Shown here in pieces: positions 1 to 64,000 of a stretch of 64,000 bases of DNA. Positions within the stretch are counted from its first letter, which is position 1, and each line of letters starts with the position of its first letter. Made by a program: the position numbers and the translations under genes. Origin of the DNA: Klebsormidium nitens (taxonomy: Eukaryota > Plantae > Klebsormidiophyceae). The stretch lies in the NCBI GenBank assembly GCA_000708835.1, contig DF237440.1, positions 6,595 through 70,594 on the forward strand, written 5' to 3'. The notes beneath the pieces are model-generated. The model saw nothing but the letters and a program-made list of their open reading frames with translations. It had not been told where the DNA came from and ran no database searches.

Positions 1-3000
1 GCGCTCAAGTACGACAAAGTAACTTTCAGCCAGTTTCAGCAGCTGACTTTCCAGGTGAGATTCTAGGTAACGCTACTCAGAGCAACCCGCAGAAGTGGCT
101 TGAAACCCTTGCTCTCTTCATTGAAGGGAGTTGGAGCAACCCTGGAGTCAGAGACAGCATTGCCTTTGATTGCTCTTGAAACTGCTCCAGTAGTACCGCA
201 TTGCTGCCCTCTACTCCTGAATGCACCCCAACCGGAGAGTCAAACCGTCACATGCTGTGACCTACATTATACCACCCCTTTTTGCCTCGCCAGCCCTTCT
301 TGTCATCTGCCCATCTGCCGAACCCTGTCTCCTGTCAGAACATCTTTTACTTCTGTCAGCACGGCACAGCTTAATGAAGAACCTCTGGTCTGATCAATGT
401 GTTAGTAGCCTTTGCTGATACGCTGCCCTCTTCTGCGACAGGCTCGGGCCCAACTTGTTGAAGTGACGACACCTTTGGGCGGCACATGCCGCATCAGGAA
501 GGGCAACCGCACGGCCATCTTGGCGAGCAACTCCCCCGAGTATGTTGTGGCCACGTTTGCGGTGTGGCTGCAGGGGGCGATGGCCGTCAACCTCTCGACG
601 CGCGTCGGAGATGAGGCGCTGCAGGTGCTGCCCCGTCACACATGCGTTTGCATTTACGAGTAGCGGGTGTTTAAATCGATAAGTCAAGTAGGAGTCCAAG
701 GGCTTTGGACCATCTTCGGAAACAAACGATTTCAGCCTGAGGCTTTGAATACGTTGTTGCAGGTCCTAAAATACTGATTCAAAAGTCAGGCCCACTGAGG
801 TTTCAGGTTTTCAAGACTCTTTGGCTGTGGGCTCCAAGGCTTCCATTGTTTCCAATCCCTTCTTCAGATCCTTTGTTGACTTCAGCCATCCCCCTTGCAG
901 CATTTGGTGTCCCAGGCCGCCCCTTCGGTGCTGCTGGTCTCGCAGGAGTGCGAGGCTGCGGCAAAGCGGGTGGTGAAAGTGAGGCCTCAGACCATAGACA
1001 CTGACCGGACACAGTTGTTAAGGCCTAATCTTCTTTGTGAGCTCCGCAAAGCATTTCGGTTCTCATTCGAACGACTATTTATTTGGGAATTTCAAGTTAG
1101 CCATAATCACATCTTTCATTGCAGCTTCCCTGGAAATCCACGCAGTATCATTGGAGTTGCATTGTGTTCGGGTTCAGGAACACAACCTCCAATATCAATC
1201 TTGCATTCCCTTCTTGACGCTCGGGTTAGCGCCTCCTTAGGCAAGCTTTTAAAGGCAAGGGTCCTAACAGTCCTGGCAGCAACTGACGTGCGTTTGCTTG
1301 TGCCCCGACCGCGCGGTGCATGTCAAACCGTCACTTTGTTACTTTACAGACGCTCAATGTCCAAGACCGCCCGTTGCTCCTGCGGCTGAACACGGGGGCG
1401 CTGGCAGGAGCGGTTGCCTCTGGCGCGAACGTCCTGCCTCCGATGTTCAGAACAGTAGTGGATGGCAAGATGAACGGCCACTCAACGCAAAGCAACGGTG
1501 CGAAGGAGGGCCACGTGGCCACCGCAAAAGTGGACGATCGAGACTATTCAGAGGTAAGCAAATGCAGCAGATTGTGTTACACGACATAGTTGGCTAAAAG
1601 CCAGTGGTGGTTGTTTGGGGAAGCAGTGTAAGTGTTGGGGTGGTCTTCAAAGAGAGCCCCTTGCCTCTGGATACCTGTGCATATGAGGCTTCGGATCATT
1701 CGCAGACTTGACTGCTAGCGCCAAATTTCTGGCCCGTTCTGCAACTCAGTGTCACAGGATGTCAGAGGATTATGCCGAGCTTGACATAGGATTATGCCTG
1801 CTGTGGTGTCCAAAGAATGGACGGATCGACTTGCGGTTGTCACGTTCGATCTCTTCTTCGTAGTTCGAACGATCACATTCGATCTTGGGGCATGCATCTT
1901 AGACCCTGTAGCCATATCTGGTGCGATTTGAACAGGGCGCTGGACTGTGACGCACTCTGATGAAGCCCAAACTAGTGACGTCCCAGAAAATTGGATAGGG
2001 GACAAGGGATCGGATGCTCACAGAATGGAAGGAGGAAGAACGTGGACGCTTGATCCAGCTTGAGAGACCCCCTTGCAGCAATAACTCCTTATGATCAACG
2101 GTCTGGATTGACGGATGTACTGATTTTGACTATGGATCCAAGGGGGAATTATGAAAGGGGGTCCCTACAGAGTCCGCCGGGTCGGAGTCCCCTTTCCGTT
2201 CTCACACTTCTTTCTTCCGCGCCTCAGGCCTTTGCTCCGGCGGTCATTCTGCACACAGGAGGCACCACCGGGCTGCCCAAGCAGGTCGTCCATAACCACC
2301 ACAGCCTGGTCGAGGTGATACGCAGGATGCACGTAAGTTACTCCAAACCAGGACCCGGTTTTTCAACCCACCTTCGAGTACAGCTGGCAGGAAGGATGTA
2401 GTCCAGCGCTAATCTGAAGAAGGGTCAGTCGCATCGATTCTCAAAACGGGGTCAACCTTCAGAGCGCATGTGCTTTATCAAGAGGACCTTTCCTGTATAC
2501 GGAACCAGTCTTGAACAGTCATTTATAATTGAATTTATAAGAGGGTCCTGATTATATCGGATGGCAGTACTGGTCCACCTTACGCCTCACAGCAGATCGG
2601 GGTTTCGAGCGACCTTTTTCAGAGCTTGTCACTTAGCAAGGCCTTTCTTAGAAGGAAGCTTTTGGCCTTCGAACGGACCGAATCAGATCCAGCGTCCGTC
2701 TCGGCATCTGTACCCTCTTTGGAAAGTAGGGTTGACTGGCCTGGGACACGTCCTTACATCCGCTCCGCTTCTTCCAACAGCCAACATCGTTGCTTCCGCC
2801 TTGCAAACGCCTCCCGTGCTTCTTTTTTCCTCTTTCTTTCGGCGCCAAGGGACCCTTACTGTGCAATTTCCATACGCTATCCTTCTATAAAGTACCTTTC
2901 TTTCCACGCAGGATCTGGACCCCCCGTACGCTCCCCCGGGCACTTTGCCCATCCAGCTGGGCTGGATGCCCCTCTTCCACGCGCTCGGGTTCATTGCCGA

Positions 3001-6000
3001 AGTCGGCCTGCCCCTCTATTCGGGCTCGCCCTACTACTCGGCCAAAGTGCGTTGAACCGGCTCTTGCTCCACGCTTTCGATTCCTGTCAAGACCTGAGCC
3101 TCCTCTTGGACTGTTCTAGGAGGCTGACACATTTGTTTGCTGACGTCTTACTCGGCCAAAGTGCGTTAATAGCGGCCCTTTCATTGTACGCTTCTGACCT
3201 TTTCCTAAGGCCTTACCTCTTAAGCTGATGGATCCACGTTTTCAGGATCCCGGTGTCCACTGTCTGCTGACGTCACAAAATGTCCAGCCACGGTCGGAAA
3301 TTTAGCTCTCCAGTCGCGGTCTTTCATAGAGTGTGGAGAGGAGCGATTCTTTCAGAAAGGCCAAAAGGTTTGACGCCTTCCGCAAAAGTCACAGCCCTAG
3401 GGACATTGGTAAAAGGTTGCTCGTATTTTCTCGGGTCATTCCCAGACGACATCTGAAAATCTCTCAGGAAGCGATGCCTCGCTCTGATCACAAAGACCCT
3501 GCTTGCTTCACCAGCGGCATATTTGCTCGCACCAAACCTTCGCGCGCTTCTCACCGGCCGTGTCTGCAGAGCAATTGCAGCAGCGTCGAGAGCTTCGTTG
3601 TCCAGATGCGGCCGCTGAGCACGCAAAAAAGTCCTAGTCCCTAACCCGCAAACACTGCCCCTGGTGGGCCCATCGTATTCCTACGTCGTCTCAAACCTCC
3701 ATTTCTCTACTATCCTTAAGTTCCAAAACCATGGGTAACCCAAAACCCTACAAACCTAAACCCATGAAACCCTGGATTGCAGTTCGCGGCCGCGCCTTCC
3801 GCCGAGGGCCTCCTCCAGGCGATCGAGGACAGCGGGTCGCACCTCATGTTCGTGGTTCCAATGATCGCCGAGCAGTGGTGCCACATGATTAGGCGGGAGG
3901 AGGAAGAGCACGGGTAAGCACTTCCACTTTTCTGGATCACCAATGAACAGCAAGCTCAGGAAACCTTAGCCCCGGACGTAACCAGAAAGCCAAACCTAAG
4001 GTCACACGCACTCCACACCCGCACCCCCCCTATCCCCCTAACTACTCACATGGTTTGGCATGAGGAGGAACACCACTGGTCAGGCAATCAAATTTCCAAT
4101 CTCCATTGAACCTTAAGCTCAGAAAACCCTAAGCCCCCGACGTAACCAGAAAGCTAAACCAAAGGTCACACACGCTCCGTACCCGCGCTCCCCCGAACCC
4201 CCTAGATAACCACATGGTCAGGCGGGAGGAGGAACAGCACGGGTCAGGCTAACCCTCCCTGCCAATTGGCCTCATTTCGATCGCTTCGATCCGTTCGTTT
4301 GTTCAATCTGGGCTCTTACTTTCAGTTGGGATACGTAACTAGCGCCAACGCTGCGCTCGTTTGTGATAGTTCTACATCTACATGCCGGGAGCGTTTCTTC
4401 TTTTCTCATCCGTCCAGTGGAGCAAGATCGATGGAGACGTCCCCCTTCTCGCTGATGGCTCTGAAAAAGTCGAAAGCCGTACGTAACAATGGTTAAAGAT
4501 TGGTCAGCCTATCTGTGATGGGTCACAAGGCTCGTACAGTTTCCCCTGTCTTAGGAGTGCAGTCACCTGGATGATCAGTTTCTGGAACCCTGTGCCAAAT
4601 GACGTGCCAGCTCAGGTCGGGCGTTCTTGCCATGCTTGCAGGGAGTCCAAGACGCTGTTAACTCTCTTGACACTGCACGCGCTTATCTACTCGGGGGCCC
4701 CCCTCGCTGAGTGGGCCGGGTCATTCCTGGTGTCAAAGTAAGCGTCCTGTCTATCACGTAAGCCAGCTTTCTTCGAGTGAGCCTGCTTCGTCCGCAGATA
4801 CTGAGCGTCTTCCATGATACGAGGTTTCCCAACCCGTTACAGATTGACGTTGAAAGCAAGCTAGGTCGCATGCCGGCGCGTAGCATGCCCTTGGGAGACC
4901 CGGCTTTGTGTCAGAACCCATGGAAGGAGATCTTGGACTCCAGTTTTCGGTTTCTGACCCCCATACCTTCTGGTATCCCCATGCGCGAGCAGCTGAAGAC
5001 TCCCACTGACCACGTGTAACCTAGAGGTAGCCCCATAGGAACGTAACCTCTTACACTTGCTGTCGGCGGACCCAATAGGTTCTCACCGGGGCTCAAATGG
5101 GTTGCATGTTGAAGTGGTTCCGGTCCCCAGATCCTCAAAATAGTGACCGGGTGATTTGGAACGTAACCAGTCTTCTGAGTCGCGCGCGCACAGCATACCA
5201 CCCATTGTGGGGGTCCAGAATGGACAACTGGAGTCCACGTTCTCCTTCCCCGGGTTCTGTCAGGAAGGGTTATCCTTGTCGTTGCTACTGCCGAATCTGT
5301 GTTGCACGCTCTATTCGGACGTCTGATGCCGCCGCTATCAACGCCGTCATACTTCGACAAGGCCTGTTCACAAGGCACATACTTATCCCGTCTGAAGCGT
5401 CGAAGACCTCACCAGAGCAGGAAGTCTTGAATACTCAGACAAAGTCTTAAAAATGCTTTCGCGAGCAAATCTCCTGGCGTTTGACATGGGCCCCTTCTAG
5501 TTGATACGTAACCGAGCGATCGTGCCAGCACTGCCAGATTGTGGTCTCCCCGAAGTGCCCGGACCTTAGGACCTTTCCACGAACTGTTCATTTTTCGACT
5601 ACTGAACTCTCTTCTTTTCCAGGGGCGTCCGCCTGACCACTGTTTTTGGGAGCACGGAGACTGGCTCTGTGGCGTTTGGCTTCCCCGGGGGGGGCCCTTC
5701 GTGGAGTGCCTTCAGATTGCCGGGACCCCGGTGGGCAGATCACATTCGGTTTGTGGAGAGCCCCGTGCCTGGCCACGTCATCCTCGGCGGGATGGCAACA
5801 CTTCCGGGAATGGCGCAGGGGTACTTACAGTCGGTGGATCGGCAAACCGGGCAGATGACAGTAGGAACGGGGGACAAGACGTCCACTCATGCGCTCAGAA
5901 ACTTGTGCCTTCCTTTGCTCTTGGTGTGGTTCTCCAGTGCACGCCCATAGCAGAGGAAGATTCCACGACGAGAAAGAATGCACAAGAGAATAAAACGTGT

Positions 6001-9000
6001 ATCATCATCACAGGTTTTGGTCACGCACTCTTAGTGATCAGAGCTCGTGAGTAAGGATTACCGACGCGTTGGTTCCGCAACGCCCAGCAGAACTCTGCCG
6101 ACTCCGATGTCTTTCCTAAATTTAAAACCTCTGTTTCCGCAAATCCTGTTACAGATTCGCTCTCTCGTCCCGACCCCCCGACGAGCCCTACCAAACGAGC
6201 GACCTATTTAATGCCTTTGAACGTAAACATACCCTTTAACTCCGGCTTGTCTCATAGTCAACTTCTTCCTTCTCTTTGAGCCAATAACGTTACGGTAAAC
6301 GTACCCGTAACCCTCTGATTACGACTTCAAACCCTGTTACAGATCCGCCCTCTCGCCCCGTCCCCCGACGTGCCCTACCAAACGGGCGACCTCTTCACGG
6401 TCTACCCCCCTTCCTCGGACGGCCGCACTTGGATCAAGTCCGTGATTCGTGCGGACAACTTGCTGGTTCACACGACCGGGGAGAAAACCAACCCGACAGC
6501 CTTCGAGGGGGCCGTGCAGGAGCTGCCGTTCATTAAGGTTAGGCTTTCTAATCCACAGAATTAAGACTGGGTGGTTGGCAATAGCTGTATTTTGCGGGGC
6601 TGATGCGTACCCGCCAGCGTTTGAGAGTCCTTCCAGGCCAAAAGGTTGAAATTGGTTAACCAGTGATCGTTCGGGGTTCGCAGAATGCCTGGAACTTGCC
6701 GCAGTTGCCCCCTGCTCCCAAAACCTGAGCCTTTTATCTGACAATTAGTGACATCAGCATGACCTCTGCGGGCAAAATAAGAGCATTCGAGCGAGCATCC
6801 CTCGCTCCGCTCAAGATATCTGGTTTCAGAGAAGATAGCCCGTGCCTAAGTTACCTTTCCTTCCCGTCGCTTGATTTGTCGAAGTGACGTAAACGACGAC
6901 ACGTGTTGCAGGATGTGATCGCGGTGGGCAGCGGTTACCCGCGGCCGGGGCTGGTGGTCAAACCGTACTGGGCGGCTGTGGAGCAGCTGACGTCAGTGAG
7001 TCAAGAAAAGGAGGTACGTCAGCACCGTCCTATCCTGGCTGATAAGCGCTGCCGTCCCGACTGCTCGATGACGTTTTTGAGGCGTTACAAACCAACACAG
7101 AGACATTTTGGTGCTGAACAGGTTGAGTAACCCGCACTAGGTCTTGTTATCGGATAGACAAGCGGGCTTAACATATGTTACCGGTTTGTTCACATACTGT
7201 CAGCTTCTAACCAGCCCGTTACCCATCAAGGTTAACCACCGAAAACCCTGTGGAAGTAGCACTTCCTCCCGAACCAGTTCCCTTACTGAAGGCTGAGCTT
7301 CTCGACGTCCCGGTTCCGCTCTGTTTGCTCATGCACCAGGCGTCTTTTACAAGCGACTCTTTCCAAAGCGCTCTCGGGAAGTACAGGAAAAGCTTCCGAC
7401 AGAGCTGCATACCGCGGCGAACCCCTGCATCGCCCCGCGACCGAAGTGCTCGCAACATACTTACTTCCCGACCGTCGGATTTTCGGATCCTGGGCCATTC
7501 ATCGTCCATTTAGAGCTCTTTGAGGCTGCTCCTAGTCGAAGCGACGCGCCTTCTTCGAGGTTTTGAACGCAAGCTTATTTCGTTTCCTTGTTTCCAGGAG
7601 TGGGTGCGAGGCCAGGTGTGGGCGTTGGTCCAGGCGATCAACAAGAAGATGCCGTCCAGTTCGTGGGTCGCGCGAGGCGCCATTTGCGTTCTTCCCCCAC
7701 ACGATTCCGAAGAGGTGGGGCGGTTCCCTGATCGAGGTCCTAGGCTCCTGCAACCAAGCTTCTCTGGCGAGATATGCCGTGTGGATCAAGAGGGAGAGAG
7801 AAACTGCCCTGCCATTGGTTTGGGCAATGTGCTAGATTCTTCCAGCCTTTTCTCTGGGCGAGGCGACTCTGTGAAAATCGTTTTTCTTTATCGGCACTTT
7901 TCCCAAAGTAGATCTTTGACGAGATGAAACCTGTGTAGAGGTAAGTTCTACGCTGAGTCATGAAGATGCTCCGCTGAGTTGCCTCCTGTTGCTTGTTTGA
8001 TCAGATCACCATTCCCCGGACGGTCAAGGGCGAGGTAGCACGTGGCCCAGCGAACGAGCTCTTGAAGAGCCACGTGGCCGCTATGTTCGCGGGTCTGGAA
8101 GCGCCGCCACAAAAATCTGTCGCTCCGGTGTCGAACGGTGTACAAACGAAGGTCAGCGCTCCCATCTTCGATGGTTAAGCTTCACTTGAATGCTGCTCAT
8201 GCATTGCCCAGCTGGTGTCTTCTTTTATTGAAACACCTTCTTCCGCTGAGCAATACTAGTCCGTGTTTGAATTGTTGCTCTGTATAACGCTGGGATCCTC
8301 GGGGGGCATGTGTCTACATGTATTGTTTGAAGGACCCCTTTGAGTACAGTCAGCAGAAGCCGGCATGCCCAAGGCACTTCCTAGTCGAAGCAGATCAGCC
8401 TCCATTTGAAAGATCCTGAAAACGACGTTCTCACTGAAAATTCTAAAGCTGCTGAGTTCCTCAAAACACTTTGTGGAGATGCTTGGGACTCAAACGAAGT
8501 CTCGTTCTGATATCTGCAGGAAAAGGTTGTGGATTTTGAAGAAGTTTTGGACACCGTCCGCCGGACAGCCGCCCAGGTCTTGGGGCTAGATGCCCAAGAA
8601 CTGGACGCTCAGCCAGGCGGTGATCCGCCCCGGCTTTTGGATATGGGCCTCAGCAGTTTGACAGCAACCGAGCTGGCCCAGGTAAGTCCTCCCGGGCACT
8701 TTTTGTCGTTGGCACGGAAAGCGCCCAAGATTGCAGAAGAACTTACAAGGCGTTTAAGAACTGTCACTGGGTAGGCTTGTCCGGTCTACTCACGTACAGA
8801 TACTTTCACATTCAGCCAGTGTAGGCTCTTGTTTGATCTGAGATATGGCAGAATCCACCTGTGAGAAGAGTCTCGTGCTTACGGCGCTGAATGGAACGGC
8901 TGCGAAGCTCTCTGTTCGTTGTGCAATCAACTTCCACTTGTTAGCAAAGACTGAATCAAATAAGAACCCCCCACGCTTTGATTTTTGTGTCGCTCTCATT

Positions 9001-12000
9001 CCGGTGCAGGCAATTGCTGAGTACGTGGGCGTCCCTTTTCCGGCGACCATGTTGTACGAGGACGTTCCTGATGTGGTCGCCCTCGCCAAGTGGGCGGCCT
9101 CCGCCTTGCAAACTGAGGCGGAGCATGCGCCACGATCAAACGGGGCGGTGAGAGAAATCACCACAGCCGAGCGAGCTCTCTCCATTCCCGTAGTAGATTT
9201 CCCGCCGTTGATGACTGTTGTTTCTGAACCATTTTGAATTGCAAAGTTGTTTCTATCACTAGAGCATATCGTTTGCATCGCACTTTTTTATTTTTGTACT
9301 CTGTATATCTTTTCACTCTTTCGAACTGATTGTTTTCTGTCTATCTTTTTTTCCAAAAACAGAAACAATTATCAGCTTCTAGCCTCGCTTTTGCAGGTCT
9401 CCGGTACCACTTTGAACCACGGCCCCAACGGTGTTGCGCCGGAGGGCAAGGGAATTGTTCTCCTTCTGACGGGCGCTACTGGATTCATTGGCTCGCACGT
9501 ATTGAAGGTGAGTTTGGCGGGCGACATAAACGCCAGTTACCACGGCAGACGTGTCGCCCACACTTGCAAGAAACGGCGACCGCTGAAGGGAGATTGATCG
9601 TTCCGCCTGATTAAATCACTGTTTTTGCGAGCAAGCGCGCTCAGCGCCTTATCAAGCGTTAGAGCAGAACCATCTAGTCCGTCTGCTTGTCTAGAATACA
9701 GAATATCCCCTGGACATCGTATCTAGACAGTCCTAGGACTATGGCCCTAAAACTTCTTGGCGGACTTACTCTGGTAGTAAGTACTTCTCAACTACTGTAG
9801 ATGAAGTAATTTCCTTCCGATCCTTCAGAAACCTGAACCCCAAACCTGTCCATTTGCAGAATCTCCTGAGCCGCCCCGCCGACGAAGTGGCGACCGTGGT
9901 GTGCCTGGTCCGCGGGCCGTCGGTCGCCGCCTGCCACGCCCGGCTGCAGCAAGCCCTGCTGCGAACGGGCAAGGGGAGTGAGTCTAGAAACGGGTGAGGA
10001 AACGTTCCGTAGAAAGGGCTGGGGTCTCCGGAAGAAGCCAGTGCACGGTCTTTAGAGGCCCTCTCAAACCAGCTTAGAATGTTGACAACAGAGACCAGAA
10101 CAAAGATCAGAGAGCAGGTTTGCCCCCCTTCGTTTCGTCCTCACTTCGTTGGAAAATATGTGTAATAACCGTTCAGCAGATAGGTAATTGAAAGGGATGC
10201 ACTTTAACCGTTTGTGGAGCAACCATGCTGGCTTTACGCCTGGTTCTGCTGCCCGAGTATGTTATTGCGGCCGCCATTTCTCTCAGCTTGGGTTCGCAGT
10301 CCCAAAATCTAGCAAGAATCAAGCGGAGATTCTCTGAGCTTTCAAAGTACATCATTCCGGCAGGTTCTACCGAGATAAGACGGAGAGCCGCCTAGCTTCC
10401 ATTGAGATTCTCTGCTTCCCTCCAGGTTCGACAGCGCCCGGGTGGTCGTTCTGCCCGGCGACCTGCAGAAGCCGCTCCTGGGGATGACTCCCGACCAGTG
10501 GCGCTTCTGGGGCGAGCGCGTTCACACCGTGATCCACTGCGGGGCAGCCGTGCACCTGACCGCCCAGTACGAGAAGCTCGCGGAGGCCAATGTGAAAAGG
10601 TGCGCCGCAAAGCATGCTTTTGAAGGCAGCCCCAGTCTTTTAGCCATAGATGGTTCGAGGAGCTTTCAACAAGGATCGAGCATCTCGCCGATCGCACGGT
10701 CACCAGCGCGACCGTGGGTAACGCCAAAGCCGCCATGACTTGGCTGTTCCAAAATGCACCTAATTTCACTTTTGGGTGATTGGACAGTACTCAGGATTGT
10801 CTTCAGAGAGTGACAGCTGGCCAACGTCTGTTTGCAGCGTGCAAGAGGTCGTCCGCTTCGCCCTTCAAGGATCTGGACCGCCAAAGCCCGTCCACTTCGC
10901 ATCCAGGTGAACAGCTGCTCTTGATCCTTTTGACATTTCCCTCTGCGCGAGGCATCATTGATTCTCCGTTTGCCAAGTTTAGGCTCGTAAGATCTCCTTC
11001 CGGCTCGTGTCGTAATGTTACTCGGGTATATGCTTTCTCTAATCATTGCGGACTTTGCAGCTCTACGAAAGCTGAGAGTCTTGTGTCTCTGTCTTGGCGC
11101 ACCTGACCATGTATTCTCGGTACCCGCCCCTTTTCAAGATTGTGCATCGGTCCTTTAAATTTACAACTGGAAAAATACGCGCTCCAAACCCCAATCCACC
11201 CTAACTACCAAACCAACCCCACCCGTCCCCCGGGCGCCTATCTGAAGGCACACTGCGGTTAGGGCACTCTTGAACTTTCAGAGTTTTAAAAGGCATGCAA
11301 TGCGTACCTAAGTTTCCGCTTTTCGTCCCAGCGTGTCGGTGAGTTTCTTGATGGACCCTGCTCACAAAAACGGTGAAACGGGGGTGATACCGGAGGCAGT
11401 CGACTTTGTTGAGAGGCGCGGAGCTAACCAGATGGGGTACGCGCTAACCAAGGTAAACACGCTCGGGAAGTATGACATCACGTGACTGGTAAAGTTGACG
11501 CCGAGACATTCAAACCCCTCTGCAGCTCGGACTTAGCAGACGTCGCATGATGGGCCGATTCTCACTCAGGTCGTGTTCTTGTTGCGGCTCACGTTTTGTC
11601 GCCTCGCTGATGTCTTGATTTCTAGTGCGGCTTCGATTTGTTCGGGGTTTTAGGTGCCCGCTTGAAGACTTCGAGATTGAGATAGAGGTGGACTAAAGCT
11701 GCAGAAGTGGTGACCGGGAACGATCGCCCGCTGTTACCGCGAATACAAGGTGCAACCGGACGTGATGGAGCTTGACGAATTGTTCGTGCAGCGGAAAGCG
11801 GAGCTGGCTCTTGCGGCCGCGGCGCAGGGCACCAGCGTCCCAGTTTTCATTTACCGGATCGGGTTAGTGGTGGGTTCCACCGAAAACGCCGGGCTGGGCG
11901 CCGCCGATAACATGTTCACGTGGCTGATTCGGGCCGCGAAAACGTTCAAAAAGTTGGGCTGGGTTCGATGGTTGTGACTTATCTGGGTCGTCTTGTGCTG

Positions 12001-14544
12001 ACCGTCAAAATTCATGCCTTTTGTCCTGGGCTAAGTGTGTAGGGCCGAGGAGGAAGTTGATCCGCCGTGGAGCGTTTAGTGAATAAAACATGTGCTCACA
12101 TACTAACCTTCTGTGAGCTCGAGTGTCCCGGCTGCACTTATTCTGCATCCTACCGAGTTTCTCTTCTTCTAGTGAAGGTCAGGGAAAATTCTTTCGATGT
12201 TCGCGCGCTCCGAGTCCAAGATTTGGGGGGGGAACTTTTGCTTCTGTTCCTCTCCTCAGGTGAAGTTTAAGCCAGGAATATTTGACCGAGCAATCGCTTG
12301 AGAAATGATGGTCGAAAAAGCTCATCTCTTGTGCAAACAACTGACGCATCTTCAAAACAAGGCTCAACAAGCGTACGTTTTTTGCAGCTTCCTCGTCTGG
12401 GACCGAATCCATGGATGGGCATCCCCGTTGATTACATTGCAGCGACTTGGGCTACCCTTTGCCTTCGCAACACTCGGTGAGAGCTCCCTGGTAACTCTTA
12501 GTTCAAATAAGAGCAAATTCACTCACGACAAGCATTTGGATGACGGTCGGGTTGTTGGGTGATTAAGGTGAGTTCGCGTGCGGAGTGCGTAGATCTCTGG
12601 ATTAAGATTCGTGGTTTAGTGAGCGGGTAAAAGCTTTGAAGTGGAAGGGGGGTTACCTTGTGGTGAGAGCAATCATTAGCACATCCAAGGCTCTCTTCCT
12701 TGCTGAAGAAGTGACTGGTGCGATCTGTTACAGTGACTTTGGGGGTCCCTATCTGAACCCACTGACAAAAGGAAATGGCACATGACGGCTGCGTCAAGAC
12801 CTCTTGATGAAGGTTCGACTCGTTTCCTCTCAGGGTCGTTCCGGAAGAGCTCCCCGTCTACCACTTGATTCCGTTCACGCCCCAGAGCTGGGACGACATC
12901 TATGAGGTGAGCCCTTTTGCCTAGGGTCTGAGTTCCACAACCCTTGATTCCAATCAAAAAGTCCCTGATTTTATACTGTACCGTCCAGAGGTTTGTTTGA
13001 CTGAATGCAATTCATTAACGTCGTTGACATTCCATCAGAAGTTGGTGCTTATTGCGCTGCTGGATCCTGACACGCATCAGTCGTTCTCTACCCGCTTTGT
13101 GCACGACACCCCGTCCAAGTGGGGCAGCGTTAGATCTGCATTAGTAAGACAGGCCCACTGCTTGCCTTCACAAACCGCGTTTCCTTTGTCCAGCTCATAA
13201 GCGTCGTTTATACCTACAGGCGATGCGCAGCAACGGGCTTCCATTCGAGACCATCCCTTCAGTGGCCGAGTGGGCTGCGGACGTCCGCACGGCATCAAAA
13301 ACGGACCGCAAGATCATCCAGTTCCTGCCGCTCATTCCCCTGCTGGAGGTGGGGCGTAACGCTGGCTCCGCTTCTGGACGAACGTTACCGGCCTTTCTCT
13401 TTGCTGCACGTGAATCCTCTTGTTGGTCGAATCGTCGCTACACTTCCGAAGTTTGCAAGCCAAGATCGTGCGGTAGGATCTACGTTACGAAACTCGAGCA
13501 CGGTCTTTCTCCCATGCAAGAGCATCCTGAGTCCGGCTAGTTTCCGCCACCTTGGGTCCATCTTAAAGACACAGGTAAGCTGCGAGGTCCTGTTTCGTTA
13601 TTAGCCCAACAGTCCCTCTTTGGTCGTTCTCCCAGGCGAAGTGAACCAGATCAAGGCCCCGCATTTTGAAGCCAGAGTTTAGTGCGGGGCTCACTTCCTT
13701 TCGGTACTTTCCTTGCAGGGTCTCGCTGCAAGGCCGGGTCTCAGCTTCGCAACGGAGCGCACGCGCCGCGCACTGAAGGTGGGTCCCCGTTTTCAGGATT
13801 TCCAAACAACTCACAGCTGTAACACTTGAAGGCTCTCCGAACTCATGTCTAAAAATGTCTAATTCGGACCAGAGAATCGGTCCGAAACAAGTCCAAACGG
13901 AGTCCAACTACGATCTGAATAAGGTCCGAAGCAACAGCACCACATGCCTGATTCAGTCCGAAAGAAGTCCGAGTTGGATCCGAACGGAGTCCAAACCGCA
14001 CTTTGATCTGAATCCTCTTTGGACCTGGTTCGGACAAAATTGTTCTCACGTTGCGTGGCTCGTTCACAAACCTTCTGAGCGAAACGTCTCGCCTGCCCCG
14101 CTCCCGACACAAAGCAGCAAACTTTCAAGCGCCGAGCGGATCATGAGATGCCCAGCTTCGCCCTTTTGACGTCCTGAGAAACACCGTACACTAATTATGA
14201 AAAAGCCTTCTCAATTTTAGCCGAGTCGCGTTTCTCAGGTGCCGTGAGACATGCCTAACCATTGAAATGCCGTCTCAGGGTCCAGTTCCGGGGGCATGGT
14301 TAGCCAGGATTTTGATCTGACTTTTCAAAAGAAGATCCAACATGAGTGAACTTCCAAGTAAAGCATTTCGATTTATCACGAAAAGAATCTGATTGTGCGT
14401 CGTGTCCCGGGCTCTGATTAAATGGGTTGGCAAATCGACGTCCAATTCACTAATCTGTCAACTTTCGTGCAGATGGCGGGGGCCAAATTGCCCACGCTTG
14501 TCAGTGCCGAAGATCTGAGGCTACTTTTGCAAGCGGTCGTTTGA
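1..14544 (+). CDS. NRPS-like carboxylic acid reductase-type enzyme (adenylation - thiolation/PCP - thioester reductase), ~26 exons, 5' end outside window
   Basis: Spliced exons give A-domain motifs in order: RTAILASNSPEY (exon 442-624), ILHTGGTTGLPK (2229-2332), LGWMPLFHALG (2912-3046), LIYSGAPL (4642-4737), VFGSTETG (from 5623), QTGDLF...RADNLLVHTTGEKTNP (6351-6538), IPRTVKG (~8004-8151). The carrier domain follows: LLDMGLSSLTATELAQ (~8520-8681). The reductase domain has LLTGATGFIGSHVL (~9398-9507), LPGDLQKPLLG...VIHCGAAV (~10426-10599), GYALTK (~11331-11452), IYRIGLVVG and IPVDYIA. Last exon 14473-14544 ends AEDLRLLLQAVV*. Exon phases checked for 2229-5623 join in frame at GT-AG sites. Confidence 0.92.
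3035..4250 (+). repeat. Intronic degenerate copies of exon 3' ends and donor sites of the CAR-like gene
   Basis: TACTCGGCCAAAGTGCGTT occurs at 3035-3053 (real exon end + donor) and again at 3149-3167. The exon end CACATGATTAGGCGGGAGGAGGAAGAGCACGGGT (~3882-3915) recurs as CACATGGTCAGGCGGGAGGAGGAACAGCACGGGT (~4211-4244), with a more decayed copy at ~4048-4082. Confidence 0.8.
6120..6394 (+). repeat. Intronic degenerate copy of acceptor + exon 5' end
   Basis: CCTGTTACAGATTCGCTCTCTCGTCCCGACCCCCCGACGAGCCCTACCAAACGAGCGACCT (~6145-6205) mirrors the real acceptor/exon CCTGTTACAGATCCGCCCTCTCGCCCCGTCCCCCGACGTGCCCTACCAAACGGGCGACCT (~6332-6392). Confidence 0.85.
11172..11235 (+). repeat. Short interspersed repeat, copy 1
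   Basis: CCAACCCCACCCGTCCCCCGGGC (11213-11235) matches the reverse complement of 37763-37785 with 1 mismatch. Confidence 0.6.
13880..14035. repeat. MITE-like inverted-repeat element in a late intron of the CAR-like gene
   Basis: GTCCGAAACAAGTCCAAA (13880-13897) vs TTTGGACCTGGTTCGGAC (14018-14035) form an 18-bp inverted repeat with 2 mismatches. Internal direct repeats CGGAGTCCAA and GATCTGAAT each occur twice. Confidence 0.5.
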
Positions 14545-16159
14545 CAAGCTTATAGCTGGCCTAGGAATTTCAACAAACGATTTACGATAACCGCCCAGCG
14601 AGTATGGAAGTTCTCAGCAATCCCGCTGAAATAAGCTCATACAGGCCACAGTACACTGGTGTTTGATGATCCCTTTGCTTCGCATCCGTCCTTGAGAGAA
14701 AAACTCGCACGCGTAGCTGCTGGCAGCCATGGCAAAGACCTCGATCACTCTTTTTGTGAAATAACCAGCTAAAGCCGTAACACGACTTTAGCGTTGCTGC
14801 TTGTCGACTATGATGACATCATGGTTGATATCTCTGAAGTGTGAGAAGCCCCGATCATGCCCTGTACCCGCACTCCGCCCCATGCCTTTGATTCGCACGG
14901 GCTATAAGAGAAGTATCCATCATGGAACGAGAGCCCGTGTGAAAACGACGCATATGAATACCTTGGACTACGCGCGTAGTCATTGCACAAAGGGGTATAT
15001 GCATATGATCAAATAATCGCACGTATGATTCATGATGCATTGCCGCACTAGCTTTGGACGACATTCCCGCACCTGCTGACGGATTGTTGCTTCAACGTGC
15101 ACGAGACGGTTGCGGAGCACGAAGAACTGATGTGGAGTCTTCAAGTATTCACAGATGTCACGAAGCAAAGTCGATCAAGTCACAACGAGATAGCGTTCAT
15201 AGTCTTACTCTTTAGAACAAACACCCTTGTAAAATTACTGAACGAATATCGATCATAGCTAGGTTCAAACGGCATCCTTCTATATGTGTCATAGCGTCGT
15301 TAAAGAACCGCATGGCCGGATCCGCCTCCATCTCCTTGCACCATGGTCTCTCCGCGGATCTGCTTGAGCCACGTGGCCCCGTTATATGCTTTCCGGCAGC
15401 TTTGCAGCTAAGCAGCTTGCGACACGCACCACTTGAGATTGCAGTTAATTGCTGTACTTGACGAACGCACTAGTCCTAGTGGTCCAACATTTATTACTTT
15501 TGCATGCGAGCTCTGATGCAGTCCATGCAACCGCAGATGAGCTTGGTTGCTCACATGGTGACGTAGACGGCGCCTTTCTTCGAGCCTTCAACATTTCTTG
15601 ACTCAGCAGGGACATTGACCAGCTTTTATGAAGATCAGAAGAGCACCGGGTTCATGTACGCCCGTCACAATCCCCCGGTCACTTCTCGATATGTAGATCC
15701 AGATCGAGGGTATCGGTATTATTATATAGACTTGATCAGGACGGCTCGCCGTTGCGCGCCGCGAGGTCCGAGCTCAGCAAGGCGTGCAAAAACGCCAGCA
15801 ATCGAGGGAACGCCCGACGAAGCGCCGAACGTCGGCAACAACATTAGGAAGCTGAACGGGTTTCAAAAGTCTGCGGTTCTGACACTTCAAGCTAAAGCCT
15901 AAGCGCCGTCAGATTGATTGGAGCGATATGCCGCCCCGTCTTGCAATAGAGAGAGGTTCTGGCAATCCTAACATCTCATCGGCGGCTGTACACTCAAGCC
16001 GAGTAAAGCGACGTCTTGCGCCGCGTACGCGAGACAAACAAAGCTTCGAACTTCCACTTACCAGCACTTTGAAGCTGAAGCCCAGCCACTCCATGACGGC
16101 AGTACACTCTTGCATGAGTCGCCGCTCCGCGTGCTGTCCCGATGTTAGCGCGTCGTGCG

Positions 16160-18060
16160 TCAGCATGACGTCACTCGTGAGCCCCGCTGGGCTTGGTCCT
16201 GCGGACGCCTTTCCGACTTTCTAGCTTGTACACTCGACGTCGAAACTTCGGCTGACGTCACACTAAGGTCGGGCCCTTTCGCTTTCCGCCATTTGCGGAC
16301 TCGTTCGGGACCCGTGCTTCCGGCCGTCCGGCCGTCCGCCTGAATCCACTCCAGCAGTTTGCCGGAGCCGGACTCGTCCGATTGGACCGCTCCGCCGTTT
16401 TCTGAAGGCCGGAACAGGCTCCGTGCTACTCCCACGTTTCCCGCTTTGCGTGTTGCGTCTTCCTCCATTCTGCTCTGCTGACGATTGCAAAGGCAGACGG
16501 CGTCGAGGAACGGTTGGAACCCCTTTGATTCCTCCTAATTAAGACCACGGATTGGTCGCCGCTTCTTCCGCCCGGTGCCGCCCCGGCTGTTCCGTTCAGC
16601 CAAGGCACACCGGAACCGCACTCGCGCACCGTCTTTCTGCGCGCTACTCTTCCGGGTACCACCGACCAGAACGTTCCAAGCGCCCAATGCCATGCTCTTT
16701 GAAGCCTCTCCTTCGGACCCTGTCAGGACGCTCGTGCTGACGTCTTCAGACTTGGCAGAGCTGACGTCAGATCCGCTTGCCAGCGACGAGGAAACCTTCC
16801 CTCTCTTCTCCACAACCTACTCAATAGGGGGATCAGACGACAGCGACGAAGCGTTTTCCGGAACCCCCCTGGGCCGAAATTGCGCTCCCAGGGGGCTCTT
16901 AGGGCTCCGAAGCGACCCCGCCGCTGTTGTTACTGGGGCTGGGAGCTGAATCAAGAGACACTCTCCGCTTGGGAACGGGAGTCGCGGGTTTGCGTTTGGG
17001 GGCTTCGTCTCCGGTCGGACTTTCGGCGGCCGTGCACCGGAGGTTCTTGCGGGGTACCACTGCTCGCAAGCAGGGTCTTTGCACAAGAAAGAGGAGCTGT
17101 CTGTTCAAACTCGAACCGAAGCAATATTTGTGTCCAAGCGATCTGAGGACTAGGGCATTCTGGATCCGGCTATGTACAATCAAGTCCGTTTCAGCTGTGA
17201 GAAGATTTGAGGAGAACACTGTGTTGTTCAAAGAAGTTTAGACCAATTTTAGGGTACCTGTAGAGCTGAAAAAGTGTCTCCGTGCCCGTGGCAAGCCCGC
17301 GGAAACTTCTGACAAGTCCATATTTATGCACCCGGAACAGCAGTTCTGATGCATTCGGCCCCTTTCCCCTGGGCCGCAGACTTCCAGTAGGCCACACTCT
17401 TTCTGAAAGTCCTCCTGCCGACTCTCCGCAGACGCGTTTCCCTTGAGCTGACTCCGATTGCCGTACGATCAGTTCTGACTTTGTAACAACACAGCGTTCT
17501 CGCTCACCAGCTGGGGCAACCTTTGCTCCCGCTACTCCACTTCCTGCGCTCCAAACCGCACCGAGATTGTTGGCCCCTTTTATTACTTTCCTCGTTTCCC
17601 CCACCTAGTCGCCCTCCTTTTGGCCACCCCGCCTTTCGTCGTCATGATTGCAGCTTACTTCCGCCGCCAAGCAAGCGAAGGCGAGCCGGAACTCAATGGT
17701 AACGCTCCTAACCAAAGACGTGGTAAGCAGTCGATGTCATTTGCCGCTCGGTCACCATTATCTGAAGGTAGCGGGGCTGTCTCCATTTAAAACTCAGAAT
17801 ACTTGCGGCTGTCGTCGTAAGTAAGGCTTCTGTGTGCTTGCAGCATCTTCCTAGGAAAGTTCTGGAAGCAACGTCTTTTCTCCTTTTAAGCCTTTTGCAA
17901 CAAAGGTGAAGCGTGCGATTGTCGAAAATTGGGTTCTTGCGGCGATTGTCATTGGTTCTGCGCCTGCGGTAGTCTCTAATCAATCTTGTGACGGAATAGC
18001 GTCCGTTCTTTTCGAGTGTCCGGAAGCAGCGTCCGAACACTGAGATTGATGTCTACGGTG
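16160..18060 (-). pseudogene. Possible decayed large exon of a low-complexity protein
   Basis: Track ORFs 16817-17086, 16535-16813 and 16160-16468 share one minus frame and are separated only by single stops. A second frame from ~18040 runs through several stops into ORF 17191-17604. No recognisable domain. Confidence 0.3.
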
Positions 18061-18683
18061 CCCTGCAGCGTGTCGGCGTGGTTTAGGTCATTTGGCTTGA
18101 GCTTGATACCATGATAGCTTGCTTGATATTTTGTGTCACACAAGCCCGGCAGATGGTGCCCAAGGGCTACACCGGAGCGGAGCCGACTGCCGGCAAATCA
18201 ACACTCACGGTAGGAGATCTGCCGGTGAAGACGGACGTATTCGATTGGCCCAAGAAACACGTTAAGATTCAGGCGCCGGGTCGAGGGAAGCCTCGGAAAG
18301 GCGAGAAGTGACAGTGCAGGTAAGTCGACGCTTCTATTCACCAGAGTCCGGTCTCGTGAGCTACTTGAAAGCAGCCTCGAGAGATATAGAACTCATCTTG
18401 TTCCCCGCAGTCGATTGCATCGCCAGACTGCCTTTCGCTTGCTCGTTTGACGTTCATTAAGATTTCTTTCTTGCCGCTACCTGAAGAATCGGTTCACTTT
18501 ACGCTGCCTGCCACTTTGCCGTCACCAGCCTGTCACCATTTCTGCCAAATTGCAGCTGTTTTACTCGTAGTCGCCAGATTCTCATGCATCCAGCTAAGAA
18601 AAGTTGGCAGCCGATTCTGGTTCACAACAACGTTTGGCTGCCTGGAGATTCTACAGAAATTGTCGCTGATAAACCCGCGCTTG

Positions 18684-19300
18684 CTGACGTCACGTGCGCT
18701 TGCGCGGTGGAGTTTGTAGGGAGCAGCCGGTGGCCGTGAATATCTTGGACGCGCGTCTCCCGTGCGCGCGCCACTTCGAGAATGCTCGACCGGTATCGTT
18801 CTTGTTTTGTTCGCGCTTGCTGACGTCTTGTTTGCTTGCGCAGTTCTGCGAGCGCGAGCGATTGGTGGCCGTGGAGCAGAACGTCTGCCTGGGCCGCGTT
18901 TCCCCTGCGCAAGCGCATACAAAGAACAGTCCGAAAAAAGCCGCTGTTGTTATTTCGCTCTTGCTGACGTCACCTTTGCTTGCGCAGTTCTGCAGCCGTG
19001 AGCGGCTGATGCTGTGGAGCAGGACGTCTTCCTGGGCCGCGCCCTTCCGACTTAGTGCAAACACGGGCTGACTCGACTCTGACACTTTCACCTTTGCTGA
19101 CGTCATGTTCGTTCTCGCAGTTCTGCAAGCGCCAGCAGCCGGCAGCCGTGAAGCAGACTCGAAACGGTTTTTTGGGGTGCGCCCCTTTCGCGCGCGCGCG
19201 AACACGGCAAGCTCCCAGTAAAGCAGCTGCTGACGTCATGTTTGTTCGCGCAGTATTGAAAGGGCCCGGGGCGAGCAGCCGAGGTAAACCGGAACTCACG
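18684..19300 (+). repeat. Five-unit degenerate tandem array (~133-144 bp period), units begin with branch-point/acceptor-like sequence
   Basis: CTGACGTC starts at 18684, 18820, 18964, 19097 and 19230. Units 2-5 continue ...(T/C)GCGCAG or TCGCAG (unit 1 has GCGCGG), then related exon-like sequence (FCERERLVAVEQNVCLGR / FCSRER... / FCKRQQPAAVKQ). Confidence 0.85.
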
Positions 19301-19873
19301 GAGAAATGCGTCCAGGTCGCGCCCTCCCGCGCGTGCACGAAACTTCGTATGTATCGGTCGTCAAACGTGCATTGATTGCTCTGGAGCGCAAACGCAACTT
19401 CTCATTCTGCAGTTCGGTACACTGACGGATGCGGATCGCGAGGTGTGGGACCTGAGCATCAACAAGGATCAGAAGGCAGAGCACTTTGTCCTCAGAAGAG
19501 CAAGGCATGTGTTAAGAAGTTGAGGCGAGGTCAACGCACAAGGACGCAGTGAAGAGTGTACGTATGAGTACGGTAGCAATTTACGCAGCTTATGAGCGCG
19601 CTAGCTGTAGGCCCCTTTTCGTGTAAATGCTTGGCTGTGACTAGAAGCACAAGAGACTATTGTAGACGCACCCAACAGTAGATCGAACTGTAACCCGCTA
19701 GGTAGGACAACGGTAGCGCACTTAATAACACCGGATCTTGGTTTAAGGTTTCTAGCGCTCTTGATCTGCGCGTTTTCAGTATGTTTCGTACTGGAAAACC
19801 GGATATTTCAACCAAGATCGTCCTTAATTTTAGCATGTGCATTTAGAGCGACGGCGCCCTTAAAGCAATGCTG

Positions 19874-19933
19874 TTTTAAGAGCGCCGCCGGTCTGAAAGC
19901 GGACAATGTTTAAGACCGGCGCCGCTCTTAAAA
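19874..19933. other. Near-perfect 21-bp hairpin
   Basis: TTTTAAGAGCGCCGCCGGTCT (19874-19894) pairs with AGACCGGCGCCGCTCTTAAAA (19913-19933), 1 mismatch, 18-nt loop. Confidence 0.8.
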
Positions 19934-20196
19934 CGGCCGCTCTTAATTCGTGTCCAGATTTATAGTGACGTAAGTGGGACCACTAGGGGGCCAGGATTCT
20001 GCGTTTGATTGGGATGGCAAAGGATCTGGCACATGTTTGTGCCTAAAGACGCTCTTGACTGAATCGCTTTCAGACACAATACAGGACTTAACCATTCTCA
20101 GCTGGATTAGATCCGTGGTTAGGTATTACGAACCCCATAAGACACTAACACTGGATAGACATATATATTGGAACTCAACTTGTTGATCGGAGACCA

Positions 20197-20379
20197 GGGA
20201 TGGCAAACGGGATGGCAATGGGGCGTTACCTTTTTCTGAGTATTGAATTCTTGTTACAGTTCACATGAAATTCATACGGGGGAGCCCAAACGACTTTAAT
20301 GTCTGATGAAGCGCGCTTACAACATGATCTCACCAAGTCTCGCTCAAGGGATGGCAAACGGGATAGCGATGGGGCATTA
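20197..20379 (+). repeat. 32-bp direct repeat pair
   Basis: GGGATGGCAAACGGGATGGCAATGGGGCGTTA (20197-20228) and GGGATGGCAAACGGGATAGCGATGGGGCATTA (20348-20379). Confidence 0.75.
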
Positions 20380-20549
20380 AATTTCCTTGCGGACGGAACT
20401 CTTCTCAGCCAAGCAAGAGACCCACAAAGTTCGTCAAAGCTGGCGAGGCAGAACCTTTCGCTACACCCGGAATTCGTTGGCAATGATGCTGTCATTACAC
20501 TTCTATTTGAGGTCAAATATATGTGCCAAGCTGACCGTTCTATCCATCA

Positions 20550-20759
<210 letters not shown>

Positions 20760-22032
20760 TCAACAGCCTTCGTCATTGAAGTATCAAAGAAAGATCAGTG
20801 ACGCTTTGGCTTTGGACAAGTCTTCCGTCTGGAGCGGCAGAATACAAGCAGGAGCACTTCTCTAATTAAGCGATCGTCCGTAGGCAAGCGTGTTGCCAGC
20901 AACCAGATTCACATTCTCTTCCAGCAGCAAAGCAGTGCAAGCTTCTGATCCAATTAGATTCTTGCTGACACATGACAATTGCACTCTGTTGGTTGATCAG
21001 CGAACAAAAGTACCCTACTCAATCTTTTGAATACACTGACCAGTCAAAAGTTCTAAACTATGGATAAACTGGAATGTACCGAGTACACTGGATGATCAAG
21101 AGTGAGAGTTTTGCCAATAGAAATCACTCGATCCAAACTTGAAATGCTGGCATGGACTCAGCTTGCCGAGAGCCAGGTTGACAGCCAGGTTGCATGCAGG
21201 CAGTCATGACCATCCTTGGATATCAAGAAGATATGACAGTGCATGGCAATGATGCTAGCATATGTTCACGAACAAAGATTCGAAGTAAGACTTGTACGGA
21301 TCACATGTACTGGTAAGTTAGGACTGAATAATACTCCTGCGGATCACCAGGCAACGTTGATTCAATCATCCGAAATTACGCGTACAGCCATGAAGAGGCT
21401 ACTGCATGATCGATGTTATTCTAGGGCTAACTTCATGCATGAGAACTGAGAAAGGACGCAGATTCAGTAATGCTGATTAGTACCAGTGCCTCTAGATTGA
21501 TCTTTGCCTCTAGCTCAAATGCTACCATGTAATCGTGTCTTGAGCTTAAGTGACCGGCTCGCACCATATGCACTAACTGGTCGTGTGTGTGCATGTCGTT
21601 AAATGACCGCTCGCACACGCCACCTTGGGAAGGCTACCTGGCAATGCGAGGCGCCTAACTGACCGCGGCAGGCGGCTTTGTAGAAGGCGGCTTTTCCCTT
21701 TGCCACAGAAGCGACAGCACGCGTCTAAACTCCACTAAACACTTCCTGCCTGTGCGCATATACCTTATATAATACTACTGGTCCGCACCCTCCAGCTGAC
21801 GAGCGACACATGGAACGCGGGTGACGGTTCTACTAAAAGGTCCTCTGAGAAAGCCTACTTTTGCCCCCAAGAACTAGTCAAGTGCCCTTTGCATTACTGC
21901 TTATCGGGATAATCAATCATTATATACGTACAGTTTTACTTTGGAGTGGGCCTGGCATATCATTACCTGCTGATGCAAGTGACCTTATCTGCGAGGTTGC
22001 TACAGACACAAGCATACTCCTCCTAGACTGAT

Positions 22033-24790
22033 TCAATCGGGCGCACGGTTGAGATCAATCTGGCGGCGCCGTGGGAAAGCCTCGTTTCCCGGAGGACAAG
22101 GGGACGAGGACAAGGAAAGGGAACTCAAGCAGACCGTTCCGGAAGAGCTTTCCGGTGCGCTAGTGTCAAGGCCACCGTCCAGCAACGGCGACGGAGTTCC
22201 GCCGGAAAGGGGTGCGAGGGTCGCCGCTTCCGCCCCGTTTGCTTCTGACACACCGACTGGCGTCTGCGACGGATCGGGTGCTCCCCGCTTCCGAGTCCGA
22301 GCGGAGTCCAGAGACGCTGACGGATTGGCATCCAGGGAGTGGGGCCGTTTCACACCGCTTCCACCATCGCTGGCGAGCGAACTAGGGGCGGGAGAGTTCC
22401 CGGCTCCGGATTGCGCCGCGTTGTGCACGTGCGTGAAGCCAGGGACTCGAGGAACGGAATCCGCCGGAAGTTGCTGCATGACAGGGCTGTTCCGGCGGAA
22501 CAAGTCCATCAGCTCCGGGAAGTCGTCGACCGTCATCTGGTTTACGGGCTTCCGCCGGAGCGACCGCAAGGATGTCGCAAAAGGGCGGTCTTCAGCCTCA
22601 ATCCCCTGCGCTTCTGCTCCCCAGATCTGCTGATCCCGATGCGACCGCAATTGCCCACCCACCATCGAATTTTCTTCACGACGAAAGCCGGCCGTTGGAT
22701 CGAGGCCCTCGAAACCCACTGCTAAATCAGCCAAGGCCCCTTCGCTCAGTGACGGTGCATGAGCTGGCCCAACAGCAACCCGCTCCTTCTCCCCCGGGCA
22801 ACTCTTCGTTTCCCGTTGGCTGTTTACCGCGCCCCCTAGACTGTACCCCGTTTCCCCCAGCCTCCTATCTCGATTCTCCGAGCTCCATCCCCTGTCTCCC
22901 AAACGCCGTCTCGGATCCCCGGGCTCCATCCCATTTCCCGCGAGCTCCATTAGATTTCCCCCACGCCCCATCTCGTTTTCGGCCGGGCTCCATACCCTTT
23001 CTCCGACGCTCCATCTCGGATCCCCGGGCTCCATGCGGTTTCCCCCAGGCTCCCTCTCGGTTCCCCCGGCCTCCATCTCGGCTCCCCCCGGGCTCCATCT
23101 CGGATCCCCAGGCTCCGTGTGGTTTCCCCGGGGCTCCCTCCCGTTTTCCCCGGCCTCCATCTCGTCTCCCCCCGGGCTCCATTGAGGTTCCCCCGGACTC
23201 CGCTCTATTTGCCCGGGGCTCCAACCCGTTTCCCGGCCCCGGCCTCCCCGCCCGAGTTACCCTCTGCAAAACCGCCGCGGCCTCGCGCAGCTTCGCGTGC
23301 TGCTGCCGTAGTCGGAGCACCGTGCGATAGCTTATGTCACCTGAGCCCCCACTCCCACCCTCGATTTCTCTCGCCTGCTCATCTAAGAGCGCATACATGC
23401 GCCCTATCACAAGCGCAACCTCCGCCTGAGTTTCGGCTGCTGGAGTGGGGACCGACTGGGAACCCTGTTTGGGGGATCCCCCCAGAGTCTGGTTGCTTGC
23501 CCCGTCCATATCGTTTTCTCCGCAGTCGGATCGCCACTCAGAACCATCGAAGCTGAGACGCTTCACTGTTGGCGATGCCGGCAAACCGCCCAGAGGTTGC
23601 ATGCAGCACAGAACTTAGTGCTCTTTGCTTGCTACCACTGGCCAGCTGATTAGGAGCTCCTAGTCCCCTGGAGAAGTCTCTTTGGATGTTTTACCAACCC
23701 TTTGGGGGCCCACTTTCAAGCAATCCTTGACTCCACATTTGAAGCCCAGTCAGAAAGGTGCTTCTCAGGGGGGGTAGTTGCCAGTATAGGAAGGAGGCGG
23801 TTCATACTTGCAGCTGAATTTGACAATGCGGCGGCTTGAGGTTCCAGAATCCGGCTTCTCAATTTCTGCGGATCTAGGGCTTCGCTTTCGAGAGTCCCTT
23901 TTGACCAGGTGCAACGTCATCAGCTGACTGGATCAAGTCAAAGTGCGGACGGTCCTCCACTGCGAGTGCTGATGCCCCGTTATACACGTCCGAAAACGTC
24001 AACCCCCAGGCAACCCCCCAGCTAACAATGCGCGGGGCCTTTCCTAACCCATGCAAGGAGAGGGGCCTCCTCCCAGGATTTTAGAGTCCCTAATTCTGCA
24101 AGACAAATAAGGGTACGTCTCAGCGAGTCTTGTTCAAAGTGTGCCCAGTGCACGTCGTTCTCAAGCGCCTCCCATTCTGATCGTGCTCCTGTCTGCAAGA
24201 TGGAGCTAAACGATGTGGCAATGAAATCCAATTGAGCTCCAGGTGAATGGCACTGGTGAGCTTACGATGCCAGGCAAGCTCCAGTCCAGCACTTGGTAAT
24301 GAAAAAAGGCATGAAGACTTGGACCTGGTAGTGACGTCTTCTTTACAAGCTGTGAATAATCCTTTCATGTGACATGTATGGAAGCCAGAAAACTAACATG
24401 CAAGCACAGAGAACGAATGTTGACAGCAACCCCTTACAACACAACAACTTGATCTCTAAATCTCAGAACGAACCAATCTTCAACTGTAGTGGTCATTGCT
24501 TACCTCGGGAAGCTGCCACAGGCCTGCATGCAGATAATCACCCAGCTGACCTCCGTCAACGTGAAGAGAAAGAATGAGCTCCTCCTCTTTGGTAACTTCA
24601 TGACCCAACGCCGCTCAATTGGCGCAGATTTCAAATCCATCTGCTGGCTTCTTGATATTGGAGCACATTTTCTTTAGTTGTCCCACAAGTTGCAGCCCAA
24701 TCAATTCTGAAATTACCTCGCTGTCCCTGGAAGCAGAGCGGATCAGACTTATACGCTCTGGTGCCGCCATTCCATTCTTACATCGACAAC
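22033..24790 (-). pseudogene. Disrupted gene for a disordered protein with C-terminal EAR-like motif (IDLNRAPD*)
   Basis: ORF 22865-23602 (coiled-coil-like part) and ORF 22033-23160 overlap in different frames within a G-rich repeat that has no intron-like pyrimidine tract. Upstream frames (23600-23880, 24500-24800) read coding-like but carry in-frame stops. An exon-like end LWQLPE|GTAAGC lies at ~24503. Confidence 0.5.
22880..23215. repeat. Degenerate ~84-bp tandem repeat
   Basis: CTCCATCTCGGATCCCC(G/A)GGCTCC recurs at ~23009 and ~23093, with related copies at ~22906 and ~23155. It encodes PGDPRWSPGGxEMEAG-type units on the minus strand. Confidence 0.8.
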
Positions 24791-25308
24791 TACTTGTAAT
24801 ACGGTACAAGCTGACAAGTCAGACAAGCCGCTACCATTGCAGGTACACCTGATTGTAGATGAAGCTGATCATTTGTTTCATTCACTGTTCCAGGGAGGGC
24901 AACAAGCCAGTGAGCAGGGCTTGAAAAGGTCGTGCTGTACGGGCCGAAATTAAATGGCCGGGCGGAAAAGTCGGCCAAGTGACAAGGGGGATCCCGAGGA
25001 TGACGGTCGAATCCAGGAATTAGTTGAGCGTCAGAATACATAAGCTCACAAATTTACCCAAACTCACATTTCCAGTCCTAAAACACCCTTTCCCACCCTA
25101 AACCGCAGGACAAACCTAGGTAGCTCTGACAATTCGAGAGTTCGACGCTCGAATCCCACTTCCCGACTGAATTATTCACCGAATCGCAACGGCAACGTTT
25201 TGGTTAGTGATGACATCAACGTAATTATTGAGGACGGCTTCCCGGCTCCTCCGGTCATGCGAATGAGATGTACCGGGAACGATGATCAATCGAAGAACAC
25301 CGGGGATA

Positions 25309-25744
25309 CATGCGACCGCTACATTTCTGTTTCCGCGACAATGTGGCGGTCCTGAGACCAAACCCTCGTCGGATGCCACCGCCAGCCGGACAAAATTTGG
25401 AAAGTACAATTCGATCGCGCGATCGGACCATCAAAACCGCCAGAATGTGGCTGGCGGTTTGGGGGTCCTCCTAGAATCTGGCGGTTCCGACATTCCAAAC
25501 CGAGGACTCCTAATGCCTGAATCTGCAGACTGGAGTACCCGGTACCATATCGGTGAGTATCCACCTTTTTCTTCGCGATTAAAATCTTTATTTTCGAATT
25601 AAATCTGACGACTCACCGGCAGATTATCGAACGCACCGTCGAAAGTCGTACCTTCTCAACGATCCGTCCGTACCGCATTCGTACAGCCCGACCGGAAGTC
25701 AACCCACCACAATCTGGCGGAAATGTAATTGTAGCGGTCGCATG
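25309..25744. mobile_element. Degenerate foldback/MITE-like element
   Basis: CATGCGACCGCTACA (25309-25323) is a perfect inverted repeat of TGTAGCGGTCGCATG (25730-25744). Interrupted similarity continues ~100 bp inward. No transposase ORF. Confidence 0.5.
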
Positions 25745-27008
25745 CGACGCAGCCCATAGCGAGTTTCTCCAGCTACAAGCAGGCCGCCTCGGGCCCGGAC
25801 CCCGGTCCATCATTTCGCGGGTGGCGGAAGGCGCGTACGGTGGGTTGACACGGTAGTGACTTGTGAGTCGTGACGTTACATCCCCCGGGCCAATCATCAA
25901 TGATTTTAGCCCCAGGCACACCGGGCCGGCCAAGACGAGGGCCGGGGAATTTCCTAGAAAGGAGAGCCGGGCTGCCGGGGCCGCTGCAACCGGGCCAAAG
26001 GTCTCAAGGCTCAACTTCGATCATGCGTTTGGGTACTTCGAACTTGAACGATGTTCTGTTGTTTTATGCGCTATGCACCCGGGTGTGCACGCGTTCAGAC
26101 GCATCTAAAATTAGCGACTGGAAACCCCAGGATACCGCAGTCTCGGTCGCCCCGAAGTTTTATGACGTCATCGCTGCGGCGACGTTGACCGGGACTTTTG
26201 CCGCATTAGGATCGCTGCGATAGCCACGTGGACGCCCTCAACCCCAGCGCCGTCTTTAAAAGTTAATACGAAGTGAACCATCATGCGTTTGATAAACCTT
26301 TCGGTCCGGCACCCCGGCGGGTTGAGCATCTTAAAAGTCCCGGTCGGCCCTGCCCGGCCGGCCCCGTAGTCTCTAATATCTATGCAGAAACACCTACCCG
26401 GCCGCGCTGCGCACGCGCACATTCACTGCTTCACTGCGTCGGGCCCAATTAATGCATCATGCATGTCATGACCAGTGTGGACGAGCTGATTTCATAAGCG
26501 CCCAATAATTCCCTAGGGTTTTGCACCTACCTAGTATCTCCGTTCCTTGTATAATAGGAATTAGCTATGGGTGGCCTTGAAGTCAGAATAGCTACCTACA
26601 CCGCCAAAGAGGCGGACGAGAAGATTGATTCAGGAGGTACTTGAGATGGTGTTGTCAAGCTGTTGATTCACAGTCGTACCTAATCATATCAGTGGAGGAT
26701 CGGGCTAGGTATTACCCAACTTAAGTCACGACTCGACGCGCCGTCCTCCTTTGCGTCCCCGCCAATCTGCCAAACGGTTCAACTTTCTCTCTAAGATCGA
26801 CAAGCGAAAAGCAACGAGAGCCAGCTGTCTTTTCCTGATCAGAGTACGGTAAATATGTGATCAACAGCTGTTTACAATTGATATAATATGCTGGCGACCC
26901 ACACTGCGGATAGCTTAGAGCAACGACAGATACCCAAGCTGCGGCCATGCCACCTATGAGGGCTGCTGCCGTTCAGATTTGTTGGCTCTAACTTGAGCTG
27001 CGAAAGTC

Positions 27009-30000
27009 ATGGAGCCTGCCAGCAGAGCCGCGCGCTTCCGCGTTTTGATCGTGTCACCTCCTACCTCTGGTGAGCAGCATTGTGACGAAGGCTTTGATAC
27101 ACCTTGTTCTAAAGTGCAAAAAGCACTTAAACTCTTTTCGGTAATCTATGTTCAAACAAGTCTTGCAGGCCCAATTTTTGTGGAGAGCTTGACTTTTTTA
27201 TTGGCTGGGCAAACGGGCACTCTCTGTCAGATTATCTGAAGCACTGGAGGGACGTGTGAGGAGTCATGAGCCGCAATATGAGCCTTTGCTATGAGCCCTT
27301 GGGCCAGCTTTCTGCTGTCCGGACCCAGACTCCCGGCCGATGGTTTCTGTGCCTCACAGGTTGCGAGGGCTTTGAGGCAATGAATTCTTCCACGACACTT
27401 TTGAGTGACAGCATTGTTGAGGACCTTGATGTCATCTGCTGGATGTCTGGCCAGAATCTGGCACCCTAATTCTGCAGCTCATTGCCCAGAAAGCTAGTGA
27501 CCTGTCCCATCATCTCCATGATTTGGAAAAGCGAACTCGTATGGCGAAGTCAGACCTCACTCCATTCCTTCCCAGCTCAAAGCTTCGCACGTTCCCAGGG
27601 TATGGGGCTCAACAGAGCAACTTGCCTCCTTTACCAGCTTGCTCATAATTGAAATATAAACAGGTTAACAGAGCAACTTGCCTCATTACTTCGAATAAAT
27701 AAATAACTGAATAAAGAAATAGATAAACAAATAAAAGTTTCTGACAATCTGCATTCTGACCACCTTCCGAGTGAAACTTTTAGCTTTGAGCATTCTCACC
27801 AGCCCAGTCTCAGGACCGATGGGTGGAACTCTCAGCATTCAAAGCTCTTGCCATTAAAGTAGATCAGTTTCTGAAGTGCTCTCCATCTTTTCGTTTGTTT
27901 GGTCGACAGTCGCAGTTTCTTGCTTTCGTTAGCTGGCCTTTTAATATTGAACTTTCCAAAATTTTAGAGATCTGGGTCTGGTAGCACTTGGTGCTCATAT
28001 GCAACTCATCTTCCTATCAAGGATCAGGACGTAATCAAGACCGGTTTCTTGGGGTTCCGACCACAGAGTGCACTACATAATGTCAAAGCTGAACTGGTAT
28101 ATTCGGTTCATTGCTGATCTAGAAAATCTACGAGGTTACTTTGTCGATCTGATTCCAAGATCGCCAACGCAAAAGCTTGCTGAATCAGGGACCTCTCACT
28201 TACTACAGCCGTACTCAATCAAGAGCGAACTTTACTTTCCCCCGGTCTCTGTCCAGGCCACTTCACCCCGCTCGTTGCCATTGCCTCTCCGAGCTCAAGG
28301 GGCGGGGCCATGACGTCACGTTCCTGGGGCTGGTGCACAAGGGCCGGGAAGACTTCTTCCTCAAAGAACTCAATCACGCGGGGATTCCTTTCCACTCGCT
28401 CGGGTACTGGCCTCAGAGCAAGACGGACGACCAAACCTTAGGGGTAAAAGCTGAGTTCAGCGAATGCTCCCGGTTTCTGGCTTACATGGAGGGGGACGTG
28501 GCAACTTGGATCGGGCTCGACAAGTTCTTGGCCAATCAGACGGTGCAGACAGCTGGCACCGGAAGTGGGTCGGGTAAAAATGTCACTGCAAATGATGGTT
28601 CTCGACCATGCGTTCCAAGTAACCGGCAGCTGCGCGGAAAACAAATACGGTATCCTTCCTGTTTACATCCACATGTGGCGCAACTTCGTCATCTCCCCCT
28701 CCTGGCCGTTTCTTGCAATGGGAACCAACGTTTCCATCGGGATGAGCTTTTGGCAGCGGCTATGGAACGAGTACGTCAGGCTGGGGGACGCCCTATACGT
28801 CGAGCCGTTTGTTTTGAGGGGCAAGCTGGAGTCGATCCTCAGAGAGAAACGTGTCAAGCTCCCCGTGATGCCACGTGGCTACATCCAATATGACGGCAGC
28901 GCCGCTATCATAACCGGAGGCCCCGGGTTCGACTTCCCTGTTCCCCTCCCTCCCACGGCGTTTTACACCGGCCCGCTCTTGAGCCGATTCGCACAGGAGA
29001 TGTCTCGCCCGTTGGCGGCGTGGCTAGCGTCCAACGTAAAACGGGTTCGGTTGTCGTAGTTAACCTTGGCACCGATAACCCCCTCACACACGACATGGTC
29101 GTGGTAATCATTGGTGGGCTCCAGGATTTAGCCATGGAGGTTCTGTGGGTAGTTACGGAAACCGCGTACAGTGCGCTCGCGCCCTTCGAGGTCCCCGTCA
29201 ACTTCTGGTTGGAGAAGTCCATTCCGCAGCGGGAGGTTTTACGGCACCCGGCCGTGGCCGCGATGATTACGCACTGCGGGGGAGATGGAGCGCAGGTAAA
29301 CTTTCTCTCACGAAGTGCTGAAAGTGTTAATCAGACCACTGCAATTTAAGCAGCCGATTCCACAGGATGTTGCAGTCGCTTTCTCGCTAGAGTGCTCTTT
29401 CGAGGTTCGACGCGTGGCTTGCGTCACGGTTTGCTTGTAAAGCGTTCAGCCACTTGACAGACTGTTATCTACAAGTTCCCCGCATCCAGACGAATCCAGA
29501 TCAGGGGACCCAAGGAACATCTAAGCACGCAGCGGTAGGCGGAAAATTTGCTCGAAGGTTTTGTGCGGCTTCGAGTTTCTGGTCCCTAAGTGTTGGTGCC
29601 CGTCACAATCATCCGGGGCCGGATCCGCTCTTCTCAAGTTTTGTTGGGCACCTTAGACGTGGAGGACATGTCCCCTCTGCTGTACGTAGATCTTAAAAAC
29701 GCAGAGAGGGCTGACTTTTGAAGACCGGACCTTTAAGAAGCTGACTTGTTTCTTTGAGAAGCGGGCTATCAATCCTTATAGTACGTTAGAATATCTACGG
29801 AGCAGCTTGTGGGAACGAAAGGGAGCTGAAAGTCAGGGATCTAGATCGGCTGTGTTTGACATTTGGAAAGGCTGACCCTCGCCTGTGTTGGATGCAAGAA
29901 GCTTTGGCGTATGGGGTTCCTGTGATTGGTTTACCGATGACGCACGGTGAGGGCGAGCAGAAAAGTCGTTGCTCGGGTGATGCAGCGCTGCGGCAGACGT

Positions 30001-31513
30001 TTTCGTTTTCTGCCTGTGGGGACACTTCGCATCCGCTTCGAAGATTGAGCTTCACTGAACGATCTTTGAGAAGCGGCCAGTCGCGGCTCTGATTGAGAGT
30101 TTGAGATTTGCCGCTATAAGAACGGAAGCTCTTGGTCGAATCCGTGGTTTTACCGGCAGCACGGTCTTGGTTGTTGAGCGGACTTCTTTCTACTTAGCAG
30201 GTGTGCTTTCCTTCTCCAATGAAAAGCCTAGACAAGAATACTCGATTCTCAAAAGTGGCCCGTTCATAGCTTTGATAAAGCCCGAGTGATCGTATCTGCT
30301 AACTATTATGTTTTAGACCTCAACTGGTTCGAAGATCTATCTTCCTTTCAGACACTAATTAAAGAACCAAAGTGTATCTTTAAACCCGCTGGAGAGTGAT
30401 TCTTGGCCTTTTCACGGTGGGACTATCGGACGTGTTGGAAGGGCCTTGGTAACTAGGGGTCAGACGATTCTTCAAGTGCTTGATACTGCGCCCTCAGACC
30501 TTCCATTTCTGTCTACTCGCTCAATGCAAGGGCGCAACTCAAGCGGGCTCCGAGAAGAAACGGACTTTGATCCAATCCGTGCACGATCTTGTCTCTGCAG
30601 AGGAATACGACGTCGCGCAAAGACTGGCGCACGCAGGCTTCCCTGTTCTGGACCCACTGCGCGCGATGCCGGCCGACCTTTCTGCCGCAGTGCGCGCGGT
30701 AACCGCGCGAGACCCAACTACGGAGAACGCCTACCAGGCGAAAGCGCGCAAGATCGCGCGCATTTTTCGCTTCCTGGGGGGCGCGCCGAGAGCCGCAGGT
30801 ATGGAGAAAAATTCTGCCTTGATTCGGCCTCCGAATCGCTTACAAGGAGATTGCATGCAGGTTGTCTAGCAGCGGTGATCGTGGCATAGTTCGGTTCTGC
30901 GGCAAACTTTGATTTGCAGTGTCGGTTCTACGGTTCCAGTAGGTTTCGAGTTGTTGAAAAGTGGCTGCAAGAACATGTCCATGCGAAGTGCATTAACAAT
31001 CACAGGCAATTTTGGCTGCTAACCAGGCTGTTATTGCACTCGAGCTCAGGTTAGTGGACGGATAACCGGGCTATAACCTTGTTCGGGGCTGGTAATACCG
31101 CACAATTTTGGTTATAGTCTTCTGGGACATTGAACCACTTTCTAACCAGCCCATAAGCAGCCCGTCACCACCCCTCGTTAAGGGCCACAGTCTCTTGTGA
31201 ATGCCCTGTACCTGCACTCTGCCTCATCCCTTTGATACGCTCGGCACGGGCAAAAGAAAAGTAACCATATAGCGAGCGCGTGTGGCGAGATCGTCTTTTG
31301 ACAGCACGGGTGTCTTTCGTTTACGCGCGCGCAGATTTTGTGGAGCTCGTCGCGGAGCTGGGCACCGAGCACCAGCTGCGGACGCCCGATCTGAGCATGT
31401 CCTGGTTTGTGAAGCACAAACTAGACCTGTTGATCTTAGTAGCGATCTTCGCGGGTGTCATTTTTCTCGCAGCCAACGTCTCCGTACGATTTCTCGTTGG
31501 CGAACTTCTCTAA
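27009..31513 (+). pseudogene. UDP-glycosyltransferase (GT1) copy 1, C-terminal membrane anchor, frameshifted
   Basis: Exons 27009-27069 (RVLIVSPPTSG), 28257-29295 (HFTPLVAIA..ELKGRGHDVTF...IPQREVLRHPAVAAMITHCG), 29898-29946 (EALAYGVPVIGLP), 30601-30798 and 31335-31513 (DLSMSWFVKHKLD + hydrophobic helix). Compared with copy 2: frameshifts at ~28286, ~28590 and ~29040, and the exon-3 acceptor reads TGCAA instead of TGCAG. Confidence 0.85.
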
Positions 31514-32032
31514 AGATCCTAGCAGGGGCAGGAAAATTCTCGTAGCGAAACCGAACGTTGAATATGTAGTTGCATAAGGTGCCGGGGTTAGCGAGGTATA
31601 TTGCCACTCGGGTTAGCGCGCTGGGTTAGCCAGATATTTCAGGGAAAGAAAGGGAGGGGTGGTAGAAATGCGGGAAATCCAGAAATTAAGGCGTTCCCAT
31701 GAGTTGGGCACCGAAGGACAATTGATAAGAGTAAGACGAGGGAAAAGTTACGGGTTGGACGAAACCTGCCCAATGAACGGAGTAGTTAAGTAGGAAAGGC
31801 ATGAGCCTGTCGTGGTCCTAGAGCTGCATAAAGATCCCGCTAAATCCACAATAATGGGTTTTGTACTTAGGTGCCGCTTCCGAACCTGGAACGATAAGGT
31901 GGAAGGGGGCCAGAGAACGCTTCTGCCATCATCAAGTTCTCAGGCATAGTGCTGCAGGAAAGGCACACCAGATCCGAAGAGTCTTGATCAATCTCATTCA
32001 GCAGTATCTTCTGTTAGAAGTATTTGCGCACT

Positions 32033-32134
32033 GCCACTCGGGCCACACTGGCGCCAGTGTGACGTTTGGGGTATGCAAGTATCCAATTCAATCGCTCCAC
32101 AAGTGTCCACTGGCGCCAGTGTGGCCCGAGTGGC
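32033..32134. repeat. Perfect 27-bp inverted repeat abutting the gap
   Basis: GCCACTCGGGCCACACTGGCGCCAGTG (32033-32059) and CACTGGCGCCAGTGTGGCCCGAGTGGC (32108-32134). Each arm contains the palindrome CACTGGCGCCAGTG. Confidence 0.9.
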
Positions 32135-33114
32135 NNNNNNNNNNNNNNNNNNNNNNNNNNNNNNNNNNNNNNNNNNNNNNNNNNNNNNNNNNNNNNNNNN
32201 NNNNNNNNNNNNNNNNNNNNNNNNNNNNNNNNNNNNNNNNNNNNNNNNNNNNNNNNNNNNNNNNNNNNNNNNNNNNNNNNNNNNNNNNNNNNNNNNNNNN
32301 NNNNNNNNNNNNNNNNNNNNNNNNNNNNNNNNNNNNNNNNNNNNNNNNNNNNNNNNNNNNNNNNNNNNNNNNNNNNNNNNNNNNNNNNNNNNNNNNNNNN
32401 NNNNNNNNNNNNNNNNNNNNNNNNNNNNNNNNNNNNNNNNNNNNNNNNNNNNNNNNNNNNNNNNNNNNNNNNNNNNNNNNNNNNNNNNNNNNNNNNNNNN
32501 NNNNNNNNNNNNNNNNNNNNNNNNNNNNNNNNNNNNNNNNNNNNNNNNNNNNNNNNNNNNNNNNNNNNNNNNNNNNNNNNNNNNNNNNNNNNNNNNNNNN
32601 NNNNNNNNNNNNNNNNNNNNNNNNNNNNNNNNNNNNNNNNNNNNNNNNNNNNNNNNNNNNNNNNNNNNNNNNNNNNNNNNNNNNNNNNNNNNNNNNNNNN
32701 NNNNNNNNNNNNNNNNNNNNNNNNNNNNNNNNNNNNNNNNNNNNNNNNNNNNNNNNNNNNNNNNNNNNNNNNNNNNNNNNNNNNNNNNNNNNNNNNNNNN
32801 NNNNNNNNNNNNNNNNNNNNNNNNNNNNNNNNNNNNNNNNNNNNNNNNNNNNNNNNNNNNNNNNNNNNNNNNNNNNNNNNNNNNNNNNNNNNNNNNNNNN
32901 NNNNNNNNNNNNNNNNNNNNNNNNNNNNNNNNNNNNNNNNNNNNNNNNNNNNNNNNNNNNNNNNNNNNNNNNNNNNNNNNNNNNNNNNNNNNNNNNNNNN
33001 NNNNNNNNNNNNNNNNNNNNNNNNNNNNNNNNNNNNNNNNNNNNNNNNNNNNNNNNNNNNNNNNNNNNNNNNNNNNNNNNNNNNNNNNNNNNNNNNNNNN
33101 NNNNNNNNNNNNNN
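32135..33114. other. Assembly gap (N run)
   Basis: Continuous N bases. Confidence 1.
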
Positions 33115-33128
33115 CTGGTTCCAGCTAA

Positions 33129-33212
33129 GTGATCCAGCTGGTAAACGAGAGCAAGCTGCCGAAGAGCTTCTGGGGGGATGCAGTTCGGTTGGCAAATCAG
33201 ATGAAAAACCGT
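33129..33212 (+). mobile_element. Ty1/copia integrase C-terminal remnant
   Basis: Translates VIQLVNESKLPKSFWGDAVRLANQMKNR, resembling the copia integrase segment ...ESxLPKxFWxEAVxxAxYxxNR. Preceded by an in-frame stop, 15 bp from the gap. Confidence 0.6.
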
Positions 33213-34508
33213 GAAATCAGTGGGCCCATGCTTAAGTGTTGTGGACCATAGTGACTGGATCGTAGATGCTGTGATCGTAGACTGAAGTGACCACCGAGCT
33301 GTTAGACCGCTGTGACCTGTGGACCAATGTTGTCCACATTGTGCTGAGTCGATTAATTCATAGCAGTGATGGTGGTCACAAATGTTGGAATGACGTTCTG
33401 CTACCTTGCAAGGGCAAAGCTCATGCCCGCCTCCTGTGCACGGCCGTAGTAACCCTTCACTAGAGCGGACCTTTGACAACGACATGAGACCTGACGTGTG
33501 TCAAAAGCTTGCAGATCTAGAAAAGCACGCAGACAAGAGAGCATCCCAGCTCAATCAAAACAGCAAGTCATAGATTACTAATGATCTGCTGAATTGGCGG
33601 CACTCCCAAATGCAGATCTGTATCTCCTTTCCCAGCTTTCAATTCATGGGTGAAATGTCAAGCAAACAATGCTCACCTCAATGTCGCCCCTTCGACAGAG
33701 TCCGGCACGTGGGCTATCGTGTTCTGATCACTTTGAGCCTGAGCCCTTAAGTGTCCGGCCTTGCGGGATAGAGCAGTGCGACCATTTCCCCTGAAACCGA
33801 CACGAGCAACACGGACCGGCGCCGCTGGTTGCGTGCGAACGCAGTGCTTCCCTCCTCTGAGCTGGTCAAGCGGGTCCTTAGTAAGACAGTTTGGCGCAAG
33901 CTGAGTCCAACGTTGGTGCAGTACTCCAGATGGAGCGGTCGCAGTCTGCATCCTGTGGCGCGGCCGGGCCGGGGTCAGCTTTGCGGGAGCTGGGAGGATT
34001 GAATATATAGACGTTAAGCCGGCGCCCCGGACAAGGGCAAACTTGAAGTCGCAGAGGAGAGCAATCAGTGCAGGTAATTGCAAAATGCTATCAGCTGGCT
34101 GCACTTGGCACGTCCACTACTAGTGAAAGATTAAAAGGATTCAGGATACGAGACTAGAGGGCCTGAAGCCCCGGGGTGCAGACGGCCACCCAGACCCTTG
34201 TATGTAGCTTGAGCAGGTGAGCTCGCGGCCGCTCAAGGAGCATGTACGGTATCCTGTATTAGCTGCCTGTAAACACACCCTTTCTATTCGGTATAAAATC
34301 AAAAGACGACAAGGAATTCGGCCCCAGTGCCCCCACCTTCCAAGCCTCGCGCCTATATACTTATTTTCGTTTCTTACAAGTACAAGATTTCTCCTTTGAA
34401 CCTAACCCATTGCTTTACCTCATGCGCCATGCTGGTGATAGCGTTATTTGGGATCCCCAAAATGACTACCCCATAATCCCTCCAAGGCCTCAAACTTGAA
34501 CGACGTAG

Positions 34509-35282
34509 GTACTAACTTGTATCAAAAGATGAGTTCCCTTGTTCCCTTCCCGCTACGGTACTCTGAGTGGCACCCGGCCGGGGTGCCGGACTGGATTCCG
34601 GTACGGTACTGGTTGGCTCAGCCAATTATTCGTAGGTACTCAGCTGGCTGGGGCGGGCCGCCGCGGCCTGTCCCTGTCTGTACTTTGGAAGTTAGAACTT
34701 AGGTCTGCATTAATTTCAAGTCAGGATATCCTATGAAGCTGGTAGCCCGTTAATTTTCCTGCGTCCCGTCTTACCGGTACATACGGTATGTAGGTACCCA
34801 GGAGCCCAAGTGTACAGTATCTAGGTACTCAGCGCCGAACCGTGAACGGCCTTCACAGCTGTAGACAGCTCCCGAGTCCAGATGAACTCCGTACTTGGTC
34901 TGGAAGCCATGATACTCAGGCCCGGTCCCGCGGGCCCGGCGCCCCTTGCCCCGGCCCCCAGTACTGCCCAGGCCCCAGGCATGACGTACGTCAGTAAGAT
35001 TAATTCTGCGCATGATATAGGTATGCCGCTGCCAAAATATGTCATGATGACGTCCCCATGGCCGAGGCGCCACCGGTACCAGCGGCATCATTGATAGCTG
35101 CGGTACTGCTGCGGAACACTTCAACAAATAGTGTTGAGTTCATTGAAATTGAACTGATCACCTTACCTGGCATCAAAATATTGGCGATGGGAGCACTGCT
35201 CACATATTGAAGCAACTTGCATCGAGTCCACACGGAGACGTTTGCAGCTGACATCGTCTATATATAATACAGGTACCGGTAC
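34509..35282 (+). promoter_or_regulatory. GTAC-dense upstream region with TATA-like box ahead of UGT copy 2
   Basis: 17 GTAC tetramers counted in ~775 bp. TATATATAA at 35259-35267, ~70 bp before the ATG at 35335. Confidence 0.45.
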
Positions 35283-35334
35283 TTCTCGGATAGATTGAAG
35301 GTCCTTCGAGTTTGTCGCCTGCAGCGTCAGAGCA

Positions 35335-38300
35335 ATGGTGAACCTGAAGCAGCTTGCCCTCTGCTTACTTCTCATTTTGGCCTGCACCCTTTCAGCCAGC
35401 CGTGGGGCAGAAATAGCAGCCGCTTCAGATGTTTCAGCATGCATGATGGATTCGAAGGAACACATCAGCTGGGCAAATGCCGGGGGTGAAGCGCCCGTGC
35501 GGTTATCTGTCCTGGTGGTGTCGCCCCCTTCTTCTGGTGAGATGCAAGCAACCCGCATGACAACACTGTTTGACCATGCAATCTCTGACAATCTGGAGTC
35601 TGGGTTAGAAGATCAACAGTTTCTAAAACCTTCACAATAATTATGCTGCTGTGGATAGAGCTGGAGGGAGAGAGCGTACGTCATCATTGAAAAGAAGTTC
35701 CGGACCGGTCAACGTCAGCTGACTTTAGTTCAGTCGGCCCCGGCAATCCTAGCAGTTTGCTGGCACCCATTTGCAGTATTCAAAACATTCTGTGTCGGTG
35801 CTCTGAATGCTCCAAAGTATGCAGCTGTCTGAAGTTGGTTATCGTACAAGTCAGGGTCTACTCAATCGTCTCAGCCCATATTTGGACGATAAGGACCAGC
35901 ACTTGATTTTCTGCTTGGTGCCTGATTGGCCATCAGAAACCATAGCTCTCTAGCTTTGTAGCTGAGCTTGTGCACAGGGAAGGTACAGCTATTTGCAAAG
36001 CAAATCATTGCCAATTCGAGACAGAGAGGGAAGCTTTACAAATCAGATGACTAAGTTGGTCGAGCCTGCGATCGACATGTAGCAAAAACTGGTTCCGACC
36101 AAGCTTTAAGCTACCCTCTGTATATGAAGTTGGCAGGCTGCTCGGAAAAAGCTGTAGCGGTCACAGATTACAGAGGGGGTCGTGCAACTTGTGTGTGGTG
36201 GTGGTCGAGCCTTATTGACAGTAGGTAGTCGGACCTGCAAATCTGAGAGATGCGTAGGCCGGTTCCTTCGGCCTTGCGGATGACAGCAGGCAGCGTTCAC
36301 AGTCCGACAGCACATACGGCAACCCTGCCAATTCCTAGGATCGAATCAGAAGGTTTCCATTCTGGGGCGACATCCAGTGTTATAGTCTGATTGCCTGCTC
36401 CCAGTGAACATTCCGTCAGGGTTTTGTGCGCCACACTTCAAGCTGGGTGTTTGATGAGCCAGTGACATGACATCAACTCCGTGACATCGTTTGACACTAC
36501 ACTGTTGCTGCAAGGCAACAGTATCCGTATCCATGTCACTCTGCCTGATCCTGCCACGGCACCTCCAATCTCCTGCAGCGATTCAAGCTGGGTTCCGAGT
36601 CAAACGCCCGATACTTCAAGTGCATCAATCGTGACTACCTGACGGAAACCTGGATTGCAGGTGCTGACGCGTTATTCCTCCCCCTGTTCAGGCCACTTCT
36701 TACCTCTTGTCTCCATTGCGGCCGAGCTCAAGTCAAGGGGCCACGACGTCACGTTCCTGGGACTGGTGCACAGGGAGCGCGAGTACTTCTTCCTCAAGGA
36801 GCTCAACCGCACGAAGATCCCCTTCCACCAGCTGGGCTACTGGCCGAGGAGCCTTCCGGACGACCAGGCGCGCCACGAATCAAACGCGTTTAAAGCGGCC
36901 GCCAGCGAGCGCCCCCCCTTCCTCGCGTTCATGGAAGGCGACGTCGCGTCCTGGGTCGGGTTGGATCGGTACCTCGCGCAGCTGGCAGACGACGCGAGCG
37001 CGCCAGGGGGCGAGACGGGTCGCCGGGCTCCTGCTGACGTCATGGTCATCGACCACGGCTTCCGGGCGTGCGGCGCGAGCGCGGAGGCGAAGTACAATAT
37101 CACTCCGGTTTACGTGCACACGTGGAGGAACTTCGTCCTCGCGCCGTCCTGGCCGTTCTCGGCAGCGGCTCTGGAACGAGTACGTCAGGCTGAGGGACGC
37201 CCTTTTCGTCGAGCCGTTCTTCCTGACCCGGAAACTGCGGGCGATCCTGGAGGAGCAAGGGGTTCAGCTGCCCGTAATGCCCAGCAACTACTTCGAGTAT
37301 GACGGCAGGGCAGCCATTATTAACACAGGCCCCGGGTTTGATTTCCCGGTTCCATTGCCGCCTTCGGTGATCTACGCCGGCCCGCTCATGGGCTGATTCA
37401 CGCAGGAGGTGCCCCCGCAACTGCACTCGTGGTTAAGCGGTCACAGCCCCTCGTCTGTCGTCCTTGTTAACCTAGGCACGGTTAACCCCCTAACCCGCGG
37501 CATGGTCGGGCTCATAATCGAGGGGCTTGGAAACGTAAACCTGGACGTGCTATGGGTGGTCAAGGAATCTGCCTGGGGCGTTCTCGAGCCCTTCGAGATC
37601 CCACCCAGTTTCCGGATGGAGAAGTTTATCCCCCAGAGGGAGGTCTTGCGCCACCCCGCCATCGCCGCAATGATTACGCACTGTGGCAACAACGGGGTGC
37701 AGGTGAGCACAAAAGCTAGTCTCGATTCTAAGAATAGTAAGCCGCCCGAATAACAAAGTGAAGCCCGGGGGATGGGTGGGGTTGGTGTGGTGGTTATAAG
37801 GGTGGGTTCCGGTGCGAAGCGGGTGAGTATTTGCCTTTTACTTTGTTTATGCTCGGTAAAACGACCTTAATGTTCGTGAAGCTTATTGTTTATAGTGTCG
37901 AGACTTGTGGTAAGCACGAGGCCCTTGACGTCGCTTTTCCTTCGACTATGCACGTGCGCTGATCTTCTGTTCAGCAGACAATTGATTCCATGGAGTCCGT
38001 CATCGACGTAAGAGTATCTTTGTAAGGGATCGGTTCCGCATCCGCAAGTTTGTTCCAGACGAATGAATTTCTTAGATGATGCTCACAGGACTTTGTTAGC
38101 TGCGTTTGATTTTTGTCCATACTTTTGATTTGTTGCAGGAGGCTCTGGCGAGTGGGATCCCAGCGATTGGTCTACCCGTGATGTACGGTGAGAAAAATGC
38201 CGTGACGACCACCTCATTGAGGCAGTCAATATAACTCAGGTTGTTTGGTTTGCTGGGGGCTTTTGAGTCTCACAGATTAATGGATGTATGATGTACTAAT

Positions 38301-40330
38301 TGCTGTAAAAATCAAGGTTGTAGTCGAAGTTTGACGTGCAATCTGCTCTTGACCAATCAGGGAGAGGGTTAGTCTGCATACGCGCGAGGTCATGCAGAAC
38401 CCAGCTGACTGCGGTCCGCAACAATTGAACTGATTTCAGATGGTTCCCATTGACGAATAATGGGTTTCGTTGGCTGGTTTTGCATTCTCAATCCTAATTC
38501 CGTTTCCTACCTACATACCTAGACAGCGTGGAACGGAACAAATCAAATTGCTTCAAGAAACACGTCAGCCATGTTGATTTCGCAGCAACGTCTCTGATGA
38601 GTGTTGGTCGAGCAATCGCTTCGGATTGAGAAGAACTGGTAGCAGTAGTCTGAAGCAGGTCTCTCGCAAGTTGAAATGGGTGGTAAGCACCCACTTGTGC
38701 ATCTGTACCGAAAGCCCGAGAAACGTCATCGAGTCTCCTTACTCGGTGTCGGAATCCTCCCAGCACCAAAGAGAAAAACGCTCTTGTACGAGTTTCCTGC
38801 ATATCTGCCCTCTTTGAGAAACTTGTCGAATACAAAGAGGACCGCCGCTTTGTAAGTGGGCACGTATCCTTTGCTTATGTACTTTGAGCATTTCTCCCCC
38901 ACTCGCTACCTAGTGGGTTAGTACCCCGCTAGTTATCGAAGATATCCTCCGCCTGTCTCTTAGCCGGGGAAGACATGTGCTCCCCGTTTTCCCCAATCAA
39001 CCAGAGAAGCGGGGGCGGGACCTGCAGGGAAGATACCAATCTTCCTTGTGACCGGCTTTTGCTTCAAAAGTTCCTGTTTATGTTCCTGTAAATTTTTGTT
39101 TAATTGATTCTCGAACCCAGATTGATGCCTTGAGTGGCGCTCTATCCAGCCCAAGAACGACAAGGTGACGTGTCGCCTTCTTTCTCGCGATTTACTGAGC
39201 GCAAGATTTGGATCTTCCTGTGTGCCATGTGGTAAATATGTGACTAGCGTGTACGTTTTGCAGACCAATTCGACGTCGCGCAGCGACTCGCGCACGCGGG
39301 CTTCCCCACCCTGCACCCGCTGCGCGCCACGCCGGCCGACCTTTCTGCGGCAGTGCGCGCGGTGACCGCGCGAGACCCGGCCACGGAGAACGTCTACCGG
39401 GCGAAAGCGCGCAAGATCGCGCGCATCTTTCGGTACCTGGGAGGTGCGCCAAAGGCGGCCGGTATGTTTCAATCCCTTTCAGACTATCCCTTGAGAACAG
39501 ACAATGCGATTCTCCGGCTGATGTAGATTGCTGCCCGTTGAATCCATTCTGTGTCCGCCACTGAGGGCTTCAAAGAAGGGGGATATTCAAGGGATATTCA
39601 CCGGGCGCCTTGGATTGGAATCGGAGCTGTCGAAGCGGGGTCGAAGCGGAGCATCGGTCCCCCTGAAAGTGGCGGACGAACCGGAGCTAGCTGCGAGTAT
39701 TCCGTATTGTCTGCAGGACTTGCCGCAATGGTAGACACAAACTGCTAACTGTCCAACCTTGTCCGAAGCACTTCACAATCTCCACGGCTGTGCGGGATTA
39801 CAAGGATATAAAAACGCTGCGTATGCGATACACATGCCGAGTTACAACTGCCACGTTGGGAAGTTGCATGTTACAAAACCCTTATCGTTTGTCGAGATTT
39901 GTTGTCCAGTCCTTGAGCGAGGTAACCAATCTGCAGTCAGCTTGAGCGAAGTAACCAAACTGATGACAAGATCTTCTTGGCACGAGGCGGTTCCACTCAG
40001 GTATCGGGAGAAAAAGAGAGTATTCTGGAGCTTTGGTGATTTGTTTATTCGCCAGGCTGTGACTCACACCGAAGGACCAACGTGTCAACGCTTCTCCGCG
40101 TAGAGGCTCACGTTGAGACGTTCGCTCTTTCCTTTGCAGAGTTTGTCGAGCATGTCGCAGAATTTGGGGTCGACCACTTGCGGACGGCGGACCTCGACAT
40201 GCCATTCGTTGTCAAGTACAAGCTGGACTCTTCAGCCTTCGCGGTTGCGGTGGCCGCAATCGGGATTTTGTCCGTTCGTTTCGTCGTACGATGTCAAATG
40301 AAGAAGCTAGCCATTGCTTCGGGAAAGTGA
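35335..40330 (+). pseudogene. UDP-glycosyltransferase (GT1) copy 2: signal peptide + C-terminal TM, with deletion and nonsense codon
   Basis: Exons 35335-35536 (MVNLKQLALCLLLILACTLSA...VLVVSPPSSG), 36692-37702, 38139-38187, 39264-39461 and 40140-40330. Signature IPQREVLRHPAIAAMITHCGNNGVQEALASGIPAIGLPVMYDQF. Compared with copy 1: net 38-nt deletion/frameshift at ~37160 and in-frame TGA at 37394-37396 where copy 1 has CGA. Confidence 0.85.
37763..37835 (-). repeat. Short interspersed repeat, copy 2 (in UGT2 intron)
   Basis: AGGGTGGGTTCCGGTGCGAAGCGGGTGAGTATTTG shared with 40515-40549. The left part is shared with 11213-11235. Confidence 0.7.
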
Positions 40331-40487
40331 CGCCGATCGTTAAAAGAGTGTTAGGTGCCATGGTTCCAGGCTGAGTCAATTCGCCTCAGTCAGCTGTTTG
40401 TCACAATCTCGTGCGTCGTTGGATCTCGGATCGGTCTCTAGAGTGGGTATAGTATTTAAGCTCATGGCTTATATAGTACCAGTGGGC

Positions 40488-40550
40488 CGGACGGGTGAAG
40501 TTGGTAAGGTGGGTAGGGTGGGTACAGGTGCGAAGCGGGTGACTATTTGG
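40488..40550 (-). repeat. Short interspersed repeat, copy 3
   Basis: AGGGTGGGTACAGGTGCGAAGCGGGTGACTATTTG, 3 mismatches to copy 2. Confidence 0.7.
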
Positions 40551-41755
40551 GGTTTATTTTTGTATTAATAGCGTCGTTCTTACTATTTTAAGTTGTCTCA
40601 CTATATAACTATTCTAGAGAATCATCGATCGTGGGCCAGGCCATGCGGCTGGCACTCGTGTTCGTTACGAAGAATCGCTGCTATGAATAGCTCTTGACAT
40701 GGTGCAATGCCTTCCTGGAACTCGACCTGTGCATGTCACTCCATAAGGACAGCCCGGCCCCAGTCTCCTCGCGGCGTAGTATACAATAAAGCAGTTCCTT
40801 CAGCTAAAATCATTCCGGCTGGGGCTGCGCCCCAACTTAGTGAAAGGCCACAAACCCCCGGACCGGCCCAACAGGATACCTAATTAGGGGGTGCCACTTC
40901 AAAGTACCCTATTTTGCACGGATGCCAGCGTATCAATGATTCTATGATAGGTATTAATATAGAGTGACGAAGATTGTTCCGTCACTACTTTAGGTTGCAT
41001 ACTATATATTGAAGACTAGCCTGCAGCCAAATCCGACGCGCTCGCATTAAATAGATATTGTTGTGCGCACATGTCGGCCCACCTTTATTTTGGACGTTCG
41101 GGATCTTCTACCATTGCCCGTGCGGAGCAGGCTAGTTTTGCCCAGCCGGTCACTCTGATTCGTTGACTAGTATCTATATTCCAGATTATTATCATGCCTT
41201 AACATGCATGGTCCTGCGCTGGGCGTCATTTAATGGATGATCGAAGTGACTGAGTCGAGTCCGACTACAACTTGTCGGAGGTTTCCCGTGCATATGCTCG
41301 AATTGATCCAACCACGCAACTTGGGACTGTCGGATCTGCAAATTCCGAGTTCTCAACTATGTGGTCTGTCTCTCCTAGTATAGGCACCTCTGACCTTGAT
41401 GCACGGAACTAAATTACATCTCACCCTAATTAACGACCTAGTCCTATTCACCTAACCATTTTTAACTTAAGACAAAGCTATGCAGACTTAACTGTACATG
41501 TGAGCTCTGCTCCTCTTTGAACGTTCTCTGATGGTGCCTACGTTTCCCGGCCGTCGAGTGCCGCAGACCAAAGTGACAATGGGACCGAATCAAGCTGTTG
41601 CCTTCGCTCGGCTGGACTCATCCTACCTTCCACTCTTTGTTTCTACCGTTGACTTCGCTAGCATAAGCAAAAACAAGATGACCGACTGCTCTTCAAGCCA
41701 CGTGATCTATGACCTTGAAGTTTTACGTTCGATCCAACTTCCCGAAGAACCAAGA

Positions 41756-44700
41756 TTACTTTCCTTTCAACTTGATAAGCGCGTCGATGACAGAGGGATC
41801 TGCCAAAGAGCTCACGTCTCCCTGCAAGTTGAGCAACAGCCAAACATTATGCTAACACTCCAAGGAGTGGGACGCGTTAACATTTGTCGACTTGGATTAC
41901 TAGGCCTGGAATGTGTCTGCGTTCTTTGCAAGTCACGAGAAGCAACTGATAAATCCTTATGCAGCAGTGTGCAGAATTCAGCGCTTTGGCCTGCCGATGT
42001 GCGCGGCACCAGGTCGAACGACTGTGCAAACCATGCGTCTTTAGGCTCCCTTTCAGTTGGTAAATCAGGACGACCGTCCGGCTTCCCCTGCTTTCCACGA
42101 GGTTCAAGAAGGCCGGCAACTCTGACAGCTGTTGCTAATGACCATTTCGAGGGAAAATCGATTTCCTAAAAAAGGTCAAACCGTCAAGGTGACGCTTGAC
42201 TGACCAAGATCGAATAAAGGAAAGCCTCCAAAAACAGAACGGCAACAAAGCTGTCCCTGGTCGACTTTGGAAAGGAAAGAATACAGAAGGCATTGAACTG
42301 CGTGAGCCTTTCTAGAACTCGCTTTCTTTATGGGCAGAGTTGGCCCCAGCCGGGAAACACATTACGAAATAAACAGGATCCTGAACCTTCTGAACTTCTC
42401 ACCAGCTCGTCCAGTTTGTTGGCGGCAATCTTTCGGAGGATCCGGCGCATGATTTTGCCGCTGCGAGTCTTGGGCAGGCCCGTCGCCCAGTGGATGACGT
42501 CAGGCGCCGCGAAGCCGCCGATCTCGGAGCGCACGCCCTTCTTNNNNNNNNNNNNNNNNNNNNNNNNNNNNNNNNNNNNNNNNNNNNNNNNNNNNNNNNN
42601 NNNNNNNNNNNNNNNNNNNNNNNNNNNNNNNNNNNNNNNNNNNNNNNNNNNNNNNNNNNNNNNNNNNNNNNNNNNNNNNNNNNNNNNNNNNNNNNNNNNN
42701 NNNNNNNNNNNNNNNNNNNNNNNNNNNNNNNNNNNNNNNNNNNNNNNNNNNNNNNNNNNNNNNNNNNNNNNNNNNNNNNNNNNNNNNNNNNNNNNNNNNN
42801 NNNNNNNNNNNNNNNNNNNNNNNNNNNNNNNNNNNNNNNNNNNNNNNNNNNNNNNNNNNNNNNNNNNNNNNNNNNNNNNNNNNNNNNNNNNNNNNNNNNN
42901 NNNNNNNNNNNNNNNNNNNNNNNNNNNNNNNNNNNNNNNNNNNNNNNNNNNNNNNNNNNNNNNNNNNNNNNNNNNNNNNNNNNNNNNNNNNNNNNNNNNN
43001 NNNNNNNNNNNNNNNNNNNNNNNNNNNNNNNNNNNNNNNNNNNNNNNNNNNNNNNNNNNNNNNNNNNNNNNNNNNNNNNNNNNNNNNNNNNNNNNNNNNN
43101 NNNNNNNNNNNNNNNNNNNNNNNNNNNNNNNNNNNNNNNNNNNNNNNNNNNNNNNNNNNNNNNNNNNNNNNNNNNNNNNNNNNNNNNNNNNNNNNNNNNN
43201 NNNNNNNNNNNNNNNNNNNNNNNNNNNNNNNNNNNNNNNNNNNNNNNNNNNNNNNNNNNNNNNNNNNNNNNNNNNNNNNNNNNNNNNNNNNNNNNNNNNN
43301 NNNNNNNNNNNNNNNNNNNNNNNNNNNNNNNNNNNNNNNNNNNNNNNNNNNNNNNNNNNNNNNNNNNNNNNNNNNNNNNNNNNNNNNNNNNNNNNNNNNN
43401 NNNNNNNNNNNNNNNNNNNNNNNNNNNNNNNNNNNNNNNNNNNNNNNNGGCGTAGATGCCCTGGCCTTTCAACTGTAGGACGGGTCCATTACACCAAGTC
43501 TTTTGATCCAGGAATCTTAGAAAGCTAGAAGGTTATCTTCCAACCTTAAGGTCTTGTTTGGCCTCGTATGACCGCGAAGACAAAGGAGACATCCTGGCTT
43601 TTTCAAACCGCCCGACCGGGATCGGTGGATGTACATGTGGCTTACGAGCCTCGGCTTATATATTCCGAAAGATGGGAATGATTTGTTCCACTGCAAGACA
43701 AACCCCCCGCTTATTCCAGTTTGTCAGGGCACGGAAGCGGCGTCGTGGGCAGTCAACTCTGAGTAGGCACAGAACGAAGCTCTGGGTTGACAGTTGATGT
43801 TAGACAAACCAAAGATGGTTCCATGTTGCAGGTCTTTAAGAAGAGACGCTTCCCTGTCCCTCCAGAAGTTTATAACTGCGCAGAGCCGTTCTAGAATCTG
43901 ATGGCATTGACTGCACCTACCGTCTCAGACCTGCGTGCAGAAACTGCCTACCTGCAGAACTTTCCGCGATCAGACTAAAACTACAGACAAATGCGGATCT
44001 TTTCCGAAAACACAAGTCGCAGCGGCGAAGGGACTCGGGAGTGACAGAGTGACTATGTAGCACTTCACAAGAAAGAAAATGAATACAGGAGATTGACGAT
44101 TTATACCTCGTGGTCAAACCCAACCACCGCCGACTCGGCACACGCGGGATGGGCGTTCAGAGCCGCTTCCACTTCTGACGTACTGATTCTATGCCCGCTG
44201 CAGAGATAGGGATTCGCAGAACGGGTCAGAAGCGGCGCAGGAAGCTCTTCATGGCGCAGGAACGAAGGAAGTTGTTGTTGAGAAGTGATTCTGCCGACAT
44301 ATGAGAGAGACTCTCGGAGCATTTTGCCACTCATGAGGAGCGCCGCTCGAAAGATTGCAACCCGGAGATCTGGCAAACTTTGGAAACGCTAAACACACGT
44401 GGTAATTCTTTCAGCTCTAAGAAACCCCGAACGGAGACTGCAATACGGCAACGACGTGTCATACCACTCTCAGAAATCGCACAGCGCAACGAACCTTAAA
44501 TACAAAAGCCCCTGAAGCTCTGATTGCCGTCTCCGCAACCTCAGCTAGGAAAAGGATGGTCACTGGGAACCAATCAAGCATACGCTCCGAGTAGCACTGC
44601 CCTCACCTGACGTTGATGACGTCATCGGTCCGGCCCGTCAGCCAAATATACCCGTCCTCGTCTCTGCGGCGGCAGTAATAAACGTCAGCATGAGCATTTT

Positions 44701-47700
44701 TGTCCGTAAGGCTCAAACAGTTGGCTTTTTTCGACAGGCTTTTGGTCTCCATCTGAACTGCAGCCTCTCTATTGTCCACATTCATTGCGAGAGCAAAGAA
44801 AAGAGGAAATACGGCGATCCAAGGTAACTCAGTGACGTAAGGCGTTGATTTGCACGAACAAATTTGAGAAGAACGACACGAAATGAAGAACCGCAAAATT
44901 CTCTGAAGCAAGGACACCTTTCACCAGAAGCAAAAACCGGCTAAAACTTTTCTATGTCAGCGGATAAGAAAGAGCGTCGGCTGACCTTCTAGCGCCATCT
45001 CCGGTGACGTAATATCCCTTGTATGTCGAGAAGTAGGTCTGTTGGAACCTCTCGTGATCTCCAAACAGCGTGCGTGCGATACCTGCCAAGCCCACAGAGC
45101 GAATGTTGCGACACAAAAGCGCGCATGACATCCAACAAGCTGAGGACCTTGGGCGGGTGAATATGAAACTGATTTCTGCCGGCTGATTGACACCGGACGT
45201 GAAGCAGTGGAAAGTCGCCAGAGTTATTGGCAACAGCGTGCAGCTCCCTGTTGGCAATTCTAGAAGCACGTTTGCCGGTGATAAAAACGAAAGATGCGGG
45301 CACAGGAAGGTTTCAGATTCTGCAGGAGATGCTGAGCTAAGTCTGCATGTGCGCGACTCTCGCCGCCGCGGATCACGCCTTCAGAGCTTCATCACACTGC
45401 CTTTCCCAGACGCGCTTGCGATGACGGCTCAAAAGCACCATCTTGGCTCCCCCAGAGTCACGGAACCGGCATTACAGTCGCCTGGAACTCGGCCGCTTGG
45501 TCATAAACGGAACAACCGAAGCGATAGGCGGAATGCTTGAAGATCGCAATGAGTTTCCAGTACGCTCCCTTTCAACGAAATCGTGGGCTATCATTTGGGA
45601 GGCAAAGGGGGTACACGGGGCAAAAGCGCTCTTGAACAAGGTACGATTGCGCCAATCGCACCTGTTTCTTACGAACTTTCTTCGGAACGGACTTGGCGCT
45701 GAACGGGACGGTTAGAACCCCTTGAGTCTTCAAAAAGCAAGATTCAGGAAAAGCTCACCGGGCCAGGGCCCTTTGATCCGAGGTTCCCGTCAATTTTGCT
45801 CTCCTTCTTTCCTTCTCGTCGAGCAGCAACGGCTGACCGCCGGACGGAATGGCTGAGAGAACCCGTTTGCCAAGTCGAATAAATCTCACAAGAACGAAAC
45901 AAGAAAGGCCCAAACAGCTTGCCAGGCCAGTGCGCAGATCCCTGTCAGTCGCTCCTCTCTCTCGCGGCCCTTCTCGTCAAGCAGTACAGGCTGACCGTTG
46001 AACGGAATGGCTAAGAGGACCCCGTTCGCTAAAACGAGATTATGCACCCGAAAGAAAAACAAGAAAAGCAAAGAACAGCTCACCAGGCCAGGGCGCTTTG
46101 ATACACAAGTTCCCGTCGGTCGCGCCTTCTTTCTCGCGGCCCTTCTCGTCGAGCAGGACAGGTTGGACACCGAAGAAAGGAAGCGTGGCGGAGCCCGGCT
46201 TCAGGTCCCAAGCCCCGGCCATCGGAGAAATCTGCATTTGCAGGAATTTGGGTCAGGTGCAGGAATGTAACCCTACCTTTGAGAAAATAGGCAAACTCTG
46301 TCAATCAGAGAAGATAATCAGATGCTCACGTTCGGATTCTATCGATTGGTAGGGTTCAACGGAACACCAAAAACGATCGCAGACTGCCTTGACACTCCAA
46401 TTTTGTGTTTCTGAGTGGGGATATTTTGGGTATTTTACATTCGCACTCACCATGTTGCCCCCAGTCTCGGTCTGCCACCACGTGTCGACGATTGGGCAGC
46501 GACCGTCTCCAACAACGTCGAAGTACCACCTGACAAGAAGCAAGGAATCCCGATCCGTTTTAAGCTTGAGGTGCACGTGGCTCCAATAACTTGTCCCCGA
46601 AAAAAGAGCTACAAGACGCGCTCGATGAACGTGCGAAATTGGGTCTCTTCAATATCACTTCCTCGAGCACTGGAAAGCTAGGAGGTCAGGAAAACGGACA
46701 TTCGGATTTCATTATCTTGGTCACCAAAAGCGGTAATAACGTTGCATACAGCGGCACAGAAGAAGCGGCAAAAGCCAATGTGTTTGTACAATCAAACCAA
46801 AAATATAAACGCGAGCGCCATCGCACAAAAGCAGAAGACCCGTTCGCTCGACTCACCACCAGGCTTTGGGGTTGATGGGCTCGCCCACCGTTCCCAACAC
46901 CCGGAGCGACTTCCGCGAGTACTTCTTCACAAACTGCAGCAACACCGAGAGTAGCAGACCTTAGCAGTGCACTTGTCACAGATAACATGGGCATCTTTTG
47001 AGGGCTGACTTCCCACGTTGCCATTGCATTTGGGCAGCAATGGACACCTCGTTTTCTAGTCCGCAAACTCCGTCTGCTCACGACTTGTATGCAGATACAC
47101 CACATCAATAGAAGCGAAACGAAGCCCACTCACCGAATCTTCGAACTCGTCTCCGCTTCCTTTTCCCTGATCTTTTGTCTCGAAGACGTGGCTTCAAACC
47201 TCGTTGGCTTACTTACCGAGGCACAGAGCGTGCAGAAGGCCTGCAAAGGCTATCAGACTCACGCAAAGAAACAAAAGCTTTGGTGGCAGCAAACTCTCCA
47301 AGGAAGGAAACAGATCTACGAGAACCTGTTCAAATGCTCACCCGGTCGCTTTCCTTCCCGATGGAGCGGATGGCCGTGTGTGCCGTGTAAAAGATGGTCC
47401 TTCTATACTTGTCCACAAGAGACCTTTCAACTCAGAGACAGAACCACAGAATCGCTAGCAGCAAACCAGATGAAGACAATGGATAGTGCGGCTCTTGGGA
47501 ACTGCTCACCCGGTCGCCTTCCTTCTCCATGGAGCGGATGGCCGTGGGTGCCGTGTAAAAGATGGACACCTTGTACTTGTCCACGATCTGCCAGCACCGT
47601 CCGGCGTCCGGATACGTGGGCACCTACGGACACAAGCAACAGATTAACATAACCTTGAGGCCTAGTGGCAGCCTCTGCTTTGGACCACTCTGCTGAAGCT

Positions 47701-50700
47701 CGATTCGCAGGTCCAATGCACAATATAAACTCTCCTTCTGCCAAAGTGCACACCGATCACTCAAGCGCAATCGCACTCAACTGCCGCCCACACAAGCTGC
47801 CAGACGACATAATTTCCGTAGCCTACTTTTTGACATTTTTAGATGGAGAACTTCAGCGAAGAGAACGAGAAGCAGTCATCGTAATAAATGCACTCAAATG
47901 ACAAAGAACTTACGCCCTCAAAAACAACGCACGTGGCCCCGTTCAGCAGTGGTCCGTAAGCCAGGTACGTGTGCCCAGTGATCCAGCCGCAGTCCGCTGT
48001 GCACCTGTTTAGAAGCCGAAATCAAAGGTTAAGCGCTGCGGTGACGTCACTAAACTTTGTCAGCACTGCAAGTACATACTTTGCGCCGATTTCCAGTCTC
48101 TTGAGTTCTCACACAGAAACAAGAAGAGAACCTAAAAAGACAACTTAAAATCCGAACCGCCCGATGTTTTTCTCGTTGCGCTGAGTCCGCGATCTGATTT
48201 ATGTTTATTTCGATACAGAACATGTCAGGATGGGATTAGGAAAGCGAGTTCTTACCAGAATACATCATCGTCGTGATAGTCGAAAGTGAACTTGAAAGTC
48301 GTCGCGGCGTAGACCATGTAGCCCCCAACAGTGTGCATCACGCCCTGCACAAGCCACGCGTCTGATCAGCATAATTCCCAGAACTGAGATACTGAGGGGA
48401 GTAGTACGGCGCTTTTAAGAAAGTAGCTCTTGGTTGGATAAACACAACTTGAGTGAGCCCTTCAAACGCTGCCAGAGGGGCTCAACCATTACAACAGCCT
48501 TTGGAAGCTCACGGCATCGAAGCCTATTTCCTCTCACCACATGCGTAGCATGAGAGGGTCTCTTCCTTCTCCAACACTTACCGAACGCTCATTTTCTGCA
48601 ATCCTGAGCTGAATCTGATTGAGTAAGTCTCCAGGTTCAGCAACTCGCAGATCAGTCCTCACCTTAGGTTTGCCGGTACTCCCGCTCGTGTACAGCATAA
48701 AGAGCGGGTCCTCGGAGTCCATCCACTCGACGGGCGCGTTCTTTGACTGCCGGGGGATGACGTCCTGCCACCAAACGTCGCGCCCGTTCTTCCAGGCGGT
48801 GTCAGAGCGTTTGGTGGCGTTGGCATTCTCAAAAACGAGGCTCTGACCTGCGGAGGGAGGGTCAGGGTCCAATGAGTTGTGGGAAAGCGAAAGTGTTCGG
48901 AGACTAGGCCTTCTGTTTCTGAGGTTAGCCAGCACGAAAAAGAGTCGACGTTCGAAACAGGCGCCACTGTAAGATTAGGAAATACTTAAGGATAGCTGGG
49001 ACTTTAAGGTTGTCACTTTGAATCAGTTCGTGTTTAAAGTACCCGGTAGTAACCGAAGAACAAAACCAAATGAAAAGTTTTAAGGAAAGCAATGTATAAG
49101 GTCGGCATCGTGTAGCTTACGTATAATTCCTACCTGTAGCAAAGGAAAAGGCATTTGTAAGACCTTTGTGTTTTTATATTGAGGGTGCCGACCTTGACAA
49201 TTCAAATTTTTCGGCCCAGACGTGCCTGAGAGACCTAGGAACCGCGCAGATGCCAGCGCAGTCAAGAACGAAAATGGGAGAACAGAAGGTGGAAGTAGAT
49301 TTGCAGCACCCCCCCACAATCATGCGGAAAAAGTCAAGATGCGTCAAAGCCAGTCAGGAAACAGCACCAGTTTCCAGGAAGCCCAGAACCATTCTACGGA
49401 CAAAGTTAGGAAAGGCTGAGTGAAGCCGCTGCTACTTGCCAACTCGGACCCCTTCCTTCTTCTCGCACAGCTCGAGCGCTTTGTCCGCGATCTCCTTGAG
49501 GTTCAGCACCTTGGCGCCCCGGCGGACGGCGTTGCACGTGACCAGCAGCTTCGGACGGCAGTCGGACATGCGGCCGGCCAGAGACTCCGCGCTGAACCCG
49601 CCAAACACAACCTGTGGAGAGGCGAAAGCAGGGCTTATATATGTTATGAAAGTTGTGGAGGGGGTGTGACGAGTGAGAACGATTGTCCTTGTAAGTGACT
49701 CGCAGCTTTCGGCGTGATGCCCGCCCAGGGGTTCTGCACTACCATTGCCAGAGACGTATCCAGAAGGAAAGCAAGAAACGCCTGAATAAAGAAGTCGATT
49801 AGGGCAAGAAGCATATGTGGACCAAGATATCTGATGACCAACAACTTTGGATGGCAATCCACCTGGTTGTAAGAGAGAACAGGCAGTCAGGCTGGCAACA
49901 GCAATTTCCTTCAAAAAACACGCACTGCGGTTTGCGACCCCAATCTCCTGTTGTCGCCAACCTAAGTGCGTGCTCGTACATGAAACCAGATGGGTTCTTC
50001 TTGCTTGATACGCTATTGCAGAAAAAAAGAAACTTCCTTCGCCATACCAAACCGGAAGCATGCGGAATGAGGGCCCAAGACCGGGGTGGAACTGCAACGT
50101 AAACGATATACATTTTCTGCAAGACGATGTCCAGATTTGCAACGAGGTGACTTGTTGTAAGAGCCTTCCCTTGCTGATATTTCACCATGATAACTCACCG
50201 AGTGGATCGCCCCGATGCGCGCGCAGGCGAGCATGGTGGCCGGGAGCTCGGGGACCATGGGCATGTAGATGCACACCGTGTCGCCCTTCTTGACTCCGAG
50301 CGACCGCAAGTAGTTGGCAATCTGCACACGAGGTTTCGACGCACGTAAGCGTTGAATCTTGGAGCGTCCAAACAAAATGAGAAACCCGCCTTTGGAAGGT
50401 GACAGGCAAATGTTTAGCGAGAGCACGCTCGCTCGGTGTAAGACTCAGGAGGTGCAAGCGATCCGAAGCATAGAACCGCTATTACGTCTCACCGCTCACT
50501 GCAAGAGAGCAGTGATACCTCAGCGAGAGCATTTGTACTTTATTGGTAAATCGAGTCCCAAGAGCCGATTGATCTTTATCTGGCCAAAAGCACAATGGAT
50601 AACATTTGGGTATAATTCGAGAAAAAGCATACCTGAATAACAACAACTGCGTACCTGACAGACCAGCTCCAGCATGTTCTGATACGTCAGCCGCCGGTCG

Positions 50701-52858
50701 ATGCCGACGTCATTGCCCTCAAACAGGATGGCGGCCTTGTTGCCGTTCCCGCTCAGCACGTGGCGGTCCAAGGCGTTGAAGCACACGTTCGTCCGGCCTC
50801 CCGGGAACCACTGCAAAGGAAAAGCAGTGATGAGAAGCGTGAGCTGATAGGTCTTGTGAGAAGATTGTGTCACATCTTCGGCAATAGTGCCTTTAAGTCT
50901 TTGCCCGTCAAGTTGAGCAAGGGAAAGCTTCCCTTCGAAGTATCCAGCCAATATCGACAGGCCTGCCACGAGACAGGTGAGCTAGGCCGAAGCTTTGCAC
51001 CCCCCCAACCGAAGGGCTTTCCAAAGCTCGTCCCTGACCCGTCATGCCTAAGCATCGTCATTCGCTTATGACTTGATCGACCCCTTCAAAAGCTGCCCAA
51101 TGTGACGTTGTTGAGCCCCTTGTCCACGTCTGACTCGCAGCTGCTCATCCAATCAAAGTCCCGCTTGATGGGTGGAAGTCTCCTGAAATCGTCTTCTGAA
51201 AGGACGCCTTCCTCGACCTTACCACTTTCCTACCAAAGCACTTCAACATCTGATCTACAAAAGGACAAACCTTGACGTAGATGGGCCCCTTGTCCAGGTT
51301 GAAGTTGTAGCTGCAAATCGGCTGTCCCTTGTCCCACGGTCGTTCCCAGTGCAGCTGCGCCGCAATGCTGCCCCAAAAGCTCTGGGGGTCCTCAACCGAC
51401 CACCGGTACATCGCCTCGTACTGCAGAGGGAGTAAAGCCGGTTCACAAACTGACGGCAAGCTGTATTTGATTATGTGTCTCGCCTTAGCTTCATCATGTC
51501 TCGCTTCAGCTTCAGAGAATGAAAAGCCATTGCAATTCGGATGGCATACTAGAGTTGTATTAGTTTGTTCCTTATCCATTTGGTTTCGGGGTCTTCATTC
51601 TTTCTCGAGACTGTGAGATCGTTTGCACTTGTTCCTTGGCCATTTGGCCTCAGAGTCTTCATTCTTCTCGAGACTGTGAGATCGTTTGCGCTGAGGTTTC
51701 TCTAGTCTTTTGCAAGAGACACATTGACGGCTATAACCTTCCCTTTCTCGACTTGAGGCAGCGGTGAACCCTTAATCACCCAATCCAACGCAAGGCACTG
51801 GCCGCTGCATTCAAACAAACCCCAGGCAATTGCTTCTTTGAAGAAGAAACTTTCTGTGTAAAGCTTTTGACCGCTGGCCGCACTCAAGCCTACTTCAAAC
51901 TTCTATCAGCGACCGCTTGAAATGGCAAACCATTTCTTACATGAATCTGTGCATCAGAAGAGACTTGTTTGGAGAGAGGCAAACTGCTCAGTCCAGGAGA
52001 TAGATACTCAAGAGACAGCTCCTCCAAAGGGAGTGGCCTTGAATCAGTATTGAGCTTGAGTCGCAAAAGGCATCAGTTACCTGCTTGCGAGAGAGGATGT
52101 GGGGCCAGTGGTTCCTGTGGAATGCAGTTCCAACGTCCACTGCCTCATTCTTCCCGTGAGGCTTGTCTCCACCAGCGGAAGAGCACACCCGGCTGCTAAC
52201 GTCATCCTGGACAGCTTCTGTGGACCGGGATGTAGTATCTGCACAGCGGTTTGGAAAGGGTCAGCGCCAATCCCAGAATCAATTTCGGGTAAGAGGTAAA
52301 GCAGATTTTTCATTCCTCTTTTACAAGCCTGCTGAGAACCTGGTTGTTGAAAAGCTACAAATGACATCATTCTTCTGCAGGCTTTCTCTCTCCAAGGGGT
52401 GGGCTTGAATTCACATACATCACATGCATGCCCCAGTAGACAAACGCACGTAAGCATGTCATGAGCGTCAAAGTCAGGCTCAGAGCAAACGCTTCAACGG
52501 GGGGGCATAGATGCCTTCTCGAACCATGTTCCCCACAACAGATGCTCTGCCCAATCAGTGGGGCTACCTGAAGTTGGTCAGCTCTCAGTTGCTTATCTAT
52601 CCCATCTACCTGCACCTCAAGACATGCTTTACTTTAGCTGCTACTTCTCATGATGGTGTCATCCCCAGAAACATTTGCAACCTTCTTAAGGAATGCACAA
52701 ATAGCAATACAGTGAACAGGAGTAATAGCCTGCGGTGAAAGGTACTCACAAGGTACCAGATGCCTGAGCGTTGTAGCCACCCTCCGTGCTGCATGTGCAC
52801 TTGCCAGCATCACCTCAGACTCAGACAGCTCGTCACGTTGATTTCTTTGGGATTGCAT
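41756..52858 (-). CDS. ACS: Acetyl-CoA synthetase (acetate-CoA ligase), ~18 exons, one internal stretch lost in a gap
   Basis: Exons in order: 52750-52858, 52081-52238 (...PHILSRKQ), [16 protein letters not shown] (~51273-51421), [80 protein letters not shown] (47510-47623), [73 protein letters not shown] (42404-42543), [21 protein letters not shown] (41756-41821). Phases of the first three exons join in frame. Confidence 0.95.
42544..43448. other. Assembly gap (N run) inside ACS
   Basis: Continuous N bases, flanked by ACS coding sequence on both sides. Confidence 1.
45753..46170 (-). repeat. Two degenerate tandem copies of an ACS exon 3' half + donor (~162-bp period)
   Basis: GCTCACCAGGCCAGGGCGCTTTGAT (46078-46102, real), GCTTGCCAGGCCAGTGCGCAGAT (45917-45939), GCTCACCGGGCCAGGGCCCTTTGAT (45753-45777). 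CCTTCTCGTC(G/A)AGCAG recurs in each unit. Confidence 0.85.
47335..47584 (-). repeat. Degenerate duplicate of ACS exon 3' part + donor (168-bp period)
   Basis: 47335-47416 copies 47503-47584. The copy reads [26 protein letters not shown]|GTGAG vs the real [26 protein letters not shown]|GTGAG. Confidence 0.9.
51565..51689. repeat. ~64-bp tandem duplication in ACS intron
   Basis: TTGTTCCTT..CCATTTGG..TC.G.GTCTTCATTCTT(T)CTCGAGACTGTGAGATCGTTTGC present twice. Confidence 0.85.
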
Positions 52859-55396
52859 TGTCTTGTGTTCTTGAAAGCCCCAATGCCAATTCAACACCAA
52901 GCGCCCGCAGTCTGCAAGACAACAACCTTGTGTAAGCGAGAATAAATGTTTCCATGTGACAAGCTGAGGCACATGGCTGCGAAGACAACTTTCTGTCTGC
53001 AAAGTCAACTTTCTGTCTGATCAACAAAGCACAGGGGAGGAACATTCTGACTGGGAAATCAGGAAAACCCTGCACCACCTGTGGTGGGTTTTCTAATCAA
53101 GGCACATGCAAAATTATTGCTTCAATGCGACCTAAAGAACCAGAAACAAATGTGCAACGTTGGGAAACATACAACCCAGGTGCAATTGAAAGCCTTACGA
53201 GTCTGCTCTTATCCCAAAACTTCGATCAGCAATACTTTGGCTGCTGCAAAAGAGAAAACATTCCAAACGCAATCGCAATCACAAATGAAAGCTGTACACT
53301 GCACAGGGGGAACTTGCACACTCCTAGAGAATCTAATGACAAGCCAGAATTTCATTACAAGGATTCCAGCCTGGATTGCGCGATAGGTGCTGCCAGTAGT
53401 TGCGGCACCCTTAACAAGTGCCCTGATTGGCAGCATATGAGCAAGCAAGCAAGTCTCGAAAATCTATCTTGCAAACCTCTCTTTTCTTCCTTGAATGTGG
53501 TGGTGGTAAGACCCTAGCGACTGTGTTTGAATCAGAGCTCAATCAGAAACAAAAGAGCGCAGACAAACGGCTCAAGCAATGCAAAAGTCACATATTATCT
53601 GGGAGACCGTCCGAGAACAAGCGCAATTCCGAAGAAATTAGCTGTACCTTAAATACTCTAAAACCTTTGAACGCTGCTCTCCCCCTCAGGATCAGACCAT
53701 AATTCTGTTGTGCAACGCATGCACACCGGCGGGCGCCTTCCTTGACTGCACGACAATACCCAAGTTGCCTTGATCACATTGCCTCCATAACGAGGCCCCT
53801 TCTTCAAACGGTTCTAGCTCCCCTTGAAGTTGTGAGGACTTCCATTGGTGCTCTAGATTTCAATGCACAGCATTTTCTGCAGCTAGCTAGCAGATTTGCT
53901 GATGCTGCGCTGTGCATGCAAGCACCAGCAGATTTTAAGGGTCAAGTATGCAGTCTGAAGTTTAACCTGACCCCTTCGGAGCCAATCGATAACAAATGGA
54001 TAGCGCAAAGGGGATCCGTCACCGTCGGATAGCTCAAATCTTACCTGGAGCAGCCGGGTTAAGCGCCACCTAACACAGTGCCTACTCTATGTGCCTCTTT
54101 GAACCGGGAGCTTCTAAGGTACCGTACCGCCACTGCTTCTCTGGCCATCCGGTGCATACTGGGTGGAGCCATGTGTCAAAATGATGCGATTCTATTGGAT
54201 CAATGATCGGGGAGGGAGCCCCTTCTCCAATGGACCGCAGCGGCATGTGCGCAAAGTGGCCAGCGCCATAATTAAATGTATACCTTGATCAAACCGAGGG
54301 CTCACACTTTTGCATAATGCACTTTGCTCATATCTGCGCGGCAGTCTGCTGCTTGAGTGCTGAAGATGCCGGCAAAGATTCCCAAGTGTCAAAAAGCCGA
54401 ACCGGCCACTCACAAGATGCGGGCTGGCGCTGGCCTTGGCTCAAGCCTCAGAGCTCTGTTCACTTGTTCAGTTCAGCTCTGGGCGAAAGTCAAAGACGAA
54501 CAGAACGACTCGGACTTCGTCATTGGAATGCTCTAGCATCTCCTGCTCCGCAGAAATCTGAGCGAAGCTCTGGCAGTTGTATTCTATCAACGTTATTTGC
54601 GACAAGCTCGCTGCAAAAGCGATCCACTTTCACACTGGGAACAGCTTGCCCACCTGGAATTAAGTGTCGACTCTTGCAAGTTGTAGAGTGCGCGCCTAGC
54701 GCAACTTGGCGAGTTCGATTGGTTTTTTTTGCTAGATTGTACGTGTGCAATGCCATTGAATTCGAAACAACTCATGCTCCGCAGCATTACAAGCACTTCG
54801 TTGTACCCCGTTGGCTAATTCAGCTTTGCTGCAATTAAGCACTGCGGAGAGCTGACGAAAGACCTCCAACGCGGGGGACAACTATTCTGTCAGCACCGTC
54901 AACGTTGTAGGCCGCCAAATGACCTAAAACAGAGAAGTGCAGCTTCTTCTTACACACCGATTGCCTACATAAACATCTTATAGCAACAAGCTGAGAAAAG
55001 CTGACTCACAGCTGATAAATCTTTATCTCTGGTTGGACTGGCTCCCTTTGTTCCGGTCAAGTTGAGCCCCTAAATGCAACCTCGGGGGGAGACAATGACA
55101 AGCACAAGTGTTTTATTTACTAACTGACTCGACCAAGAGGCCCGGCAGCTATGCGAACAGCCTTGCAGTATACATGCCGACTGGTGAGTCCTTCCCATAC
55201 ATCTGTGCTGGAGCTTTGATGCGCAGTGCTCAAATTCAGCTTTTGCCATTGATCGCATATGTCTGCAGACCTGTCTTTGCAGCGGAAGAGTGTAGGGTGT
55301 TTCACAATTACACCTGGTAGTCCCTTTTTCACCAGAAGTCACTCAAAGGCTGTTCACTTTTCAGGAACCATTGCGGTGTGCGGTCTGCTAAGCCAG

Positions 55397-56510
55397 GTCA
55401 TCCTGGATGCCGGTCAGTGCGGAAGACCGACCCCGCACAGTGGAGAACTTGAAGTGGCCATGATGGGTATCATTACGACGTACGTACTCCTAAACCTTGC
55501 TCAACTCCTACAGGATCAATTGCACTGAAGGATGCACCAGGATTCTAGAGACGATAATGACAGTTTCTCATGCTTGAAGCTTATTTTCAACAGCAAATCG
55601 AACGATCCTGATTCTCAAAGAAACTGAGCTGTCGTCATACGACTGCTTGATGGTCTGATCGAGAAAGAGCAGCCGCTCTGCAAAACTTGGTTCCGAATTG
55701 GGCCAAAGGCCAACTGAAACAGGGCAGATGTTGCTCCTTTTCATCCTTTGTTGAGTAATAGATCTCACATGTAGTACGTTTGATCTGCATCTTCATTGAC
55801 CTGCCTTGCCACTTCCCTCCGATTCCCGCGACTCTTTCCTCTCCTCGTTGCAGTGTTCTAGGCGTTGCCTGCTTTGTAAGCGCGTTCATCAAGATCGTTG
55901 GACGGCAGGAATTAGACCCAAGCGGCAAGCCAACCAGCAAGGTGATTGGCGTCCAGTACAAGTTCGTCACATGGCTTGAAGTCCGGGGCTTGACGTATAA
56001 GTTAACCGACAAAGGAAAAGCGCATTCCAAACAAGGGGGAAGAAGGAGAGGCTAGCAAGGGGAGCGATATAAGTACCAGACTGAAAAGAGAGTGAGGTGG
56101 TTTTTGGGCTGGTATTTGTGGGTCCACGCCTTGGTGAGCACCGTAGCCTTCTTCACATATACACTCACGACGTTGGTGGGAAGCACGTGCTTCTTCTACC
56201 TGCCCCCTCCGTTTAGCAAGGGTCCGCCGGCGCTTGTTGCGTTGATCTCCGCGATAGTGTTTGGCTTCCTGCCAACACCCGAGCCGGGCATCGATTTGGA
56301 GCATTTACTTGTACCATGGCCGATGTAGCTGATGTGGCGCAAGGGGCTGCTACCAGTGGGCCACGCGCATCGTCACCGGGGGTCCCCCTCAATGCGCGCA
56401 AGAAGGATATGGAGTCGCTGCATACGCCTGACAAGCTGGCAACGGACTCCAACAAGGGATTCCGCTTTAGGGCAGCCTTTGCTGCAGGGATCGGGCTTGG
56501 GAGAGATTGA
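55397..56510 (+). pseudogene. Probable disrupted multi-pass membrane protein gene
   Basis: Exon 55397-55479 (…ELEVAMMGIIT) splices in phase to 55854 (TVLGVACFVSAFIKIVGR). An in-frame TAG at 56053-56055 is followed by further hydrophobic helices (RWFLGWYLWVHALVSTVAFF; ALVALISAIVFGF). Possible frameshift near 56315. Confidence 0.4.
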
Positions 56511-58385
56511 GAGCCACCCCGATGACAAGTAAGATCAGTGACGGCCTACTGAATTATGTAGTAAAGAGTTTTTGAACTCCTACAAGACGGATCCAGCCTG
56601 CTAGCTACATATCAATTTGTGCTAGTAGGAGTAGGATGTATGCCTTCTTTGGGCAATACGTATGCGTGAGTCTCAGGCGCTACGTTGGACGTTGTCTGGT
56701 CGGAGTATAGAGCTCGCGGTTGTCCAACCATGGTACGTTGTTAGCGGCTCGATTTATACGACTAACCATGCGCAGCGGGCTTCAATTGAAAACCCGCACA
56801 TGTTGAGTGCATGAACTAGGCATGCATTGCAGTCAATGCCCGATCATCTGCAAGCATGTGCATGGATAACTCATATGGCAAAGTTGCGCTTGCATGCACA
56901 TATGTATATATAGTCGGAAGGACACAACTTTCATGAAAGTATGTTTTGGATGAATTATTTCGGTTTAGCTCAGCCTAACGTGCATCATGTTTGTTGACCG
57001 TCTGGCCCGGCAATGCGCATTCGAGCATGATCTTATGCGAACATGCAGCATGACCGTACGTCAGGCGGCTGCAGAGGTCACTTTAATGTCACTCGAATTG
57101 AACGCCGCCAGCCTGTCACTTTATTATTGCATGCAAGCCTGTGACAGACGGCCCTGTTCAATGTACACGAATTGTTCATGCAATCGCTGCGCAGGCGTGG
57201 TCGGCCAACTCTGAACATGCATCGAAGGAGATTGCCCAGGTATTTATATGCAAGAATTTTGATTTGGTGTACATGATCAAGCATATTTCGATAACATTTG
57301 TCATTGCAGCCCAGCCTACCAGTCTGGACTGTTCATCTCGCGACCGCAGGTCAAAGCATGCCGCTACTTCAGAGTTTTAAGCAATCATTTCAGTTTAAAA
57401 AACCAGTCAGAGCATCAACCATGTGCTTCAAAAGCTTCACGCTTGGCAGTGATGATTTCCTGAACAAACAACTTGAGTTTAAAGCTGCCATTTCGATTGT
57501 AAAAGTGTAGCTAACACTCGCAATCAATCTTACAAGTCGTGTAGCTCAATGCTACAGAGCTTAACATGTGGTCAACAGACTTGACTAGAGTACACTTGGC
57601 ACAAGCACAAGTAACAAAATGTCGAGAGATGTAGCCAACCGCCAATTACAGCGAAGAAGGGGAGTGAGGTACTGGTCATTTTTTCTGGTCCATTACTCTC
57701 GTCCCAAGATCAGTTGATCGGACGTCCTTCGTGTACCGTCACCGAAGGACCTTGCTTTTATGCCCGCTGCACAAAAGAACCAATATTTTGAGCGTCGAAG
57801 GCGGTTGCAACTTCGGTTGCAGTCGTGCTGAGAAGCACGCCTGCTTGAATCAAGCCGACTGCTCTTGCTAAACAACTTAGGAACTAACTGTTGATGCTCA
57901 GGACTTTCTGTCGGAAAAGACCACAGCAGACGGCCCTGTAAGTCACCGACGGCTGAATTGCTCAAGTCCTTCATATAATGCCAGTAGAAATTGCAGAAGT
58001 GTACAAAGACGACGCTATCCGTGCGTCTCTGCAATAGCCTACAAGTTCCTGACATTTCAGCGTCCAAGTTAAATGTCTTTGCAACGACTCGTTCCAATAT
58101 CCCTACACGTTGAAGAAGCAATAGCAGGGTCGCAGAAGGCGCAAGAAATAGCGACCTGTCAACCCCCGAACTTGGGAACCGGGTCTCACGGCGGCGACGC
58201 AAAGCAGCAGTCTTGGTATGATAAAACTCTACAAGAAGACCTGGTATCCATTTTGACTCGTAAAAGCGCAAAAACAACGCTTCTAAATCAGATAAGCGGC
58301 CTTTGGTGCTACTACCTTCCAGATTGTCCGAAAAGTTTCAACAGAATGGGTTCAGTGCCCACCTCGATTGCTAGTTTGTCCAGTT

Positions 58386-61300
58386 CTAGGCGCTGAAGTC
58401 CCCGTTGGCAGACTTGGCTTCAGAGTTGAGCGTGTCTTTCACCTCCCGCCTGATGTTATCCAACTTGTCTTGCGATGTGCTGAAGTCCTTCCCATCCCGG
58501 TCACCCTTCTTCACATCTGCATCGACAAAAAGGATTAACCCGCCGTCAATTCCTCACAATTTCGGTTTCAATCATCGGGACGGCAAAGCGCAAACTGTAC
58601 TGCGAGGTGGTTTCGTGAGGATGTCAAATTGAGAACATTGTTAAGAGCGGAGACTAGCCTCGCTTGCCAAACAGGGGTGATTGCTGCAGAACGGCGGCCA
58701 AATTTTTCGTTGATTTGCGACGCAAACTTGCGAAGTTCCGCTGAAGAAGAAAGCAACGAGCAGAATCAGCGTGGTAACGAACTTACAAGGACAACGAGTA
58801 ACAGACGAGGGTTTCCGAAAACAGAGCTTTCAGAGGGACTGGTCTGAGCATCAAAAGCTACCACCTTTTGGCAGTGACATGAGGTTTGCAGAAGCACACG
58901 GACAAGGGAGGTGGAGGTTAAGTATAAGCGGCCGTAGCGGACGATAAGGACGATAATCGACAAGCTGAGAACCATGCCGCACTCACTGTAAGATGATAAA
59001 AAAGGAGTTGTTCCACTTGCAAGGATGATCAATGAGTCATAGGCTTCGCATAGTGGGTTATCAGACATATTTCCAGTCAGCCAGAGCAATCGCTTATCGT
59101 TTCGGCGACAGCTTGAGCCCGTCAAAACTTCAACATTCCCTGGTTCTGACGAGACAAGGCTTTCTTCAAAACCGGAACCGTCTGCACTGTCGAAATCGAA
59201 CCAGTAAAAAATCCGGTAAGTGCCAACTCACGCTTATACGCAAGGTACGCCCCCGCTCCCACCGCAAGCAGCAGCAGACCCCCCGCGACTTTCTGCCCCT
59301 TCTTCTCCTCAAACTCCACGCCAATGTCCTGCCTGTTTCCATAGCGCTTCAAACCCACAAAGTCCTTCTCCCCAGATCCGTCCCGCGAACCTCCCTTACC
59401 GCCAAAGCCCAGGAACCCCCCCTTCCTCTCCGGCCCCCTCAGCTCTGGCACCGCAACCTTCCTGTCAATCTCAGCGTGGGGGTGGTGCGCCTGGTGCGCC
59501 CCGCTCTTATCCTCCCCCCCGCCAAACAGCCCGAACAAACCCCCCTTCTTTCCATCGTGCCGGGCAGCGGCTGCTTTGTCAGCGTCTGTTCCCGGGATCG
59601 GGGTTTTCGGGTCCCATGTGGAACCATAACCGTGTTCCTTACGGTGGGTCTCGACACCAGGGACCTTCACATGGACGTCCTTCTCGTGGGTGCCGAGGGA
59701 GTAGGTCTTCATGTTGATCTCCTTGTCATGCTTATGGATCGCGGCGGTGGGGACATCGACGTGGACGTCCTTCTTGCCGAGCGAGACCGTCGGAATCTGG
59801 AGGAGCAAATCCACAAGGGCTGAGTTCAATCTGTTCATGCTGTTATATTTGTCACTCTGTCGTGAGGGAAACAATCGGCTGTCCAAAGTATCTGGGCGAA
59901 TATTGATGCTGATTGTGTGTGAAAAACGACCGAGACCAACCTTAGAGTGGGGAGACAATCAGTTCAGCTGAGCCCTGACGATCAAGGCAGACTTTGCCGT
60001 TGCGATCAACTGTATGCGATGCTCATTCCTGCCCCAGGTTAAGGCAGGGTTCACCAGGGGTCAAGGTTATTGTGTGAAACAATCTGTGCCTCCTCAAAAG
60101 CAAACCAAGTGATGACGGTTCAGATTAAACTCCTCTCATGGCTGTTGATGAACCAACACATTCGGACTAACATTCGGCAGCCCCGTATCGATTGAGGTAT
60201 ACATCAGATTCTCAAGCAAACTGTTCCTCGCCCCTCAGAAATCCGAACGAAAAGCTTGACAAGCCGAGTGCACAGACCTTTCGCACTTTTAACTCCACCA
60301 CCAGGCCCCTCAGCCAAGAACCCTGAATGTTAAACTCAACACGAAACGCGTGGACCAGTCATCTCAACACCTTTCCATTTTGGGGTCTACCCTTACCTTC
60401 ATTTTAAGACAAGGCGGGAGCTGTGAGTAAGCGCAAACACGTTGAAGCTCCAACACGTGGACTCAAGAAAAAACCGTACGCACCTCGACCTTCTTATCGT
60501 GGCGCTCGAGAGACCATGTGGGCACTGTGACCTCCTTCTTGTGCGTCTCGACGGTCGGGGTGGGAATGCTGACGTCCTTGTGGCCGCGGTCGACAGACAG
60601 CGTCGGGACGTGCACCTGCGCATGGCCCTTGTTGACGTGGACAGCTGGCACGTCCACAGTCCTGTCCTTCAGCACGGGCTTGGAAGAATAGCCCCTGCAG
60701 AAGAGGGGGAGAAATGACATTAAGTGACACAATGCCGACTAAATTGAGAGAGCGATACAACTCCGTAAAAAGCCCCCCCTCGTTCATTTTGAGCACAGCG
60801 TAATTGGCTCTTGCATTCCCTGATACGCCCCAGCGTTTTGCCATTGAGCACAGCCCCTAAAGTGCAAGTAAGGGGCACTCCTGTCGACTGCCGAAATGCA
60901 CTTTGTGTCGAATGGAATGTGTTAAACCGGGAGATAAGTTTTTGCCCTTGATTGCCGTGGAACAATAAGCTTTTGCACTCATACGTTGACGCCCTGATAT
61001 TTTTAAGCAAGGGCTTTGAATGATGATTGGGGAGCGACCAGAATACTGGAAAGGGCTATTGTGCTCGCTGCAAGGAGCTCATGTTGGACTGTGCTTTTAT
61101 TAGAAGAGGGAACATTTTTCAAGAAGGGGAGGAGTCTGAGCGAACCACGTCCCCATCGGGGCTGCAGAGCTGTGAAACATCTAGTAGCGCTTTCCTTGAC
61201 GAACTAAAGTGCTACAAGTAAAAGGCAGATCCAGGGGCAAGAAAAGACAGTAAGGTTGGTACATCTGTCTGCCCTTAGCTCCTCATGATCCAACTGAGAG

Positions 61301-62600
61301 AGCAGCAACTATCTTTTATTTCGACCATGCATGCACTGGCTAGAGAGCCAACGCATTTTGCTCTTAAGGACGTTCAAAAAACCAAACAAGGTTGACAACA
61401 GGGTTATCTTGGACCTATGTCCACCCTCTGGCGAAGCAATGCCAGAGCTGTATCTGCCTTTTCGAACATTGCTTCCATTCTTTGAACATTCAAAGAGATG
61501 TGCATGCACGTTCATGATTCTCCGGCCTCAAAAAAACGTATCTTCTCTCAACAAGATGTCAAACCATATGATTCATCAGAAAGCTGTCTCTTCTGCAGTC
61601 TTTGGCTCAAGGCAGAAAGCAGCTGCCATAAGTAAACTGCACTTTACTGGTAGCAGCTCTGGCCTGCTCTGAAATGCTGCCTACCTTATCTCTTCAACAC
61701 CAGATACTGATTGAAAGTGTCGACTTAACTGCTACAATGAAAATGCTTGACTGACACTGCCAAAGCTTACCTAGGCACGTGGAGAACCTGGCCGGGGTAG
61801 ATAGTGTTAGGCCGGCCTCGCGTGACACCCACATTGGCCGCTTCCAGGGACAGGATGTCCACATTCATCTTCTGAGCAATCTCAGAAAGCGTGTCGCCAG
61901 GCTGCAGATGTGAAGAAGAATGTCAGGTAACCTGACGAAGACACCAATTCAATGGGGTTGCTGATGCTATCATTGGCCCACAGACTAACAAGCCCTCGGG
62001 AGAGAGCAAATTACACATCTTGAGCGGATTCCAAACAACTTGAGGGGTGGACAGAGATGAAAGTCTGATTTAAGCACAAAGCACACCAAGGGTTAAGGCA
62101 ATCAAAGCACAACCTGATTCAGGGTACTGACAAGGACCAGACTGACCAATGCGGGCAGTGAAGATTCAAAATGCAGCAAACTTCATTGATTTTACCCACA
62201 AGTGAGAACTGCCAGTGCAGAATGTGACGCAATTGACTAGGACATGGCACAAAAACTTGCGAAATAGAGACCTTTCCAGAGATCATTCTTGCCTATAAGT
62301 TCCATAAGCAAACAGGTAGTTTAGCAGAGTGTTGTACGCTGCCTGTTTCCAACCTTCCTTCTATTACAGGCTGTTTGAATCAAAACTTGACAGCTAGGGC
62401 TTCGCATTTTAACTGCGAACTTATATCTGTGCTCAAAGTCAGAAATCTCAGTTGAATTCAACACAGGAGGGTCTACTTTTAAACTGCCGTACTGCCTGGT
62501 AATTCCAGCAAGACTGTGGCCCGGACTGCCGGGTAGGCGTTTCAACATAGTCAAAAGACTGGACGTCATTTTCGTGTAAGGTCCAGGAACGTCTAGCAGG
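58386..62600 (-). CDS. LysM-domain protein with 14-aa repeats, Gly-rich linker and single C-proximal TM helix; 5' end uncertain
   Basis: Exon 61771-61901 gives PGDTLSEIAQKMNVDILSLEAANVGVTRGRPNTIYPGQVLHVP (LysM). Exons ~60463-60697 and ~59232-59796 carry VxVPT repeats, then VAGGLLLLAVGAGAYLAYK. The last exon 58386-58516 joins in phase and ends SANGDFSA*. A likely upstream exon lies at ~62490-62595. Confidence 0.8.
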
Positions 62601-64000
62601 AGGTGAAAGAGGCTGAGGTAAAATCAGCAATAAATCTAAGACTAGCCATCATTGGACGAAGCATTGGTTTCCCAGCAGCTGTAAAAACAATGCTCTGCCC
62701 CTAATCATAGGGCGTTCACAAAAGTACATGTTTAGAACCATTTTGAGGACCGGTTAGAGCTGACACAACCCCACTCGAGAGCATAGCTGCTTGTCTACCA
62801 TCTCGGATGAAGTTTGGCAACAGACCTCCTCAATGCGAGGTAGACAATGCCGGTCTTAGAACTCAATGAACAATCTTCAGCTTGTGCTTGTGCTTCCTCA
62901 TTTGCCTAGATAAGGTGTCTTTCTGCCAGTACTTTACAAAAGGCAAGTGGACCAGGGCTTTGATTTTGCAATTTCAGTTGCTTTAATCAAAGCAGCTCAT
63001 CAGAACGAAACAGCAATGCATGCACAAAAATCCCTGTTAATAGCTGAGGACATGGACACGTAAGGTTGCCTTTTAATGAGGCTACATATGCCTGCTCCCA
63101 TTGTTAACATTATTTCGCACGAATGCATGCATTGCAATCCAGAGGGGAAAATGCCACTTCAAGGAATTCTGCTATGCAAAACCACTGGATCGAACCAATT
63201 AGCTGCTACACCCCTCAGAAAGTCCTCCATTAAAGATTGTCTGATGATGATTGAGGCACCCCAACAATTGCTCTGCCAGCTCTTTGCTGACCGAAATAAT
63301 ATACATACTTGCTGATTGTTTCTTGAGAGTGGGGGCCTGGAAGAATAGGAGCAACCTGGAATGCAGAAAATGTTGAAAAGTCAAAGACCGTTCTTGCACA
63401 TTCTTGCGTCAAATGCAGTGGATGTCTAACAAAGTTTTCTTCCACGTACCTTAACCGTGTATGTCGAGTCCCCTGCCCCATCATTCCTCTTGTTTCCTCC
63501 AAAGAGACCCATTGTGCCCGGACTGGTGTTCTAATAGGTGTCAAGCAGAAATATTGTCGAACCCGATTTGCTGCACGAGCAAGTACCCTTCGCTTGAAGG
63601 AACAAGTTTCTACTTTGCAGCCCAAAAAGCTCCTCCTTCCAGCACTTTACTGTTTACACAGGAGTTTTTGTCACAGAAGTTTTGGTCAAGCAGAACTTCA
63701 GAAGTGCTCTTTCGGATTCTCAACAGAAGAGCCGTTGGTTCGCTTCTTTGTGCAGTCTTTCCGAGTTTCTTTCAGGCACCGCAGGCTGACGTGGCAAAAG
63801 CGAGGTGGCACTTGAATGCGGTGGCAGTTACACATTGGTTGGAGGTGGATTCGACCCGAGGGGGATTCACCAATTGACAGCTGGCATCCCAAGATCTGCA
63901 GTACTGATTCTGCTAAATTGCCCTGCTGGCGCATCCAATCATATCCCGTACCAATATCGAGTCGAGCTCGCAGAAGTACAGTATACGGTATTAGGTTGCG

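Follow-up and report, generated by a model that had tools for sequence, protein, structure and literature searches.

A-T-R carboxylate reductases, in which an adenylation (A), a carrier (T) and a thioester-reductase (R) domain follow one another, are known from fungi and actinobacteria and are in use as biocatalysts. The fungal NRPS-like adenylate-forming reductases of this architecture have been divided into seven clades, with amino acids and aminoadipate as the substrates of clades I and II (PMC9605436). The locus described here lies in a stretch of 64,000 nucleotides (the window) of the Klebsormidium nitens genome (assembly GCA_000708835.1, contig DF237440.1, positions 6,595 to 70,594). In our reading, to which a probability of roughly 0.75 can be attached, its beginning carries a nuclear gene for a predicted NRPS-like A-T-R enzyme of ~1,140 residues, the third member of a Klebsormidium family, which would convert a carboxylic acid to an aldehyde.

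With a K. nitens protein of 77% identity as guide, the gene model places one A-T-R gene with 26 exons and 25 introns on the + strand, with all introns bounded by GT-AG and a mean intron length of 450 nt, and its 1,095 codons are free of stops up to the stop codon at 14542-14544. The window edge truncates the 5' end, such that about 46 N-terminal residues precede the window; at the paralogue locus, the start of the protein (46 residues) is encoded ~440 nt upstream of the position equivalent to window base 1. From the A10 motif (exon 13), the frame and the intron phases continue through the carrier domain (exon 14) into the R domain, with canonical splice sites and introns of 249-368 nt. The first-pass annotation had described a single spliced A-T-R gene with about 25 introns ending at 14544, which agrees with the model and with the annotation of the paralogues as single proteins. 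The features are as follows, with the evidence in brackets.

1-14544, +, A-T-R gene, truncated at its 5' end (model; colinear with the KFL_006760020 locus)
1-54, +, exon 1, partial, starting before the window (model; donor GT at 55)
442-624, +, exon 2, AMP-binding, A2 motif (Pfam, model)
901-978, +, exon 3 (model)
1350-1553, +, exon 4 (model)
2228-2332, +, exon 5, A3 P-loop HTGGTTGLPK at 2252-2281 (Pfam, model, motif)
2912-3046, +, exon 6, A4 WMPLFHALGF at 2963-2992 (model, motif)
3783-3913, +, exon 7 (model)
4642-4737, +, exon 8 (model)
5623-5860, +, exon 9, A5 FGSTETG at 5645-5665 (model, motif; homologous 9/10 junction spliced in a paralogue contig)
6343-6537, +, exon 10, A7 YQTGDLF at 6376-6396, start of AMP-binding_C_3 (Pfam, model, motif)
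6912-7013, +, exon 11, AMP-binding_C_3 (Pfam, model)
7598-7714, +, exon 12, AMP-binding_C_3 (model)
8005-8151, +, exon 13, A10 lysine, PRTVKGE at 8014-8034 (model, motif)
8520-8681, +, exon 14, carrier domain, phosphopantetheine serine in MGLSSL at 8643-8672 (Pfam, model, motif)
9010-9147, +, exon 15, second half of the carrier domain and linker (model)
9397-9507, +, exon 16, R-domain Rossmann motif TGATGFIGSHV at 9469-9501 (Pfam, model, motif)
9860-9993, +, exon 17, NAD_binding_4 (Pfam, model)
10426-10599, +, exon 18, NAD_binding_4 core (Pfam, model; query of the exhaustive protein search)
10838-10906, +, exon 19, beginning of the FASSVSV motif, which extends into exon 20 (model, motif)
11332-11452, +, exon 20, catalytic GYALTK = YxxxK at 11435-11452 (model, motif)
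11792-11962, +, exon 21, shifted donor (model)
12388-12476, +, exon 22 (model)
12834-12906, +, exon 23 (model)
13220-13348, +, exon 24, C-terminal subdomain of the R domain (model; matches the KFL_006760020 (P0126) C-terminus)
13719-13778, +, exon 25 (model, paralogue match)
14473-14544, +, exon 26, stop codon at 14542-14544 (model, paralogue match)
409-660 and 2054-2398, +, AMP-binding (Pfam)
6319-6561 and 6888-7127, +, AMP-binding_C_3 (Pfam)
8511-8771, +, PP-binding (Pfam)
9238-9594, 9737-9994, 10406-10735 (E 1.9e-12) and 11714-11974, +, NAD_binding_4 (Pfam)

Pfam was run on exon-sized pieces of the window, and the 85-87%-identical paralogue KFL_006760020 (P0126) served for the whole-protein Pfam, NCBIfam, PDB and language-model scans. 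The order of domains along the + strand of the window is AMP-binding, AMP-binding_C_3 (PF23562), PP-binding and NAD_binding_4, so that the Pfam domains expected from the first-pass reading appear in order both in the exon pieces and in the paralogue proteins. The C-terminal subdomain of the A domain is PF23562 and not PF13193, the match being weak on window exons 10 and 11 (E 0.003 and 0.041) and clear on both K. nitens paralogues (E 1e-21 and 2e-23). In the window model, the AMP-binding core has its A3, A5, A7, A8 and A10 motifs all intact, with the A8 hinge at 6445-6495 reading IRADNLLVHTTGEKTNP; the motifs quoted in the earlier annotation were all located (RADNLLVHTTGEKTNP at 6445-6495, GLSSL at 8643-8672, GxxGxxG as TGATGFIGS at 9469-9501, GYALTK at 11435-11452 and PRTVKG at 8014-8034). 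The A4 position is occupied by His, whereas amino-acid-activating adenylation domains have Asp there, a residue with a role in those domains. The carrier domain, with its phosphopantetheine serine, sits between A and R in one reading frame, and its GLSS is invariant in the algal and fungal rows of the multiple alignment. The terminal NAD_binding_4 thioester reductase keeps GxxGxxG (TGATGFIGS) and Ser/Thr...YxxxK, and the NCBIfam thioester-reductase match of the paralogue scores 175.8, below the curated cut-off of 213.35. Pfam found no condensation domain (PF00668) in the window exon pieces or in either paralogue, and the protein does not classify as a canonical NRPS.

The window copy is 85-87% identical to KFL_006760020 and 77% identical to KFL_006760045 and is, by sequence comparison, their third paralogue. 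The three genes occupy two loci of the published assembly, the other two being on DF237625.1, where each is annotated as a single protein with all four domains; their deposited names are “hypothetical protein” / “Carrier domain-containing protein”. All 26 exon lengths are equal between KFL_006760020 and the window copy and the intron positions are identical; the copies differ at exon 21, whose donor is shifted in the window copy. There, the ancestral donor after 11953 has been lost (GT to TT), and the predicted replacement is a weak in-frame site 9 nt downstream (TGG|GTTCGA), which would add the three residues LGW. The dN/dS of 0.245 at a dS of 0.29 between these two copies implies long-term purifying selection over at least most of their history. 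The family is an intact, three-member A-T-R family of a streptophyte alga. An annotated protein equal to the window copy was not found in a collection of 5.8 billion protein clusters, and the window copy may therefore be unannotated or split. A literature search returned no paper on these K. nitens genes.

RNA contigs from four runs presumed to be RNA were compared with positions 6300-12299 of the window. One spliced contig of 421 nt matched and is the transcript of KFL_006760020, which is thus transcribed and spliced at its exon 9/10 junction if run X5 is RNA. Two 32-nt matches from the RNA runs fall inside intron 19. Over the same interval and runs, no contig or splice junction of the window copy itself was seen, which is weak evidence since contigs drop rare transcripts.

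In the mechanism proposed from the domains and catalytic motifs, the A domain of acyl-CoA-synthetase type with its PF23562 subdomain would use ATP to form the acyl-adenylate of a carboxylic acid without an alpha-amino group, and the carrier domain would next accept the acyl group on a phosphopantetheine arm borne by the second GLSSL serine, an arm that a separate phosphopantetheinyl transferase would have to install beforehand. The C-terminal thioester reductase of short-chain-dehydrogenase type (TGATGFIGS, SS...YxxxK) would then release the aldehyde at the expense of NADPH, and this aldehyde may be further reduced to the alcohol. As to the substrate, the neighbouring genes slightly favour aromatic or phenolic acids over fatty acids, which are also possible: a COMT-type O-methyltransferase gene adjoins the paralogue, and 14-25 kb downstream of the window copy there are two UDP-glycosyltransferase genes. 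The two neighbourhoods differ, with the O-methyltransferase and an EF-hand gene at the paralogue locus and the UDPGTs beside the window copy; a scan of ten ORFs revealed no GH1 relic.

Full-length relatives sharing all four domains, found by word-index and profile protein searches, are all fungal and 22-26% identical, and the protein-language-model look-alikes of the paralogue are likewise fungal first; its solved-structure matches are led by the bacterial CARs 5msc and 5msp (end-to-end, E about 1e-22). A eukaryotic contig, L001 (run SRR9302961), carries a relative that is 32% identical and has the same fused A-T-R order. A fragment of a TPT transporter adjoining the L001 gene looks streptophyte, as judged by language-model features only. 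Outside K. nitens, the word-index searches (two single queries and one four-sequence profile) returned no relative from plants or algae, with full-length kin longer than 1,029 residues outside the search range of query P0040 (588 residues); in an exhaustive search with the 57-residue exonic part of exon 18, the K. nitens cluster alone passed E 1e-10. Within their sensitivity and length limits, the protein searches found no plant A-T-R carboxylate reductases, and when one or two peptide patterns were taken to metagenomes and to the genomes of bacteria and archaea, none of the matches listed exceeded about 25-36% identity.

In the A-domain tree, the Klebsormidium genes and contig L001 form a starred clade (support 100/99), which stands within a clade of 18 rows together with fungal NRPS-like enzymes (support 100/100), in a polytomy with four fungal subclades; bacterial A-T-R proteins, NRPS and acyl-CoA synthetases fall outside the 18-row clade. 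The R-domain tree agrees, with the algal and fungal NRPS-like enzymes as neighbouring clades. The nearest characterised enzymes are about 25% identical. By descent, the gene is placed with the fungal-type NRPS-like adenylate-forming reductases, and not with bacterial CARs or Lys2, the likeness to the fungal enzymes being based on PF23562, the fungal full-length relatives, the fungal look-alikes and the A-domain support of 100/100. This bears out the first-pass suggestion of a closer affinity to fungal NRPS-like enzymes, for which A- and R-domain phylogenies had been proposed as the check.

It has to be weighed whether the window copy is a duplicate that has fallen silent or is in decay, as a young pseudogene whose work is done by the DF237625.1 paralogues. 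The lone contig on 6300-12299 belongs to KFL_006760020, the ancestral exon 21 donor is mutated, and no equal protein is found among the 5.8 billion clusters, all of which would fit such a duplicate; however, the 1,095 codons carry neither stop nor frameshift, all 26 exon lengths are conserved, the dN/dS points to purifying selection, an in-frame GT lies 9 nt 3' of the lost donor, and the absence from contigs says little of a rare transcript. Decay is therefore improbable, though it is the likeliest of the alternatives considered here. The proposal that A on one side and T-R on the other belong to distinct genes or transcripts, their fusion being only apparent in the DNA, draws on the RNA covering one junction, within the A domain and in the paralogue, but it is hard to reconcile with the continuity of frame and intron phases from exon 13 through exon 14 into the R domain, with the public annotation of both paralogues as single A-T-R proteins, and with the same fused order in the L001 relative and all fungal relatives, and it is regarded as highly improbable.

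A reductase of amino acids or of aminoadipate (Lys2-like, or of the fungal clade I tyrosine/leucine type), rather than of plain carboxylic acids, would have the same A-T-R architecture, would account for the TIGR03443 match (E 1e-28), and would resemble the fungal clades I and II, which use amino acids and aminoadipate (PMC9605436). Yet the paralogue scores 99 bits against the Lys2 equivalog TIGR03443 (cut-off 1030), in the R domain only, the amino-acid adenylation model TIGR01733 gives 60 (cut-off 317) and ranks under several acyl-CoA ligase models, and A4 has the His noted above in place of Asp. Moreover, the green lineage makes its lysine by the diaminopimelate route, and this alternative is very unlikely, although less so than a split gene. 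Contamination of the assembly by fungal or bacterial DNA, to which the fungal nearest named relatives might point, is scarcely credible: those relatives are merely 22-26% identical, the 25 introns average 450 nt, exon/intron GC is 62/50% and resembles the surrounding DNA, UDPGT and acetyl-CoA synthetase genes lie on the same scaffold, the paralogues are present in GCA_000708835.1, and the organism's DNA runs contain 0.93 of the words of the stretch. The contamination, Lys2 and split-gene readings were rejected on identity, introns, NCBIfam cut-offs and frame continuity. The argument of the earlier annotation against a contaminant stands, and the gene groups neither with ordinary Lys2 reductases nor, as far as the searches reached, with broadly distributed plant orthologues, the two outcomes that would have told against that annotation, the two loci with three paralogues, the TIGR03443 score and the protein searches being in accord with this.

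An NRPS-like A-T-R reductase of this kind would be a defined candidate, open to cloning, for a path to aldehydes or alcohols that has gone unrecognised in early green algae on land, Klebsormidium being a streptophyte alga near the base of the land-plant lineage, and a test case for gene exchange between fungus and alga as against ancient inheritance; were it merely a lineage-specific curiosity, it would be an ordinary addition to a known enzyme class. A bolder and improbable extension holds that an old, lineage-specific CAR-type clade, gained by ancient exchange with fungi around terrestrialisation, is retained in Klebsormidium and in one or more further streptophytes, among them the organism behind L001; its enzymes might make phenolic aldehydes or alcohols from free acids such as hydroxybenzoic or hydroxycinnamic acids and, with the neighbouring O-methyltransferase and glycosyltransferase genes, provide a CoA-independent alternative to 4CL and CCR.

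Compared with known enzyme systems, the algal protein is colinear over about 1,000 residues with the bacterial CARs of Nocardia, Mycobacterium and Segniliparus (5msc, 5mso, 5msp), and the overall mechanism is likely to be alike. It differs from them in that KFL_006760020 scores 156 bits against the bacterial CAR equivalog NF041592 (cut-off 1300), and in that the sampled bacterial CAR-type A-T-R proteins have PF13193 instead of PF23562 and stand outside the algal-fungal clade. With Lys2 (L-aminoadipate-semialdehyde dehydrogenase), it has the A-T-R architecture and the thioester-reductase domain in common, whereas its A domain, with His in A4, belongs to the acyl-CoA-ligase type; in NCBIfam, the paralogue A domain matches fatty-acid and acyl-CoA ligases best, and not amino-acid adenylation domains. 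With the fungal A-T-R reductases such as NcCAR, AtCAR, Fub8 and PnlA, the four Pfam domains and their order are common, PF23562 included, and the chemistry (ATP, phosphopantetheine, NADPH, aldehyde) is expected to be shared; from these the algal genes are set apart by the low full-length identity of 22-26%, by their separate clade in the polytomy, by a gene divided by no fewer than 26 introns of some 450 nt, and by their host, a streptophyte alga.

The window (GC approximately 52%) opens with a gene for an adenylation-carrier-thioester reductase (A-T-R) protein, whose Pfam domains, recognized in stop-free translated pieces, are fixed in order along the forward strand over 1-14.5 kb. These domains and the other features of the window are as follows.

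409-660 and 2054-2398, + strand: AMP-binding (Pfam)
6319-6561 and 6888-7127, + strand: AMP-binding_C_3 (PF23562; Pfam)
8511-8771, + strand: PP-binding (Pfam)
9238-9594, 9737-9994, 10406-10735 (E 1.9e-12) and 11714-11974, + strand: NAD_binding_4 (Pfam)
28100-30900 and 36600-39500, + strand: two tandem intron-containing UDP-glycosyltransferase genes (Pfam UDPGT, E 1.7e-09 and 5.4e-11)
32135-33114: N run (assembly gap)
42544-43448: N run (assembly gap)
44000-51600, - strand: multi-exon acetyl-CoA synthetase gene (ACAS_N 51148-51594; AMP-binding 48537-48974, with a motif of 10 residues)

When the exon at 10406-10735 was searched exhaustively against 1.84 billion cluster representatives, a single strong match emerged, the 1,050-residue K. 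nitens paralogue P0001 (KFL_006760045; 84% identity over the exon). This protein then guided tblastn and the placing of splice sites, the 3' end being read by eye. The resulting model comprises 26 exons (62% GC) and introns (50% GC; mean length 450 nt) that are all GT-AG, and runs for 1,095 codons to a stop at 14542-14544. Exon 1 is cut by the window edge; at the paralogous locus, the ~440 nt preceding the point that corresponds to window base 1 contain the first 46 residues. The ordered domains and the 26-exon model bear out the single spliced A-T-R gene of the first-pass annotation, all of whose quoted motifs were located in the model, along with A3, A5, A7, and the reductase's SS...YxxxK residues. 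A separate GC-rich stretch (61%) at 22000-23650 holds overlapping long ORFs on both strands, of up to 407 residues and with Pro/Gly/Ser/Arg-rich repeats, for which no Pfam match was found.

P0001 and a second paralogue, P0126 (KFL_006760020), are encoded convergently on DF237625.1 of GCA_000708835.1, with an EF-hand gene between them and a COMT-type O-methyltransferase upstream. The window protein shares 85-87% of its residues with P0126 and 77% with P0001. In DNA comparisons, only the KFL_006760020 gene is colinear with the window, with exons 85-92% and introns ~70% identical and with flanks that do not match. This divergence, together with the unmatched flanks, rules out an allele of KFL_006760020 and identifies the window copy as a third paralogue at another locus. 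Of the sequence words in the stretch, a fraction of 0.93 occurs in DNA runs of one organism. Word-index searches of the protein collection found no protein identical to the window product, which the public annotation may lack or have split. The public models of both paralogues look imperfect: that of KFL_006760045 ends at ...DDIY, its last exons being called as a separate 85-residue gene (26829-28023, - strand, of the paralogue-locus sequence), and that of KFL_006760020 lacks ~14 residues where exon 9 meets an assembly gap (~11900-11960).

All 26 exons are equal in length between the window copy and KFL_006760020, and the dN/dS of the pair is 0.245 (Nei-Gojobori; dS 0.29), with 0.19 for the A domain and 0.32 for the R domain. 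The ancestral donor of intron 21 (window 11950-11965) reads AAG|GTGAGC in the paralogue and AAG TTGGGC in the window copy, where the next GT, 9 nt downstream, is an in-frame candidate that would add Leu-Gly-Trp. A comparison of four runs labeled RNA with window 6300-12299, a limited form of the splicing check proposed in the first-pass annotation, gave no contig of the window copy; the sole contig (421 nt, run X5) carries 6 of the 6 listed KFL_006760020 variants, with an overhang exactly matching the end of exon 9 of that gene. Provided that X5 is RNA, as labeled, KFL_006760020 is transcribed and spliced at the exon 9/10 junction, homologous to 5860|6343. A 32-nt stretch of intron 19 (11216-11247) also occurs, with one difference, within 3.1-3.5 kb contigs from runs X6 and X7 (word depth 71-86), and probably represents a short shared motif.

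Queried by word index with P0001 and with a four-sequence profile (two algal, two other), the protein collection gave full-length proteins of this architecture from fungi only, at 22-26% identity (Benjaminiella, Penicillium, Podospora, Dichomitus, Lentinus, Marasmius, Elasticomyces, Pyrenula, Peniophora, and Aspergillus), and the language-model look-alikes of P0126 are likewise fungal first, followed by actinobacterial CARs. Scans limited to peptide patterns, covering 185,579 genomes of bacteria and archaea as well as JGI metagenomes, gave, among the matches listed, no kin closer than ~25-36% identity. The nearest sequence outside Klebsormidium is P0040, the 588-residue T-R part of an A-T-R gene at 7000-10506 (+ strand) of a 10.9-kb Logan contig (run SRR9302961, 38.6% GC). 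This part is 32% identical, is encoded by a single exon that follows exons for the A domain and PF23562, and has in common with the Klebsormidium proteins the unusual GLSSL and LLVH(S/T)TGEKT motifs. No other sequence found lies nearer to the algal family than the fungal enzymes do. The gene, which is eukaryotic, adjoins a chromodomain ORF and a TPT-type sugar-nucleotide transporter, a fragment whose likeness to streptophyte TPT proteins, seen in features alone, is a weak lead.

In the careful IQ-TREE A-domain tree (31 rows, 549 columns; a quick version was also made), the three Klebsormidium proteins and the Logan-contig gene form a clade (100/99) inside an 18-row clade (100/100) with fungal A-T-R and A-T-TE enzymes, in which the algal group stands in a polytomy with four fungal groups; bacterial A-T-R enzymes, NRPS, and PF23562-type acyl-CoA synthetases fall outside. 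In the R-domain FastTree (113 domains), Klebsormidium joins P0040 (99), adjoining the fungal clade (81). These placements support a fungal affinity of the algal A-T-R genes, in agreement with the earlier suggestion of a likeness to fungal NRPS-like enzymes, and those parts of the first-pass interpretation that were tested are supported.

As is established for ANL enzymes, the A4 motif of amino-acid activators carries an Asp, which is missing from the MPLFH of the window copy, the form of acyl-CoA synthetases, 4CL, and luciferase. Whole-protein scans (Pfam, structures, NCBIfam) used P0126 as the 85-87% identical stand-in; its A domain scores higher with fatty-acid and acyl-CoA ligase models than with the amino-acid adenylation model (NCBIfam). 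Pfam found no condensation domain in the window exon pieces or the paralogues. For K. nitens, an antiSMASH survey tabulates a single 'Other(A)' gene cluster, about which it says nothing more (PMC7073580), and no paper on the window copy or its paralogues was found.

Following the order of events established for CARs (PMC9605436) and the domains, a non-amino carboxylic acid would be adenylated, would pass as a thioester to the phosphopantetheine of the carrier serine, and would be released by NADPH-dependent reduction as an aldehyde. The sequence shows the domains, their order, and the intact catalytic motifs; enzymatic activity, a requirement for a PPTase, and the depth of reduction (two-electron versus four-electron) are what we infer. 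The O-methyltransferase directly upstream of KFL_006760020 (Dimerisation and Methyltransf_2, plant-type small-molecule; 784-4303, + strand, of that locus) may work together with the reductase family and, with the tandem UDPGT pair 14-25 kb downstream of the window reductase (one copy with a weak Glyco_transf_28 N-terminal match), leads us to lean towards phenolic acids as the substrate class; fatty acids would fit the ligase-like A domain just as well.

P0126 combines PF00501, PF23562, PF00550, and PF07993, and its best matches among solved structures are bacterial carboxylic acid reductases, with alignments of ~1,000 residues (5msc and 5msp, E ~1e-22; 5mso, E 1.6e-25). It scores 156 bits against the NCBIfam carboxylic acid reductase equivalog, for which the cut-off is 1300, and 99 bits against the Lys2 model TIGR03443 (cut-off 1030), where only the R domain aligns. 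The window copy is a new member, of predicted function, of a known kind of enzyme in an unusual host.
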